Shown piece after piece: positions 1 to 64,000 of a DNA stretch of 64,000 nucleotides. Numbering within the stretch: the stretch's first letter is position 1; each line of letters starts with the position of its first letter. The translations under genes and the position numbers were made by a program. The notes under the pieces were generated by a model, which saw only the letters and a program-made list of their open reading frames with translations, had not been told where the DNA came from and made no database searches. Origin of the DNA: Trichoplax adhaerens (taxonomy: Eukaryota > Animalia > Placozoa); assembly GCF_000150275.1 (NCBI RefSeq), contig NW_002060948.1, positions 62,001-126,000 on the forward strand, read 5' to 3'.

Positions 1-29
1 TGTGTCTATTTCACTTCTTCCGATTATAG

Positions 30-914
30 ATCACGGAAGCCAGATAATTTAATACAGGACTACATCGATGAATTGATCGATCAATATGATCATGTAGGAA
101 TATTTTTGCTTTATAATGACATCTGTGAATAGATTTTCTTACATCGGATATACCATAATTAGGCATTTGAACGTTAATTGGAATGAATAGCGTAATCTCG
201 TTGCTTTTTTTGCAGTATTGTTAAATTCTTATTACCAGCAACTTCAAGTTTGCTCGCAATGAAACTCGGTCACGAATTTATCAACCATTATTATTTACTT
301 TCGAGTGTCTCTGATTGTTTGCCATTTAGGTTATCGATATATTTCGTAAAGAACCAAAGGGATATATAAGTAAAGCTGCAGTTCTAGTATTAGCAAATAA
401 ATGGACTGATGCAAGGTTTGTCGCATTTTTAGCTATTGACTCTTTTAAGGCATTGTATAGAAAAATTAGTATATCTTTGGAACTAATAGCTTATATAATT
501 ATTAAGGGGACACCTTAATAAATAAGGGAGCTCTTTTACAAATTGCATTTCTATATCTTACTGATTATTATTAATATCATTTTAGATTAACTTTGGGTAA
601 AGGTCTTATGGTATGCAGCGACAAAGACGAAATAAGGTTTAGATTCATATTCTACATGCCTATTTATTTGTAACGTTAAATGTCAAATATAGCTATACGT
701 TAGAAAAGATAATCTATCCTAGCTGCTGGATGAAATGCTGTAAAGTCAGAGCTAACTGTTGTATAAAATTGATAGGGAAGCTCTAAACCGATTGAATCAC
801 GTATTTCGAGAAACTGAAAGCGTCAAAACATCTTCCAATAGACTGAATTACTATAAGCGTAAGGAAACGTCTAGTTTACCGACTGTTAAAGATGAAGAAA
901 GTGTTGAAATGTAA
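30..914 (+). CDS. 3' end of an unidentified multi-exon gene (exons 30-93, 330-415, 586-636, 776-914)
   Basis: Four GT-AG bounded exons join in frame to SRKPDNLIQDYIDELIDQYDH-VIDIFRKEPKGYISKAAVLVLANKWTDAR-LTLGKGLMVCSDKDEIR-EALNRLNHVF...DEESVEM*. No family recognised; the 5' part lies outside the window. Confidence 0.65.
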
Positions 915-2405
915 TTTATTTGCAATCGGAATTGGTTGATATTGAATATTAGTATTAACTAAATGGACATGGAAGTACTCATCTATTTCTAAGATTACTT
1001 GTAATAGGAACTATAGATATTAATATTAGTATACCGTTACAGTATGGGAATACTTGGATTTGTATCTTGATTACCGTTGATTGTATCATATAGAATATTG
1101 AAGGTAAAGTTAGTAACTGATAGTAACTCCAGTTATCTAATCTGCACTATTTGATGATATACACATATTTGCCATATTGCAGGTAATTTATTCAAAGTTA
1201 TCGTATGCACGCTGCTGTATTACATGGCAGCTAATAAAAAATATTGCTATTAATATCTGTCATCTCTATGTAATTTACAATACATTATTAAATATTTATT
1301 TACCTATGCTGCAATATATATCTGTACTCATTATACGAATGCGACTCTTTCGCTTCTTTCACATGCGTGATTGAGTCCTTGTTTCGGTGTTGTAAACACA
1401 CACGCGCCCTTTATGGTATCGATAGCTGAAAAATCTATAAACAATGAGCTATCGTAGGCGTCAGGGAGTTAAAGCATACATTTTAGTCAGATAAATCAAT
1501 TACAATTTAGTAAAGTATGCCTACGCTTTTGCAGATTATACAACTAATGTAACTATTCATAGTAGAAAAGTATATTTTAAGGATATGAACTTCCTTTCGT
1601 TATCGCGTGATGATTCCAAAAAATTTATATCATATGACTACTAATATAGCAAAGCCGTAGATACGGATATAGTATTAGTATCATTATTACATGCATTATA
1701 ATTATTGAGAAAAATATCGTTGCAGGGTTTAAATTTATGAGTGACGAATTAAGCAAGTTTGTTACTAAACAATAATAAAAAATTTATTTTCGTAATTTTT
1801 AAATAGACAAATAACTCGTTATGTTTCATATAATAATAATTGCATTTCAAGTGCATAAATTACCAGTCTCGATGGTACTTAAATATTCTCCTTAAATTTG
1901 TTTTGACATTATTAATATTTATATAGTCGTGCTAAAGAATTCTTGAAATGATAATAATTATTGGAAATTTGATTAGTAAATGTATAAATATACTAGCTTG
2001 AATATAAAAAGTCCTTCAATTTATATTTATATATATGTGATATACATCACTTGTACTGGCCATGGTTATGATGTACTAAGGGACAATATGTTTGAGATTT
2101 AATTGTTACTATAGTATTTGATGTGATTTGTACATACGTGCTGTCGTAATTATAGACTACTAAGCGTACCAAACTTCTTTTCGTCTCTATCGTTATGCGG
2201 TTGGATAAAATTAAAATATAAAAATACCATTTTTCGGAAATTCACAAGACTACCTAGCATATTGATTGAGAAGTTACGGTTGTAAGCTCACAAAGGGCTT
2301 GTGGCTTCAATATTCACTGCATTGAATATATAATGCAATGACAGCTCTACTGAAATACGTGTACTGAAGGCTTGAATAGATGAAATCCAACTGCATAGAT
2401 AGCCA

Positions 2406-5400
2406 TTATTTCCACCGTATTGTCTAAATATTGTGAAAAATAATTCTTACATGGGCGCTTAACTATATTAACATTTTGGTATTACTGTACCTGTTAACAA
2501 AGAAAGAAACACAACAATATTTACCGGATTTACTAATGCTTGAGCAGCTACTGAATAGGCAGGCGAATTTCTCTTTATTTTTGTACAGTACTCTTCTAAT
2601 TCGTCGCGGTTTCGAAGAGAAATGAGGCACTGTGTAAACAAAATTGAAGACGGTTAGAGAACGATAAGATATGACAAATTTGATTTGTATGTTATTATCG
2701 TTCAGTTTATTTTGGACAGACAACCTAATGCAAAGATAAATGCTAACTTACCTCGACGGCAATAGTGTGATACCGGAATCGCTTAGCTAAATCATATCTG
2801 GCAGTCACATTTTCGATATTTTTTAGGTACTTAGTCGCGGTCTAAATTTTAAAAATTTAGAGATTTTATTTTAAAAATAAAATATTTTAAGGGAGGTGGC
2901 CTGTGTCTGTCACAATTTGCATACCTCTTCCGATGCTTTTGCACTAACTAATGCTTGTAAGATGGTTTCGTTTGGTGTCGAGGATTTTGAACCAAAGTTG
3001 AAGAATTTACTCTATAAAAATTTCGATACATTTTAATTTATTAAAATTTAGTTTGCGTACCACGCTTACAACGGCTGTTGGTAATCACACTACTTAAACT
3101 ACCTTAGTTTTATTAAAATTTTCAATATATTGGAGCTGATCAGTTTTCACATAAGCATCGACAGTTGCCATAATAAATTGCCTCTCTGTTAACTAAAAAA
3201 TACTGAGATTATTAAATCACCTTGACAATAATAATTCATAGAGTATTGTACTATAATAAACCTTATTCTCCTTATGAACCGAATGTGGGCTGCTGAAGTG
3301 ATCCTACACGAAATTAATAAACGTAGTATAAATTAAAAAGTACGATTTCAGATAGAATTAAACATATCACGAACTTGTGGCAGGCTGCTATGATATTTTG
3401 CACAATAGTTCAAAGTCTTAATTAAGGAGTGTTCAAATATTGATCCAGTGGGTGGATACTTGACCAGCATTTCATTAGATTCTCCAGAAATTAGTACACT
3501 ATCTTGAGCCTGTAGTAAGTTTTTTGCGTATTTTAATAATATAACAAAAAGAAGATGTGTTAGATCACATGCTATAGTTTTTGACTATCAAATTTATAAA
3601 TAAAGTACCTCAATCGATATTTGGCGTTTTATCAGAGAGCATTGCTGGCTAACTATTGCACTAAAAACTGACAATTGTCTGTCATATTTGAATTCTCTAA
3701 GGAGGGAAATAGCAAACCCGGTTATTGGATCTTAATATAGAAAATCAGTGGCATATAAGAACTGGTAGAATATAATATATTGAAATATACTTTTTAAGCT
3801 CTTCTAAGTTCTGGATTTTAACCTGAGGATCTCCACCAACTAAAGCTAACTTATATTTTAAAGCCTAAAATGTAAATCTTATATATTATTTTACTAGACA
3901 ATGTTATTGATCCAAATGCAATAGACAACCATGCTACATGTAGTTACTTACGGCAAATTCTTGGGTTCGACCTAAAACACTGCGTAAAGTTACATAAGAA
4001 GTGAGTCATAGTTAATAATAGCACGAAAATATAACCGAAAAATTTCAAGAATTTTCATGTGCACCTGTACATATCAATTAGATCTTTATGTTCCGATGCA
4101 ACTTTTAGATAATGTAAATATTGATCTGTTGCAACTGGATGGTCCTTTAACTGATGAATAAATAGATCTAAAAATTGAAGAATATCAGTATATTTATATG
4201 TAAGCATAAAAGCTGCATGCATCTGATAAGTTAGATATAGTAGAAATTGTACCTTTTCTAATAGTCCTTTTCAAGAATAAGGTAATCTTAAATTGAATAA
4301 TACTCAATCAATTTGGTGATAATAAGTTTTCTATTACAATATGCGGGCATAATTGCAGACGCTAATCAATTATTAATGTACTGTAATATATAAAAATACA
4401 TACAATTAAAATGGCATTTCCATCATCCGATCTTATCGCTTCTTTTAGTAGAGCAAGTTTATCATTCATATCTTTATACCCATCAAGAAAATAAGGCTGA
4501 AAATAAAAATTATAGCTATTACAGAATTATCATTGAAAGTCTATGTATAATACATATACATACGCAAATTACTTGAATGTTATGCTTAAACTATTATATC
4601 ATTCTTAAGAAAGAAAGAAATACCTGGCCAAGTACGATTTTTTTTATTGTCTCTTTAACAGGAGGGATGTTATTTTTTTCCCATTTTAAACGCTGTTATG
4701 GGCAGAATTTAAATGTTAACTTAATGGATTAGTAACACTTCGACACCTAAACTAGTTTATGTTACCAGCAGTTGCTCTCGAAGACGTCGAATTTCTTTTG
4801 TAAGCATGTCCTCTTTAGATACCGTCACTGCTAGCACAACGGGCTGCTTTATGAGTTTATCGTTTGGAGGTGCTTTAGAATAAACGGTTTAAGTTATATA
4901 AATTCTTCTTAATTGGAACAAGACAAAATTAAACATTTACTAGTAAATTTATAGCAGCATACCATTATCAACGGCTTGTGTTGTTACAGCTCCTGTTACA
5001 GCAGAAGAACTACGATTTCTGGTAACTTTATCTGTCTTTCCAATAGCTGTTTTTATTTTTTTCACTGTAGCACTTATTCGTTTGCCTTGAGATTTAATAG
5101 TCGTGGAGGATGCGGAAGTAATAGAAGAAGTAGATGAACTCGAGCTCAAGACAGGTAATTCACCATTAGCATCTGTATCGGCACGATTAGGTGCCTGATC
5201 AGCAGGTGATTGAATAGAGCTTTTTAGCCTTTCCTCTTCAATCGGCGCGTGATAAACAACAATAGGATGAGACGAGGACATTTCTAGGTGATCAGGCGCA
5301 AGAAGTACACCATTAATGCTAGCTTTCAAGTATACAGAATCTCGGTGAGTAGCAAACCAAGTTTCCAAATTTATATTATCCGGAATTCCTATGATTCTAC

Positions 5401-6997
5401 CAACCCAGCGTTCGTAGGCATTTTCGGGGTTTGACATATTCCTGCAGCCTTCATTATGCAATGATGAAACGGATAACTGGGATAATGACGACGATGACTC
5501 TTCGCTCAAGTTATATCCATATACACGAACAATATTATCGGATACTGTTGCGTTAGAAATTTCAATTTTCTTGCTATTGCCAACAACTAGATATCTTAGT
5601 GTCACATTTTCATTGATCAGTTTTTTCATATACAATTCGATTGAGGACGTAGGAACATTCGACCATAATCCTCGAACTTTCGCCTCAAATTTTTCCACGC
5701 TCTTACCGTAGGCTTGCAAATCGTCCTTTCCAGCAGATTTTACTTCATAGTATTGGATTTGTTGCGCTTGTTTAGCGTCTATATTTAGTGTGAATGAGAC
5801 ATAGTATGCACGTTGTGTCTTTTGATAGCGATAATTATCTGGGTATCTTTTGACATCATCAACAATAATGAATAAATCTCTATTATTAATTGCTTCTTCC
5901 AACACTTTCTCTTGAGATCCGGATAAATTGTTAACTTTTCTTTCAAATTTCTGATAAAGGGAATTATTTGCAAAGGAAATTTGGTAGTCTTCTGGTTCAA
6001 TATTATTTTCGATGTATGTATTCTTTCCTGGTTTTTCAGAATTAGCATTCAAGTCTAGATAATGTGGGCATTAAGAATTAATATAGACGCAGTTTATTTT
6101 AGGGCAATACGTACAATCCGATTTTATTAGTATTAATTAATTAGAATCAGCAAATTTATGCCATAGTAAACTCAGTTTATCTAAAAATATATCTATATTG
6201 TGATAACCCTAGGTACACGGCACAAATATCTATGCCAAGTATTGCCAACATAATATTGACAGCAACGAGGTATAATAACTTACTTTTTCGTCCAAATATT
6301 GTTGAAAAATTTCTCCGTTTGTCACCGCTGGTCTCACTACTTTTCTCTGTATCAATGTTGGTAGTGGACTTACTTTTTGCGATTATATTATTATCGGCCT
6401 TGTTGATATTTTCTGCAGCTATTGTATTGATTTCTTGTGAACTAGTAGAAGTCTGTCTTGTTCGCTGTATTTCAGTATCATAGTTCGTTGGTTGTATTCC
6501 AGCATTATAATGAGCAATTTCTGATAAGCTAACACTATTACTGATATTCGCGGGAATTGAATTAGGATGCGGCGAGGGTTTGCTAGTGCTACTATCTACC
6601 TTTGTTTTAGAGGCCTCTTCCTTTACTTTAATGGTTGATCCTTTAGAGTTGGCGGTTTTCTCAGTACTCAAAAACGACAAATCATCCGCAGTATTATCTC
6701 GGTTAATACCAAACTCAGCAAAAATGTTACCGATATCGCTTTCATCGCGAAAGAAATCATCCGTAAGAGCTTCGTTCTTTTCTTCAGAGAAGCTGAGTCA
6801 TAGAAAGGTAGCAATGCAGGCAAGTCAGTAAACTGATCAAAGTTAGGAGATATAGTGCGTAAAAAGTAGGACTATTTTATTTACTGAACTGTATAATTGA
6901 TATTTAATTAAGCTTACAGTAATAACATACATAGAATAAATTAATTCGAGCGATTAATAAAATACTAGTACCTTTCGGCTAGTAAATACTGATCCAT
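2406..6997 (-). CDS. VIPAS39: VIPAS39 / SPE-39 (VPS33B-interacting protein) homolog, about 17 exons, with a large extra exon at 4963-6054
   Basis: Spliced translation gives RLKWEKNNIPPVKETIKKIVLGQ-PYFLDGYKDMNDKLALLKEAIRSDDGNAILI-ITLFLKRTIRK...LIKRQISIE-AQD...KTLNYCAKYH...FSSPHSVHKENK-LTERQFI...YDLAKRFRYH...TIRWK*. This matches recalled human VIPAS39 motifs ([48 protein letters not shown]). The start at 6997 (MDQYLLAES) is tentative and the gene may extend further upstream. Confidence 0.88.
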
Positions 6998-9026
6998 TGC
7001 AAGTATCGCATGTACGTATGCTAATTCATTAATTAATAAATAAATTTTTTGGATCAAAATCATCTCAATTTACTGTAATTACTTGATCAAGAGACATTTC
7101 GTGATATCGTGCCATCTAAAGTGGTTATTGCTAGGAAATAATTTGATTCCTATGCCTTTCTTAATGGATAATATCATAGTATTTAGGGAATAAAGCGGTA
7201 ATTGACATTTCAGAGAAGATCAACAATATAAACATTTGGTGCAAACGCAGCAAGTTCAAAACAAAACAATATTGCTTAAGGAGTATCGGGTGTTCCAGTT
7301 GTATTATTGCTGAAATATCGTGGTTACTTTTATAACTGTCGGCGTAATTATAACACAGGGGTAACGATATTCACTGTTGGCGAAGATTGAATCGATGCTA
7401 ATTCAAATACATTACATAACAGTGATTTGATATGAACAGCATAACCAAACATGTTGCAAAAGCTAACCTGAAAGAGGCCATTTCTGAAGTTAGAAGGGAA
7501 GGATTTGCCCTGCGCATGCTTGTATTAAAAGTAGTCGTTGGTACGGTAAGTCACTAAAACAGCGTTGCTGTCCTATACTGTAGACTGTTTCTATTTTCTT
7601 TCTCTTTAGCGCTTACGCTAGGGGACTGTTGGGCTGGGATTGTGTCATGGGTGGACTACGCATGACAGCGCTGGAGTATGCTAAAGGTAAAAGCCTATAT
7701 TTGACCATATGGTAGGTAGACTGTTACTGTACTACCAGGGTCTTCGTGTTGTGCAGGCCAAATTAGCTCAAGATTATAGTTATGCGATAGAAAATTTAGA
7801 ACTAATCTTGCGACTTAATTGGCAAGATCAATACAATCATTCTATAACTAGTTGTATACAAAGGATAAGTTTCACTGTAATAATAATAACGATACTCTGA
7901 TTACAGCTAGATAGTTCTTGGTAGTGGAAAACGAACCTAATTTATATATATTAAAAGTCAAAGTTTACGAACTGGAGTTGTTGCTTTATTACTTTGAAGA
8001 TACTTTATCGCAACTAGTTAGCAAGCAGCGATTGAGCAGGATACTGATGGTTACGATTAGCATAGACTACTATAATTCACTGCTATCTAATAGTCCATAC
8101 CACTGTACTAGAGAATGCTCCGAGCAGTGATTGAGCCATGATACATTATCCAGAACATCCTGTATGGTTGGTTGTTAATTAATTAATGTATATTTAATCG
8201 GATTATAACTAATTATCGTATAAATTAATTACGTATGGACAGTTTTTACATATATTTTTGTTTCCGAAAGGCCCTTCCAATTAGATTGCAGGCAGTAAAA
8301 GGAAAATTTGACTGTAGATGACAGTAAAGAATGATGGTGATTGGAAGTGTTTTAGTGTAATTGCATTGTGCGCTTTGCTGAGTTTTTTGCAATTATAATG
8401 AACTAATTAATAGAAAAAGCGCTCATGTGCTCCATATAAAAGTATATTCTATGAACATGATAATTAATATAGACAAAACAATACGGTAATTATATCGCTA
8501 CTTCAAATTTAAATTGAAACTGCCTTTATTGGCTGTAGACTGTATTGTTTATAGCGATATTTTCTATAGAGGGTGGGTGATTTGTTCGTATTAATATCAG
8601 ATAGAGTTGATAGAATACTGGAGATGGAACAAAACGATAATTATATCGTCAGTTTAGACTAATTTGAGCAGAAGTCGATAATACTGTTTATAGCGGTACT
8701 TCTTGAATGAATGAGTGCTCTGCCCATATTAATATGAGACATTTACAAATGACCATTTCTTTATTTATTGGATAAAATAGACAGAGTAATGCTTAGCGCA
8801 GCGAATGATTTATCTTGTCGTGTGTGCTGTTTTACTTTTACCATTGCGAGTATCATAATAAAATGTTAAATTTAAATTGCAATTTTGATCAATGAATTAT
8901 AATCATACGAGCTTGTCTTATAAAATTATTACATACGCATTACTCGTAGAATGTCCTGCTTCGTGATACTTGACGTAAAATATAGTAGATTTTATAATAC
9001 TCTAACATCAACATCAGTAACCCTTA

Positions 9027-9985
9027 TTACCTTAAGGTATTCTTATTGCCAATTTTGGTTTGTGTAGCTGGAGGGTTAGCGGTTACAACAGTAAAGGGTA
9101 AATAGAAGCCTTTGGGAGCACGGTTAATACCGTCATGATCAGGATATCGTCGAATTCCATCAATAATTAAGAATAACTGCTTATGCCTAATGGCCTCCTG
9201 CGTACCTTTTTCCCAAGATCCTTTCAGACTGTAAACCTTCCTTTCAAAGTATGTATACACCATACCGTTTTCAAATATCATTTTTCCATTTTTGGGTTCT
9301 ATAAAGTCCTCAATGTATGGGACACTAGCAGAACTATTGTAATCAATATGAGAAGCAATGCTTACAGCTTTACCATGACTTTGTGCAGCTGCATCAGAGC
9401 CAGTCATAGATTGGTAACCGTAGACACAAGTGTAATTTTTAAGGGGAATGAAGCCGACAGTTTGGATAGCACAACCTTTTCCAATATGGATTAAAGCTAA
9501 TTTTGAACCTTTCTTTGATATTAGATGCTTAAGATATGATGTTCTCTGATCTTTTGGAATCACAGACGAGATTCCTTTCACGAAACCTTCGATTCTTTCC
9601 ATCAATTTTCCAGATACTAGCTCAGTTCCAGCAGAAGATATCCCATAATAGGATAGCTGTTGCATAATCTCCTCGTCAATATTGATCGTGAATGATACAT
9701 AATACCCTGAAATACCTTTACTAAAGCCGAAATTATCCGGGTATTTCCTACCATTATTGATAATTAGATATAGCTGATCGTTTTTAACAGCTACTTCCGT
9801 CTGAGATTCCCAAGAGCCACGTTTCAAATTGTAAACCTTCTTTTCATAGTACTTTACTACGGCATTATCTATAAATTTTATGCTGCCGTCATCAGGCTCG
9901 ATATAATTATCGATGTATATGCCATTTTCAGCGGATAATCTAAATTGTAGGACATTTGTAACAATGATGTATTAAATAAGATAGC
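9027..9985 (-). CDS. Large coding exon/ORF made of an unrecognised repeat domain, paralogous to the VIPAS39 extra exon
   Basis: The open frame extends upstream of the listed ORF (LSAENGIYIDNYIEPDDGSIKF...YYEKKVYNLKRGSWE...). It contains two copies of YI(D/E)xxIEP...(Y/F)E(K/R)KVYxL...LxLIIxxxRxYPD...YxxFT and aligns clearly to ORF 4949..6052. Exon boundaries and gene ends are uncertain. Confidence 0.7.
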
Positions 9986-11329
9986 TGTTACAGTTAATAA
10001 TTTTCATTTAAGGAGAAATTTATATCACCATCAACAAATTTATGTTCGCTACGTAGCGATAAATTCTGAAGTATCCTAGAAAAGGGTTATTCATGGGCTG
10101 CTCGAGAGAGCATACTGCTTGCGAGTTGCATCATTTGGTACAATAGAGAAGTATGATAAGATAGTTAAGGTTAATTATACATTGGCTATGACTAGCTATG
10201 ACCATTCATCGTAATTGAAGGACTAAGAGTTGAAAAAAGAGTTTATTTGCTGACATGTGTGTTAAGTTCATGAAGTTCAATTATTTTTCGCGTTTATTGT
10301 GAGTAGGCCAGGTATTAAACAGATTTGCAATCAGCGAACATGACAGTTTCAGAAGGAAAGTAGTATGCAAACTTGCACAGTCTAATAAATAACGTTATTA
10401 AATTGGAATTTAAAATCTCCATACGCTCGTATATAATTAATGTGTAGTTGTATAGGGATGGAGTAATAATGAGTCGGAGTAAACACTGTATTTTCTTATT
10501 TTAGACTACCTTACACCCACCTTCAATTCTATAAACTGTAATAATATAGACTTTTATCTCTGATCAGTTTGTCTAACTTTATTGCGAATTGTGACAGTAG
10601 AGCAAAATAAGATATACAATAGTCGACCTTTTTACAATTGATGTAGCTAATTGGGCGTACGAGCATAATCCTATACGCGTATATTTACTGGTATCTGTCT
10701 TCTAATTGAAAGACTGCTGGAGTGGGATACTACCGTTAATCTATCCAATGAGCTATATGAACACTTGCAAGTAAAATTGACTTCGTTGCGTTGATTGACT
10801 TGGCTAGAATAATACGTAAATTAACAAAAGTGAACGTCCTAGAACGTTTAACATCTTAATTACCTATTGGAATTCGCCATCGCACATGGGCCTTTTTCTA
10901 TTTCATTGAGTACATGCACAAAATATTGCCTGTGAGTCAATATTATAACGATTTTCTTGGTGTTTTTATCACTCTATTACTCATAGACTGATTATGATTA
11001 GCATTAGCAGCATTTTGCAAATGGAATTGCGAATATTAGTAGCAGTTGTCTACTCCCCAGCCTTGAATGCCGAGGGCTTTACGAGTTTGAGCCCAGTGAG
11101 CACTCATTTGTCAGAGACATTGAACAAAGCATACCGAATTGCTGATACTATGCAAATATTTTCCTAATAAAGTATGCAGCAACATGTTATGCCTGTTCAA
11201 CCTGACTGGTCAAAAGCCAGAGTAATTTCTGTTTTTATTGACAACTGGCACACCATGCGGCTAATTAAGAGAGTACTAAGTTAGTGACTGATATTATAAT
11301 TAGTCGATGGTTTCCAAGGAAAATTTTCG

Positions 11330-12330
11330 CTTGTACAGTACAGTACAGTAGTGTACACTACTGTACTGTACTGTATACTGTAGAGTACTGGACGACTTAC
11401 TGTACAGTACTGTACTGTACAAGCGTTACACGGTACAATCTACTGTAATATGTACAGTACATTATACAGTACTACAACTATAAAGTACTGTACTCTACGC
11501 CAGGTTATAAAAAGTTAAAAGTTCTTTTTACTGTACTGTACGTGGTACTGACTGAGTTAGCCGTTGCTCACGTATGAGCATGGCTACTGTTGTACATGGT
11601 CGATTGAGCGACTGAGTCACTCAGTTTACAGCACATACAGTTTGTATGGTTAAAAACCTGGTCAAAAACAAAACATAAGAACTGTACTACTGTCTAGTGT
11701 TTGGTGAACTCATGGACTACTGTACATGTACTTTACTGGATGATTACCATGATTTTCTACTACTATCATAGTCTATCACTGTACCGAATTCTATGCTGCA
11801 TGCAGTCCCGGCATAGACGAGGTATGGTACTGTCCAATTTGTAAACGTCACTGATTTTCTACTGTACAGTGTACAGTACTAAAACCTCGAAAACCTTTGT
11901 GACTGAACCATAGTGATTGTAGCCGCGTTTCACACTGTGCGAGATTACGTACTGTACACTGTACACTCGACCTGTTAGAGATTGGAGAACCGAACCGGAC
12001 AAACTGACTGACTTTAATCGGTTCGTATGCGATTCGAACCGAACCTCTGACAGGTCTAGTGTACAGTACGTGATCTGGCAGTGTACAGTACAATACTGTA
12101 ATTCGATGTGAATGCCAGTCTCACCTGTCCAAACCTACAGTACATTGAGTACAGTAGTACTGTACTGTACTACATCACAGAGAGTATAGTGCGCTCAGTT
12201 TTGAGTGCTGCATACGCTATACACTATAGTAAAGCACGGCTGTTTGCGAGACTACTGTATTACCGTACAGTACATACTGTACCATAATTGGTGAATGAAA
12301 TCTGCCCTACCAGTACTGTAGACGTCTCCA
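11330..12330. promoter_or_regulatory. TACTGTAC/GTACAGTA-rich divergent promoter region upstream of SCFD1 and the minus-strand gene(s)
   Basis: Dozens of GTACA/GTACT pentamer units with locally higher GC and CpG, lying between two divergent gene starts. Promoter function is inferred from position. Confidence 0.55.
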
Positions 12331-12568
12331 TTTTGTGCAAGGGTGTTCAACAGATTCTTTACAACGGCCGGATAAAAGAATCTTCTACTAGCCATTTCTT
12401 CTATTCAGACGAGTCCATCGTGCTGGACCGTTCTGTACAAGTATAGCTCGTTGGTAACTTGTAAATCATCTGCTTGGCTGTTGTATCATCGCACTACAGT
12501 AAGGGTAGAAATACGACAACAATCGGAATCACTTCACCTGCAGAAACCACATTGTAACACCAATCGTG

Positions 12569-15500
12569 ATGGCAGTCAACGAGCTTCGACGAAAGCAAAT
12601 TGGTAGCTCATAATAGACTGATGTTCAATCTTGGTCATAAATTAGTAAACAGGAACAGAGTTTGACTATCAAGATCAAACTTAGTTTACTGGTTTTTATA
12701 CGATATCTTACAAGCCAAGTTGATATATTGCTTAATTAACTTGCTATAATTTGATACTAATGTCTTCAGTGGATGGGCAACATACTGTACAAGTGCAATT
12801 ACAATAATAATTATGAAGATAATATATCCGTAGAAATTGTTGGAATGCAGTAAACTGAGCTATTTCGATGCGTATTTATCATTCATTATGTTCATGTGTC
12901 TCGTCCTCATAGAATCGATCAAGCTGATGATGAATATGTATCAGCCAGCTGGCAGCAAAGCTTCGTCTATAGAGCCTAATTGGAAGGTATAGCTATGTAC
13001 ACTGAACAGTTGAATTAACAATTTTAATTGAATTTGTAATAAGTAAAATATTATGGACAGTAAGTCAAACCGATCAGGAAAATTACTTCTTTCTGTCAAA
13101 TAGACGAGTATGCATTGTCTTCTCAGCCTTTACAGTATCTTGCTACAAATGACTTAGTGTCACTTAGGGTTTAACATGCAGTTATATATTAATTATCAGT
13201 TATACGTAATCCAAATACTGATAGTAACTTGTAAAGTGATTATTATTCCATTGAATTGATACAAGTACCTACTGCTATTATCTAGGTATTGATCTATGAT
13301 GGCTATGGCCAAGATATTATTTCCCCATTGCTGACTGTTGGAGATTTACGTGATTTGGGAGTAACGGTTCATTTGTATGTATAGATAGGCTCACACACTA
13401 TACATAACGATCAATAATGTTGACTCGATATCAAGTATTAAATAAGTATAATATTTTAATATTATTAGTTTTGCAATGTTATTTGCTCTCTGGTAATAGA
13501 GGTAGTGAAGTTCACTTAATACAGTATGGTGTATCTTAGTATAATGATAGAATAGAAAGACGTCGAATTTATATATTCTATGTAAAGTTCTCACACCTTA
13601 TCTATCCTTTCTATGTGGCTATACGTTAGGCCATTAATGTCAGATAGGGAACCTATACCGGATGTACCTGCTATCTATTTAGTGGTTCCATCATCTGAAA
13701 ATGTTGACAGAATCATTCAAGATTGCAGAAATCAGTTGTATGATTCATACTATTTAAGTTTCATCTCTCCCATCTCGCGTAATCGATTAGAGGATCTGGC
13801 GATGGGAACGATCCATGCAAATTCAGTTTCTCAGATTTCTAAGGTACTAAAAAGATGATTTATTATACTTAGACTCACTCATTTAATAGACGTGATATAC
13901 GTTTCTCTGTTTGTTGGCAAACTTGTTTTTCGCATTATTGAAATAATTATTACAGGTTTATGACCAATACCTCAACTTTATATGTCTTGAAGATGACCTA
14001 TTCATTCCGCGATATCATGATGTCGAGATGTTATCATATCATGGTAGGATTGAACTTCTATCTCTATCGCCTTAACTAGTGATATAATATCTTGTCTACT
14101 TGCTATAATTTTGAAGTGTTATCAACTTATTACTTTGTTGAAAGCTGTATAGCTTGATAATAAACGGTATGATTGTCATATTCGCTTTCATCAATAGCAC
14201 TGAATAGTACTGATGCCAAAGATACGGACATTGAAGTTATACGAGATATTTTGGTAGACTCTTTGTTTTCTGCGTTGGCAACTTTAGGTATATGATCGTA
14301 CCGTGCTATTGTATAGCGCTATTATTAGTTCATAGCTAATTATATTATTGGCTACATACCAAAATTTTGATATGATTACAGTACTCATGTATTCATACTG
14401 TCTAATTAATGAAGGCACTGTCCCCATCATTAGATGTCCGCGTGGAAACGCTGCAGAAATGGTAGCTGAGGTATATTCTATGTCGTTCTTGAAAAAAATT
14501 TTAGATTTTAAATCGCTGTATGAAATGGCTCATTAGATTGATAATTAGTAATTCGAGTTTTGCGTATATCATTTATCACTCTAGGCATTGGATAAGAAAC
14601 TAAGGGAGAATCTAAGAAATAGTCGCACATGCCTTTTTTCAGGAGACAGTGTGGTTGGTGGACAGTTTAAGTAAGCAGCTAGTGCTAGATACAATACATC
14701 AAATAACGTGAAATTTCTTTTCTTGATTTAAATGATTAAAATCATCAAATTTCATTTGCCGTATTAGTTTTCAGAGACCTCTTCTCATCATACTTGATCG
14801 TAATACCGACTTTACAACCATTTTACATCATACCTGGACTTATCAAGCCCTTGTTCACGACTTACTGGTATAACCTATAGAAACTGCATACGTTATGTCA
14901 AATTTTAAATTATAAACTGTTTGTATGAACTTTGATTACTAGAATATGGAATTGAATAGAGTTAATATTCAGGAAAGTTCTTCTAGTGAAGAAATTGGAG
15001 CTAGCAGTGCAAAAGCCCAAAAGCCAAAGTGCTATGACTTAAACTCGGATAGTGATTCCTTTTGGAGTTTCCATAAAGGAAGGTTTGTTGATCTTCAAAT
15101 CTTATTCTGTGGCTAGTGCAGAGGATTATTCGTTTTGACATCAAAGTGTTTCATACCACCACATCTTTGCTTTTCATTATTCTAGCCCATTTCCAAGCGT
15201 TGCTGAAGCGATTCAAGTTACATTGGATGAGTACAGAAATTCTGAAGATGACATTAAGAAATTAAAAAGTACCATGGTTAGCTCAGAATACAAAGCTGTG
15301 AGCAGTTTTTATCGCAACTGTTAACGCTGTTTCTTTTTGTTATTTTAATACTAGGGCTTAGAAGATGAATCTTTAGCGGTTGTTAGTGCGGCTGTAGAAA
15401 ATTCGTTATCGAATGATCATACTTCAAAGTTATCATCTGCTGTTAGGTATTTTGCATGAAAGCTCATTTTAGTGCTCTTAGAACGGTATTTTGTACAGTT

Positions 15501-17307
15501 ACGAGCTGTGCATATAAAACTTCTTGTTTTCCTTCAGCTCGTTACCAGAATTACTGGAAAAAAAGAAATCCATTGATATGCATACAAATATTGCAACCGC
15601 TTTGCTAGAACATATTAAAGTGAGTATTCTAAAGTTTGCACTGGTTTGAATAAGGCTGCTGTAATTCTGTTATCTCTTTTCATATTCTTTCAGAATCGTA
15701 AATTGGATTCTTATTTTGAACTTGAAGAAAAACTTATGAGTAAATCATCGATCGGGGTTAGAATTGGAGAATTGCAGTGCAAAAGTTTTATGTTGTTTGT
15801 GTTAATTTTAACTATGAATAAATTTAAAATTAATTTTATAGGAAATATCAGTTATGGACATTCTCGCCGATCCAAACAGTAAATATTCCATTCTTCTTTA
15901 TGCGGACCATCAGATACTGTAGACATTGTAGATTAAGCATTGACTTTACCATTATTTTCGAGTAGGTGCTACTCCGGAAGACAAATTGAGATTATTTTTA
16001 ATCTATTATATTTGTGGTCCACCCTTGACTGATGTAAACATTGATTATTTGATTTGATTTGATTTAAAAGTACAAATTATTTAGGATGGATCTATAATTA
16101 TGCTCTTTTAGGCTGATTTAGAGAAGTATACTACTACTCTAAGGAATGCTGGAGTTAACCTAACCTCTTTTGATTATGTAAAGAAGATGAAGTAAGTATA
16201 CCTCTTGTAGCATTATAGAGTAATTGCGGAGTAAAATTAATTTTAGAACTATTTTATAGGTCCTTTGCTAAAATGACTCTTAAACCAAGCATTGCCAGCG
16301 ATAGCAAATCTAGCGTGGGGTATGATAATTGTTGCTATCGTAAACTATGTAGATTATTTATCATAGATTTTCGACAGTGCCACTAAAATTTACTTCACGG
16401 GGATTAGGCAAGTCTTTTCGCGGATCATGAAAACTGGATCTAAATTTGTAATGGAAGGCGTCAAAAATTTAGCGTTTAAAACTAAGGTAAGCAATACCGT
16501 AATTGAGTACCACTTTTTGTAACTATTTCGTTTAAGTATACATATTGAATTGAAACAGGATTTGCCTGTGACACGTATTGTCGATGCACTGATGGAATCA
16601 AGATCAATTGCTGTAAGATTACGTTAAAAGATCTATAATAGATTTAAGTTATTTAGGACATTAAGGATGGTATTATCTATGGATGTACTCAAGGTTATCT
16701 ATTTTAAAATGATCATAGGAAATTGAAGATTATCGTTACTTTGATCCAAAGTTGCTGAGAGCATCAGACGGGTATATACAGTATAGCATACATGCGCCTA
16801 AAGTATACGGTGAAACGATTTTATCATGCTTTTTTTTATATAGATCGGCTGCTCATACAAAAAATCCTTTTCAAGAGGTTTCTACTTAATGCTCATATTA
16901 GGAAATTAATTAAAAATATTTACTAGCTAGCTATTCTATGTCCTATTACAATAATATGGTAAATTGCTATATATATTAATAAAATGTTGATTTCTTGAAG
17001 GCTATTGTGTTTATGGTTGGAGGAGGAAATTACGTTGAATATCAGAATTTAATCGATTATGCCAAGGTATGCCGTAAATCATACTTTCTCTTTAAATCTA
17101 GCATTCTGTAATAATGTTGGGATCTTTTTAAGCGCCAGACAGTACAAAAGCATATCACTTACGGATGCAGTGAGTTAATGACCGCATCTCATTTCTTGCA
17201 ACAGGTTTGTAATTTTTAATATTTTCTTATATTTCTGTTAGTGCTTTGTTATCGTTGTGTATATAAGCAATACTTTATTTTTATAATAGTTGGAAAGGCT
17301 TGGTTAG
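12569..17307 (+). CDS. SCFD1: Sec1/Munc18 family protein Sly1 (SCFD1), about 23 exons
   Basis: Spliced translation: [11 protein letters not shown]...[35 protein letters not shown]...[24 protein letters not shown]...[16 protein letters not shown]...[12 protein letters not shown]...[13 protein letters not shown]...[24 protein letters not shown]...[17 protein letters not shown]...LERLG*. These are diagnostic Sly1 motifs. Confidence 0.95.
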
Positions 17308-17549
17308 AGATTATCTGCTGAATTGGTTCTTCCAGTTCAAAATCTAATATATGAACTACTTAGATCGAAATAAGCGGGAGCAATGTACAAATAAAATCTG
17401 GCAATTCATTTTACTGATTAACAGCTAAAATATTGAATAAAGTATTTGCAGCATAATTAATATCTACAATTACATAGTAAATAAAAATTTTATTATCAAT
17501 ATAATAAAATATTCGTCTTTACAGTCTACGCATATAAAAAGGTTAATTG

Positions 17550-19184
17550 TTAACTTTTGGTTTCGGCTGATGAATAATTCTGTCTCCAGAGAAATTCTTT
17601 CATATACCCATTAGAGGATTTGTCATTGTTGTTATGCAAGCAATTCTTGCTGCAAGTGTAAACTAACAATATACCCCAATCGATGCTTGTTTGAGAATTT
17701 TCAATCTTTAAATAATGGAGGAGTTGAGGCATAATCTAATAACGGAGATAACAGCTTTCGGTAACTACCTTGATGCAGGTATCGGTGTTTTAGTTTTGAA
17801 GTACAGTACATTAAGTGTACATGACTGTACGGTATTGAACAGATGATTGAATTAAACGTAATATTAACAACGTTTGTCTATACAGTTTGACTACTACAAG
17901 AGTGCAACATGAGACTATGTGACCAAGGAATACCGCATTCGTATGAATATTTTGCTATACTATACGGTCTACAAACTTGATTGTAGCCTAAGTTATGCCA
18001 TTTATTCATCTAATACTATACACTAATCTAAAGTGTTGCATATTACTGTATATGCTGAATGTTAAGTTTAAGTTCCAATGTCTTTACCTGAAACTCGAAT
18101 ATACGTTTAGCTCCACATGAACAACCTGGAATGTCGGATGATGAGGGGATATCCTTGCTTGAAATCCATAGGGGAATTCCATTACGCTTATACCTTAGGA
18201 TCTACACGTATATCAAGATTGATATAATGACTTACTGAATGATGTCACTATCCAAAAACGTTTCTACTGTCATGTACAAAACTACAATGAGAGTAAGAAC
18301 AGTTCATAAATAATGTAAGAATGGTATCATTGATTACTTACTTGATCTGGTTGTAGGCGAATCTTTTCTTTAAATTCAAGAAATTCCTCGTCATGATTAT
18401 GATCTTCCACAGATTTTATATCGGCTTCTGTAATTTGATTAGCAAGGTCGGACTTAATATAATCATGGTAGTTTTCTCCAGTCAGCTTGGAATCGGTAGG
18501 ATGATCAGATTTACTATCAGCATCGTCGTTGTCATTATCTTCATCATCATCATCGATACAAACATCATATTGCGGAAATAAGTAATCATTGCTTGCAAAT
18601 ATGGGTGTTTTGGCTGCAGAAGTACAATTTTCACGATGGCCGTGCTTCCAATCAAATACCTGATGTTGTCTACAACAATACGGCGTTCCACATTTAGCGC
18701 ATTTTTTTTCGCTCGGAATTCCACATAAACTACATAACGAACACCACTTTGTAAGGAGTGAATTATCGTATGAATTTTGAGGATTTTGTCGATCAGGAGG
18801 TTGGCTACTATAAAAGCTATTATTACGAGGTAATTGGCTACGAAACACAAGGAAACAATCTTGTGCAGAACGCTGATGGCACTGTCCATCTCTGCAACAA
18901 AAAATATAAATGGTACGATGAAAGCATGCAGATTCGCCATCTACTGGGCAATATAGCTGTATAAGGAATTGCATTACGTTTCCACAATTCTTGCATGTTA
19001 AGCTAGCTGCGGAAGGGATTCCTTGCAGATCTAGCCATACTGGTTTGCCACCGACCTTACTTGGAAAAAATTGATTAGTTAATAATAATTCATCATCGAC
19101 CTCCTCAATAAATCCTAGCTCAACATTATTATCATGGTGAGTGCATTCTGCTTTCGCTGATTCTTCTTCTTGCTTCTTTTCCAT
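17550..19184 (-). CDS. PDCD2: Programmed cell death protein 2 (zf-MYND + PDCD2_C); exons about 19184-18342, 18201-18088, 17735-17550
   Basis: Motifs [13 protein letters not shown], CxxC...FLIQLYCP...[10 protein letters not shown], the MYND finger [40 protein letters not shown]...[18 protein letters not shown]...[15 protein letters not shown]. The exact start ATG is uncertain (19184 or slightly upstream). Confidence 0.93.
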
Positions 19185-20853
19185 GTTGAGTTGATTAACC
19201 ACCATAGGCATAGACAATATTTCTCACCAATGCTTTCTGCTCGAGTGGCAGTGGTCAATGATTAAATGCAGTATACTGTATGGTGCAAGTGGTTTGGTGT
19301 ACATTTCTGTACAACCCGATCTGTTTCTGATATAATCACTACCGAAATCGATAATAGTAGTACTTACTGTAGTTGCTATAGAAGTTAGTAAAAACAACAG
19401 ACGGATGGACAATTCAAGTTGCTGTCTCTGTTGTAGGCCCTACCTACTATGCGGTATGATTTAACAATTGTATAAGTATAGTTTTAGTGATATAAACATA
19501 CATATACGATCGACAACAGCTGCAGTAGGCTTTGCCCACTTCTTTTAGCGTTGGAGTTGTGGATGTATACTGTATGGTAGTCAGTTTACCTTTTTTGGGA
19601 CAAATTTAGAATGATGGAATGACAGATAATCATTTAGAGCCGTTAGATAGATAGAATTTCTATCTATAACCACGTTTAGTGTTATACAATTTTCAGTTGA
19701 GGACTAGTAATTGGACAGAACTTGGATCTGTTTACAAAAAAAAAAAGTACTTTCTCATTGATCAGACATTGATCAGAATTTTTCAATTATCAAAACGGAC
19801 GTTAGGGAGTAAAGAAAGTATCTATAATATTATAACGTGTTTTGACTATAATCAAAGACAATCGTTGGTAGCCAGTTGGTCTTTGGTAGTCTTTAGCCAT
19901 TCTTGGTCGTTCAGAAAGCTGAAATCGTAACAGTTATAGGCTTACGTAGGTATTTGATTGATATCGTAAAAGTGAATGGGACATCAATTATTTTTAACAA
20001 CAATATAAGACATCAATTCGATATTCAATGTTTATACGTGATAGCTATATCCTCTACATTTAAATGTCTAGTACAATAAAAATTCACTAACGTTCTAGTT
20101 TATCACTCATTACGCTATTGCTTTGACTGTAAGGTTACTCTATAATAAAAGAACATTTAGTAAAATAAACGTTTTTGCCATTTCAGAATCCATTGAGTTT
20201 ATTATTGTAAGGGTGACCATTATAACTTCTGGTTAATGAATTTAATAATTATATTATATGCTCACATTGTTTCACCAATGTTGTAAAGGCTTTAAACGGA
20301 GTTTAATAATAGTACGTGAATCGAAAGTAGAATAGCAGTATTTAATCTATGCAGCTATAGAACTTAGTGAATTACTTCTCTTTTTCCTTGATATTAATAA
20401 AAAAACTGCTGGCTAATCGATATCAGGAATTATGACGCCCATAATTTATTTAATTAATCTTTCACGCTAATGGTTGTTAATGTGTGGTTAGGCTGTTGCG
20501 TAGAATTCTATTTTATGGTCATACCGTAATCGTCTACAGATTGATTTTGTACGCGCGTATATTGCTCTCAGTTTGATATTTCATTACAAAATTTGATTGA
20601 CGATGTTGGTGAAACGCCTTGATTGATTAAATAAAGCGTATACCATAGACTATGTAAATACAGTACATGTATAGTAGGCCTAATGACCAAGTAGAAAAAG
20701 ATATTGAAGCAGTTCTGTTAGAGCTTACGAATCGAGTAATCAAACAGTTTAGGGATTACTGTATAATGCATCTCCATTTGGAGACTTATCAATGTGTTAC
20801 AAGAAGAATTAATCTAGTATTCATATTCTGTTATTAATTAGATCAGGATCAAA

Positions 20854-23800
20854 ATGATGTGCTATAAATGTGCTGCAAAATTTGGTCTTCTTAAGCGTCA
20901 GGTAATTTATCTACATTTTATGAACGTACGATTGGAAATAAATAAATTTCATTTATTGATTGATACAGTGTTATAATTTAACATAACGTCATATATACAA
21001 CATACAGTGTAGTATTCGTTATCCTACTCGATTTTATATCCGTGCATAGGGTGATCATACTTTTGCTTGCACAGAATATATTGCCAAAATTTATGTAAAT
21101 CTGTACAAGTAAATCGTGCTAGTAAATAAGAATTAGCTACTGTTACTTAATTTACCGTATTAATTCTGATTTTTGAGCTCTTAACTGATTTCATACTTAT
21201 TACAAACAGAATTACTGTAGACGCTGTAATAAGTTATTCTGCAAGAATTGCCTATTCAAATCCACTCATGATGGTAATTTGATCTGTAAAGATTGCTTAA
21301 AGAAGTAAGTTAAAATTAGATTGACAATTTGAGCTCTATTAAATAAAATTGTGCGCACTTACATAACTGTGTACTTATAGTACTGGTAATGGTAATGGGA
21401 CAAATTAGGGTATTAGTAATATGATAGTCAATAGTCTTTATAATGTAATATCAACGGTACGTATATAGAATTTTTAAAAATTACATCTTAGTAATCTTTA
21501 CTTGGTAATAATAAATTTACCGTAATATCAAAGTGAAAGTGATACGTATATTGAATTTCTAAAAATCGCAACTTTGTAATTTTACTTGTTAATAATCAAT
21601 TTACCGTAATATTAAAGTAAAAGTGATACGTATAGAATTTCTAAAAATCGCATCTTTGTAATTTTACTTGTTAATAATAAATTTACCGTAATATTAAGTG
21701 AAAGTGATGGAAATAAGCAAAAGGCATCGAAAGCTGTTAATGAACAGGTATACTGAATTGAATTAAAACGTAAGATAAAGATTTTTATCTTAGTATTTTA
21801 CAGCAATATTGTTACTTCTGTAGGCAGCTAGTTTTTCCTCACTTAATTATACAAGTGCTCAACTTACCGCGCAAAAACAACGCAGCAAACACGCTAACCA
21901 GAGAGGTAGTGGACTTAAATATACTAACAGTGAAGAAGATTTTCATTCCTCTAACGTACAAAGTGTAAAGGATATTGAAGAACGACTAGAGCACCTTCGT
22001 AATGAGAAAGAAAGAGTAAACGTCTGCGATACCAAAGATATCAAGGAACGACTTGATAAACTGAAGGACAATCCGTGTAAAGGTAAGTATGCATAATTTA
22101 AATACTTTCTTTCGATATCAATAGTAAGACTATTCAGTTTATAGGCAACCAATTCCTGTACTATTGCTTAGGGATCCAAATTAAAACTATTATAACTTTT
22201 TTATTTAATATGTTGATTAGTATCGGATAAAGATATCGAAGAACGCTTATGTAAACTACGTGGTGAGAACTATTCCAGCACCAAGCAATCACTGGTAACT
22301 TAAATATTTACGTTACAGTCAAACGACCGAACTGAGGATTATAATCTCTCTGATATTATGTCATAGTTTCCAAAGTAGAAGGAGCACTTATAAAATTTCT
22401 CAAGCTCGCTGCTTATTATTGTAATTTACTTTAGCTGGTTCAGAAACATCGAACCGAAACCGAACAAATTGATGAGTTAATCAACAGAACTGAGGACGAA
22501 GTTCAATTAGATTACGGGCCATCATCCATTAAGCCACCGCAGGAATTACTTTCAGAATCTAGCACTAATCAGGCAATGGATATTTCCGAAGCTGAAAAAC
22601 TTATGCAACAAATGCAGATAGATATGATAGAAGATGATAAATTACAAGATAAAGTAAAAGACTTAGAATCAAGACTTAAAGCCTTGAAGGGTAATTACTG
22701 TAGTTAGCTAGTTCTCAATAGTGCTATCACATTGGTGATAGACTGCAAGATCCAGATAGAGAATTTACTAATATACTTGTAGTCGTATTTATAGTCTGTA
22801 TAGTAGAGTAGTTATTTTATAGAACATGGAAATTTTACGCTGATATGTTATTTATGTATATTGGAAATTACCAGCTATAAAGACAACTTGTTTATTAATT
22901 GGTGTATTAATTTATTAGCTGATAAGGAAAATCAAGGTGCACATGGATTCAACGCTTATACCGATGAGGTTGACAGCGATGATGATGAAACATCAGCTAG
23001 CAAATTACTAAAGCAGGTACGATGTAACCGATAAGGATTTTAATTTTCTTAGAAATTAAGTCTCAAGTCTGTGTTCTTTGATTGAGTTTAAATTTAATAA
23101 TGTTAGCTCATGATAGAATACAGTGATAGTATTAGATTGGAACATTTTTGCTTCAAGGCACCAAAAGATTATAAATATCAGCATTTGATACATCGCTCAA
23201 TTGTAGTTATACTGTATACATTTTCACCTAGAGAACTATACAGACATAATTATTCCATTACATTTACATTTAATACCTTTGCATAAATTTTTGTTTCTTA
23301 AATTTATGATAAGATTATACTAGAAGCTCAGATGGATCAAGGTCTTCAACAGTCTGGATACGGTTGGTTTAATAAAGTATCAATTTTGTATACATGTGTT
23401 TTTGGTATAAATATTATTATAATCAAAATAGGATTGCTATGCGATAGTATTCATCTTGATTTTTTAAGGTCTGCATTTAAGAATAGCAGAGATTTTCATC
23501 TTGCTAAGATATTGAAATATGGAATTTACTTAACACTAGGAAATTTACTGGAAAAGAAGGCAAACCATGACGATGAAGAAGACGAGGAATTACCATGGTG
23601 TACGATATGTAATCGGGATGCTTCATTACGATGCCGCGGATGTGATGATGATTTATATTGCAAGAGATGTTACAAGTAAAAATAGCATAAAATTACCAGT
23701 GTTCGAATGGCATTGCACCTGCTAGTGATGCAGTTTACTTCCAAGCATACAATATTTATGTCATATCTATTGTGCCAGTTACAGCATAGTTTGTACAAGA

Positions 23801-23960
23801 TGTTTAAGCTTAAGTGTTATTATTTGTAAGATTGTATGGTCCTATTGTGTTTAAAAAATGTCTTTTAACCATTTTACAATCCTTTTCTAGAGAATGTCAC
23901 CAAAGCGAAGACCCTGAAGAACATTTCGTAGTCTCTTACAAACCTAAGCGAAAATCTTAA
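20854..23960 (+). CDS. ZFYVE19: Abscission/NoCut checkpoint regulator (ANCHR/ZFYVE19)
   Basis: N-terminal FYVE-type finger [30 protein letters not shown]...ICKDC, central MIM1-like DIEERLxxLR motifs, and C-terminal B-box-like [33 protein letters not shown]...KPKRKS*. A short upstream exon is possible. Confidence 0.88.
21455..21710 (+). repeat. Three tandem copies of a unit of about 80 bp in a ZFYVE19 intron, overlapping the 3' splice site
   Basis: Repeated tacgtata..gaatttctaaaaatcgca.ctttgtaattttacttgttaataat.aatttaccgtaatat.aaagtgaaagtgat. Confidence 0.85.
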
Positions 23961-24019
23961 AAAAATAATGTGTTGCGTCTATGAATTGTACTGTATTACA
24001 GCGCAATAATTGAAAAATT

Positions 24020-24571
24020 CTATTTTGTGGTAACTTCCGCCTCAGGTTGATCATATCCTGCAATTGGTGGAGTAAAAGTTGGCCCGTTGCATTGATATGG
24101 GAATAATTGTGGATCGGCTTGTAAAGCTTTAGCATAGAGCGATGGAGATAAAACCTTTAATTGAAGCAACGCTTGATTTCGACTTTTGTATATATCTTGA
24201 AATTTGATTAAATCCGAACGGTGTTGGTTCATCTTATATCGAGACCATTCCTTTAATAATAAAATTCTTCTCTCCTCTTCCTCTGGATTGTTGTTTTGGA
24301 TATTTCTTTTTCTGTCCTCTTTTAACCACTTACTATCTACAGGAGGATCGACAAATTTTTTACGTTTCTTTGCCTCTTCTTGTTCTTGCTGAGCTGCTTT
24401 AGCTAGTTTAGAGTTTAATTTTGCCTTTTGTTGTTGTTGTTGGGTTAGTTTATTTTTTACTTTGGATTTTTTTTTCTTTTTTCCATCACCACGTATTGGA
24501 ATAACATAGCGGACGCTTAAAGCAGTTGATCGCAAGCCAAAAACGCTCATCGCTCTTGTGATTGCAGCCAT
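24020..24571 (-). CDS. MRPL40: Mitochondrial ribosomal protein L40 (mL40), intronless
   Basis: Basic amphipathic N-terminus MAAITRAMSVFGLRSTALSVR. EEEERRILLLKEWSRYK...QALLQLKVLSPSLYAKALQADPQLFPYQCNGPTFTPPIAGY matches recalled MRPL40 (EETERRALLLKKWSLYK...GPHYTPPIPNY). Confidence 0.9.
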   Translation of the reverse strand: MAAITRAMSVFGLRSTALSVRYVIPIRGDGKKKKKSKVKNKLTQQQQQKAKLNSKLAKAAQQEQEEAKKRKKFVDPPVDSKWLKEDRKRNIQNNNPEEEERRILLLKEWSRYKMNQHRSDLIKFQDIYKSRNQALLQLKVLSPSLYAKALQADPQLFPYQCNGPTFTPPIAGYDQPEAEVTTK

Positions 24572-24634
24572 ATTGCACGCTTGCCGAGCAGAGGGCTGGA
24601 GGATGCGATTGAGAGTGCGTTGCAGTGTTGAGTC

Positions 24635-26010
24635 TCCTACAGTATGTACAGTACTGTACTGTACAGTACTGTATGCTACTACAATACAGTACTGTACTGT
24701 AGTCCAGTACAGTACAATGTACTGTACATGCGGTACACTCACGAATTTGACTGAACAGTACGGTACAGTGTACTGTACAGCAGTGCTTTGTGTGAATTGA
24801 CCCTGGTCCGGACCGAACCAGACCAGAGACCATGAAGACCTTTAGCAGTGAACAACATTCTGTATCGGAGTGCGACGTCTCTCCAATTTCTGTCTGACTG
24901 CTGACTCAGTGCCACGATAAAATCTGGGACTACTCTTCTCACAAAGTGGATCGATACAGTACAATGTACTGCAAAGTATGTACTGTATACTGTAGTACAG
25001 TACTGTACTGTACTGCAGCATTCAGAATCTATAGTGTAACAATATTCTGTATCGGGAGTGAGGCGTCCCTCCGAACTCTGTCTGAATCAATGCGAAGACA
25101 AAATCACGGCCTGCTCGAAAGAACGGACGGACACGATACGATCGTTTAGCTATCCTAGCGAGGAGTCCTTCACAGTACGGCGTTGGAATACCGACTATGG
25201 ACAATATATCTGCACTACTTGTACAGTACTACCATGAGCAATAGCTCTGTTATCTACACCGACTATTTTTGTAATGAACGGCCGCTACAGTGGACAGTAT
25301 TCTGTATCGGGAGTGAGATGTCACTCCGAACTCTGAATCAATGCGAAGACAAAATCACGGACTGCTCGAAAGAACGGACGGACACGATACGATCGTTGGC
25401 TTTACTCTAGTTGGCTATCCTAGCGATGTACAGTATAGTACAGTACACACATGATTTTGTAATGAACGGCCGCTACAGTGTACAGTACACTGTATACTGT
25501 ACACTGTACAGTACAGTATTCTGTATCGGGAGTGAGATGTCACTCCAAACTCTGAGTCAATGCGAAGACAAAATTACGGACTGCTGGAAAGAACGGACGG
25601 ACACGATACGATCGTTGGCTATCCTAGCGATGAGTACACCCATGATTTTGTAATGAACGGCCGCTACGCGTCCCTCCCTCTTTCTAGTAGTCCCTGGTTT
25701 TACACACGACAGTGTGTAAAACGGTTATAATGGTAGCGTACTGTAAAATGCCTGCAAAAAAATGTCGGCCTCCTCATTTCTTACAGCTTTCCACCGTTTC
25801 CAGCCCCCTTGTCATTTGAATAGTCACTGACAAAGTGTTCGCTACTGGGCCAGAATGGGCTGGGGCCGTTATAAGGCTGTCAAAGTCCTTTTCACTTGTC
25901 AACACTACAGTACTGTTCACTGTATAATCTACAGTACTGTGCAAGTCATACTGTACCGTACTACAGTAGACAAATGTACAGTATAGTACTGTACAGTACT
26001 GTACGACTAG
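24635..26010. promoter_or_regulatory. Divergent MRPL40/TTLL5 promoter region with TACTGTAC-rich blocks
   Basis: GTACA/GTACT pentamer clusters at about 24635-24785, 24950-25020, 25425-25520 and 25900-26010, between two divergent start codons. Confidence 0.55.
24857..25730. repeat. Tandem array of units of about 190-255 bp (3 near-full copies plus 1 partial) with a terminal hairpin; possible non-autonomous Helentron-type (HINE/DINE-1-like) element
   Basis: Units begin attctgtatcgg(g)agtg at 24857, 25044, 25299 and 25518. Full copies contain acggacggac. Perfect 11-bp hairpin gttttacacac-gaca-gtgtgtaaaac at 25697-25722. Imperfect 17-bp inverted repeat between 24918-24934 and 25686-25702. The repeat itself is certain; the mobile-element identity is tentative. 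Confidence 0.8.
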
Positions 26011-26141
26011 ACGGTCATCAAGCGCCGATTACAATCAGTAGACGTTACTATGACATAAGTTCATAATAGAAAACCAATTTCAAAAACGAGTTGAAGGAGA
26101 AAAAAATCTCATCAACATCAAGTGATGCCAATAGAGCAGGA

Positions 26142-26298
26142 ATGATGGACGATGATGACTACGATAACGATTCCTTTTGCTCTGATGCAGATGCCTCATC
26201 ATCATCTGTTTCATCATTGAGTGAAGAAGATGATGAAAGTGATCAAGTAGATGAAAAGTAAATACACCCATCCTACACTTGAAAGTGGAGGGATAACA

Positions 26299-26330
<32 letters not shown>

Positions 26331-29300
26331 TTGGTAATTTGGGTAATATTGATTGGATAAATAATGGCTACGTAAATTATTAAAAATTTCAGTCGTTGCC
26401 TAAAATTCAAGTTGTTTCTATCATTAGGATGATAGAGTACAAGTCAATTAGTGTATTGAGCTCTATTAAATCGATGCATGGATTAATATAGAAAGACAGT
26501 AGATTAAATCAGTGCGGTGGACAATAGCGAGCATGTCGTTAATGACTGTTTTGATTGCATACTAATCAGTGTGTGAAGTATGATGGAGAATTGCAGTCAT
26601 GAGCTATTGACAATCATAACTGCTACTAAATATTGATATCTATATACGATTACATTACTTCTAGCAAAGAGCCGGTCATCTTGTGGGCTGGCCCTAAAAA
26701 AGATTTACCCGTAATTATTTTTCGACCCGAGCTGACTGCATGTGCTGTCGATCAACGCTATAAATCGATAGGAGGTAAGATGTTAATTAACTACCTATCC
26801 GTATAGACGATAAATCATCCTTATTATCAAATAAATCAATCAATCATGCATGCATAATACCAACCAATGGTCTATCATGAAAAATAAATACTAGCCATCG
26901 TTAACGAAATACGGTATACTAATAGGATATCAGTAATAGTGAAAGAAGAGATAAGATAGCTAAACCATTCAATAATTAATTTGTCTAATATGTAGCCATA
27001 AAGTTCTTGCTACGCTTGTTGAGACAGCAACCAAACGTCGAATTGTTAATGATTTAAATATGGTCGATATTTTATATCATTTCATAGATAAATTCCACAT
27101 GGCTTATAAAGTAATGTGTGATTGTAAATTAATCCATCAAGTATTAACAGCCCATGGATTTCGAGAGGTAGCGCTTTCTTCATGTAATCCATAACATGCT
27201 TATGTTAATGCTGATAGACATAAATAAATACGTAATTATTGATACTAACATGGATTAGCCAATAATTAATTTATTTTACAATGTTAAAGTAGTGCTAACT
27301 TATCTCTCTTTGATATTATGGATTAGGCTCATCCTAATAGTTCCAATTTTAATATAATGTGGACTGGATCACATTTAAAACCTTATCTTATGCGCGGTCT
27401 CCTCGATTACCAACGCATTAATCATTTTCCTAGGTCTTGCAAATACATCGTGACTACCTTTTTTTTTTGCTATGAATTACTTCTATGTTGATCATTGTAG
27501 TTTTATGTCATTAAATAATTGCTGTAAGTAGTGACTATACACCTTTTATACTATTTTATTAATTATTAGTAACGACTAAATAGATGGCATCATTTAATTG
27601 CATACTCGCTGAGATTACAATTATTAATTATTAAATTGTTACTTCAAATCAATCATCTATATTGCCCCTAAAAGTGTAGGTTATAGTTAAATTAAGTTAC
27701 AACCTATTAGATACAGTTGATTTTCAAAATTCGCAATTTTGGCTTAATTGAAAGTTATAATGCTATATCAATAAGGGAGCCGTAGAGCTATAAGTATGTT
27801 TCAAGAATTAGATGCTATTAGTAGATTGCTCCATAAATACATTAAATCAAGAAAACCTTATCGTTATTTACTCTCGTTCATATATTCGTATAATAATAGT
27901 CTGTTATTGATATGAGTATTTAACGTTTAGGTGCTACTAGTAAATCGCACTGTAAAATACGTTATATCTGGAAGATTTATCGTCACTTTTCACTGTTTCA
28001 TGTGATAAGATTCTATCATAATTATGCATATCAGCTTAACCTATACTAAATTTCGATAACGAAAAATAGATCGTACGAGGTTACACGCAAAGATCGAATG
28101 TTTAAGAATGTGCAAAGGATGCAACATCAGGTAAGAGAGTACCGTAATATTTGGGTCTACCGATTTAGTTTATTGATTTTAGGCCAATTATAATTTAATT
28201 TTTAGTCAAGCAAGACCTTTGATTTTGTACCAAAGACTTTTGTATTACCAGAGGAATATAACGAATTTTATGGTAATTATTCATGCAACATTTGATTTTG
28301 TTGTCTTTTGCTACGGAGAATTTCGCTTATGATCGTAAGTAATCAAAGCTCCACTTTTAAATAGCAACATTTAAGAGAGAAAAAGGACTATGGATTGTTA
28401 AGCCTATCGCTTCATCTAGAGGTCGTGGAATATTTCTGGTCAGCCAAGTAAGTCAAGAAATATATCGTCTAAATTTCCATTTGGATAAATTTCTTTGTTT
28501 TTGTTTTGCATTAACCTTGTCGGATTAATTACGTTTTTCTAACGTATCATAGTTTAGATACCATATTATAATCCGTGTAATGTACTGCAAATTGACTTCT
28601 CTTATTATAGTTTTAGTTTATCTTTGTTACTAAAATGATAGACTTTACCATAAAATTTGTTATGATGTCAACTCTTATAGCCGAATCAAGTCCCTCTAGA
28701 TGAAAAGTTAGTTGTGTCCCGCTATGTTCGCAATCCTTATTGTATTGATGGTAAGTTTTATTTTTGATTTACAAATCTAAAGAATGAGATTCATTTATAA
28801 ATCTATTTACATTAATGCATAAATAATATTTGTACTGATGCAAATACTTAAGCTATTATTCTTTTTTAATGCATACTCACCTAGGCTATAAATTTGACAT
28901 TCGATTGTATGTTCTTGTAACATCCTACGATCCGTTAGTAATTTACTTGTATAAAGAAGGCCTAACAAGGTATCGTATAACTCTGTTAATTTATTGATAA
29001 TCTTGGATGACGACACTAATCACCTTGGCTTACGTGGGAAGTTTTCATCTTTCAATTAGGCATTAACTTATGATCATAATCTTTTTTACTGACCATCACA
29101 GATTTGCTACTATGAAATATGACAATGGAGTTAGAAATATAAATAAAGCTTGTATGCATCTGACTAATTATAGTATCAATAAGAAAAGTAACGATTATAT
29201 CAGGTATAGTATAGGAGATGCATATCATGATAAAAGTCTGATCCTATTCACCAATGTTATTCTCCTTGCCTACAGATGTGAAGACCCAAACGTTGAAGAT

Positions 29301-32300
29301 TTTGGTAACAAATGGAGTATGAGTGCTATGCTTAGATATTTAAATGAATATGGAGAAGATACTACTGGTAATGCACACTAATAATTGATATAGAAATTAA
29401 GAGTATTCTAATTTATTTAATTCTTGACGAAATTCCTCTATTATAGCCTTGATGATTAGAATTGAAGACGTCATAATTAAGACGATAATAAGTGCTGAGC
29501 TACCTATTGCAACGGCCTGCAAATCTTTTTTGCCACATAGAAGAAATTGCTTTGGTATAACTCCAACGATTCTTCATAACTTGGATTATTGATTATGGTT
29601 TTATTATACTGCATTTTTGCTGTGATTCAATATATATTAGAGATTTACGGATTTGACATCCTGGTAGATGAAGACCTTAGACCGTGGGTACTAGAAGTTA
29701 ATCTATCACCTAGTTTAGCATGGTCAGTTAATACAAAATATGTAATAATAATAATGAAAATATGGTATTACAAGTATAATTCAATAATCATGTAATTAAC
29801 TAGTCGGCTTTTCTGCTTATCAAATTTTATTGCAGTGATACACCTATGGATTTCAAAATCAAGTCTAGCTTAATTTGTGATACGTTCAATATCATTGGTG
29901 AGTTTAATTTATAAGATTTAGCAAATTCTCGGTACAGCATCAAGTATTATCGACTATTCTTACAGGAATCGCCGCACATGATCCGATTATAACGAGAAAG
30001 CCCATGAAAATTTCACATCAGTTAAATAAAGCGTATGGGAACGATTCTGTAAGCATAGAGACATTGCATAGGGGAGATGGCAATTTTTTTAAATTTGCAT
30101 ACTGTTAAATGCAGAATGATAATTATTTTCACTTCAAACTGTAAAGAATTCTAGGGCAAACTCTAGTGCTAAGATTAAAAGGCCAGGGTTGCCATTTCGT
30201 CTTACTCAGGATGAGGCACGATTAATGTATGACATTAAAGAGGAACATAAAAGGCGAGGTGGTTTCGTGAGGATATTTCCTTCTCCAGATTCGTTAGAAT
30301 TGTATGGGTAAGGGTCATTTTAGATAGTTATATATTCGTAATTGTATTTTTAATTATTTACTTACTGGAAATCTATAACTGTTTTATTCAGGTTATACTT
30401 AGAGCAGCACAGCACTCTAAACGCGACATTGTTCTGTAGCCTCTTTCCTGAGAAGTATGCTTAATTAATAAATAAGAATCTTTCAATCGCATTTGGAGAT
30501 ATAAAGGTACCTAAAGGTAGTATTATCTAACTGAATGAATTAATTACTCTCTTTAGGGCTAAGCAACTGATGGTTAACGAAAATAATTTCAAGTGGAAAC
30601 GAAAGTATGGAAAGATAATTTATGAAATTATATTTATATTGTTAAATTCTTGATGATAAAAAATTTATTATGTTACTGTGATTTGATGTAGGTCTGTAGT
30701 ATTACATAAACATTTATGTCCGCAGAGTGTGCTGACCGTAAGTAAAAATTTCTTACAATCAACTTGTAAATCCTTTTGTAGTAGAGTGGCATTACAGTCA
30801 GTTTTAATTTACGGGAGGAGCCGTATACTGTCATTTCTAAAAACTGCAACCTAATCATTAAATATTTTGAATTTTTGATCATATGATAAATGGCGTAGTA
30901 TTATTACATTTTTGGTTATTTGAACCCACTTTATACAATCAATAGAGTCAGCAGTAAAAACCGTGTTCAAATCATTGTACAGAATTAGATATTAAAATGG
31001 GAGATCGGCTTTGTTTTGTATTCCAAAGTGTATCAATATTGTACTCATTTTACATTTCTTAATTGTGTAAAATTGCAAACTTTTAGCATGAAGGCAATAG
31101 CCACGCAATTACACTTGAAGAACGAATGGCTCATTATCAGAGCAGTTTGTCGTTTGTAAGTTGCTCGAAAGCTTCAGCTAGTAATCTTTGTAATGATAAA
31201 ATTTCTAAAATCAAAACATAAATTATAAATAGGGCAAGTTTTCACCTATGAAATCAAACAAAAATCGTTCATTAACTGGTGAAAATGCTACTGGTACATC
31301 TAGTAAATACATACGTATAGAGTTATTAATAAGTTTTACGTCAATAACACCAAGGAAAATGTTGCTTTTATGATCTGTAGAAATGGTAAATGAAAGGTCT
31401 GGCTATCATCAACCTTTAGCACAAGGAGAACTAGAGTCTACAGATCGAAAACATAATGTCCAAATGGCGCAGCCTAAGGTCACTAAGGTGTTTACTCGTT
31501 CTACATCGGATAGTTTAGTCCATAATGTTTCAAAGAAAGGAAATATGTTAAGGTATTAACAAAAAGTAACCATTTTTATACGTTTTTACTTCTGTTGAAT
31601 ATTTGATTGGGAATTATGGTATAATAGCTAACGAAATATCAACTGTAAATCTTGCATAATTTATACTATACCACCTAATGAATATTCGTTATCAATTTTG
31701 ATAAAATAGTAAAATTGAGGTTCGTCAAGCTTTTTCAACATACTTACAGAGAATTCAGCAACGTTGGATTATGGAAGCGAAGTACTAAATTAAATATATC
31801 CATAGTTGATGCAATATGTTTACGCAATCTTAGTGTATTGTAGGATTAAACGGTTTCTGAATGTACCTATATATAAGAGTAACAACAACAATATTCTTTT
31901 TTTCGTAAATATTTTACAGGGAACCGACAGAGGATGAAGCTCATACCAAAGATACGCAATTAGTAAGTTATAACTAAATGATAGTTTTCCGAACATCCCG
32001 TCAATCTTGTTTACAATTATTGCTTATTTCGGTACTGGTTATAAATATTTATACTAGGATTTAGTCATCCAATTTCTTAAACGCGCTGTGCTAAACTTGC
32101 AACAACCATTTATTGTTGATATACCGAACCGAAAGCTACCGATTCACCATAGGTTTATTCTGATAATAGCAAATAATTGATTTTAACAAGAGCCTTGCAA
32201 TACTTTAGAATAACTCGTATATTTGAAATGATTGTAGGAAGCATATACTAGCCAAACAACTAGGAAATTTTATTCAGATTTATGAACGGGTATGTACAGC

Positions 32301-34889
32301 AATACTGTATTATTATATAGCTAGTGTTCTGTAGTTTTGTTGTATGTATTAGTGATTCGATTCTACTTAATAAATAGGAAACTAAATCGCTTAAAGTAAC
32401 TCTACGCGGACCTATGGGAAAAAATGGAAGTACTGTCTTAGATAATGCGTTTTCAGAACAAGTCTTTACTAAGTTTCTTTACTTGGCAAGGTGATATATT
32501 TACACGTATATGTTACAAACTAATGTATTGACAACTTACTACTAAAATACCGTGATAATTGATAGCTTTTATAAGTTTAATGTGTTATAGTATCGAATAT
32601 CACATATTTAATATACTTAGATATTGCAAAAATACAGTAAAATCAACTCTAGCAAAAGCATTTTACCATTTCCATCTTGTTTATTAAAAGTGAAATTGTT
32701 ACTAATTTTTTACTTTGTATTTATGCAGTGAACAGCAACTTGAGGAGTTACTAACATCATACACCAAAGAACATAAATCAGCTGGCATCTTTTTGGGAAC
32801 AAGCTTGCAGAGAAGAAGACCTTCATTAGAAAATAATAGAGATAGGTTCAACTCTGTCAGTAGCAATCAAACGGATAATAAAGAATCAATGAATGTCAAT
32901 GTAATGGTTCTATTTTGCTAAATTGCTTAACTTCGAACAATAGTTTAAGAAAGATTTTTACTCTAACACTACGACATTGTTTTATAGGACGTAATTAATC
33001 GATTTTCTAATGGATTGACATTGGATCTTAAAGAGGATCGACTTCGGAATACGATTGCAAGCACTACTAATCAGCTAAAACAAAGTAGCGAGTTAACCGA
33101 CTATGCTCACTGGATTGATGACGAAGGTGACGTTCCTAAACGTAGAAGTTCATTTGTGATTCCTGCTAAAGGTAATTATATATTTATGATGAATTAAATT
33201 TTAAGAACATTTTTACTGCGGTTAGGCTATTTCTATCCGTGATAACGTTTAAAGTCTCAATGTTTTATTTCTTTACGGCTTCTGAGCCTTTAAGTACGGT
33301 AATTTACATTAGTGAAATTATTTCAGATAAATTATATCATTGTATACCTTGTCCAGTATAAGTTAGCTACGACGAACAGTGATTGGAAATTCATGTTTAA
33401 GCTCTTTAATTAATTTACATAGAGAGATCACCCTACGCAGAGCCATTATCGAAACGGCCACAATCGGCTAAAGCGCGATCCCATACGAGATCAGCAGGTA
33501 TTAGAAAAAGTGTTTTGTTGCTTGTTGGCGGCGAGTCTGATAACCTGTCATAATTTGATACTTGATACTTAATATCAAAGTCGTTTATTTAGTAATCCTT
33601 TCTTGTTTCTAATCATGGCAGATCATCATATCAATACATCTATTAGTAGTCGGAATATGAACAATAATCAGCAGATTCATGGTGATGATGCAATAGCGGC
33701 TGCTTTGCGCAGACTTGCTAGCCGGCAAGCATCTCGTAAATATTCAGCGAATGGGCGAAATACCCCACTATATCAAAATATAAGGTAACAGAAAAATGCA
33801 AATAAGTGGATGATTACAACAATGCTTGAAGATTTTTGTTTTAAGTTATTATGTAAGCAACAAAGATGAAACTGTGCTTAATTAACTTATAAATTCTAAT
33901 ATTTTAACATCAGGCTTTGTGCAATTTTTTATCTCGGTTAGATAGTTACTATGTGTTGATTTTATTGCCTATAATTTAATACAGAAAGTACAGTATTTGT
34001 CTATTTATCTTTATTTAGTTAATCTACTGTAGCAACACATTCGATAGACACCCTATCTTTCCAATTTCTCAATTTAGTAACGACGAAAGGAGAAAACCAG
34101 TGATTCATGATGGGTCATGGGAAAAGGAACTATCGGATAATAGATCAGGAGAGACGGATGGAAATTACGGTATATGCGTATCTAGCGTATATATATGAAT
34201 ATACTGTACAAGTTTCTGCTGCAGTACTACGTTACTATATTTGATTCATCAGGTTTTTCAGAAACGAAGTTTTCTTACTCAAGTAAATCTAATCATGCAT
34301 TACTTTTATAGTTCTTAATGACATAGTATTTTAACTTATAGATGTTAAACATACGGTACCACGCCCTCCGCCTAATCCACAAGGTAACCGCAGGCCTATG
34401 AGTAGTAAACGCGTAGCCAGGTAAAAATCTAATAGCTAGGATTGCCGTTAAGTTGTTATAATTTCAATCTTTCGCAGAAATAGAACTTAATATTTGTAAA
34501 TCATGTATTGTAACAGATTATCTAATACAATGAATATGGATCCTCATGAAATCCGTCAGAAATTGGAAGAATATAATAATTATTTAAGGAGGGAAAAAGT
34601 AAAGAAAGGTAAGTTACCAAATATAAAAGTTTATAATTTATTTAACGCTAAACTAGTTGTTTAAGAATATTTTAATCAAAGTTTTGCAGCTAGAATGTGC
34701 TGTTCGTGGTTTGCCAACTAGATAATTTCTATTTTTACTCGTAATAAACTGTTCTTAATTAAGACTGTGCGGTTGTTAATTGACTGTGCTTGCAATCTAA
34801 ACTATAATGGATTAAAGCGTAGTTATCACTTACATACTTTATCATCAATTTAAGATCTCAGTAGATGCGAGTCCAACATGTATAGATAG
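26142..34889 (+). CDS. TTLL5: Tubulin polyglutamylase TTLL5, more than 30 exons
   Basis: Spliced translation [16 protein letters not shown]...[32 protein letters not shown]...[15 protein letters not shown]...[16 protein letters not shown]...[30 protein letters not shown]...[12 protein letters not shown]...[20 protein letters not shown]...[27 protein letters not shown] carries TTLL5-specific motifs. The first and last exons are approximate. Confidence 0.92.
26299..26330 (+). repeat. (ATT)n microsatellite in a TTLL5 intron
   Basis: About 10 consecutive att units. Confidence 0.9.
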
Positions 34890-37800
34890 AATACTTTTAT
34901 TAGAACATCATTTTTTATATTAAAATTAAAGTTGAGTATATTTTACCCATATCAATCACTTTTTTGATATATAATGCTGTTTACTTTAGGATGGAGTGCC
35001 CATTAATCGAAAACATAACCAAAAACGAAATTTTATTATTGAATCAGCTGTGTATTTATACGTATCTATTTATCACCGTACCTAGCATAACTGTGCGTTA
35101 TATGAGGTCTGTTAATGTTGACATATGTATCGTAGTACATATTAATGAGTGAAACTAAAACAACCCTGTTGTTATTCTTTGTATAGTACGATTTCATCCT
35201 TTTCTTTTGCTGTTCTTAAGAATAAAACTTAACTCGATATATTGATGATACAAAATTACCTGCGTTTTTTTTACCATATAACCTATACGAAATTTTGATA
35301 TGATTTGATCGCTACCGAGATTGATATTCTAGCTAGTCAATGCTACAATTTCCTGTTATATATGCTGCTGCTTTTTTATCACGTATAGTTACGTTGTTGT
35401 AAACACATATATGCTTTATATATGAACAATCATATTAACCTATCATTATCTTCTATCTGTCAAGATTTGCTTAAATAGCGTCTGAAACTATGATAAATGA
35501 ATACATTATTAAAACATTTAAAAGTTGTCTGTAACGCTTCGAAGGTATCTGTAATCTGACTATATCTCACATTCCGAGCGTTTGGTGTAATCTATAAATG
35601 CCCTTTTTTAGTGACAACTACGAAGATATAGGATAGAAATAACTCCATAAGCATTTCTAGTGTTCATCTCAAATTATTTTATTGGGGCTAAAATGAAATA
35701 CAGCACCGGTTAAAAATTTTCATGACATGTTGAATTTATTTATCAGTTTCATTTTATCTTATTCGTAAAATCTGGATTAAATTATCACTACAGTATACGT
35801 AATTGATAATCTATTAAATTTACATTTAATTGTTAACTAAAAAATATACAAACTGCTTGCAATATGAATTTAGCGATTATGAAATAAAATTTTAAGACAA
35901 CTAGAAAATGGTTTGCGTGCACGTGGCAAATCTAATCTCGTAAGATGTGAATCTCGATGTTTTGCTGTTCAAAATGCTAAACTTAAGCTGCTGAAATTAT
36001 ATTTACTATACAATATACTGCATGTTGCTGTAGATATTCATTTCCAACGCAAGGCGCCATCTCTGTTATGGCATTATAGACATTTGGATTTACTATGGTT
36101 ATGAGCTCAATATTCTGTTACATTACTAAGTTCGGGTTTCTTTACAGCATAGTATGCTAGTTACTACTACGAGGAACTACGTTCAACATACGAGTATACC
36201 ATTGCTATCTGCAATTCATTATCATAAGTATTTTAATTCAATAAGGTTAAGGTTTTGAATTTACTTGATGATTTCAATTTGATAAGATCACAAGCTGAAC
36301 GTCACATTCTAGCGTTTAAATACTATCCCAAGCTACTAGAGATTATTTTGACCGTGGAGCAAATTACAGGCCCGGTAGATATTCTTATTCAAGATACTAT
36401 ATCAGTTGTTATCTTTATATATTACAAATATCTAAGTTTATTAAGGTATGGACTTTCAGGCTTAGCAATAAATCTAGAAATCTATGACTGACTATCACTA
36501 GGATTCGTAAGTATATTAAACATAACTTCATAAGAACGTCAATAGACGTTTTCAATATACGGTTATTTCGCTCTTATTATTATTAATTTAGCTATTATAA
36601 TAATCATGGTATGAAATAACGTCTATTTTATGTTGATATAAATAGCTCTATTTAACGCATTTACTATTATGGTTAATTTATCTATTAACTATCAACACTT
36701 TAATGTATTATGTACACTGATCTAAGTAACTATATTTAACGTATTCCGCCGTTATCAATAATTTATGAAATATAATTTACTAGCAAAGTGTCCAACTTAT
36801 AACATTTCGCGTAAATGTTTTGCTATTGGCGAACTTTATTCCTTGGATTGATTATGATGAGTGTTAAAATTTCTAGCTGATAATATAGTGCTTCACAATG
36901 TAACCGTTTAGCGACAAATGTTCTATTATTATCGAACGTTGATGAGCTGATTATGATAAATATTGAGTAGTGCTTACAATATCAATCGTTTACTGACATT
37001 TAATATCTATGTATTAATGAGATTTATATAACATACGCATATAGACCAGTATAATAGATAATGTCTATCTCACTATAGCGGTGGTCTGTTCAAGCCTTAT
37101 TACCTACCATTCAATAGCTGGTTGAGATCACGAGTGCATCCCATGATTTATATGGAGATACTGCGATTTATACCAAAGTGTAAAATAAGAAGTATTGAAC
37201 CGTTCTAATTAATAATCCAAGTCAATTACCCCCATCATGAATGAGAGAATAAACATATTGACTAGCTACAGAACTTGCTAAAGAGAAGTTTTTCTTCTGG
37301 ATAACATGTAGGTTTGCAATATCATTAACGGCAATTGAGAGTTCTTTTACTGTGCAAAATTACGGGATAATAACTCTTCTATTAAGTAGCATATTGAATA
37401 GAATTTGAATTACAATATGGTGTCGATTGTTTGTTTATTTATTAGCTAAGAGCTACCTTACAACGTTTATTATAAAACATAGGAGTGAGCTAACGATTGT
37501 ATTACTAAACCCTACACGCTAGGCTTGATGTACTGATAGCCTACGCTTATTTGGTACCGTGGTAGAAACGATTGCATTGCTTCCTATACTTGTGTATTTG
37601 CACTCTGAACTTTGTTCCCAATTCCTTCGTATCCCTGGATGGAACTAAATTGATATAAACACTTGATTGCTTAGAATTAGCAGCACTGAGTAACAAGGTC
37701 TACGATAAGTCATCATTTACAGAATAATTCTATTTTGATAGGAATTGAAATAGCTCATCGTCATTGGCACTAACATAGTTAAAAGTTTGCAAACTCGGAA

Positions 37801-37896
37801 ACGACAACACACGTACGAGTACATACGCGTAGATCATCAGCTATCGCCAGGAGCTCATTCGCTAGCTGGTTTTATTAATGCTCAAAATTGTTTACA

Positions 37897-40800
37897 ATGT
37901 CGGACGTTCCCTACGTTGAATTCGAAGATGCAGATGGCCATAATCCCCATAGGCCATTTTTCATTACCTATAGGCAAACGGCGATTGGTGTTATTGTCTT
38001 TATCATTCTTGCAGTTAGTGTTGGATTGATAGCAGGATTAACAGCAAGTGGCAGGAATCAATCGGCTAATATCACCACAACAAGTATGCCGCTAACGACT
38101 GCAGTTCCAACCAAGTACGCCGCCTTAGCTAAACCTCGATTGCCTACCAGTATTAAACCGAAGGCTTATTACTATCAATTAGATATCGATATGACAAAAC
38201 TGAATTTTGTTGGCATTAACACGATTCAGTTTATGGTTAAATCTTCCACCAATATTATCATTGTCCATGTTTCTGGTATTAAAATGTTATCAGCACCGCA
38301 AGTTAGCAATGATCGAAACTTTAACGGTGCATCGACATACTATAAAGTTATCGATACTGGCAATTATAAGCCCAATAGTTATTACTACGTCGTCCTACAG
38401 AACAAATTAACTCCAGGAACTTATTATATTCGATTTAATTTTACCGCGCAATTGGCTTCTGATCTCCTAGGACTTTACAAGTATCAGTATACAAGAGCAT
38501 CAGATCGGCAAAAAATGTAAGTCTACGTAGTCATTCTAAACTGTTTAGTAGAATATCGATATTATTATTTTTTAAATGAGCGACTACAGCACTAAAAAAG
38601 TTTTGAAACAGTTTAGCATTCCTTTGTACAGCATAATATAGAATAATATCAAATAAAAATTACTTCTAGGATCGGTTTATAGGGATGAATATAAATAGAG
38701 CATAACGAACACGAAATCATCGTAGTGAGAACATTAAATATTGTGCTTAGACTATCCCAATATTTTTAACTTAAGCAGTAAAAATACCGCTATATAACCA
38801 GAGTAACTAGAAATTTTCTCGAAATACACGTAGTATCCACATAACCTCAATTAAAGATCGGTATGATGGCTGCATCTTTCTATGTGCTTAGCAGTCATAA
38901 TTTTACTTGTTGCTAGGAGAAATATTACAAGCATAGTTGACAAAAGGAATTTGCACTCTTGTTGGCTGCTAAAAGTAATGGTATATTAGATATTCACGCA
39001 AAGTATTAATAGTAAAACTAGTATGGATTGTTGATGAAGACTTATATGAAGTTATATTTAAGAAGTTTGGGAATATAAAACTGTGATGGAGGGTTCAATA
39101 AAATTGATACAAGTAGATTTAGTAATCATCAGAGACTAATAATACCTACATGATTTAGTGATAAATTAAATTCGCATTGCTAGCTGTAAAGTGTATAAGA
39201 TTAAATTCAGTTGCTGTTATGTAGACGAACATATAAGCTGTCATATAGTAATGTGAGCAAATAGGTAGCACTAATAACTATAATAAGTACAATAATTGAG
39301 AATGAAGTAAAAAGTCAGCGGTTTTAATACGTATAGAATAGAATACATGTGCAACACCTTACAGGAATCAATGATTTCAAGAAGTAAATGGGTATTTAAA
39401 GGAAGGATCAACATATAAGCTATCATATAGTCATGAGAGCAAATAGCTGGCACTAACAATAATAACTATAATAATTTAGAAATGAAGTAAAAGTCAGCGG
39501 TATTTATACCTCTAGAATAGAATATAAGCACAATTCATAACAAGAATCAATGTTTTTAAGAAGTATAAATGGATATTTAAGGAATATCTTATATCACTGC
39601 ATAAATAGCTATTTAGAGCTACTGGTAGATATCACCACTATTAGTCAACACCATAACGTGAGCTAATAAAATGCAGCATAATTGGGTTGGAATAGCTTAT
39701 ATTCTTAATTTGATTTAGTTCGAAGCTTGGAGACTGTATCACAGCTTGTAAACCTTATTCTAAAATTTTATGAATAGGATATATTCAGTATTCAAATTTC
39801 TGATCTGTTTGAATAATTATTTCGATGAACAATAATTAGATGGGCAATAGCTAGTCAAGGGCAGGATTTCTATACACGGAGAATGATTCCTTGTTTTGAT
39901 GAGCCAGCCTTGAAAGCAACCTTTCAAGCCACGATCATCGTGCCAAGTAATTATAGTGTCCGATGGAATATGCCTGTTACTAAAAAAACTGCTATTGGCA
40001 ATAAAATGCGTTATGAACATTCAAGTAAGTCAATTCTTACATTATTACTGCGGATTTATCATAGCTTCTAAGCTAAAATACTCTTGGATAATCGTTGTTT
40101 TGATTTGCAGTACCCTATTTACTATCTACTGTGTGTTGGCTTTCTTTCATACTTTTGCTACTATTATCGCAGCTTAATGCAATTATTTAAAACATGATCA
40201 TTTATCATAAACAGAAGATTACGGTACACTGTATATTACACTATCACTAGGTTATATAAAGAAATGAACATATTGCTTTAAATCGATATTTTCTTAAATC
40301 TTAGCCTCTCCCATAATGTCAACGTATTTACTAGCCCTAGCTGTCGACGGATTTACTTATGTCGAAGGACATACAACTAGAAATACTCGTGTTAGTAAAA
40401 TTGACTAGATCAATCCTGTTTAATATCGTTTTATTACTTGCTAAATGGATTTATCAAATAGCAATTGCAATAGTGAAAATTTAAGTTCTTAATTAGTGCA
40501 GCATTCGAGTTTTATACATGTGCAAATTAACTAATTTACAGATATTCAATGACCGATAATCAATTTAAACATTAAGATTCTAAATTCTCTTTAAAATTAT
40601 ATTTTAGAAGTAATGTAAGGGAATGAAATCGATTAAATTTGCGGCTTTTTTTAATAAATAGGTTAGAGTGTGGTCTAGACCATCTATTCGGAATGATAGT
40701 TATTTCTCCTTGAGAACCATCATCAATATAACACAGTACTATGAAGGATTTTTTGGAATTCCCTATCCCATATCAAAGCAAGGTTAGATTAATTGTTAGA

Positions 40801-43800
40801 TAAGTCATGATTGTAAACTGATAAAATCATCCATAGAATTCTAATATTAAGATTTTTCCTTTATAAATCATCTGTACATAGTATGTAATGTTTACCTAGC
40901 AAAAGATAAATTAGAGCCAATAGGTGTAAATTAACTGCTATTACTGTCATCAACACATAGATCATGTTGCCGTTCCTAAATTTTATGCCGGTGCGATGGA
41001 AAATTGGGGTTTAAATTTATATCGGGAAGAAATTCTTACCTATAATCCTTATTATGTTAGCTCAAGATTACTAAAAACTATTATTGTTATCATTTCCCAC
41101 GAATTGTGTCATCAGGTAAGCAACATTTCTGCACTATCGATAACACGAGCGAGTTTTCATAACCTAATTAGTAACCCAGCTGTTTTACAGTACTCTCCTA
41201 AATTATATAGTTGGCAATATATAGCATGAATATGTTCAATCAATCTATACCTGTTATATTACTGATTGATCTGCTTTGATTTAATTTAAAAATTAGTGGT
41301 TGGGAAACTATGTTACCATACAATGGTGGAATCATATGTGGATCACTGAAAGTTTTTGCAACTTTTATCAATTTTATGCTGGTTCTATCCTTCAGCCCAG
41401 CTTCTTCTTGGTAAGACCTCGTTACTGAAGAAATCTTCAAGTATAGCTAGCGACAATTTCAATCAAAGTTTTACATGCTACGATACCCTCTATAATTATT
41501 CGAGCAAAAATTGTTGGATTTAATAATTTTAATACAGTATTCTCCTCGAATAATTCTGTCTTCTTGTTTCATGTACAATTTGCACAGAAACAACAATTTG
41601 TTACAGATAGTGTTCAAGTTGCAATGCTTGTAGATGCTACTCGTAGTTCGCACCCCTTGGTCTTACCGCCTAATCTTGGTCCCATTTTCGATAAAATTAC
41701 ATACGAAAAGGTATAATACTATTGACTACACCCTAGATTATTTGTATAAAATTAGTCATATCGATTTTTATATGATTCTTTTTGTTGACGTTGCCATTGC
41801 AGGGAGGATCTATCTTTCGCATGTTACGTGATTATATTGGTCCTGCGAATTATCATACTGGAGTAAAGGTAATTGTTTTGATTTCCTATTTATTAGGAAA
41901 TTTATCTATTCTAAGTTATTTTAATTATAGCGGAGAGTAATAATAATATACAGGCTGTAAATTAGGAATAATGACACCTTCCTCATTAGATGCGATTATT
42001 TAAGTTCTAATAGCTTATCAGGAATAATTCAACTTTAGTACTTAATTAGCAATATATTAATGTATAGTTACAACATTAGCGAAGGAAATCTGAAATTAAG
42101 ATTTTTATCTAAAATTTCTGGGATATTAGGCATTATTAAAGAAATATTTATATAGTAATATTGCAACAGAACAAGTGTTTCAAGCTATATCTGGAGTAAG
42201 TAAATGTTGGCATCGCATCATTTATTGGTAATATAATTTGCATTCTTAGGCGTACCGAAATTAGATAGATTTATAGTCTAGGTTTAATACTGCTCACTTA
42301 TTTAAGCTGTATTAGATGAAGTTGTTATCAATATGGAAACTTAATGATTGACCGTCTGTTTGCGGAATATTTTAGTAAATTTTTTTTGTTAATTTAGATC
42401 ATAACACACTGGGTTAGTTTAGTTATTCGTTATCTAAATTTTATAGAATCTGCGTATAGCCTTTACCAGATAAAAAGGAAATATTTGACTATTAGCTGCC
42501 TCCATCTATTTCTAATTGGCAGTAAATAATTAATAGATATATATCTTAATCTTATTTAAAATAGGCAATTCAAAGTCCAATTAACATCAGTGATTTTATG
42601 GGTCCTTGGGTATATCAAATGGGTTATCCATTGGTAACTTTAATTCGTCATCCCGGCAATCGTGGTTTGGGCATAATATCACAGCAACGTTACCTAACTA
42701 ATTCATCATTAAATCCTAGTACTGACCCTCCTGGTTCACCCTATCCTTCAACTTTTGGGTAAAATTCTTTGTATATTGTATAGCTGGTATTATAAATTGT
42801 GTACGCAAAAGCAAAGTAAAGGCCCTACAAATTAATTAATATTGAGCTATATGCTTTATTTCGAGATGTTATTATCGATTGCGAACCTTATTTCAAGTTG
42901 CTGCGATCATTGTCCAACTGTTATATAGTTATTTAAATATTGAAGCACTTGTAATATTGAACCCTAACAAGATGTAGTAGATGATAGGTTATATAAATGC
43001 AAAGTAAATGCCCTAACGGATTAATTATTATTGGGCTATCTGCTTCATTACGAGATAATGCTATGGATTGTTGAATTACTTTGATCACTATACAATCATT
43101 ATATAGGTATTTAGTTAATTAAGTGCTGTAGAACTTGTATACAGTATTAAACCAACAAGATATAGTACTGTAGAAGATTGCTTAATTGATTAAATAATAT
43201 TACGCATTTCGCTTCATTAAGAGATGAAACAACCAATGGCACAAATGATTTTAAATTTTATAGGCACTATTAAGCTTTATAAAGCTGTTTAATAGATTTA
43301 AAATGCAGTAGTATTGGTAAAACTAAGCCAAAAAGATGACGCGCATGCCATATTTAAGAAAGATTGATTAATAACTTGAATCAACTTCCTACTCTAGCTT
43401 TAGTAGTGGATTTTATGATAGCGTACACCGTAATACTGTTATATACATATGTAATTATTTCACAAAAATTTGACTCATTCTTACCTCTATAGCTACAAAT
43501 GGACTATTCCTATTCGATACTACAATTCAGGAGATAAAACTACTAAACTCCTGGTGTTTGATAGGACTTCAGGTAATAACCCATGGAGTAATAATATTTA
43601 TTATGCGAAACAAATTACTGCAAAGGCTCACAACAAAGATATGTACAGGTCTGATAGCCTACTAGATAAATAGAAAAATGGTATAAATTCTCTATGAACG
43701 TAATATGCGAATAATTTATAAATAAGTAATACTCCATAAAAGCTACTCATATTTAGTAATACGAAAAAGCCAGATTAAGAGTTCATTAGAAGAATAAATT

Positions 43801-46800
43801 TATTAAGTTTTGACTGTCATGAGAACTGGTAATGGATTATTACAAATTACGTTAAAATATTTCTGCTATAAAGACTCTAAAAGTTAAAATTACCGAGTAT
43901 CTAGCGTATAGATTTGTTGTATTCTATTAGAATTATTAATATTTAATAATTAGCTAGCGAAATTACGTCATGAATTTGCACGAGTATAAGATTTGTTGTA
44001 AGCTACCGAAATTGTTAATAACTCTTTAGTAATATCAGCTACAAAATATCTTACCGTGAATACTGTAAGTTTAAAAGTTACTAAATATCACCGATTTTTT
44101 CCTGCTATGTTAATGCTATTGATTCTTACTTGCTAGCCTCTGTTCAGATTGGTTGGCCAGCAAATACATGGATAAAATTAAATACCGACGAAATTGGTTT
44201 CTATCGCGTCAACTACCCTACAGAAAATTGGCAAGCTTTGGCTATGGCATTACAAACGGATAAAACTGTATGCAAATACGTTGTCAGTTGTAGTGGTTGC
44301 TATCTGTACTGAAAACTTTAGTAGAATATTCTAGATACGGTGATAAATAGTATAGGTGTAATTACTTTCAATTTTGATTATATTTAGCAATTTTCCGAAA
44401 CTGATATTGCCAATATGTTGGATGATGCTTTTCAACTTGCACAGTAAGATCGATAGAATAAATTAAAAGTAATTTTTACATTTTACGTAACAGTAATGAG
44501 GACACAAAATACTTTGAAAGTTTTATGTATAGTTGATAATTTGTTTTGTATATTGGATTATTTCAGGACTTATCGTATTAACTACATGATACCTTTAAAC
44601 CTAACCAAGTATTTATTTAAAGAGACAAATCAATTACCCTGGGGTGTTACTAGCCTTTACTATTCTGCAATGTTTCAACGCCTATCAAATAGAGGATCCT
44701 TTCAATATTTCTCAGTAAGTAGAGCTACTTTAGGATAAATACCCGTATCGGATTAAAATGAGTCTACACCTTTATTTTTTTCGCTGGGCATATTGTATCG
44801 TTCAGAAGCAGTCCCTACAATCACCTAGCTGTTATGCTCAAACTTTATAGAGTGGTGTATTTAAAATTTTTATTTATTACAGTAGGTGATTTATAACATT
44901 TCATATTATTGAATTGCCTAGAAATACTTTCAGAAAATAGCTGCTGTACAGGCCGATCGGTTTGGATTTTCTGATAACGGAAACTGGATATACAAGTAGG
45001 TGAAAAATGACGTATTAACAATAAGACAATTTAGTGGAATATTTTTATTCATAACGACATTGGAAGGCTTAGCATGATTATATTGAACTTTAATGTCTGT
45101 AAGAAACTTAGAAAAGACTAACTAACGAATTTTTAAAGTTAAATTTACACGGTTTTCTTACTATAAAGGCACTGGAAGTTTACTGTGCTATGAAGAAATT
45201 AACATACATATAATATACCAGTATTTTAGCAAGTACGGTAGTTCATAATATGGCGCATTAGATATTTCTACTTATAAAGAGACCGAAGATTTTGTAACCA
45301 TTATATTAACTACTTCAGCATTAGTTCATAGAGGTACACGGGGTAAATTTTAATAGACTAATCTTTCTGTTTATTATTTATTTACAATATAAAAGAAAAT
45401 CAATAGATTATTATGATTATATTGAAACTAGTATTTCTTTCAATAGTGTAATACCTAAAGGAGTAAATGATGAATTCCTATACTTTAATCTTACTTAGCG
45501 TTTTATAATTATAACATATCCTATAAAGCTTAGTAACAGCCTAAATTTTGTATGTAATTTCAGTTGATATAGTGGCAATACAAACTTGATATGAGATTCT
45601 TTTAGCAGGAAAATCATGATATCTCATTATCATTCGTATGATCTTAATTTTAGGGAAGCTCGAGCAACTGTGTTAGAGATGGCTTGTAGTACAGGTTATA
45701 AGCCATGTATTGCTAATGCCACAGCCATCTTCAAGAAATATATGCAAAATCCTACAGCCAATAAGTACGTAAATATGCTTAGATTCGAAGATTACAAATT
45801 AACTCGATGGTTTATATTTTCCTTCATTAATGATGCAACTGAACTGAGACCGAACTTCTTATATGATTCTCTACTTTTATCGTAGTATCAAAGGCACAAT
45901 TAGAGGAATTGTATTTAAGTATGGTATTGAAAATGGTGGTGCTACGGAATGGAATTTCCTATTTAAGCAATACAAACAATCGCTAAATATTGCCGATAGA
46001 CGAACTATGTTAAGGGCATTATCAGCCACAAAAATACCTTGGCTTATAAGAAGGTATGACTAAATGTAGAATGATTTTATGAGAAATACAAAGTTTAGAC
46101 CTAGTAATTTTTGAAGAATTATGTTAAGTAAACATATAATTCATGAATGGTTGGTAACATCCGTGCTATTATTATAGGTTCTTAAATTATACTGTTGATC
46201 CAACTAAAATTCCGTCAAGTTCCATGCAAACTGTTCTACTTAATGTTAATCGCAATACGGTAGGAAGGTATTTTACCTGGGAATTTCTGCGCGACCATCA
46301 AAACTTCTTGATGCAGAAGTAAGTAGCTTTGACTGGATATGTGCAGATTGGAATACTTCTCGTAATTACTGTTGTACTTTGCATAATAAAAGTATGATGG
46401 GCAAATAGATATTTGAAAATTTTATTGCATTTATATCGTAACCAATACGTAGATTTAAGACAACAAGATCAATTGTCCGCATTATTACTCAAAACTATGA
46501 CACTCCACTTCTGCTGAATCAGGTATACAACAATTTAAAGAAATTATTATTATACACGTATAAATAGCTTATGCTTTTCAACTTTAAATGTTGTAAGTAT
46601 GACGATAGATACAAACTGTAGTAACGAATGAGATTAACATAGTTAGCAAGACCTACTGGTATGTTTTGACATACCACTCTCGATTTGCCTAGAAATTAAT
46701 GCTTTATATTCGCCATTCTTTCAATAATATACCCAGATCTTTATTAGATAGAATGATAAATTATTTCCTTCATTATTATGACACTGTTGTTCACTATTAC

Positions 46801-47186
46801 AGCCAAATAGAAATTACGAATCGATAGAAACTGCTTAACAAGCATTTATTGTTAGAATTTATTATCAGTATATATGAGAATAATGTCTATAGATTGTGGT
46901 AGAAGGATTGCAAAAACTAATTGTTAATGGGTTATCTGACTATTACATCAATGGCATTTTTAGTTTAGTATGAAGCTGTTCCAGTTTAGTATAACTTTTA
47001 ATTTTATTAACCCAATTTATCATATGATAGGTGATGAATTACTTTAAAATGTTCCCAGAAAATTCAGGGAGCGCAAAATCTACGGAAGCATCTATTATTC
47101 AAAGAATTAAATCTAATATGCAGTATTTGCATCGGTGTGAAAGTACGCTTTCCACATGGTTTGCGCAGAATGCAATAAATACGTAG
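37897..47186 (+). CDS. M1-family membrane aminopeptidase (aminopeptidase N/A-like), copy 1, about 19 exons
   Basis: Type II anchor AIGVIVFIILAVSVGLIAGL, Thr-rich stalk, [35 protein letters not shown]-x18-E, FDKITYEKGGS, WIKLN..GFYRVNY, and an ERAP1_C-like tail ending in stop at 47186. Confidence 0.93.
39228..39588 (+). repeat. Diverged tandem duplication of about 180 bp in intron 1 of aminopeptidase copy 1
   Basis: Two copies of acatataagct.tcatatagt.atg.gagcaaatag.t.gcactaa...aatgaagtaaaagtcagcggt...gaatcaatg.ttt.aagaagta. Confidence 0.85.
42805..43170 (+). repeat. Diverged tandem duplication of about 190 bp in an aminopeptidase intron
   Basis: Two copies of gcaaagtaaa.gcccta...attaatta.tattg.gctat.tgctt.att.cgagat...aacaagat.tagta. 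Confidence 0.75.
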
Positions 47187-47894
47187 TGAATCATTTTATC
47201 AACAGGTTCATAGAGAAGTAGATGTAAATGAATTAATTGCTAGTAAAGTATAGTACGTTAAAATAACATAATATAAATGTAAAATTTTTCTATTGGATTG
47301 CAATTTGCTTCATTTTTACTTGTTATAAACCCGTAGTGCACCATCGATTTCTATAACAGAATCCTTTTCATATACTTGTATAAGTATCTCATTCTGGAGC
47401 CTTTTGTATATTTACAAATCGTAGCAGAATGTTTTCCTCTGAAGTATATTGTCGATTAGTTCGTTAGATGTGCTATTCGTTCTAGTATACTAATGTAATG
47501 TTGTGGATATTCTTGAAGATAAATAGTTTATTGTATATCATTACGATGTATTATATTCTTCGGAAATAACGGAAATAAATGATAGAATTTGAGTTATAGG
47601 TGGTCTGCACTAAGTCTACACTACGCTATCGTCTGATCTTGGTAGACTTACTAGCCAGTCTGGCAATTTAATGATCATCGTTGCTATGGTTATTGACCTA
47701 GAATTACGTTATATAATTGATATTACACTTGAGAAGGTCCAACCTGGAGCTGTATAGCTCACCGCACATTATAATAAAATAGGATTTAAAATAGTTTATC
47801 AATTAAGAGAATTTCTCTATACGGCAACGGTAAGACAGTGTGAGATTTCTATGAGAACAAGTTGGGCTGGACATGATCTTTTCTAGCTATGAGC

Positions 47895-48690
47895 AAATGT
47901 AATTGATACCGTAAAGCTTACAAGAAAGTGTAATTGTTGATTTATTATTTTGAAGACACTTTCGATACGATAGCAGTTATTGATAACTCTTTCCGCTTAT
48001 AACGAATGGAAGTGGACAGCTAGTTGCACATCAAGTTTGTTTTCTTTCTCTTTAGCAAATAGTCGCTCTTCAACTGTACTACTATGTGTACTCCTAATTC
48101 GGACTTTGGCAGGCTATTGCTCGTAATAGTCTATGGGGATATTGAGGCTTTAGACGTAACATATATCAATGTTATCATCATAATTTAGATAGTCTGATTG
48201 CAGCTAGATAGTCCTTGGCAGTTGTAAGATGGATCAAATTGATTTAATAGAGCTTACAAGAAATTGTAGTTATTGATTATTATTATTTTGAAGACGCTTC
48301 CGATGCAATATCACTTATTGGTGGTTCTTTCCATTTATAGCGAACGGAGGTGGATAGCGAGTTGTCTATATGAGTTTTGTTGTAATACTTGAGGTCGTCG
48401 GATTGCAGCTAGATAGTCCTTGACAGTTGTAAGATGGATCAAATTGATTTAATAGAGCTTACAAGAAATTGTAGTTGTTGAAGGCGCTTCCGACGCGATA
48501 GCACTTGTTGATGGCTCTTTCCATTCGTAGCGAACGGAGGTGGATAGCGAGTTGTCTATATGAATTTTGTTGTAATAATTGAAGTCGTCTGATAGCAGCT
48601 AAATTGTCCTTGGTAATTCTAATGGATGTAAGAAAGCTTATAAGCCATTATAGTAGTTGTTTTATTATTTTGAAGGCACTTTATCACAGC
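47895..48690 (+). repeat. About 4 diverged tandem copies of a unit of about 200 bp upstream of the chimeric gene
   Basis: Near-identical gattgcagctagatagtccttg.cagttgtaagatggatcaaattgatttaatagagcttacaagaaattgtagtt at about 48197 and 48401, with more diverged copies at about 47900 and 48595. Confidence 0.85.
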
Positions 48691-49024
48691 TCTTCAACCT
48701 ATTCAGGATACTGTAGTATAGGAATTCTTCACTTGCACTTTCCCCTTAACCAACTTGAACTCGGTGTCCTATACAACGCAGTAAGCGCTAGCTCCTACCT
48801 GATACCGTCAATAGCTGTTCCACTAGTTCCACAACAGCGTATCAGGCTGCTATAAGCCTTTGCCATGACGTATTGACTTTCTTCTTCAGTAGGAGAGGAT
48901 TCGACGGCCAGCGAACTTAGCACCATTAAAGAACTGCAGGTAAACCACTTGAAGAGAATTTTCCATTGGCATTTTCATCCTCTCTCGCTTTTTCATTCAT
49001 TTCTGATCGTCATTGAAGACTGAT

Positions 49025-52000
49025 ATGGTTGAGAGGATGGATGATGCTATTCCTTTAGTACTAGATGATCGTATAAAAAGGCGGAGACGTAGAGAGGTTA
49101 TGACAACATTCAGCAAGATCACACTTGGGGTTTTGTTGATGATATTGGTAATGAAACTATGGTTGCAATCAGAAATGATCAGACCAACCATGACATTTGG
49201 TTATAAGGGAAATAGAACAGTCGAAACAACAAGATCATCGATCATGTCGACTGATAATCCAAGGGATGATTTACCTGGCTCCCATTTCCTGCCTAATATC
49301 AAAGCCAAGGAATATTATGTCAACTTGAGCATGGATATCAACCAATTTCAATATAATTTAATGTTTATTATACGTATTGCTGTTCTATCTCCAACAAATA
49401 CTATTATTCTTCATGGTAATGGTATCGACATGAAGTCAAAACCTCAAATTACTCGTAGCTTGGACTTTCATCAGACTTTAATACAGTATCGTCTTCGTAA
49501 CGCTAGCAGAAGATCAACTCAAAATGCCAGCCGTTACTCTCTCGTCCTCGATAAAAATCTAGCAATCGGTCATTATTATATTCGCTTCAATCTTACTTCT
49601 CAAATAGCTTCAAAATTTCTTAGATGTTGTAAAGACGAAAAGAATTCGTAAGTAGATCATGTAATGATTTTGGAATGCACTACTTCTAATGAACATCAAT
49701 AGACACGGTAATAAGATGGTGACAGTCGATTCTATCCTATGAAGCAACAAGAGCTACTAGACGAGTCACATTGGACTGTAATGAAAGATTGGATAGCATC
49801 ATAAATTGATTCTTAGTACCTAATTAGGAGTAGTATACAAAAAATGTCGTTTAGTGTCAAAAATTTGAGCGACAAGTTTCTAATCTGATTAATTACACAT
49901 ATGATTATTACAAGAATCATAGGAATACTTTCCTTAAATGAAATGCTACCCTTGCCATAATACTGTAGAAAATGAATTGTTAATCGCTAGTCAAGGCTCC
50001 CCATCCAGTACTTTCATAGGTTGTATACTTTCCCATCACATGATAAGGCAAAGACTTGTCAAAGTTATCCCTTAGTCTAAAAGACAGATTGTAATCGCTA
50101 AATTTAGTTCACCAGCAACTGCTGATGAAGTTCAATTATATCCTAAGCTATGACTACAAATAGACATTTACCTATGTTGATGAAATAGCGTTCCATCTTC
50201 AAAATTTTTATTCTTCCAATTTAAAGCCTAAAATATGCCTACAAGATAGACACCTGCCATTGACTTATTCTTGTTAATGAACTTATACGTATGACAGAAA
50301 CAGTACAAGGACCACTAATGTTTCCTTAATGAGTTTTTTAATTACTTCTAGTGTGTTATAACTTTCTTTAAAGGGGCGTTTGAGATATTGTACTAACTGC
50401 AATAAATCACATAGTATTGATATTGCAGCGATTGATAGCTTTCGCTGATTTTTTGATCGAATTGGCTCATTTATTTTCTTCCTTTAAACTAAACGTAGTC
50501 GAAGCGGAATGTTATCCTCCCTGAAAGTCTTACCGTATTTAAACGAAAAGCTATTCAAGATCAATTTTAAAGCCGTTATCGTAGCTCATAAGGATTACCA
50601 GCTCAGATGGAATACACAATATGCTCGAAAAGCATCTGTAAGTTCAAACAAGATCTCCTATACCTTTGGAGGTAAGTAAGACTAAAGTTTAAGATATTGT
50701 TTCTATTATGACTGTATATTCTAAAAGATAAATGCCTTTCAAGTACAGTACAGTAGTCAGCAATGTATTATACTTGGACAATTTTTTATGTTCATTGTAA
50801 CAATAATGATGTTAATATAGATGTGCAACATAAGATTATGCTATAGTTAATAAATCCAGAGCAGTATATGATTATTGTGGCGTTATGATCATTTGTTGCA
50901 ATCTAGCTGCATACGGCTAATAAACTATTCTTCCATTCCTTTTGATTTAGCATTCAATTTTATGTCATCACGCCTGTACATGGTTTTACAGAGTGCTGCC
51001 AATTTATTAACAGATGGTCAAAGCATCATTACGAACGAGCTATTGCGCAAAATAGTAAGTATACCAACCACCACTATCTGAATATTTAAAACAATTAAAA
51101 TTGTATATATTAGTACACTCATTTCAAAGCTTCGATTCGCATTGACTTATCGATTAGTTAAAGATGCTATTTGAAACATTATACTCTAGGTCAGTTATAA
51201 AATGGATCCTTTATCTGTTAGTCAAGAAATTCAGAAATCAGGTATTAACACCCAAAGGAATAATCGAATGCATCGTCAATGTGAAAAATTAAATTTGAAA
51301 GTTGCCAAGCAAAAGTGGGGAAGTCCGTATAATCAAAGTTTTCTTATCATCCAATGGGATACTTCTTGGCAGCCCGGGGAATTCGATTTTATAGCAGTAT
51401 TTAATAAGATTCCAAAATCACCTTTTAATCATTTACCACGTCAGTACTATTGGATCAAGTACGCTAGAAATAATACCATTGTAACTGATGTTGTATATAG
51501 GCAAAATTTATATTACTATGTAGTCTACTATACCTATAAACGCAATCCTGCAAGTTTGCAAGGATTTGGTTTTACTCCTGTGAAAGTCATATGGATTTAT
51601 AATAATCTGACCAACTTGCCTGCCATGCAAGATGACTCTGGTTATGCAGCTCAGCCTCATCCTAGAATTAGTCCTCAAGATGTTAACATCAAAGAAAGTG
51701 TTATACAATTACAGGACAGCCAGAACTATACTAATCATTATCCTTTCTTGACAGCTTCTGGTCAGCACACATTAGACATTGGAATTGACTTAAGTTTAAC
51801 GTTTAATTTAAACTGGTATCATCCTCATGATGTGGACAAGTGGGATTATGTTGCTATTTATAATCATGATCCTAAGAATGATAGTGGTTACATTGCAAAT
51901 CAGTGGTGTTGGGTAAGTGATTACAAAACTGGATTCTGTAATACAGGTGTTCAATTTGATCGCCAGCATCATTATTTTGCCGCCTACATTAGTTATGATT

Positions 52001-52899
52001 ATCATGCCAAAAAATATGTTATTAAAGAGTCTATGAAATATCCCAATCATAGCCACTGGATGAGTGATTTAAAGAACTCCATTAGTAAAGTAAAACTAAG
52101 AGATCTAATCCTTCCTGGAACCCATGATTCTGCTTGTTATGATATGGTATTTTCTTTAGCGGATTCATGGACGCAAACCCAATCAGAAACGTTCGAGAAT
52201 CAACTTTTAGATGGAATACGCTATTTTGATTTACGCACAGAATATAAGAAAGGCAGTAAGGATAAATTTCGCTTCGTACATAATACGTGGCTAACTACTA
52301 CTAGTGTACCAAATTTTCTGCAATCAGTAAAGACCTTTGTCTCTAAATATCAAGAAATTATAATACTAGATTTTAATCACTTTTATTATTTCAATGCGAA
52401 TATTCATGATGAATTAATTGAAGTAATCATGAAGCATATTGGCAATGATATGGCTCCCATAAGTTTCACACAAGATGTTATTATTGGCAAAATGTGGGAT
52501 CAAAATAAGCGTATTATTGTAGCTTATGATGGTAAAAGTCAATCATTAAAGAATCGAAACAATAAGAAATTGTGGCCAGCCATTCGATCAGTATGGCCCA
52601 ATGTAGATCATGTTCAAGATGCTAAGAAGAAACTTGATCAAGAAGTTGATCGTAATCATACCAGTCTATGGGTTCTACAGGGAATTCTAACGCCTCTATC
52701 AGAGTCAATAATACCTTTTAGCGTTCAACATTTAGCCAATACTATGAATTCAAATCTAAATACTTGGTTAGAGAACGATTGGCTGCATAAAAGTATCAAC
52801 ATAGTTATTTCAGATTTTTATCTAGGTAACAATGTAGTATCAATTGCAGTGCAAAGAAATCAAGCTAAAGACCGTGCTCTAAATGTAACAATTGGATAA
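49025..52899 (+). CDS. Chimeric aminopeptidase-N-terminus / PI-PLC X-domain protein (exons 49025-49647, 50499-50671, 50951-51054, 51190-52899; about 869 aa)
   Basis: Exons 1-3 are diverged homologs of aminopeptidase exons 1-3 with the same intron phases (2,1,0). Exon 4 carries PI-PLC motifs LILPGTHDS, QLLDGIRYFDLR, FVH, EIIILDFNH and NIVISDF. All junctions are canonical GT-AG and in frame. Confidence 0.8.
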
Positions 52900-55803
52900 A
52901 GATTATTTATAATCTGATCGTTGACTACATTTTATTCTTGTAGGATCCTCTAATGTTTATTTTAAGACTAAAAAGTATATATACGCATGTAGCTATCGAA
53001 CTGCTAACTGATAAGGTCGTATAGCAGACTATAAATAGAAAATAATGAAAATATCATATCTGTGAAACTACTGTACAGTACTGCCCTACAGTGTACTTGC
53101 AAATGTTCACATTAAAATTAGTTCATAGAACTACCATTCCTAAGTACATTAAATTACTAAATTACTATTCCATCATCATGAGAGTTCTTAACGTTAAAAT
53201 GTTTGTCATTTATATTGATTTCCGTACTATAAAATTTTTATTGTAAGACATGCCATTAATATTATCAATGGTCGATATAAACAGTTTCTTGGATTAGAAT
53301 TTGAGATGAATCATACATTACTCAACAATCGCCTATTTAAGGTGTTTAAGCGTTTACATTTAATAGGATACAGATTTTAAAAAGCAGTTCAAACCTGTTT
53401 TCAAATTCGATTATACGCATATTTCGTTAGAAAATGAATAAACTAATAGAAGAAGTAAGATACTCGTGTTAGATAAGATAGATATGTTTTGAATAAGTCT
53501 CTCACTTCAGTGATAATTTTATGCTTTTTGTTGAACTATGATGGCAGGACAAGTTGACCAAAGTCACTTTTTAAACTTTGTCACTTCTGTAATAAAATTT
53601 AAGGGATTCTTTGAAGTATTTGATTACTCAAAATAAAATTTCACTACAAGATTTGATGTATATTAATTAATACTGAACCCATACCAAGTCCAGAGTAGTA
53701 CAATTTTCATTTTAATGAGAAATATAGAAAGTTGTTGTAATATAACTGAAAGCGATACAGAGATGGCCAATCTTTCATATCTGCAGTAGTTTAAGGCGTT
53801 CAAAAGGTGTACTTGGCCATAGCTTTAATGACTTTCATATACGCGTATTGTAAATTACAGTTTTTGTACTTCATCCTGGTAAAATTGAATTTGTAAATAT
53901 TGTTTTGTGCATTTGAATGATAAGCAATGATATGCATAACACACTATGACTTTAAAGGCTCAGTAATTATAGAATTTAAATAGAAGTTTGTATCGTTATG
54001 CCTTTTTCAGTGAACGTAATAATTTACTGAATTGATCGGCAAATGGTGGCATATAATAGTAATAATAAATTATACCGCAGTAATTATGGGATCCTAATAC
54101 GCAAATTATATCCAATCATTTCCTCTTATATAAGCCTAATAGAAGGCTTATATTATTATTAAAATTTAAATATTTTAAACCATTTCAAATGCATACTATA
54201 CGTTTAAGCTGTAATCAGTGTCCAGAATAAAACAGGCCAGAATAGCTTTTGTATTATGAAGCATTTCTCTGTCAGTTAAGTAAAGAAAAATTTAAAATAA
54301 ATATGCTTATTAAATTGTAACTCAGCATTTTACTTGAATTAAAGTCCTTCGAAAATTTCCTTAGGAATCTAATTGTGCTAATACAGCATAACGTGAATAA
54401 GATGAATGTAAAATAAGTTTAACCTATACGTGTAGCCTAAGGGATGATATGATATGATTTATGGGCGGGTGAAATGCAGCATAGTTGATAACTTATTTAG
54501 GTATTTCTATATCTTTGCGTTTTAATTAATCATGGTTGTAGAAAAACGACATATACTAAATAGGATTTGCAATAGTGATAATTAGGCTAATCTTTGCTTC
54601 TGATTCATTCATCTATCTTAGAGTGGCCAATTTCCGGGTTTGTACTTTATAGTTTTTATTTAATCATGTAGTAACGTTAATTTTACTCTGACTAACGAGT
54701 TTACTTGCAATAATGTCTTATTGAATTTTGCCAGGCATTAATACGTTTGTTGTAAATAGCCTACGCCTATGTACGCTATAGATTGTGCTAGGTGATGTTG
54801 CGAAAGGGATGAAAAGGTGAGTGCGAAAGAAAAATATAGCTAGAGGGAAGATATCATATGACCTGTAAGTGGGAGCAACTTAGCGAGTGGGCTTTCTTAG
54901 AAATTATTGTAATAGCAGAATAGTTATAGTGCTATTCAAGCTACTAATTCACGACAATGGTACTGTTCAGTCATTTATTGGCAGTTTTATTGCATAACTG
55001 ATTTTATAATGATTACTTTCAACATTTTATCACGTACCATGATTATAGAAAGCATTCAATGGAACGCCGAAAAAGGCATCTTATTGTAATATACTTGGTA
55101 AGATCATTAATTGATTTATAAACTGATACAAATAGGTAATTATTACTTTGGTCTATTATTTATATCATATATTGGCAATATGCTTGCGCTTATCAGTTTG
55201 GAGTCATGGATGTTACCTTTTATATATGATATAAATTATATGCTATTCCATATAATGATATTGATTGACCAAGTAATCCTACTATAGACTTAAGGTTACG
55301 CATATTTGATTAAAACTTTTTATTGTAAGGATTTATTACAAGTACATTTTTTATTGGCGGCTACATCAATTACAGAAGTGCTGAAATAGATTTTAAGTCT
55401 GATAATTTACCAATAGTTATCAGTATTGTCTTGGTTATACAATATAGCGGTTTATATATTATACTCGGCGTTTCCATTGCCTAGAAGGGTTCTATTTTCC
55501 TTTGATTATCGTCGACTCAATGTGGTCGTGCAATGATTATAACGGCAAGATAGTAACAATCGGATGCAATAAGAGTCTTACGATATTAATTAACTTTGAA
55601 TAATTATCGGATGATTTTATTGCATAATCAAACGATTTCTGGGCGTGGAACTAATGTTATGTAAATGATGTCAAAAGATTGATACAAGATACACATAAAA
55701 TAGGTAAAGGTTGATCTTGTGGCGATTAACCTGCCATAAAGCATCGTTTGCTACCACGAGCGGATTGTACCTGAGGAGGTAGTAGTAACGATCGCAAAAC
55801 AAC

Positions 55804-58800
55804 ATGTCGGAAAAACAAGTTCCAGATGTTCAATACAAGGGTAATGGAGAGCAGAAAGGCTTCTTCGTCAGCTATACTCAATTGGCTATTGCGGTAGTTG
55901 TTGTTATCGCAATTACTGTTGCAGTTGGCTTGATTGCAGGATTAACTGGCAATGCAGGAAGCGGTAGTCAAGCATCAACAGGTGGAACCACTGTTGCAAC
56001 AACGATGGCTACCACTAAAGCCGCCGCTACGACAAAAGCAACCGTAGCTAGCACTACCAAAGGCCCAACTGTTAAGCCGACAACCCCAGCACCGCCAAAA
56101 TATCCTGCTTTGGCTAAAGCTCGTTTACCCACAGATATTAAACCATCCGAATATTATTTTGAGTTAGACGTCGATATGACTACTTTATCATATACTGGCA
56201 TCAATGTTATCAACTTTACTGTTGTTAATCCAACCAACATAATTGTCGTCCACATCGATGGTATTACTGTGACAGGGACTCCACAAGTTAGTACCGATCG
56301 CTACTTTAGTACTGGATTGCAGAATGTTATTGATCAAGGCAGCTACGCCAAAAACAACTATTACTACACCGTCCTTCAGAGTAACCTGCAGGCTGGTGGC
56401 GTATATTATGTTCGGTATACCTATAACGCAAAATTATCTAGCGATCGTAGTGGATTTTACAAGTATCAGTACACTAGAGCTTCGGATCGTGCAACTGTGT
56501 AAGTATAAAAACTAAAACGATAATGATTCAAATCAACCACTACTATAAGCTATATTTTAAGAGATAATTTACTCAATTATAAGAACAAATGGAGAGGGAG
56601 TTAAACTAGCTAGGAAACATAATATCCTACAGGAGAGAATATAACAATTCTTGCTACGAAGATTACTCTACAGACCCCCCTACTATTAACTTGTAAACAC
56701 TTTATTGATGCTAATTTGTGACGGTAAAGTGATCATACCAGCACACAATATCATTTAAGCTCCCTACTGATTTGATTTATAGTGAAAATGACAGTCTTGA
56801 ATAATATCATCTTTAGCTATTGATAGAAAATTTTTTAGCAACGCTAGATAAGGCGCGTATCGATGCATGTAAAATCTGGTCACAAATTATGAATTTTAAT
56901 ATAGGCAAATCTAGTTCTTGATAGGTGATTGATGAATACTGCATGTCAAATCATGGTAGCTACTTTACAAATATAGAATGAAAAAACTATTGTTATCACA
57001 GGTCTTTTACAGAATAATAGAGATTAAGGAGCGTCGTAACTGCTATGGCTAGGCAAAAAAGTTAGCAAGGAATAAATGCATACATGTACGAGTATGCCCT
57101 TATAGTAGGGTCAGTGAATGGAATAAGTTAGTATTTTAGATTACCTTTTAAAACAGCAACTGTTACGGATAAATTATACTATCGAAAAATCAAATTGGAA
57201 AGTATTGAAGTAATTTTGGATGATACGAGAACTGAAGAAGATTGCATAATTTTTATCATATTTATATCCCACTGTTCCAATCACTTCAACAGATATTTAT
57301 GATATCAAAATAGTTTGACTAAAAATTCTCGATAACGCATGTTCATGCCCCTCTCTTATCTTAGCATACCACGATTGAAATGGCTATGCTAGTTTAAAGT
57401 TTTAAGTTGAAGTATCTGTTAACTATTTTTTGCAAACAGTGTAGTATTAAGCTAAAAATTGGCTATTATAAATTATAAATTAATGCAATAGTATTCCGAT
57501 ATGATAGTGACTAGCTTAGCATCGTCATTATCTACTAGTGCTACATAATTAGTCACATGATAAAATTAGCATTCCTTAAAAAAGTTTTCAAAATATTACG
57601 GTAACATTTACCATAACTTCGATTAATAGCTAACATCGCTGACGTCAGGGCGACTCGAGGATACTCCTTGTCTTATTATCTTTAAAACCTCTTTGTACAC
57701 CGCGATATAATAGTTTGGGAAAAAATAGCCTATGGACAGATAAATGCGCTTCAGTACGTGCATATACTTTTACATTACAGTATACCCACGTATTTAGATA
57801 TCATATCCGACTGCCCTGGAATATAGGAAAGAGATTATTAAGTTACGGAAGTATATAGAATGCTTGCTTACAGAAATTATTATGTAATATAAAATTTCCA
57901 TTGGATTTACATACGATCTCAAATATCTTGCTAATTGTTAATATTAAACTTTACGAATTAAATTGGACGAAGGAATGCTTTTGAAGTAATGGGATATAAT
58001 AACTAGATCGATCACTGTTGACCGTTATCTTTATTAGCATGATAATAGTGATTGGTACATGAAGTCTCTGTGATATCTTTATTATATTAATATTTTTCTT
58101 ATATCAAATTATTGTATTGACCGTTACAGTTTATCGCATTGTCATTAATATCGGATGATTCAATGTTCGTATGACCACATTATTTGTGCAAAACGTTTTA
58201 TTTTCAACCAACGTTAAGAGCTATAATTTCCACGCCTTCTATTGTAAACTAAGTTTACTAAACGGTGACCTATACTTATTTCCTAGTCTTATTTCCGTTA
58301 ATAGAAACACTATGATTACCCTTATAATTGAGATGAAAAAATAAAAGGGGCAAAATAGCAAAGAACCTACGACGATCATTTCCCGTAAATGAAAAAAATA
58401 AAAATATCTCAATTTGAAATTGAGATGTGTAATATCTTAAGAAAAAAGAAAGCTATAACTATCTATACTTTTCCTGATATTTATCGACCCTAACTTGCCG
58501 GTATTGATGTTAATATGTATTGAAATGATAGTAAAACTGGTAGTATTAACTACCTTCCTTAGCGGGTTTGACATCACATGTAATAAGTTAAACAACTTGC
58601 TTTTGGGTGGGATCGCAATGTCATTATTCCATAATTTAACTTTTCTACGTCTACCTTTATGCAAACAAATTTACGCTCACTGTTCAAATGTTGCTACTGA
58701 TAGTGCGTGGATGATTTCCTAAAATAAACATACATAGTTCCTTCAGGTTATACGTATCATGATGATTTGATCAATACACACATCATTGAATACTTATTAT

Positions 58801-61800
58801 AGCTAAAGGGCAAATTTAATATCAGCACGATATGCAATCGATATGGATAAACGTGACATTGTCACAGTTTTTTAATGTTGTCAAGAATAAAATAACCTTA
58901 CTTTTATAAGGAAAATGATCAAAAACATAAAATTCGATATATAGTGGCTAGCAGTTCTTGAAGATTGATTTTCGAGCTGTCCTAGTATAAAATATAGATA
59001 TTGATGAAATTACTCGCAGTTTATCAGTGCCTAGGAAAAAGTGTTTCTAATCCGTCAATGTTTTGGTACACAAAATACTAAAAAGTACCGATATTGAAAC
59101 TAAAAGAGCCGTTATATCGTAGTTGAGTTCAGCTACATACACAAGAAAAATCAAAATTTTAATTACTGCAATTAACTATCAAAAGAAAATGTTATTAAAT
59201 ATAATTATAGACAGACTACAATATCTAACAACAGTTTCTACATAATAAAAAGAGATATGGAATAAAATCACCATAAATTTGGGGGCATAAATCTTTAATG
59301 TTTACTAAAATTATTGCCAACTTCAAGAAACGGTGAATGAAATCCTTGAAATTGTAAAGATGCTTAAAGGCGCTATCAGTGAACGCCAAAATAATAGTTA
59401 TGGCCAATTTTAGAAAGTTGTCTGAAACATTTACTTGGTAGAACTGTCAGTGATGTAATGATTCGATAATTTTTCCTTTCCTTAGTTATTCTCTTAGTCA
59501 TGTACAAAGTGAAAGAGTTTTTGTATCATATCACCAAATTCAAGACAATATGTCTCCGTAACACTTGTAATTCTTATTTAATAATCGATTTGTATGAGCC
59601 TGTTGTTATACCGCTTACAATATAGATAAATTGTAAAAATAATAATATCTTGATAATTTGCATGATAGATGGGCTGCAGCAAGTCAATTAGAAGATTTCT
59701 ACGCAAGAAGAGTTCTTCCATGCTTTGATGAACCCGCAATGAAAGCAACCTTCCAGGCTAATATCACGGTACCCAGCAACTACAGTGCCTTATGGAATAC
59801 CATGAGAACTGGTGTAACTATGATGGGCGATAAGAAGCGCTTTGAATTTTCTAGTAAGTGTTCTATAACAGTCATATTATGATCAATTGTCGTAATCATT
59901 TGATAGTCCTGAAATGAAAGATTTTCTGATTTTGGGCTAACTAAATTACTTCGTTCTACTTTACGGTAATTTAGTCTGCTTTGTTAACTGTATGCGTATA
60001 TCTATTATTTAGCCAAAACTCCAGTCATGTCCACATACTTAATGGCATTTACTGTTGATGATTTCGTTAACGTCAATGGTACAACTAATCGTAATACAAT
60101 GGTAAATAGATATTTAATTTGAGATAGAATCCTCTTTATGATATATTATATATATTATAGTCATGTCCTTTCATAATTTTCAATTCAAACATAACAGTTT
60201 ATTCTTTTTCTGTAGGTTCGCGTATTTTCTCGTCCTGGTATAAAACAATATAGCAATTATGCCCTTGGAGCTGCTATTAACATTACAGAATATTTTGAGA
60301 GTCTTTTTGGCCTAAATTACCAAATGGGCAAACAAGGTAATGGCCTTGATTCTATCAAGAATTTAATTTAATTTAATTACTATATTACGACTAATGTAGA
60401 CAGCTGCAGTAAAATTGCCCAAAAATTTGACGAATCTTATTCCATTATATTATTGATAAAACCCTATAGATCATGTCGCAGTTCCTGTTTTTGCTGCCGG
60501 TGCTATGGAAAATTGGGGTCTTATTTTATACCGTGAGGAATTATTAAGCTACGATCCCTACTACATTAACTCCAACGGTCTAGAATCGATTGTTACCGTC
60601 ATTTCTCACGAATTGGCTCATATGGTAAGTCCATCCAAAACTGACCTGTCAAAATGTACTTTGAATTTATTTATTTGGCTATATCCTTACATTGATAATC
60701 TATCATTCATTTAGTGGTTTGGTAACTTGGCTACTTTACAATGGTGGAATCATTTGTGGTTAAATGAAGCCTTTGCCAACTTTTTCCAGAATTTTGGTGC
60801 TGCTCCTTATGAACCAGGCCTGTTCTTAGTAAGTCTATAAGATTTGCACACATTTATTGGCTAGAATTGTATCAATGGCCACGATTAATTTATTGCTATC
60901 TGTAATCGTTATTATTAGATGCAGCAATTTGTTCTGGATAGCGTACAGAGCGGTTTGTCAACTGATTCCTCTCCAACCTCTCATCCAATTGTTCCACCTT
61001 CCGCATATGGTCCGTTCTTTGATAGAATCACTTATCAGAAGGTATTACTAGCGATAATAAAGTGTTATAAGCTAAATTTTAAAATTTCATTGATAAAGGC
61101 GCAATAAGGAATATCATACTATTCGTCTTATTTCGATCTGTTAGCTTAAAAAATCTCTTCCATTTATTACAATTATAGGGAGGTTCTGTTTTACGTATGT
61201 TCCGCGATTATCTTGGTCATGATAACTTTTTCACCGGATTAAGGGTATGCAAATTTAGATTACGTATATTAGCTATAATTATTTATAATACCGCACTCTT
61301 CTCTTAGTAAGGTATTTCATTCATTGTTGTATAGCAAATCATTTTCATTTCAAGACTACCTGACGATTAGCTGTTATTACGATTACATTAATACGAAATA
61401 GGGTGATATATTGCGGAGAATTTTAAGGAATTAATAACAATGATGATGACTGATTTGGTGTCATCTTATAACGATAATTTAATAGTCTGTGAAAATATTT
61501 ATTTCTGTGGCTACGATTGTATCAGTTAAAAGCTTGTAGAAAGGTCAACGGAAACTTTCAATAAGGAGTTTGGCTAATAATACTGATTAATGCAGTGATT
61601 TCGAAAATCTAGAATCATTACTTAACTTTCCCTATTTGCAATGATATTTGTCCCTTTGATTGTCGGTACATTGTTAAAAAATGTGGATGATCCCACGTTG
61701 CATTAGGAATTTTGATGAATAATCGGTATAGCGACGACAAGCTCAATGTTCCTAAAACACTTAATTAGCTGGGAAAGATATTCTGTAATCTATAAATCAG

Positions 61801-63554
61801 TTGCTTAGTTTGCGTGTGCAAGCTAGTTGTGAAGTAACATAGTTTCACGGAAGATAACAATTTTTATTCTATTCACTAGGGCTATTTGAACGATTACTCG
61901 TACAGTAATGCCGATACCGTACAACTGTTTGCCTCATTGACTAAAGTAAGTGAGCATAACTTTAATTGTAATTTTGCGTCTATAAATGAAAGATAAAGAT
62001 GATAGTCATAAGTTGCTGCTACACTTATGGCTCATAAACACTAGCAATGAAATCAATATAAAAACTTTCATCTATAATACAATATCTACGATGATTAATG
62101 CAATATCTGTTTCACTCAATATTAATTTAGGCTGTTGCTCAAAATCCATTTAATATCAGCGAATTTTTGGGCCCATGGGTTTACCAGATGGGTTACCCAG
62201 TGGTTAATGTAACTCGAGATACACAGAACAATCAAGGTGTTATGACTCAACAAAGGTAACGTGTAGTTCTTGAACTATCTATATTCTATAATGTTGATAA
62301 GAATATGATTTACTAATATGATGATATCATTCCTGAAGCAATCTTGTCCGTTAAAATAATTCTGTTATGGTTATAGTAATCTGCCTTTACTGAAAGTATT
62401 TTATAATAGCTTAGTTCAAATTTAAAAAATTTTCCTCTTCTAAAATCATTTGCATCGATTCATAACAGATATCTTAATAACAAGGACGCAAATCCAAGTC
62501 AGGAAGGAACTGGATCTCCATATGTGTCACCATACCAGTAAGTAATAATTATCTGCTATATCTGTAAATTGTAGGACATTTTCATAGAGTTAATCCTAGG
62601 GATATAGTAAATTATTTAAAAAGCAATTATAATCTTCTTGAGTTTGTGCGATCTCAATCTAATTTCATAAGGAATTTCCAATTAGGAAGAAATAGATAAC
62701 ACTAATATATTAATTGATTTTTGATATGAAGCATCTGAAATCTATTTATGATAAAAATTAATTCATATTATTGATAATTATTTCCCTTGACAGATACAAA
62801 TGGACAATCCCAGTAAACTATTATGATCAAGCATCATCTAATGTCAGACGAGTTGTCTTTGGAATGAATGATGGTAAAGCCTATATACTGAACAGTTCTA
62901 TTGAGGAAGTAAACTGTTCATAGATCAACATTTCTAACATTGGTATTTGATTATATAGCTCAAGCTGTTGTTCCTTGGCCTGCAAATAGCTGGATCAAAT
63001 TGAATGCTAACCAAATGGGATTCTATCGTGTTATGTATCCAATCGATAACTGGAATCGTCTAGCTACTGCTTTGCAAAGTAATCTAAATGTAAGTGCAGT
63101 AATTAATAAACTAAAATTTTAATGGCCAATATTATATTCGTATAATGACAGCTTCGTTTATGCCCCCGAAATCGAAAAATATTATATCCTAGCATATTAA
63201 TCTCCTGTAATCGTATCTCTTTCTAAAATAATTATAGGTGTTGCTGAATACAGACAGAGCTAATCTGTTAGATGATGCTTTCACTTTTGCTTTGTACGTA
63301 TAACTTATCAACAGCCTTGAAAATGCACGATTTTCATAATCTTAAAGAGTACGCTTTAAATATCATAATTACTAACATTATGTATCTTCCAACCCGATTC
63401 TATTAGGACTAAGCGCCTCGATATTACTGTACCTTTAAGTCTTACCAAGTATATGTCAAATGAGGTCGACCATCTGCCATGGACCGTTGTTTCCAATAAC
63501 TTTTTCAACTTTCGGTTACGACTTTCCAACAGACAGTCTTTCCAACATTTTGTG
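55804..63554 (+). CDS. M1-family membrane aminopeptidase, copy 2 (continues beyond the window)
   Basis: TM segment [21 protein letters not shown], Thr/Ala stalk, [92 protein letters not shown]. Same exon structure as copy 1. The last visible exon ends at about 63554. Confidence 0.93.
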
Positions 63555-64000
63555 GTAGGTTTTCCAATGAATATTGTGATAGCAGTAAAATGTTAGATGT
63601 ATTTTATTGTTAGTATATTTTCCTATAGAATAAAAAGTGATTGATATTAGCAATAAATTTATAAGCTTAGCTATCGGATATTTATTTAAATTATGAGTCT
63701 GCTTATTGCTTTTACTTATTAAGCTTGCGATAGAATTCAGTTACAGGACGTAGTATAATTATGAGAACATAGTTTGCCATGGTTATAGTTACATGTAGAT
63801 TTAATTGACTTATATTGTTGATCACTTGTAAGCTGGGCTGAAATCTGAATTAGAATGGCGCTGCTACATTAACTCACGAAGGATGTTAGGAGTAATCAAT
63901 TGTAGATATCAGACATTAGTATTAACTTTGTATGATGCCAGACATGTATATGATATTGTAATGATCTACTAATGTTAAAAGATTAATGGTTATATTCTAT

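What the first reader, a model, noticed from the sequence alone, without database searches (positions are those of the whole stretch)
49025..52899. Chimeric gene: aminopeptidase membrane anchor and N-terminal domain fused to a phosphatidylinositol-specific phospholipase C (putative ecto-PI-PLC)
Seen in sequence: a third gene sits between two intact M1 aminopeptidase genes. Its exon 1 (TM LGVLLMILVMKLWL, LPNIKAKEYYVNL, YYIRFN), exon 2 (VLPYLNEKLFKINFKAVI...RWN, compare MIPCFDEPALKATFQATI...RWN) and exon 3 (FMSSRL, compare IMSTYL) are diverged copies of aminopeptidase exons 1-3. They have identical intron phases 2/1/0 and no stops or frameshifts. The phase-0 donor at 51054 meets a phase-0 acceptor at 51189 that leads in frame (VSYK-MDPL...) into the 565-aa ORF. 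The zinc-peptidase exons (GAMEN, HEXXH) are absent and are replaced by a PI-PLC X domain. Established knowledge: M1 aminopeptidases are type II membrane ectoenzymes, and bacterial-type PI-PLCs use a His/Arg/His triad (here PGTHDS, FDLR, FVH) and can cleave PI and GPI anchors. Inference: exon shuffling produced a surface-displayed phospholipase that borrows the aminopeptidase's targeting and possibly its expression, for example for external digestion of prey membranes or GPI shedding. The ORF track splits this gene into three unrelated ORFs, so automated annotation could miss it.
Basis: partly seen in the sequence, partly recalled or inferred. Interest (0 to 1): 0.92.

Follow-up and report, generated by a model that had tools for sequence, protein, structure and literature searches.

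The report
Aminopeptidase-anchored PI-PLC fusion gene
In the simple marine animal Trichoplax, a spliced four-exon gene joins the membrane anchor and first domain of an aminopeptidase N copy to a bacterial-type phosphatidylinositol phospholipase C; it is a real example of gene birth by exon shuffling, but public annotations already contain the gene model.

Summary
One spliced RNA-derived contig covers 48760-49647 | 50499-50671 | 50951-51054 | 51190-53200+. The joined CDS is 2610 nt (869 codons) with no internal stop.

Exons 1 and 2 are diverged copies of aminopeptidase N (APN) exons 1 and 2. Intron phases 2/1/0 match those of both flanking APN genes. Exon 3 matches only by position, phase and a short motif. 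Exon 4 is the complete CDS of an intronless PLCXD-like gene, and its acceptor lies directly before the ancestral start codon.

The model is not new. GenBank holds it as TRIADDRAFT_57039 (814 aa, lacking the anchor) and as Trichoplax sp. H2 RDD44880.1 (869 aa, identical exon chain).

- The truncated-APN exon 1 forms its own fast-evolving clade, with open copies in two further unnamed lineages that look placozoan.
- Of three Trichoplax PLC paralogues, only this one has upstream APN exons and keeps every catalytic residue.

Ecto-orientation and PI/GPI cleavage remain untested inference. The scan holds no earlier report of this locus.

The parts
48760..49024 (+). 5' UTR, minimum extent (start of the spliced contig)
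   Evidence: X5 contig starts at 48760, X6 at 48825, X15 at 48902. It holds only one 3-codon uORF, and an in-frame stop lies upstream of ATG 49025.
49025..49647 (+). Exon 1 CDS (phase-2 donor): basic cytoplasmic tail, signal-anchor helix, disordered stalk and first two thirds of an M1 domain-I-like beta sandwich
   Evidence: Matches APN gene A exon 1 at E=5e-17. A family profile hits solved aminopeptidase N at E=3e-13. The AF2 model shows helix 9-51, a low-confidence stalk 52-87 and strands 92-193 that match ERAP1/ERAP2/IRAP N-domains.
49109..49165 (+). Predicted signal-anchor / transmembrane segment (residues about 29-47), preceded by RIKRRRRRE
   Evidence: It is the only segment of the 869-aa protein with a Kyte-Doolittle 19-residue mean of about 2.0. 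It aligns to the anchor helix of the APN paralogues.
49648..50498 (.). Intron 1 (GT..AG, 851 nt)
   Evidence: Joint 49647/50499 in X5.
50499..50671 (+). Exon 2 (phase 2 in, phase 1 out), a diverged copy of APN exon 2; the PCFDEP motif has become PYLNEK
   Evidence: In the genome-wide search the best non-self hits are APN exon 2 copies, E=2.4e-4 and 0.006.
50672..50950 (.). Intron 2 (GT..AG, 279 nt)
   Evidence: Joint 50669/50949 with cut +2 in X5.
50951..51054 (+). Exon 3 (phase 1 in, phase 0 out); positional counterpart of APN exon 3
   Evidence: Same phases as APN genes A and B, and size 104 nt against 80 and 89 nt. No sequence match was detected.
51055..51189 (.). Intron 3 (GT..AG, 135 nt); the acceptor AG belongs to the TAG that closes the frame upstream of the PLC ORF
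   Evidence: Joint 51054/51190 in X5 and X6.
51190..52899 (+). Exon 4: the whole CDS of an intronless PLCXD-like gene plus stop; the first codon GTC aligns with the start Met of the stand-alone relatives
   Evidence: Paralogues are uninterrupted ORFs at 2.52 Mb and 3.00 Mb of the same scaffold.
51289..51636 (+). Beta-sandwich repeat 1 of the PLC part (ORF residues about 30-145)
   Evidence: AF2 strands with pLDDT 62-85. Internal repeat at E=8e-7. No Pfam family matched.
51796..52041 (+). Beta-sandwich repeat 2 (ORF residues about 199-280), low model confidence
52042..52896 (+). Bacterial-type PI-PLC / PLCXD TIM-barrel domain; catalytic His at 52123-52125, Asp 52228-52230, Arg 52234-52236, His 52279-52281
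   Evidence: phmmer against S. aureus PI-PLC E=8.5e-8. Foldseek against Listeria, S. aureus and B. cereus PI-PLC E about 1e-11, TM 0.64-0.77. Column conservation is. pLDDT exceeds 90 over most of the domain.
52900..53200 (+). 3' UTR; the contig runs about 395 nt beyond 53200
   Evidence: X5 record 8 is 3566 nt long and reaches record position 3171 at 53200.
37897..47200 (+). Flanking APN gene A (context): exon 1 37897-38517, exon 2 39841-40023, exon 3 40307-40390, GAMEN and HEXXH exon near 41000; the 3' end is approximate
55804..64000 (+). Flanking APN gene B (context): exon 1 55804-56499, exon 2 59670-59852, exon 3 60015-60101, GAMEN and HEXXH near 60505; it runs off the window

Best explanation
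This is a genuine, expressed chimeric gene of Trichoplax adhaerens. A partial copy of an aminopeptidase N gene from the local tandem array lies upstream of a complete intronless PLCXD-like gene. The partial copy comprises the promoter side and exons 1-3, which encode the cytoplasmic tail, signal anchor, stalk and M1 domain I. The phase-0 donor of exon 3 is spliced to an acceptor directly in front of the PLC gene's ancestral start codon. Translation from the first good AUG (49025) therefore yields an 869-aa protein. Its parts, in order, are a basic tail, one membrane helix, a disordered stalk, a degenerate M1 domain-I beta sandwich, two beta-sandwich repeats, and a bacterial-type, calcium-independent PI-PLC barrel with the His/Asp/Arg/His/Asp set intact.

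Shown: the splicing, the open frame, the origin of both halves, and conservation of the catalytic residues.

Inferred: by the positive-inside rule the helix acts as a type II anchor, or as an uncleaved signal. That would place the enzyme in the lumen of the secretory pathway or on the cell surface. There its accessible substrates would be GPI anchors or foreign (food) membranes rather than cytosolic-leaflet PI. The aminopeptidase-derived part would then serve as targeting device and spacer, not as a peptidase.
For: Transcript and frame:
- One contig carries all three GT..AG junctions, and a second study confirms the third.
- The 869-codon frame is open, whereas 0 of 20000 shuffles of the first 900 nt are stop-free.
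- The AUG at 49025 has G at -3 and +4, and only a 3-codon uORF lies upstream.

Origin of the halves:
- Exons 1 and 2 are homologous to the neighbouring APN genes and share their phases.
- APN exons 1-3 equal the Pfam M1_N domain.
- The stand-alone relatives P0002, P0003 and P0004 begin with Met at the position of exon 4's first codon, which here is GTC.

Constraint on the N-part:
- The exon-1 type forms a clade with 100/100 support, with open ORFs in two other lineages (P0122/P0127 and P0128). All keep a basic cluster, a helix containing a conserved Lys, an S/T/P-rich stalk, and the 7 invariant and 7 near-invariant core positions of the APN family.

PLC part:
- It aligns to bacterial PI-PLC by sequence and by fold.
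- It shows purifying selection in polymorphism data: 4 nonsynonymous against 6 synonymous changes, p=0.006.
- It is the only one of three genomic paralogues with all catalytic residues.

Both public annotations predict the same exon chain independently.
Against: - The N-part evolves about 3-5 times faster than the exon 1 of bona fide APN genes (branch lengths).
- Its polymorphism ratio (pN/pS 0.41-0.54) cannot be told apart from neutrality on 10-12 sites.
- Pfam no longer recognises it, and exon 3 has no detectable homology.
- An in-frame ATG at 51202 could still start a 565-aa stand-alone protein. Contigs cannot show transcript starts, so an internal promoter is not excluded.
- Stand-alone relatives have no signal sequence, so the enzyme domain was presumably cytosolic before the fusion. 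Whether it folds and works on the other side of the membrane is unknown.
- The hydrophobic stretch is short, about 16-19 residues, and contains a Lys.
- No enzymatic, topological or localisation data exist.
Confidence: 0.72

Rival explanations
1. The fused transcript is real, but the aminopeptidase-derived exons are a decaying relic that acts only as a long leader. On this view the working product is the 565-aa cytosolic PLCXD-like protein, made from ATG 51202 by an internal promoter, leaky scanning or reinitiation, like its stand-alone paralogues.
For: - The paralogues are stand-alone, intronless and lack a signal sequence.
- The N-part has an elevated pN/pS that does not differ from 1, long branches and no Pfam hit.
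- An ATG lies 4 codons into exon 4.
Against: - A 300-codon frame with no stop in DNA of 37% G+C has a chance probability of about 6e-10.
- The same exon type is open in two further lineages and retains the family's core residues.
- All three splice phases are preserved.
- Scanning ribosomes would meet 49025 first, in a good context, and further AUGs (for example at codons 5, 26, 51 and 56) before reaching 51202.
- No contig starts near 51190, though contigs are weak evidence on this point.
Confidence: 0.15
2. The fusion protein is made, but the PLC-like domain is not a phospholipase in vivo. It would then be a membrane-tethered lipid- or glycan-binding protein, or act on another phosphodiester. 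The family tolerates catalytic loss and carries two lectin-like beta sandwiches.
For: - Paralogues P0003/P0004 have lost the Asp and Arg equivalents, and P0005/L012 have lost the first His.
- Relatives in fungi and bacteria are fused to lectin or propeller modules (Pfam column).
- The Pfam PI-PLC-X score is under its cut-off.
Against: - This copy and its 68%-identical orthologue keep the His, Asp, Asp, Arg, His and C-terminal Asp columns that are invariant or nearly so in 36 relatives.
- In the barrel, polymorphisms are 1 nonsynonymous against 6 synonymous.
- Mammalian PLCXD2 was recently reported to hydrolyse PI directly (bioRxiv 10.64898/2026.09.13.750855).
Confidence: 0.1
3. The junctions are an assembly or annotation artefact, and the locus holds an aminopeptidase pseudogene beside a separate PLC gene.
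For: The T. adhaerens model dates from an ab initio annotation, and the runs laid here are contigs rather than raw reads.
Against: Three exact GT..AG junctions lie in one contig. One junction recurs in a second study, and a contig of a declared RNA-Seq run ends exactly at the exon 1 donor. The independent H2 annotation has the same chain.
Confidence: 0.03

Closest known systems
PLCXD proteins (PI-PLC X-domain-containing proteins 1-3 of animals; plant DNF2) and bacterial PI-PLCs of Bacillus, Listeria and Staphylococcus
   Same: The single TIM-barrel catalytic domain aligns over its whole length to solved bacterial PI-PLCs (Foldseek E about 1e-11, TM up to 0.77). The His/Asp...Asp-x-Arg...His motifs are conserved. 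Insect and amphioxus PLCXD3 are sequence relatives at E about 1e-17. Bacterial enzymes of this type cleave PI and GPI anchors (statement in PMC3954807). PLCXD2 prefers PI.
   Different: Animal PLCXD proteins are about 320 aa with no membrane anchor, and the bacterial enzymes are secreted and soluble. This protein has 580 extra N-terminal residues: an aminopeptidase-derived anchor and domain, plus two beta-sandwich repeats. The Pfam PI-PLC-X score is below the curated cut-off. No activity has been measured.
Aminopeptidase N / CD13-type M1 ectopeptidases (type II membrane proteins)
   Same: The N-terminal tail, signal anchor, stalk and domain I have the same layout and the same exon boundaries and phases as the flanking genes. 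The exon-1 family profile hits full-length APN structures, anchor included.
   Different: The GAMEN and HEXXH-E catalytic domain and domains III and IV are entirely absent. The retained part is only 21-29% identical to its paralogues, and Pfam does not recognise it.
Chimeric genes born by partial tandem duplication or exon shuffling (for example the Drosophila cases in PMC5460883 and PMC1463047)
   Same: The 5' exons, and presumably the promoter, of one parent gene are joined by splicing to the coding body of an unrelated gene in a tandem-duplicated region.
   Different: The event is old, since the exon-1 type is shared by at least three divergent lineages. The recipient is a complete intronless CDS entered exactly at its start codon. 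The donor contributes a membrane anchor, which would move the enzyme across the membrane.
Known cell-surface or luminal GPI-cleaving enzymes (GDE2/GDPD5, GPLD1; from general knowledge, not tested here)
   Same: If the predicted topology is right, the function would be analogous: a phosphodiesterase facing the exoplasmic side where GPI anchors sit.
   Different: The folds and families are unrelated, and this resemblance is only a functional hypothesis.

Membership tests
Bacterial-type PI-PLC / PLCXD superfamily | Significant sequence similarity to family members | tested here: met
   phmmer against S. aureus PI-PLC E=8.5e-8 and B. cereus E=7e-6. PLCXD3 of insects and amphioxus at E about 1e-17.
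Bacterial-type PI-PLC / PLCXD superfamily | Pfam PF00388 (PI-PLC-X) at or above the gathering score | tested here: inconclusive
   18.7 bits against a cut-off of 23.1, E=0.0014, over only 69 residues. Relatives P0005 and P0006 pass.
Bacterial-type PI-PLC / PLCXD superfamily | Distorted TIM-barrel fold of bacterial PI-PLC | tested here: met
   The AF2 model has pLDDT above 90 over most of residues 281-565. Foldseek gives 24 PI-PLC entries at E 1.6e-11 to 4e-9, with target TM 0.64-0.77.
Bacterial-type PI-PLC / PLCXD superfamily | Catalytic residues: general-base His with partner Asp, Asp-x-Arg, general-acid His, C-terminal Asp | tested here: met
   H308, D309, D343, R345, H360 and D538 of the ORF are present and fall in invariant or near-invariant columns of 36 relatives. 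They align to the HDS / FDIR / HH motifs of 4f2t.
Bacterial-type PI-PLC / PLCXD superfamily | Hydrolysis of PI or GPI | not testable with these tools
   Needs an enzyme assay.
M1 zinc aminopeptidase (aminopeptidase N type) | GAMEN exopeptidase motif and HEXXH-(18)-E zinc site | tested here: not met
   No match to any APN exon beyond exon 2 between 47400 and 55700. The CDS goes from exon 3 straight into the PLC ORF. This gene is not an aminopeptidase.
M1 zinc aminopeptidase (aminopeptidase N type) | Peptidase_M1_N domain (PF17900) | tested here: inconclusive
   Pfam gives no hit, even at E up to 10, for the fusion or its two orthologue fragments. Exon 1 nevertheless matches APN paralogues at E=5e-17. 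The joint family profile hits solved APN at 3e-13. The exon-1 model matches ERAP/IRAP N-domains at rmsd 2.4-3.8 A over about 110 residues. That last result is partly circular, because most rows of the alignment are true APNs.
M1 zinc aminopeptidase (aminopeptidase N type) | N-terminal type II signal anchor | tested here: met
   A single hydrophobic segment at residues 25-47 (KD mean 2.0) follows RIKRRRRRE and aligns to the APN anchor helices. AF2 models a helix over residues 9-51. The actual topology was not tested.
Chimeric (exon-shuffled) gene | Parts derived from two unrelated parent genes | tested here: met
   APN paralogues for exons 1 and 2. Stand-alone PLC paralogues for exon 4.
Chimeric (exon-shuffled) gene | Both parts on one spliced transcript and in one reading frame | tested here: met
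Chimeric (exon-shuffled) gene | Both parts maintained by selection | tested here: inconclusive
   PLC part: pN/pS 0.16, p=0.006. N-part: pN/pS 0.41-0.54, not significant. However, the N-part keeps an open frame (p about 6e-10) and has open orthologous exon 1 copies in two other lineages that retain the core residues.

The most novel reading that the evidence does not exclude
Placozoans made a membrane-tethered, outward-facing PI/GPI-specific phospholipase C by putting a cytosolic PLCXD enzyme behind an aminopeptidase N anchor. This sole catalytically intact copy would work outside the cell, beside the neighbouring digestive ectopeptidases. It would either strip GPI-anchored proteins or attack the membranes of food organisms during external digestion. 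That would be the first animal ecto-enzyme of the PLCXD family.
Probability: 0.3. Interest if true: 0.6.

Novelty: new variant of a known kind. Interest (0 to 1): 0.45.

Why it matters
This is a clean, RNA-supported case of gene birth by exon shuffling in an early-branching animal. A whole structural module (anchor, stalk and one domain, ending at a phase-0 exon border) was joined to a complete intronless enzyme gene exactly at its start codon. If the predicted topology holds, the event moved a PLCXD enzyme from the cytosol to the exoplasmic side, which would give it new substrates.

PLCXD proteins are poorly understood in all animals. A naturally tethered, catalytically intact member beside two catalytically degenerate paralogues offers a useful comparison set.

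In practical terms, the T. adhaerens reference protein lacks the first 55 residues, including the anchor. Neither public record notes the aminopeptidase origin of the N-terminal 300 residues.

Tried and rejected
I could not read the DNA around the orthologue fragments P0002, P0122, P0127 and P0128. Linkage of exons 1-3 to the PLC ORF in other lineages, and dN/dS between species, therefore remain untested.
- Two scans of JGI metagenome contigs, with P0002 and P0122, found no relative.
- A word-indexed search with residues 1-304 of P0121 found only the gene itself, so no second organism with this architecture was found. That search is insensitive at 30% identity.
- Whole-protein alignments A1 and A2, meant to give one model of all 869 residues, misplaced the short exon fragments. 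I dropped them and folded the two halves separately, from A4 and A3.
- The ESM Atlas gave only weak leads (0.77, fn3_PAP) for the two N-terminal repeats of the PLC part. Foldseek gave no convincing match for them. Their family stays unassigned.
- Literature searches for the gene identifiers, and for PLCXD together with Trichoplax, returned nothing. The paper on bacterial DNA in the Trichoplax assembly does not mention this gene.
- I considered lateral transfer of the intronless PLC gene. I did not pursue it, because relatives are spread over animals, fungi and bacteria and three paralogues lie in ordinary animal sequence context.
- The spliced model was never typed or sent as a self-joined sequence to a search tool. 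Searches used single exons by reference or the public proteins P0001 and P0121, which are identical or near-identical to the model. Exons were joined only inside local scripts, to check the frame and classify variants.
Full report
**What the locus is.** The window is part of a Trichoplax adhaerens scaffold (G000:C1409:62001-126000). The protein it encodes is identical to GenBank TRIADDRAFT_57039. G+C is about 30-37% throughout. The region 37.9-64 kb holds two intact aminopeptidase N-type genes. Gene A has exon 1 at 37897-38517 and gene B has exon 1 at 55804-56499. Both have GAMEN and HEXXH exons. Further copies lie 131.6 and 142.2 kb along the scaffold. The finding lies between genes A and B.

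I laid contigs of four public runs on 48700-53200. Run X5 holds one 3566-nt contig covering 48760-49647, 50499-50669(+2), 50949(+2)-51054 and 51190-53200 and beyond. Run X6, from another study, has a contig that crosses 51054/51190. A contig of X15, a declared RNA-Seq library, ends exactly at 49647. Run X1 covers the stretch unspliced, so it is DNA or pre-mRNA. The donors are all GTAAGT and the acceptors are TAG or TTTAG. The joined CDS is 2610 nt, 869 codons plus stop, with no internal stop. The other two frames of the first 900 nt contain 21 and 20 stops, and none of 20000 shuffles of those 900 nt is stop-free.

**Origin of exons 1-3.**
- Exon 1 matches exon 1 of gene A at E=5e-17 (29% over 177 residues, anchor included) and gene B at E=7.5e-12. 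In the whole genome its only relatives are eight APN exon 1 copies.
- Exon 2 was searched in six frames against the 105-Mb genome. Apart from itself, its three best hits are exon 2 of three APN genes of the same array (E=2.4e-4, 0.006, 1.3).
- Exon 3 (34 codons) finds nothing. Its assignment rests on position, phase, size and the motif M-S-S/T-x-L.
- The three introns sit at homologous codons and in phases 2, 1 and 0 in this gene and in genes A and B.
- In the intact genes, exon 1 covers Pfam Peptidase_M1_N positions 1-115 and exon 2 covers 117-174. Exon 3 must cover the last dozen positions. The donated block is therefore tail, anchor, stalk and the whole of M1 domain I.
- No trace of later APN exons lies between 47.4 and 55.7 kb.

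**Origin of exon 4.** The 565-aa ORF has two paralogues in the genome, both uninterrupted ORFs on the same scaffold, at 2.52 Mb (52% identical, TRIADDRAFT_57375) and 3.00 Mb (38%). Neither has APN-like exons nearby. The stand-alone relatives P0002, P0003 and P0004 begin M-x-S/T/F-K/S-x-N-P. That Met aligns with the first codon of exon 4, which here is GTC. The ATG at 51202 aligns with Ala or Ile in the relatives. The acceptor AG is part of the TAG that closes the frame upstream. The fusion therefore entered the PLC gene exactly at its old start codon and took in no 5' UTR.

**What exon 4 encodes.**
- Residues 281-565 align to solved PI-PLCs of S. aureus, Listeria and Bacillus (E=8.5e-8 to 2e-3).
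- The AF2 model from a 36-row alignment has pLDDT above 90 over most of this part. It matches these structures along their whole length (Foldseek E about 1e-11, target TM 0.64-0.77).
- H308, D309, D343, R345, H360 and D538 sit in invariant or near-invariant columns.
- Pfam PI-PLC-X scores only 18.7 bits, below its 23.1 cut-off. The Pfam test alone would therefore have been equivocal.
- Residues 30-145 and about 199-280 form two related beta sandwiches (internal BLAST E=8e-7; strands). They have no Pfam family and no convincing structural neighbour.
- The other paralogue lineages are catalytically degenerate. P0003 and P0004 read PGTH(N/Q)S and FDLH. P0005 and L012 read PGTYCS and have Asn at the last Asp. 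Only the fused gene and its 68%-identical orthologue P0002 keep the full set.

**Is the aminopeptidase-derived part maintained?** An exhaustive HMMER search of 1.8 billion representatives with exon 1 found, as best hit, a 233-aa ORF (P0122, 40% identical). The hits below it were clear orthologues of APN genes A, B and others from unnamed contigs. A search with P0122 found a third form, P0128, at 58%. In a maximum-likelihood tree the fusion's exon 1, P0122 and P0128 form a clade with 100/100 support, set apart from all twelve true APN exon 1 sequences.

The path between the fusion and P0122 is about 1.9 substitutions per site. APN orthologue pairs, presumably from the same two organisms, show 0.3-0.55. 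The three share derived characters: a Lys inside the anchor followed by W-L, YYVNL-x-MD, YNLM, KPQI, FNLTS, and loss of the [11 protein letters not shown] motif. They still keep the 7 invariant and 7 near-invariant core positions of the family.

The truncated-APN exon type therefore predates the split of at least three lineages. It evolves several times faster than real APNs but has stayed open and fold-like.

Within Trichoplax, variants seen in the runs plus the H2 protein give 6-8 nonsynonymous against 4 synonymous changes in the N-part. That is pN/pS 0.41-0.54, not different from 1 (p=0.15-0.24). The PLC part gives 4 against 6, pN/pS 0.16, p=0.006. Selection on the N-part is thus supported by long-term evidence and not resolved by polymorphism.

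I could not show that the other lineages link this exon to the PLC ORF.

**Predicted protein and likely mechanism.** The first AUG of the transcript that opens a long frame is 49025, with G at -3 and +4. Only a 3-codon uORF precedes it. Residues 25-47 are the only strongly hydrophobic stretch of the protein, and RIKRRRRRE precedes them. AF2 models a long helix there, then a low-confidence stalk at 52-87, then strands at 92-193. Those strands superpose on ERAP1, ERAP2 and IRAP N-domains at 2.4-3.8 A. That last result is partly circular, because true APNs dominate the alignment.

By the positive-inside rule, and by analogy with APN, the N-terminus should be cytosolic and the remaining 820 residues luminal or extracellular. 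A calcium-independent PI-PLC in that position would meet GPI anchors or foreign membranes rather than inner-leaflet PI. This step, and any link to external digestion or to the expression of the neighbouring peptidases, is inference only.

**Comparison with what is known.** The gene model is public. XP_002113159 (814 aa) starts at Met56 and so lacks the anchor. RDD44880.1 of Trichoplax sp. H2 (869 aa) has the full chain and differs at seven residues.

Neither record names the aminopeptidase origin. Full-text searches found no paper on the gene or on this architecture. The residues 1-304 search found no other protein with this N-part.

PLCXD proteins are otherwise short and anchorless. PLCXD2 was recently reported as PI-preferring, and bacterial X-domain-only enzymes cleave PI and GPI anchors. 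Earlier notes of this scan describe catalytically dead APN paralogues in the same genome. They fit a picture of an APN family that is being remodelled, but I did not test them.

**Verdict.** The chimeric-gene reading is supported. The functional reading (an ecto-PI-PLC) is plausible but untested. I class it as a new variant of known kinds: an exon-shuffled chimera and a member of the PLCXD family. Interest is moderate.

**Method note.** No self-joined sequence was sent to any search tool. Searches used single exons by reference or the public protein ids, and exons were joined only in local scripts.

Noticed in passing
window 50046-50460 (inside intron 1): A contig of run X6 lies on 50046-50076 and 50172-50460 and skips 95 nt with CT..AC ends, which is GT..AG on the minus strand. 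Other unspliced contigs of X5, X6 and X15 also lie in intron 1. This suggests an antisense spliced RNA inside the intron, and I saw no obvious ORF there.
   Followed up: no
G000:C1409:2521195-2522859 (L011) and G000:C1409:3001855-3003477 (L012): The two stand-alone intronless paralogues of the PLC part have lost catalytic residues. L011 / P0003 has PGTHNS and FDLH. L012 has PGTYCS and Asn for the C-terminal Asp. Both are nevertheless intact ORFs with orthologues in other lineages (P0004, P0005), so they may be pseudo-enzymes.
   Followed up: partly
window 51289-52041: The PLC subfamily carries two related beta-sandwich repeats of about 100 aa ahead of the barrel (W-x-x-P..., D(F/Y)(I/V)A(V/I)(F/Y), QW/YYW). 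The second repeat has a conserved Cys pair. Neither Pfam nor the PDB gave a match.
   Followed up: partly
window 49025-49189 against XP_002113159: The T. adhaerens reference protein starts at Met56 (49190) and so omits the basic tail and membrane helix. The H2 model and the RNA contigs include them.
   Followed up: yes
G000:C1409 at 99.9, 118.1, 131.7 and 142.2 kb; C1414 at 8.87-8.89 Mb; C1411 at 2.88 Mb: At least eight APN-type exon 1 copies exist in the genome, four of them in the tandem array around the fusion gene. The first readers' notes s1-780407 and s1-739345 report catalytically degenerate members.
   Followed up: no
window 53069-53073: A 5-nt deletion relative to the window, in the 3' UTR, is shared by runs X1, X5 and X15. 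Exon 1 shows ten variant sites in 623 nt across the four runs, against ten in the 1710 nt of exon 4.
   Followed up: partly
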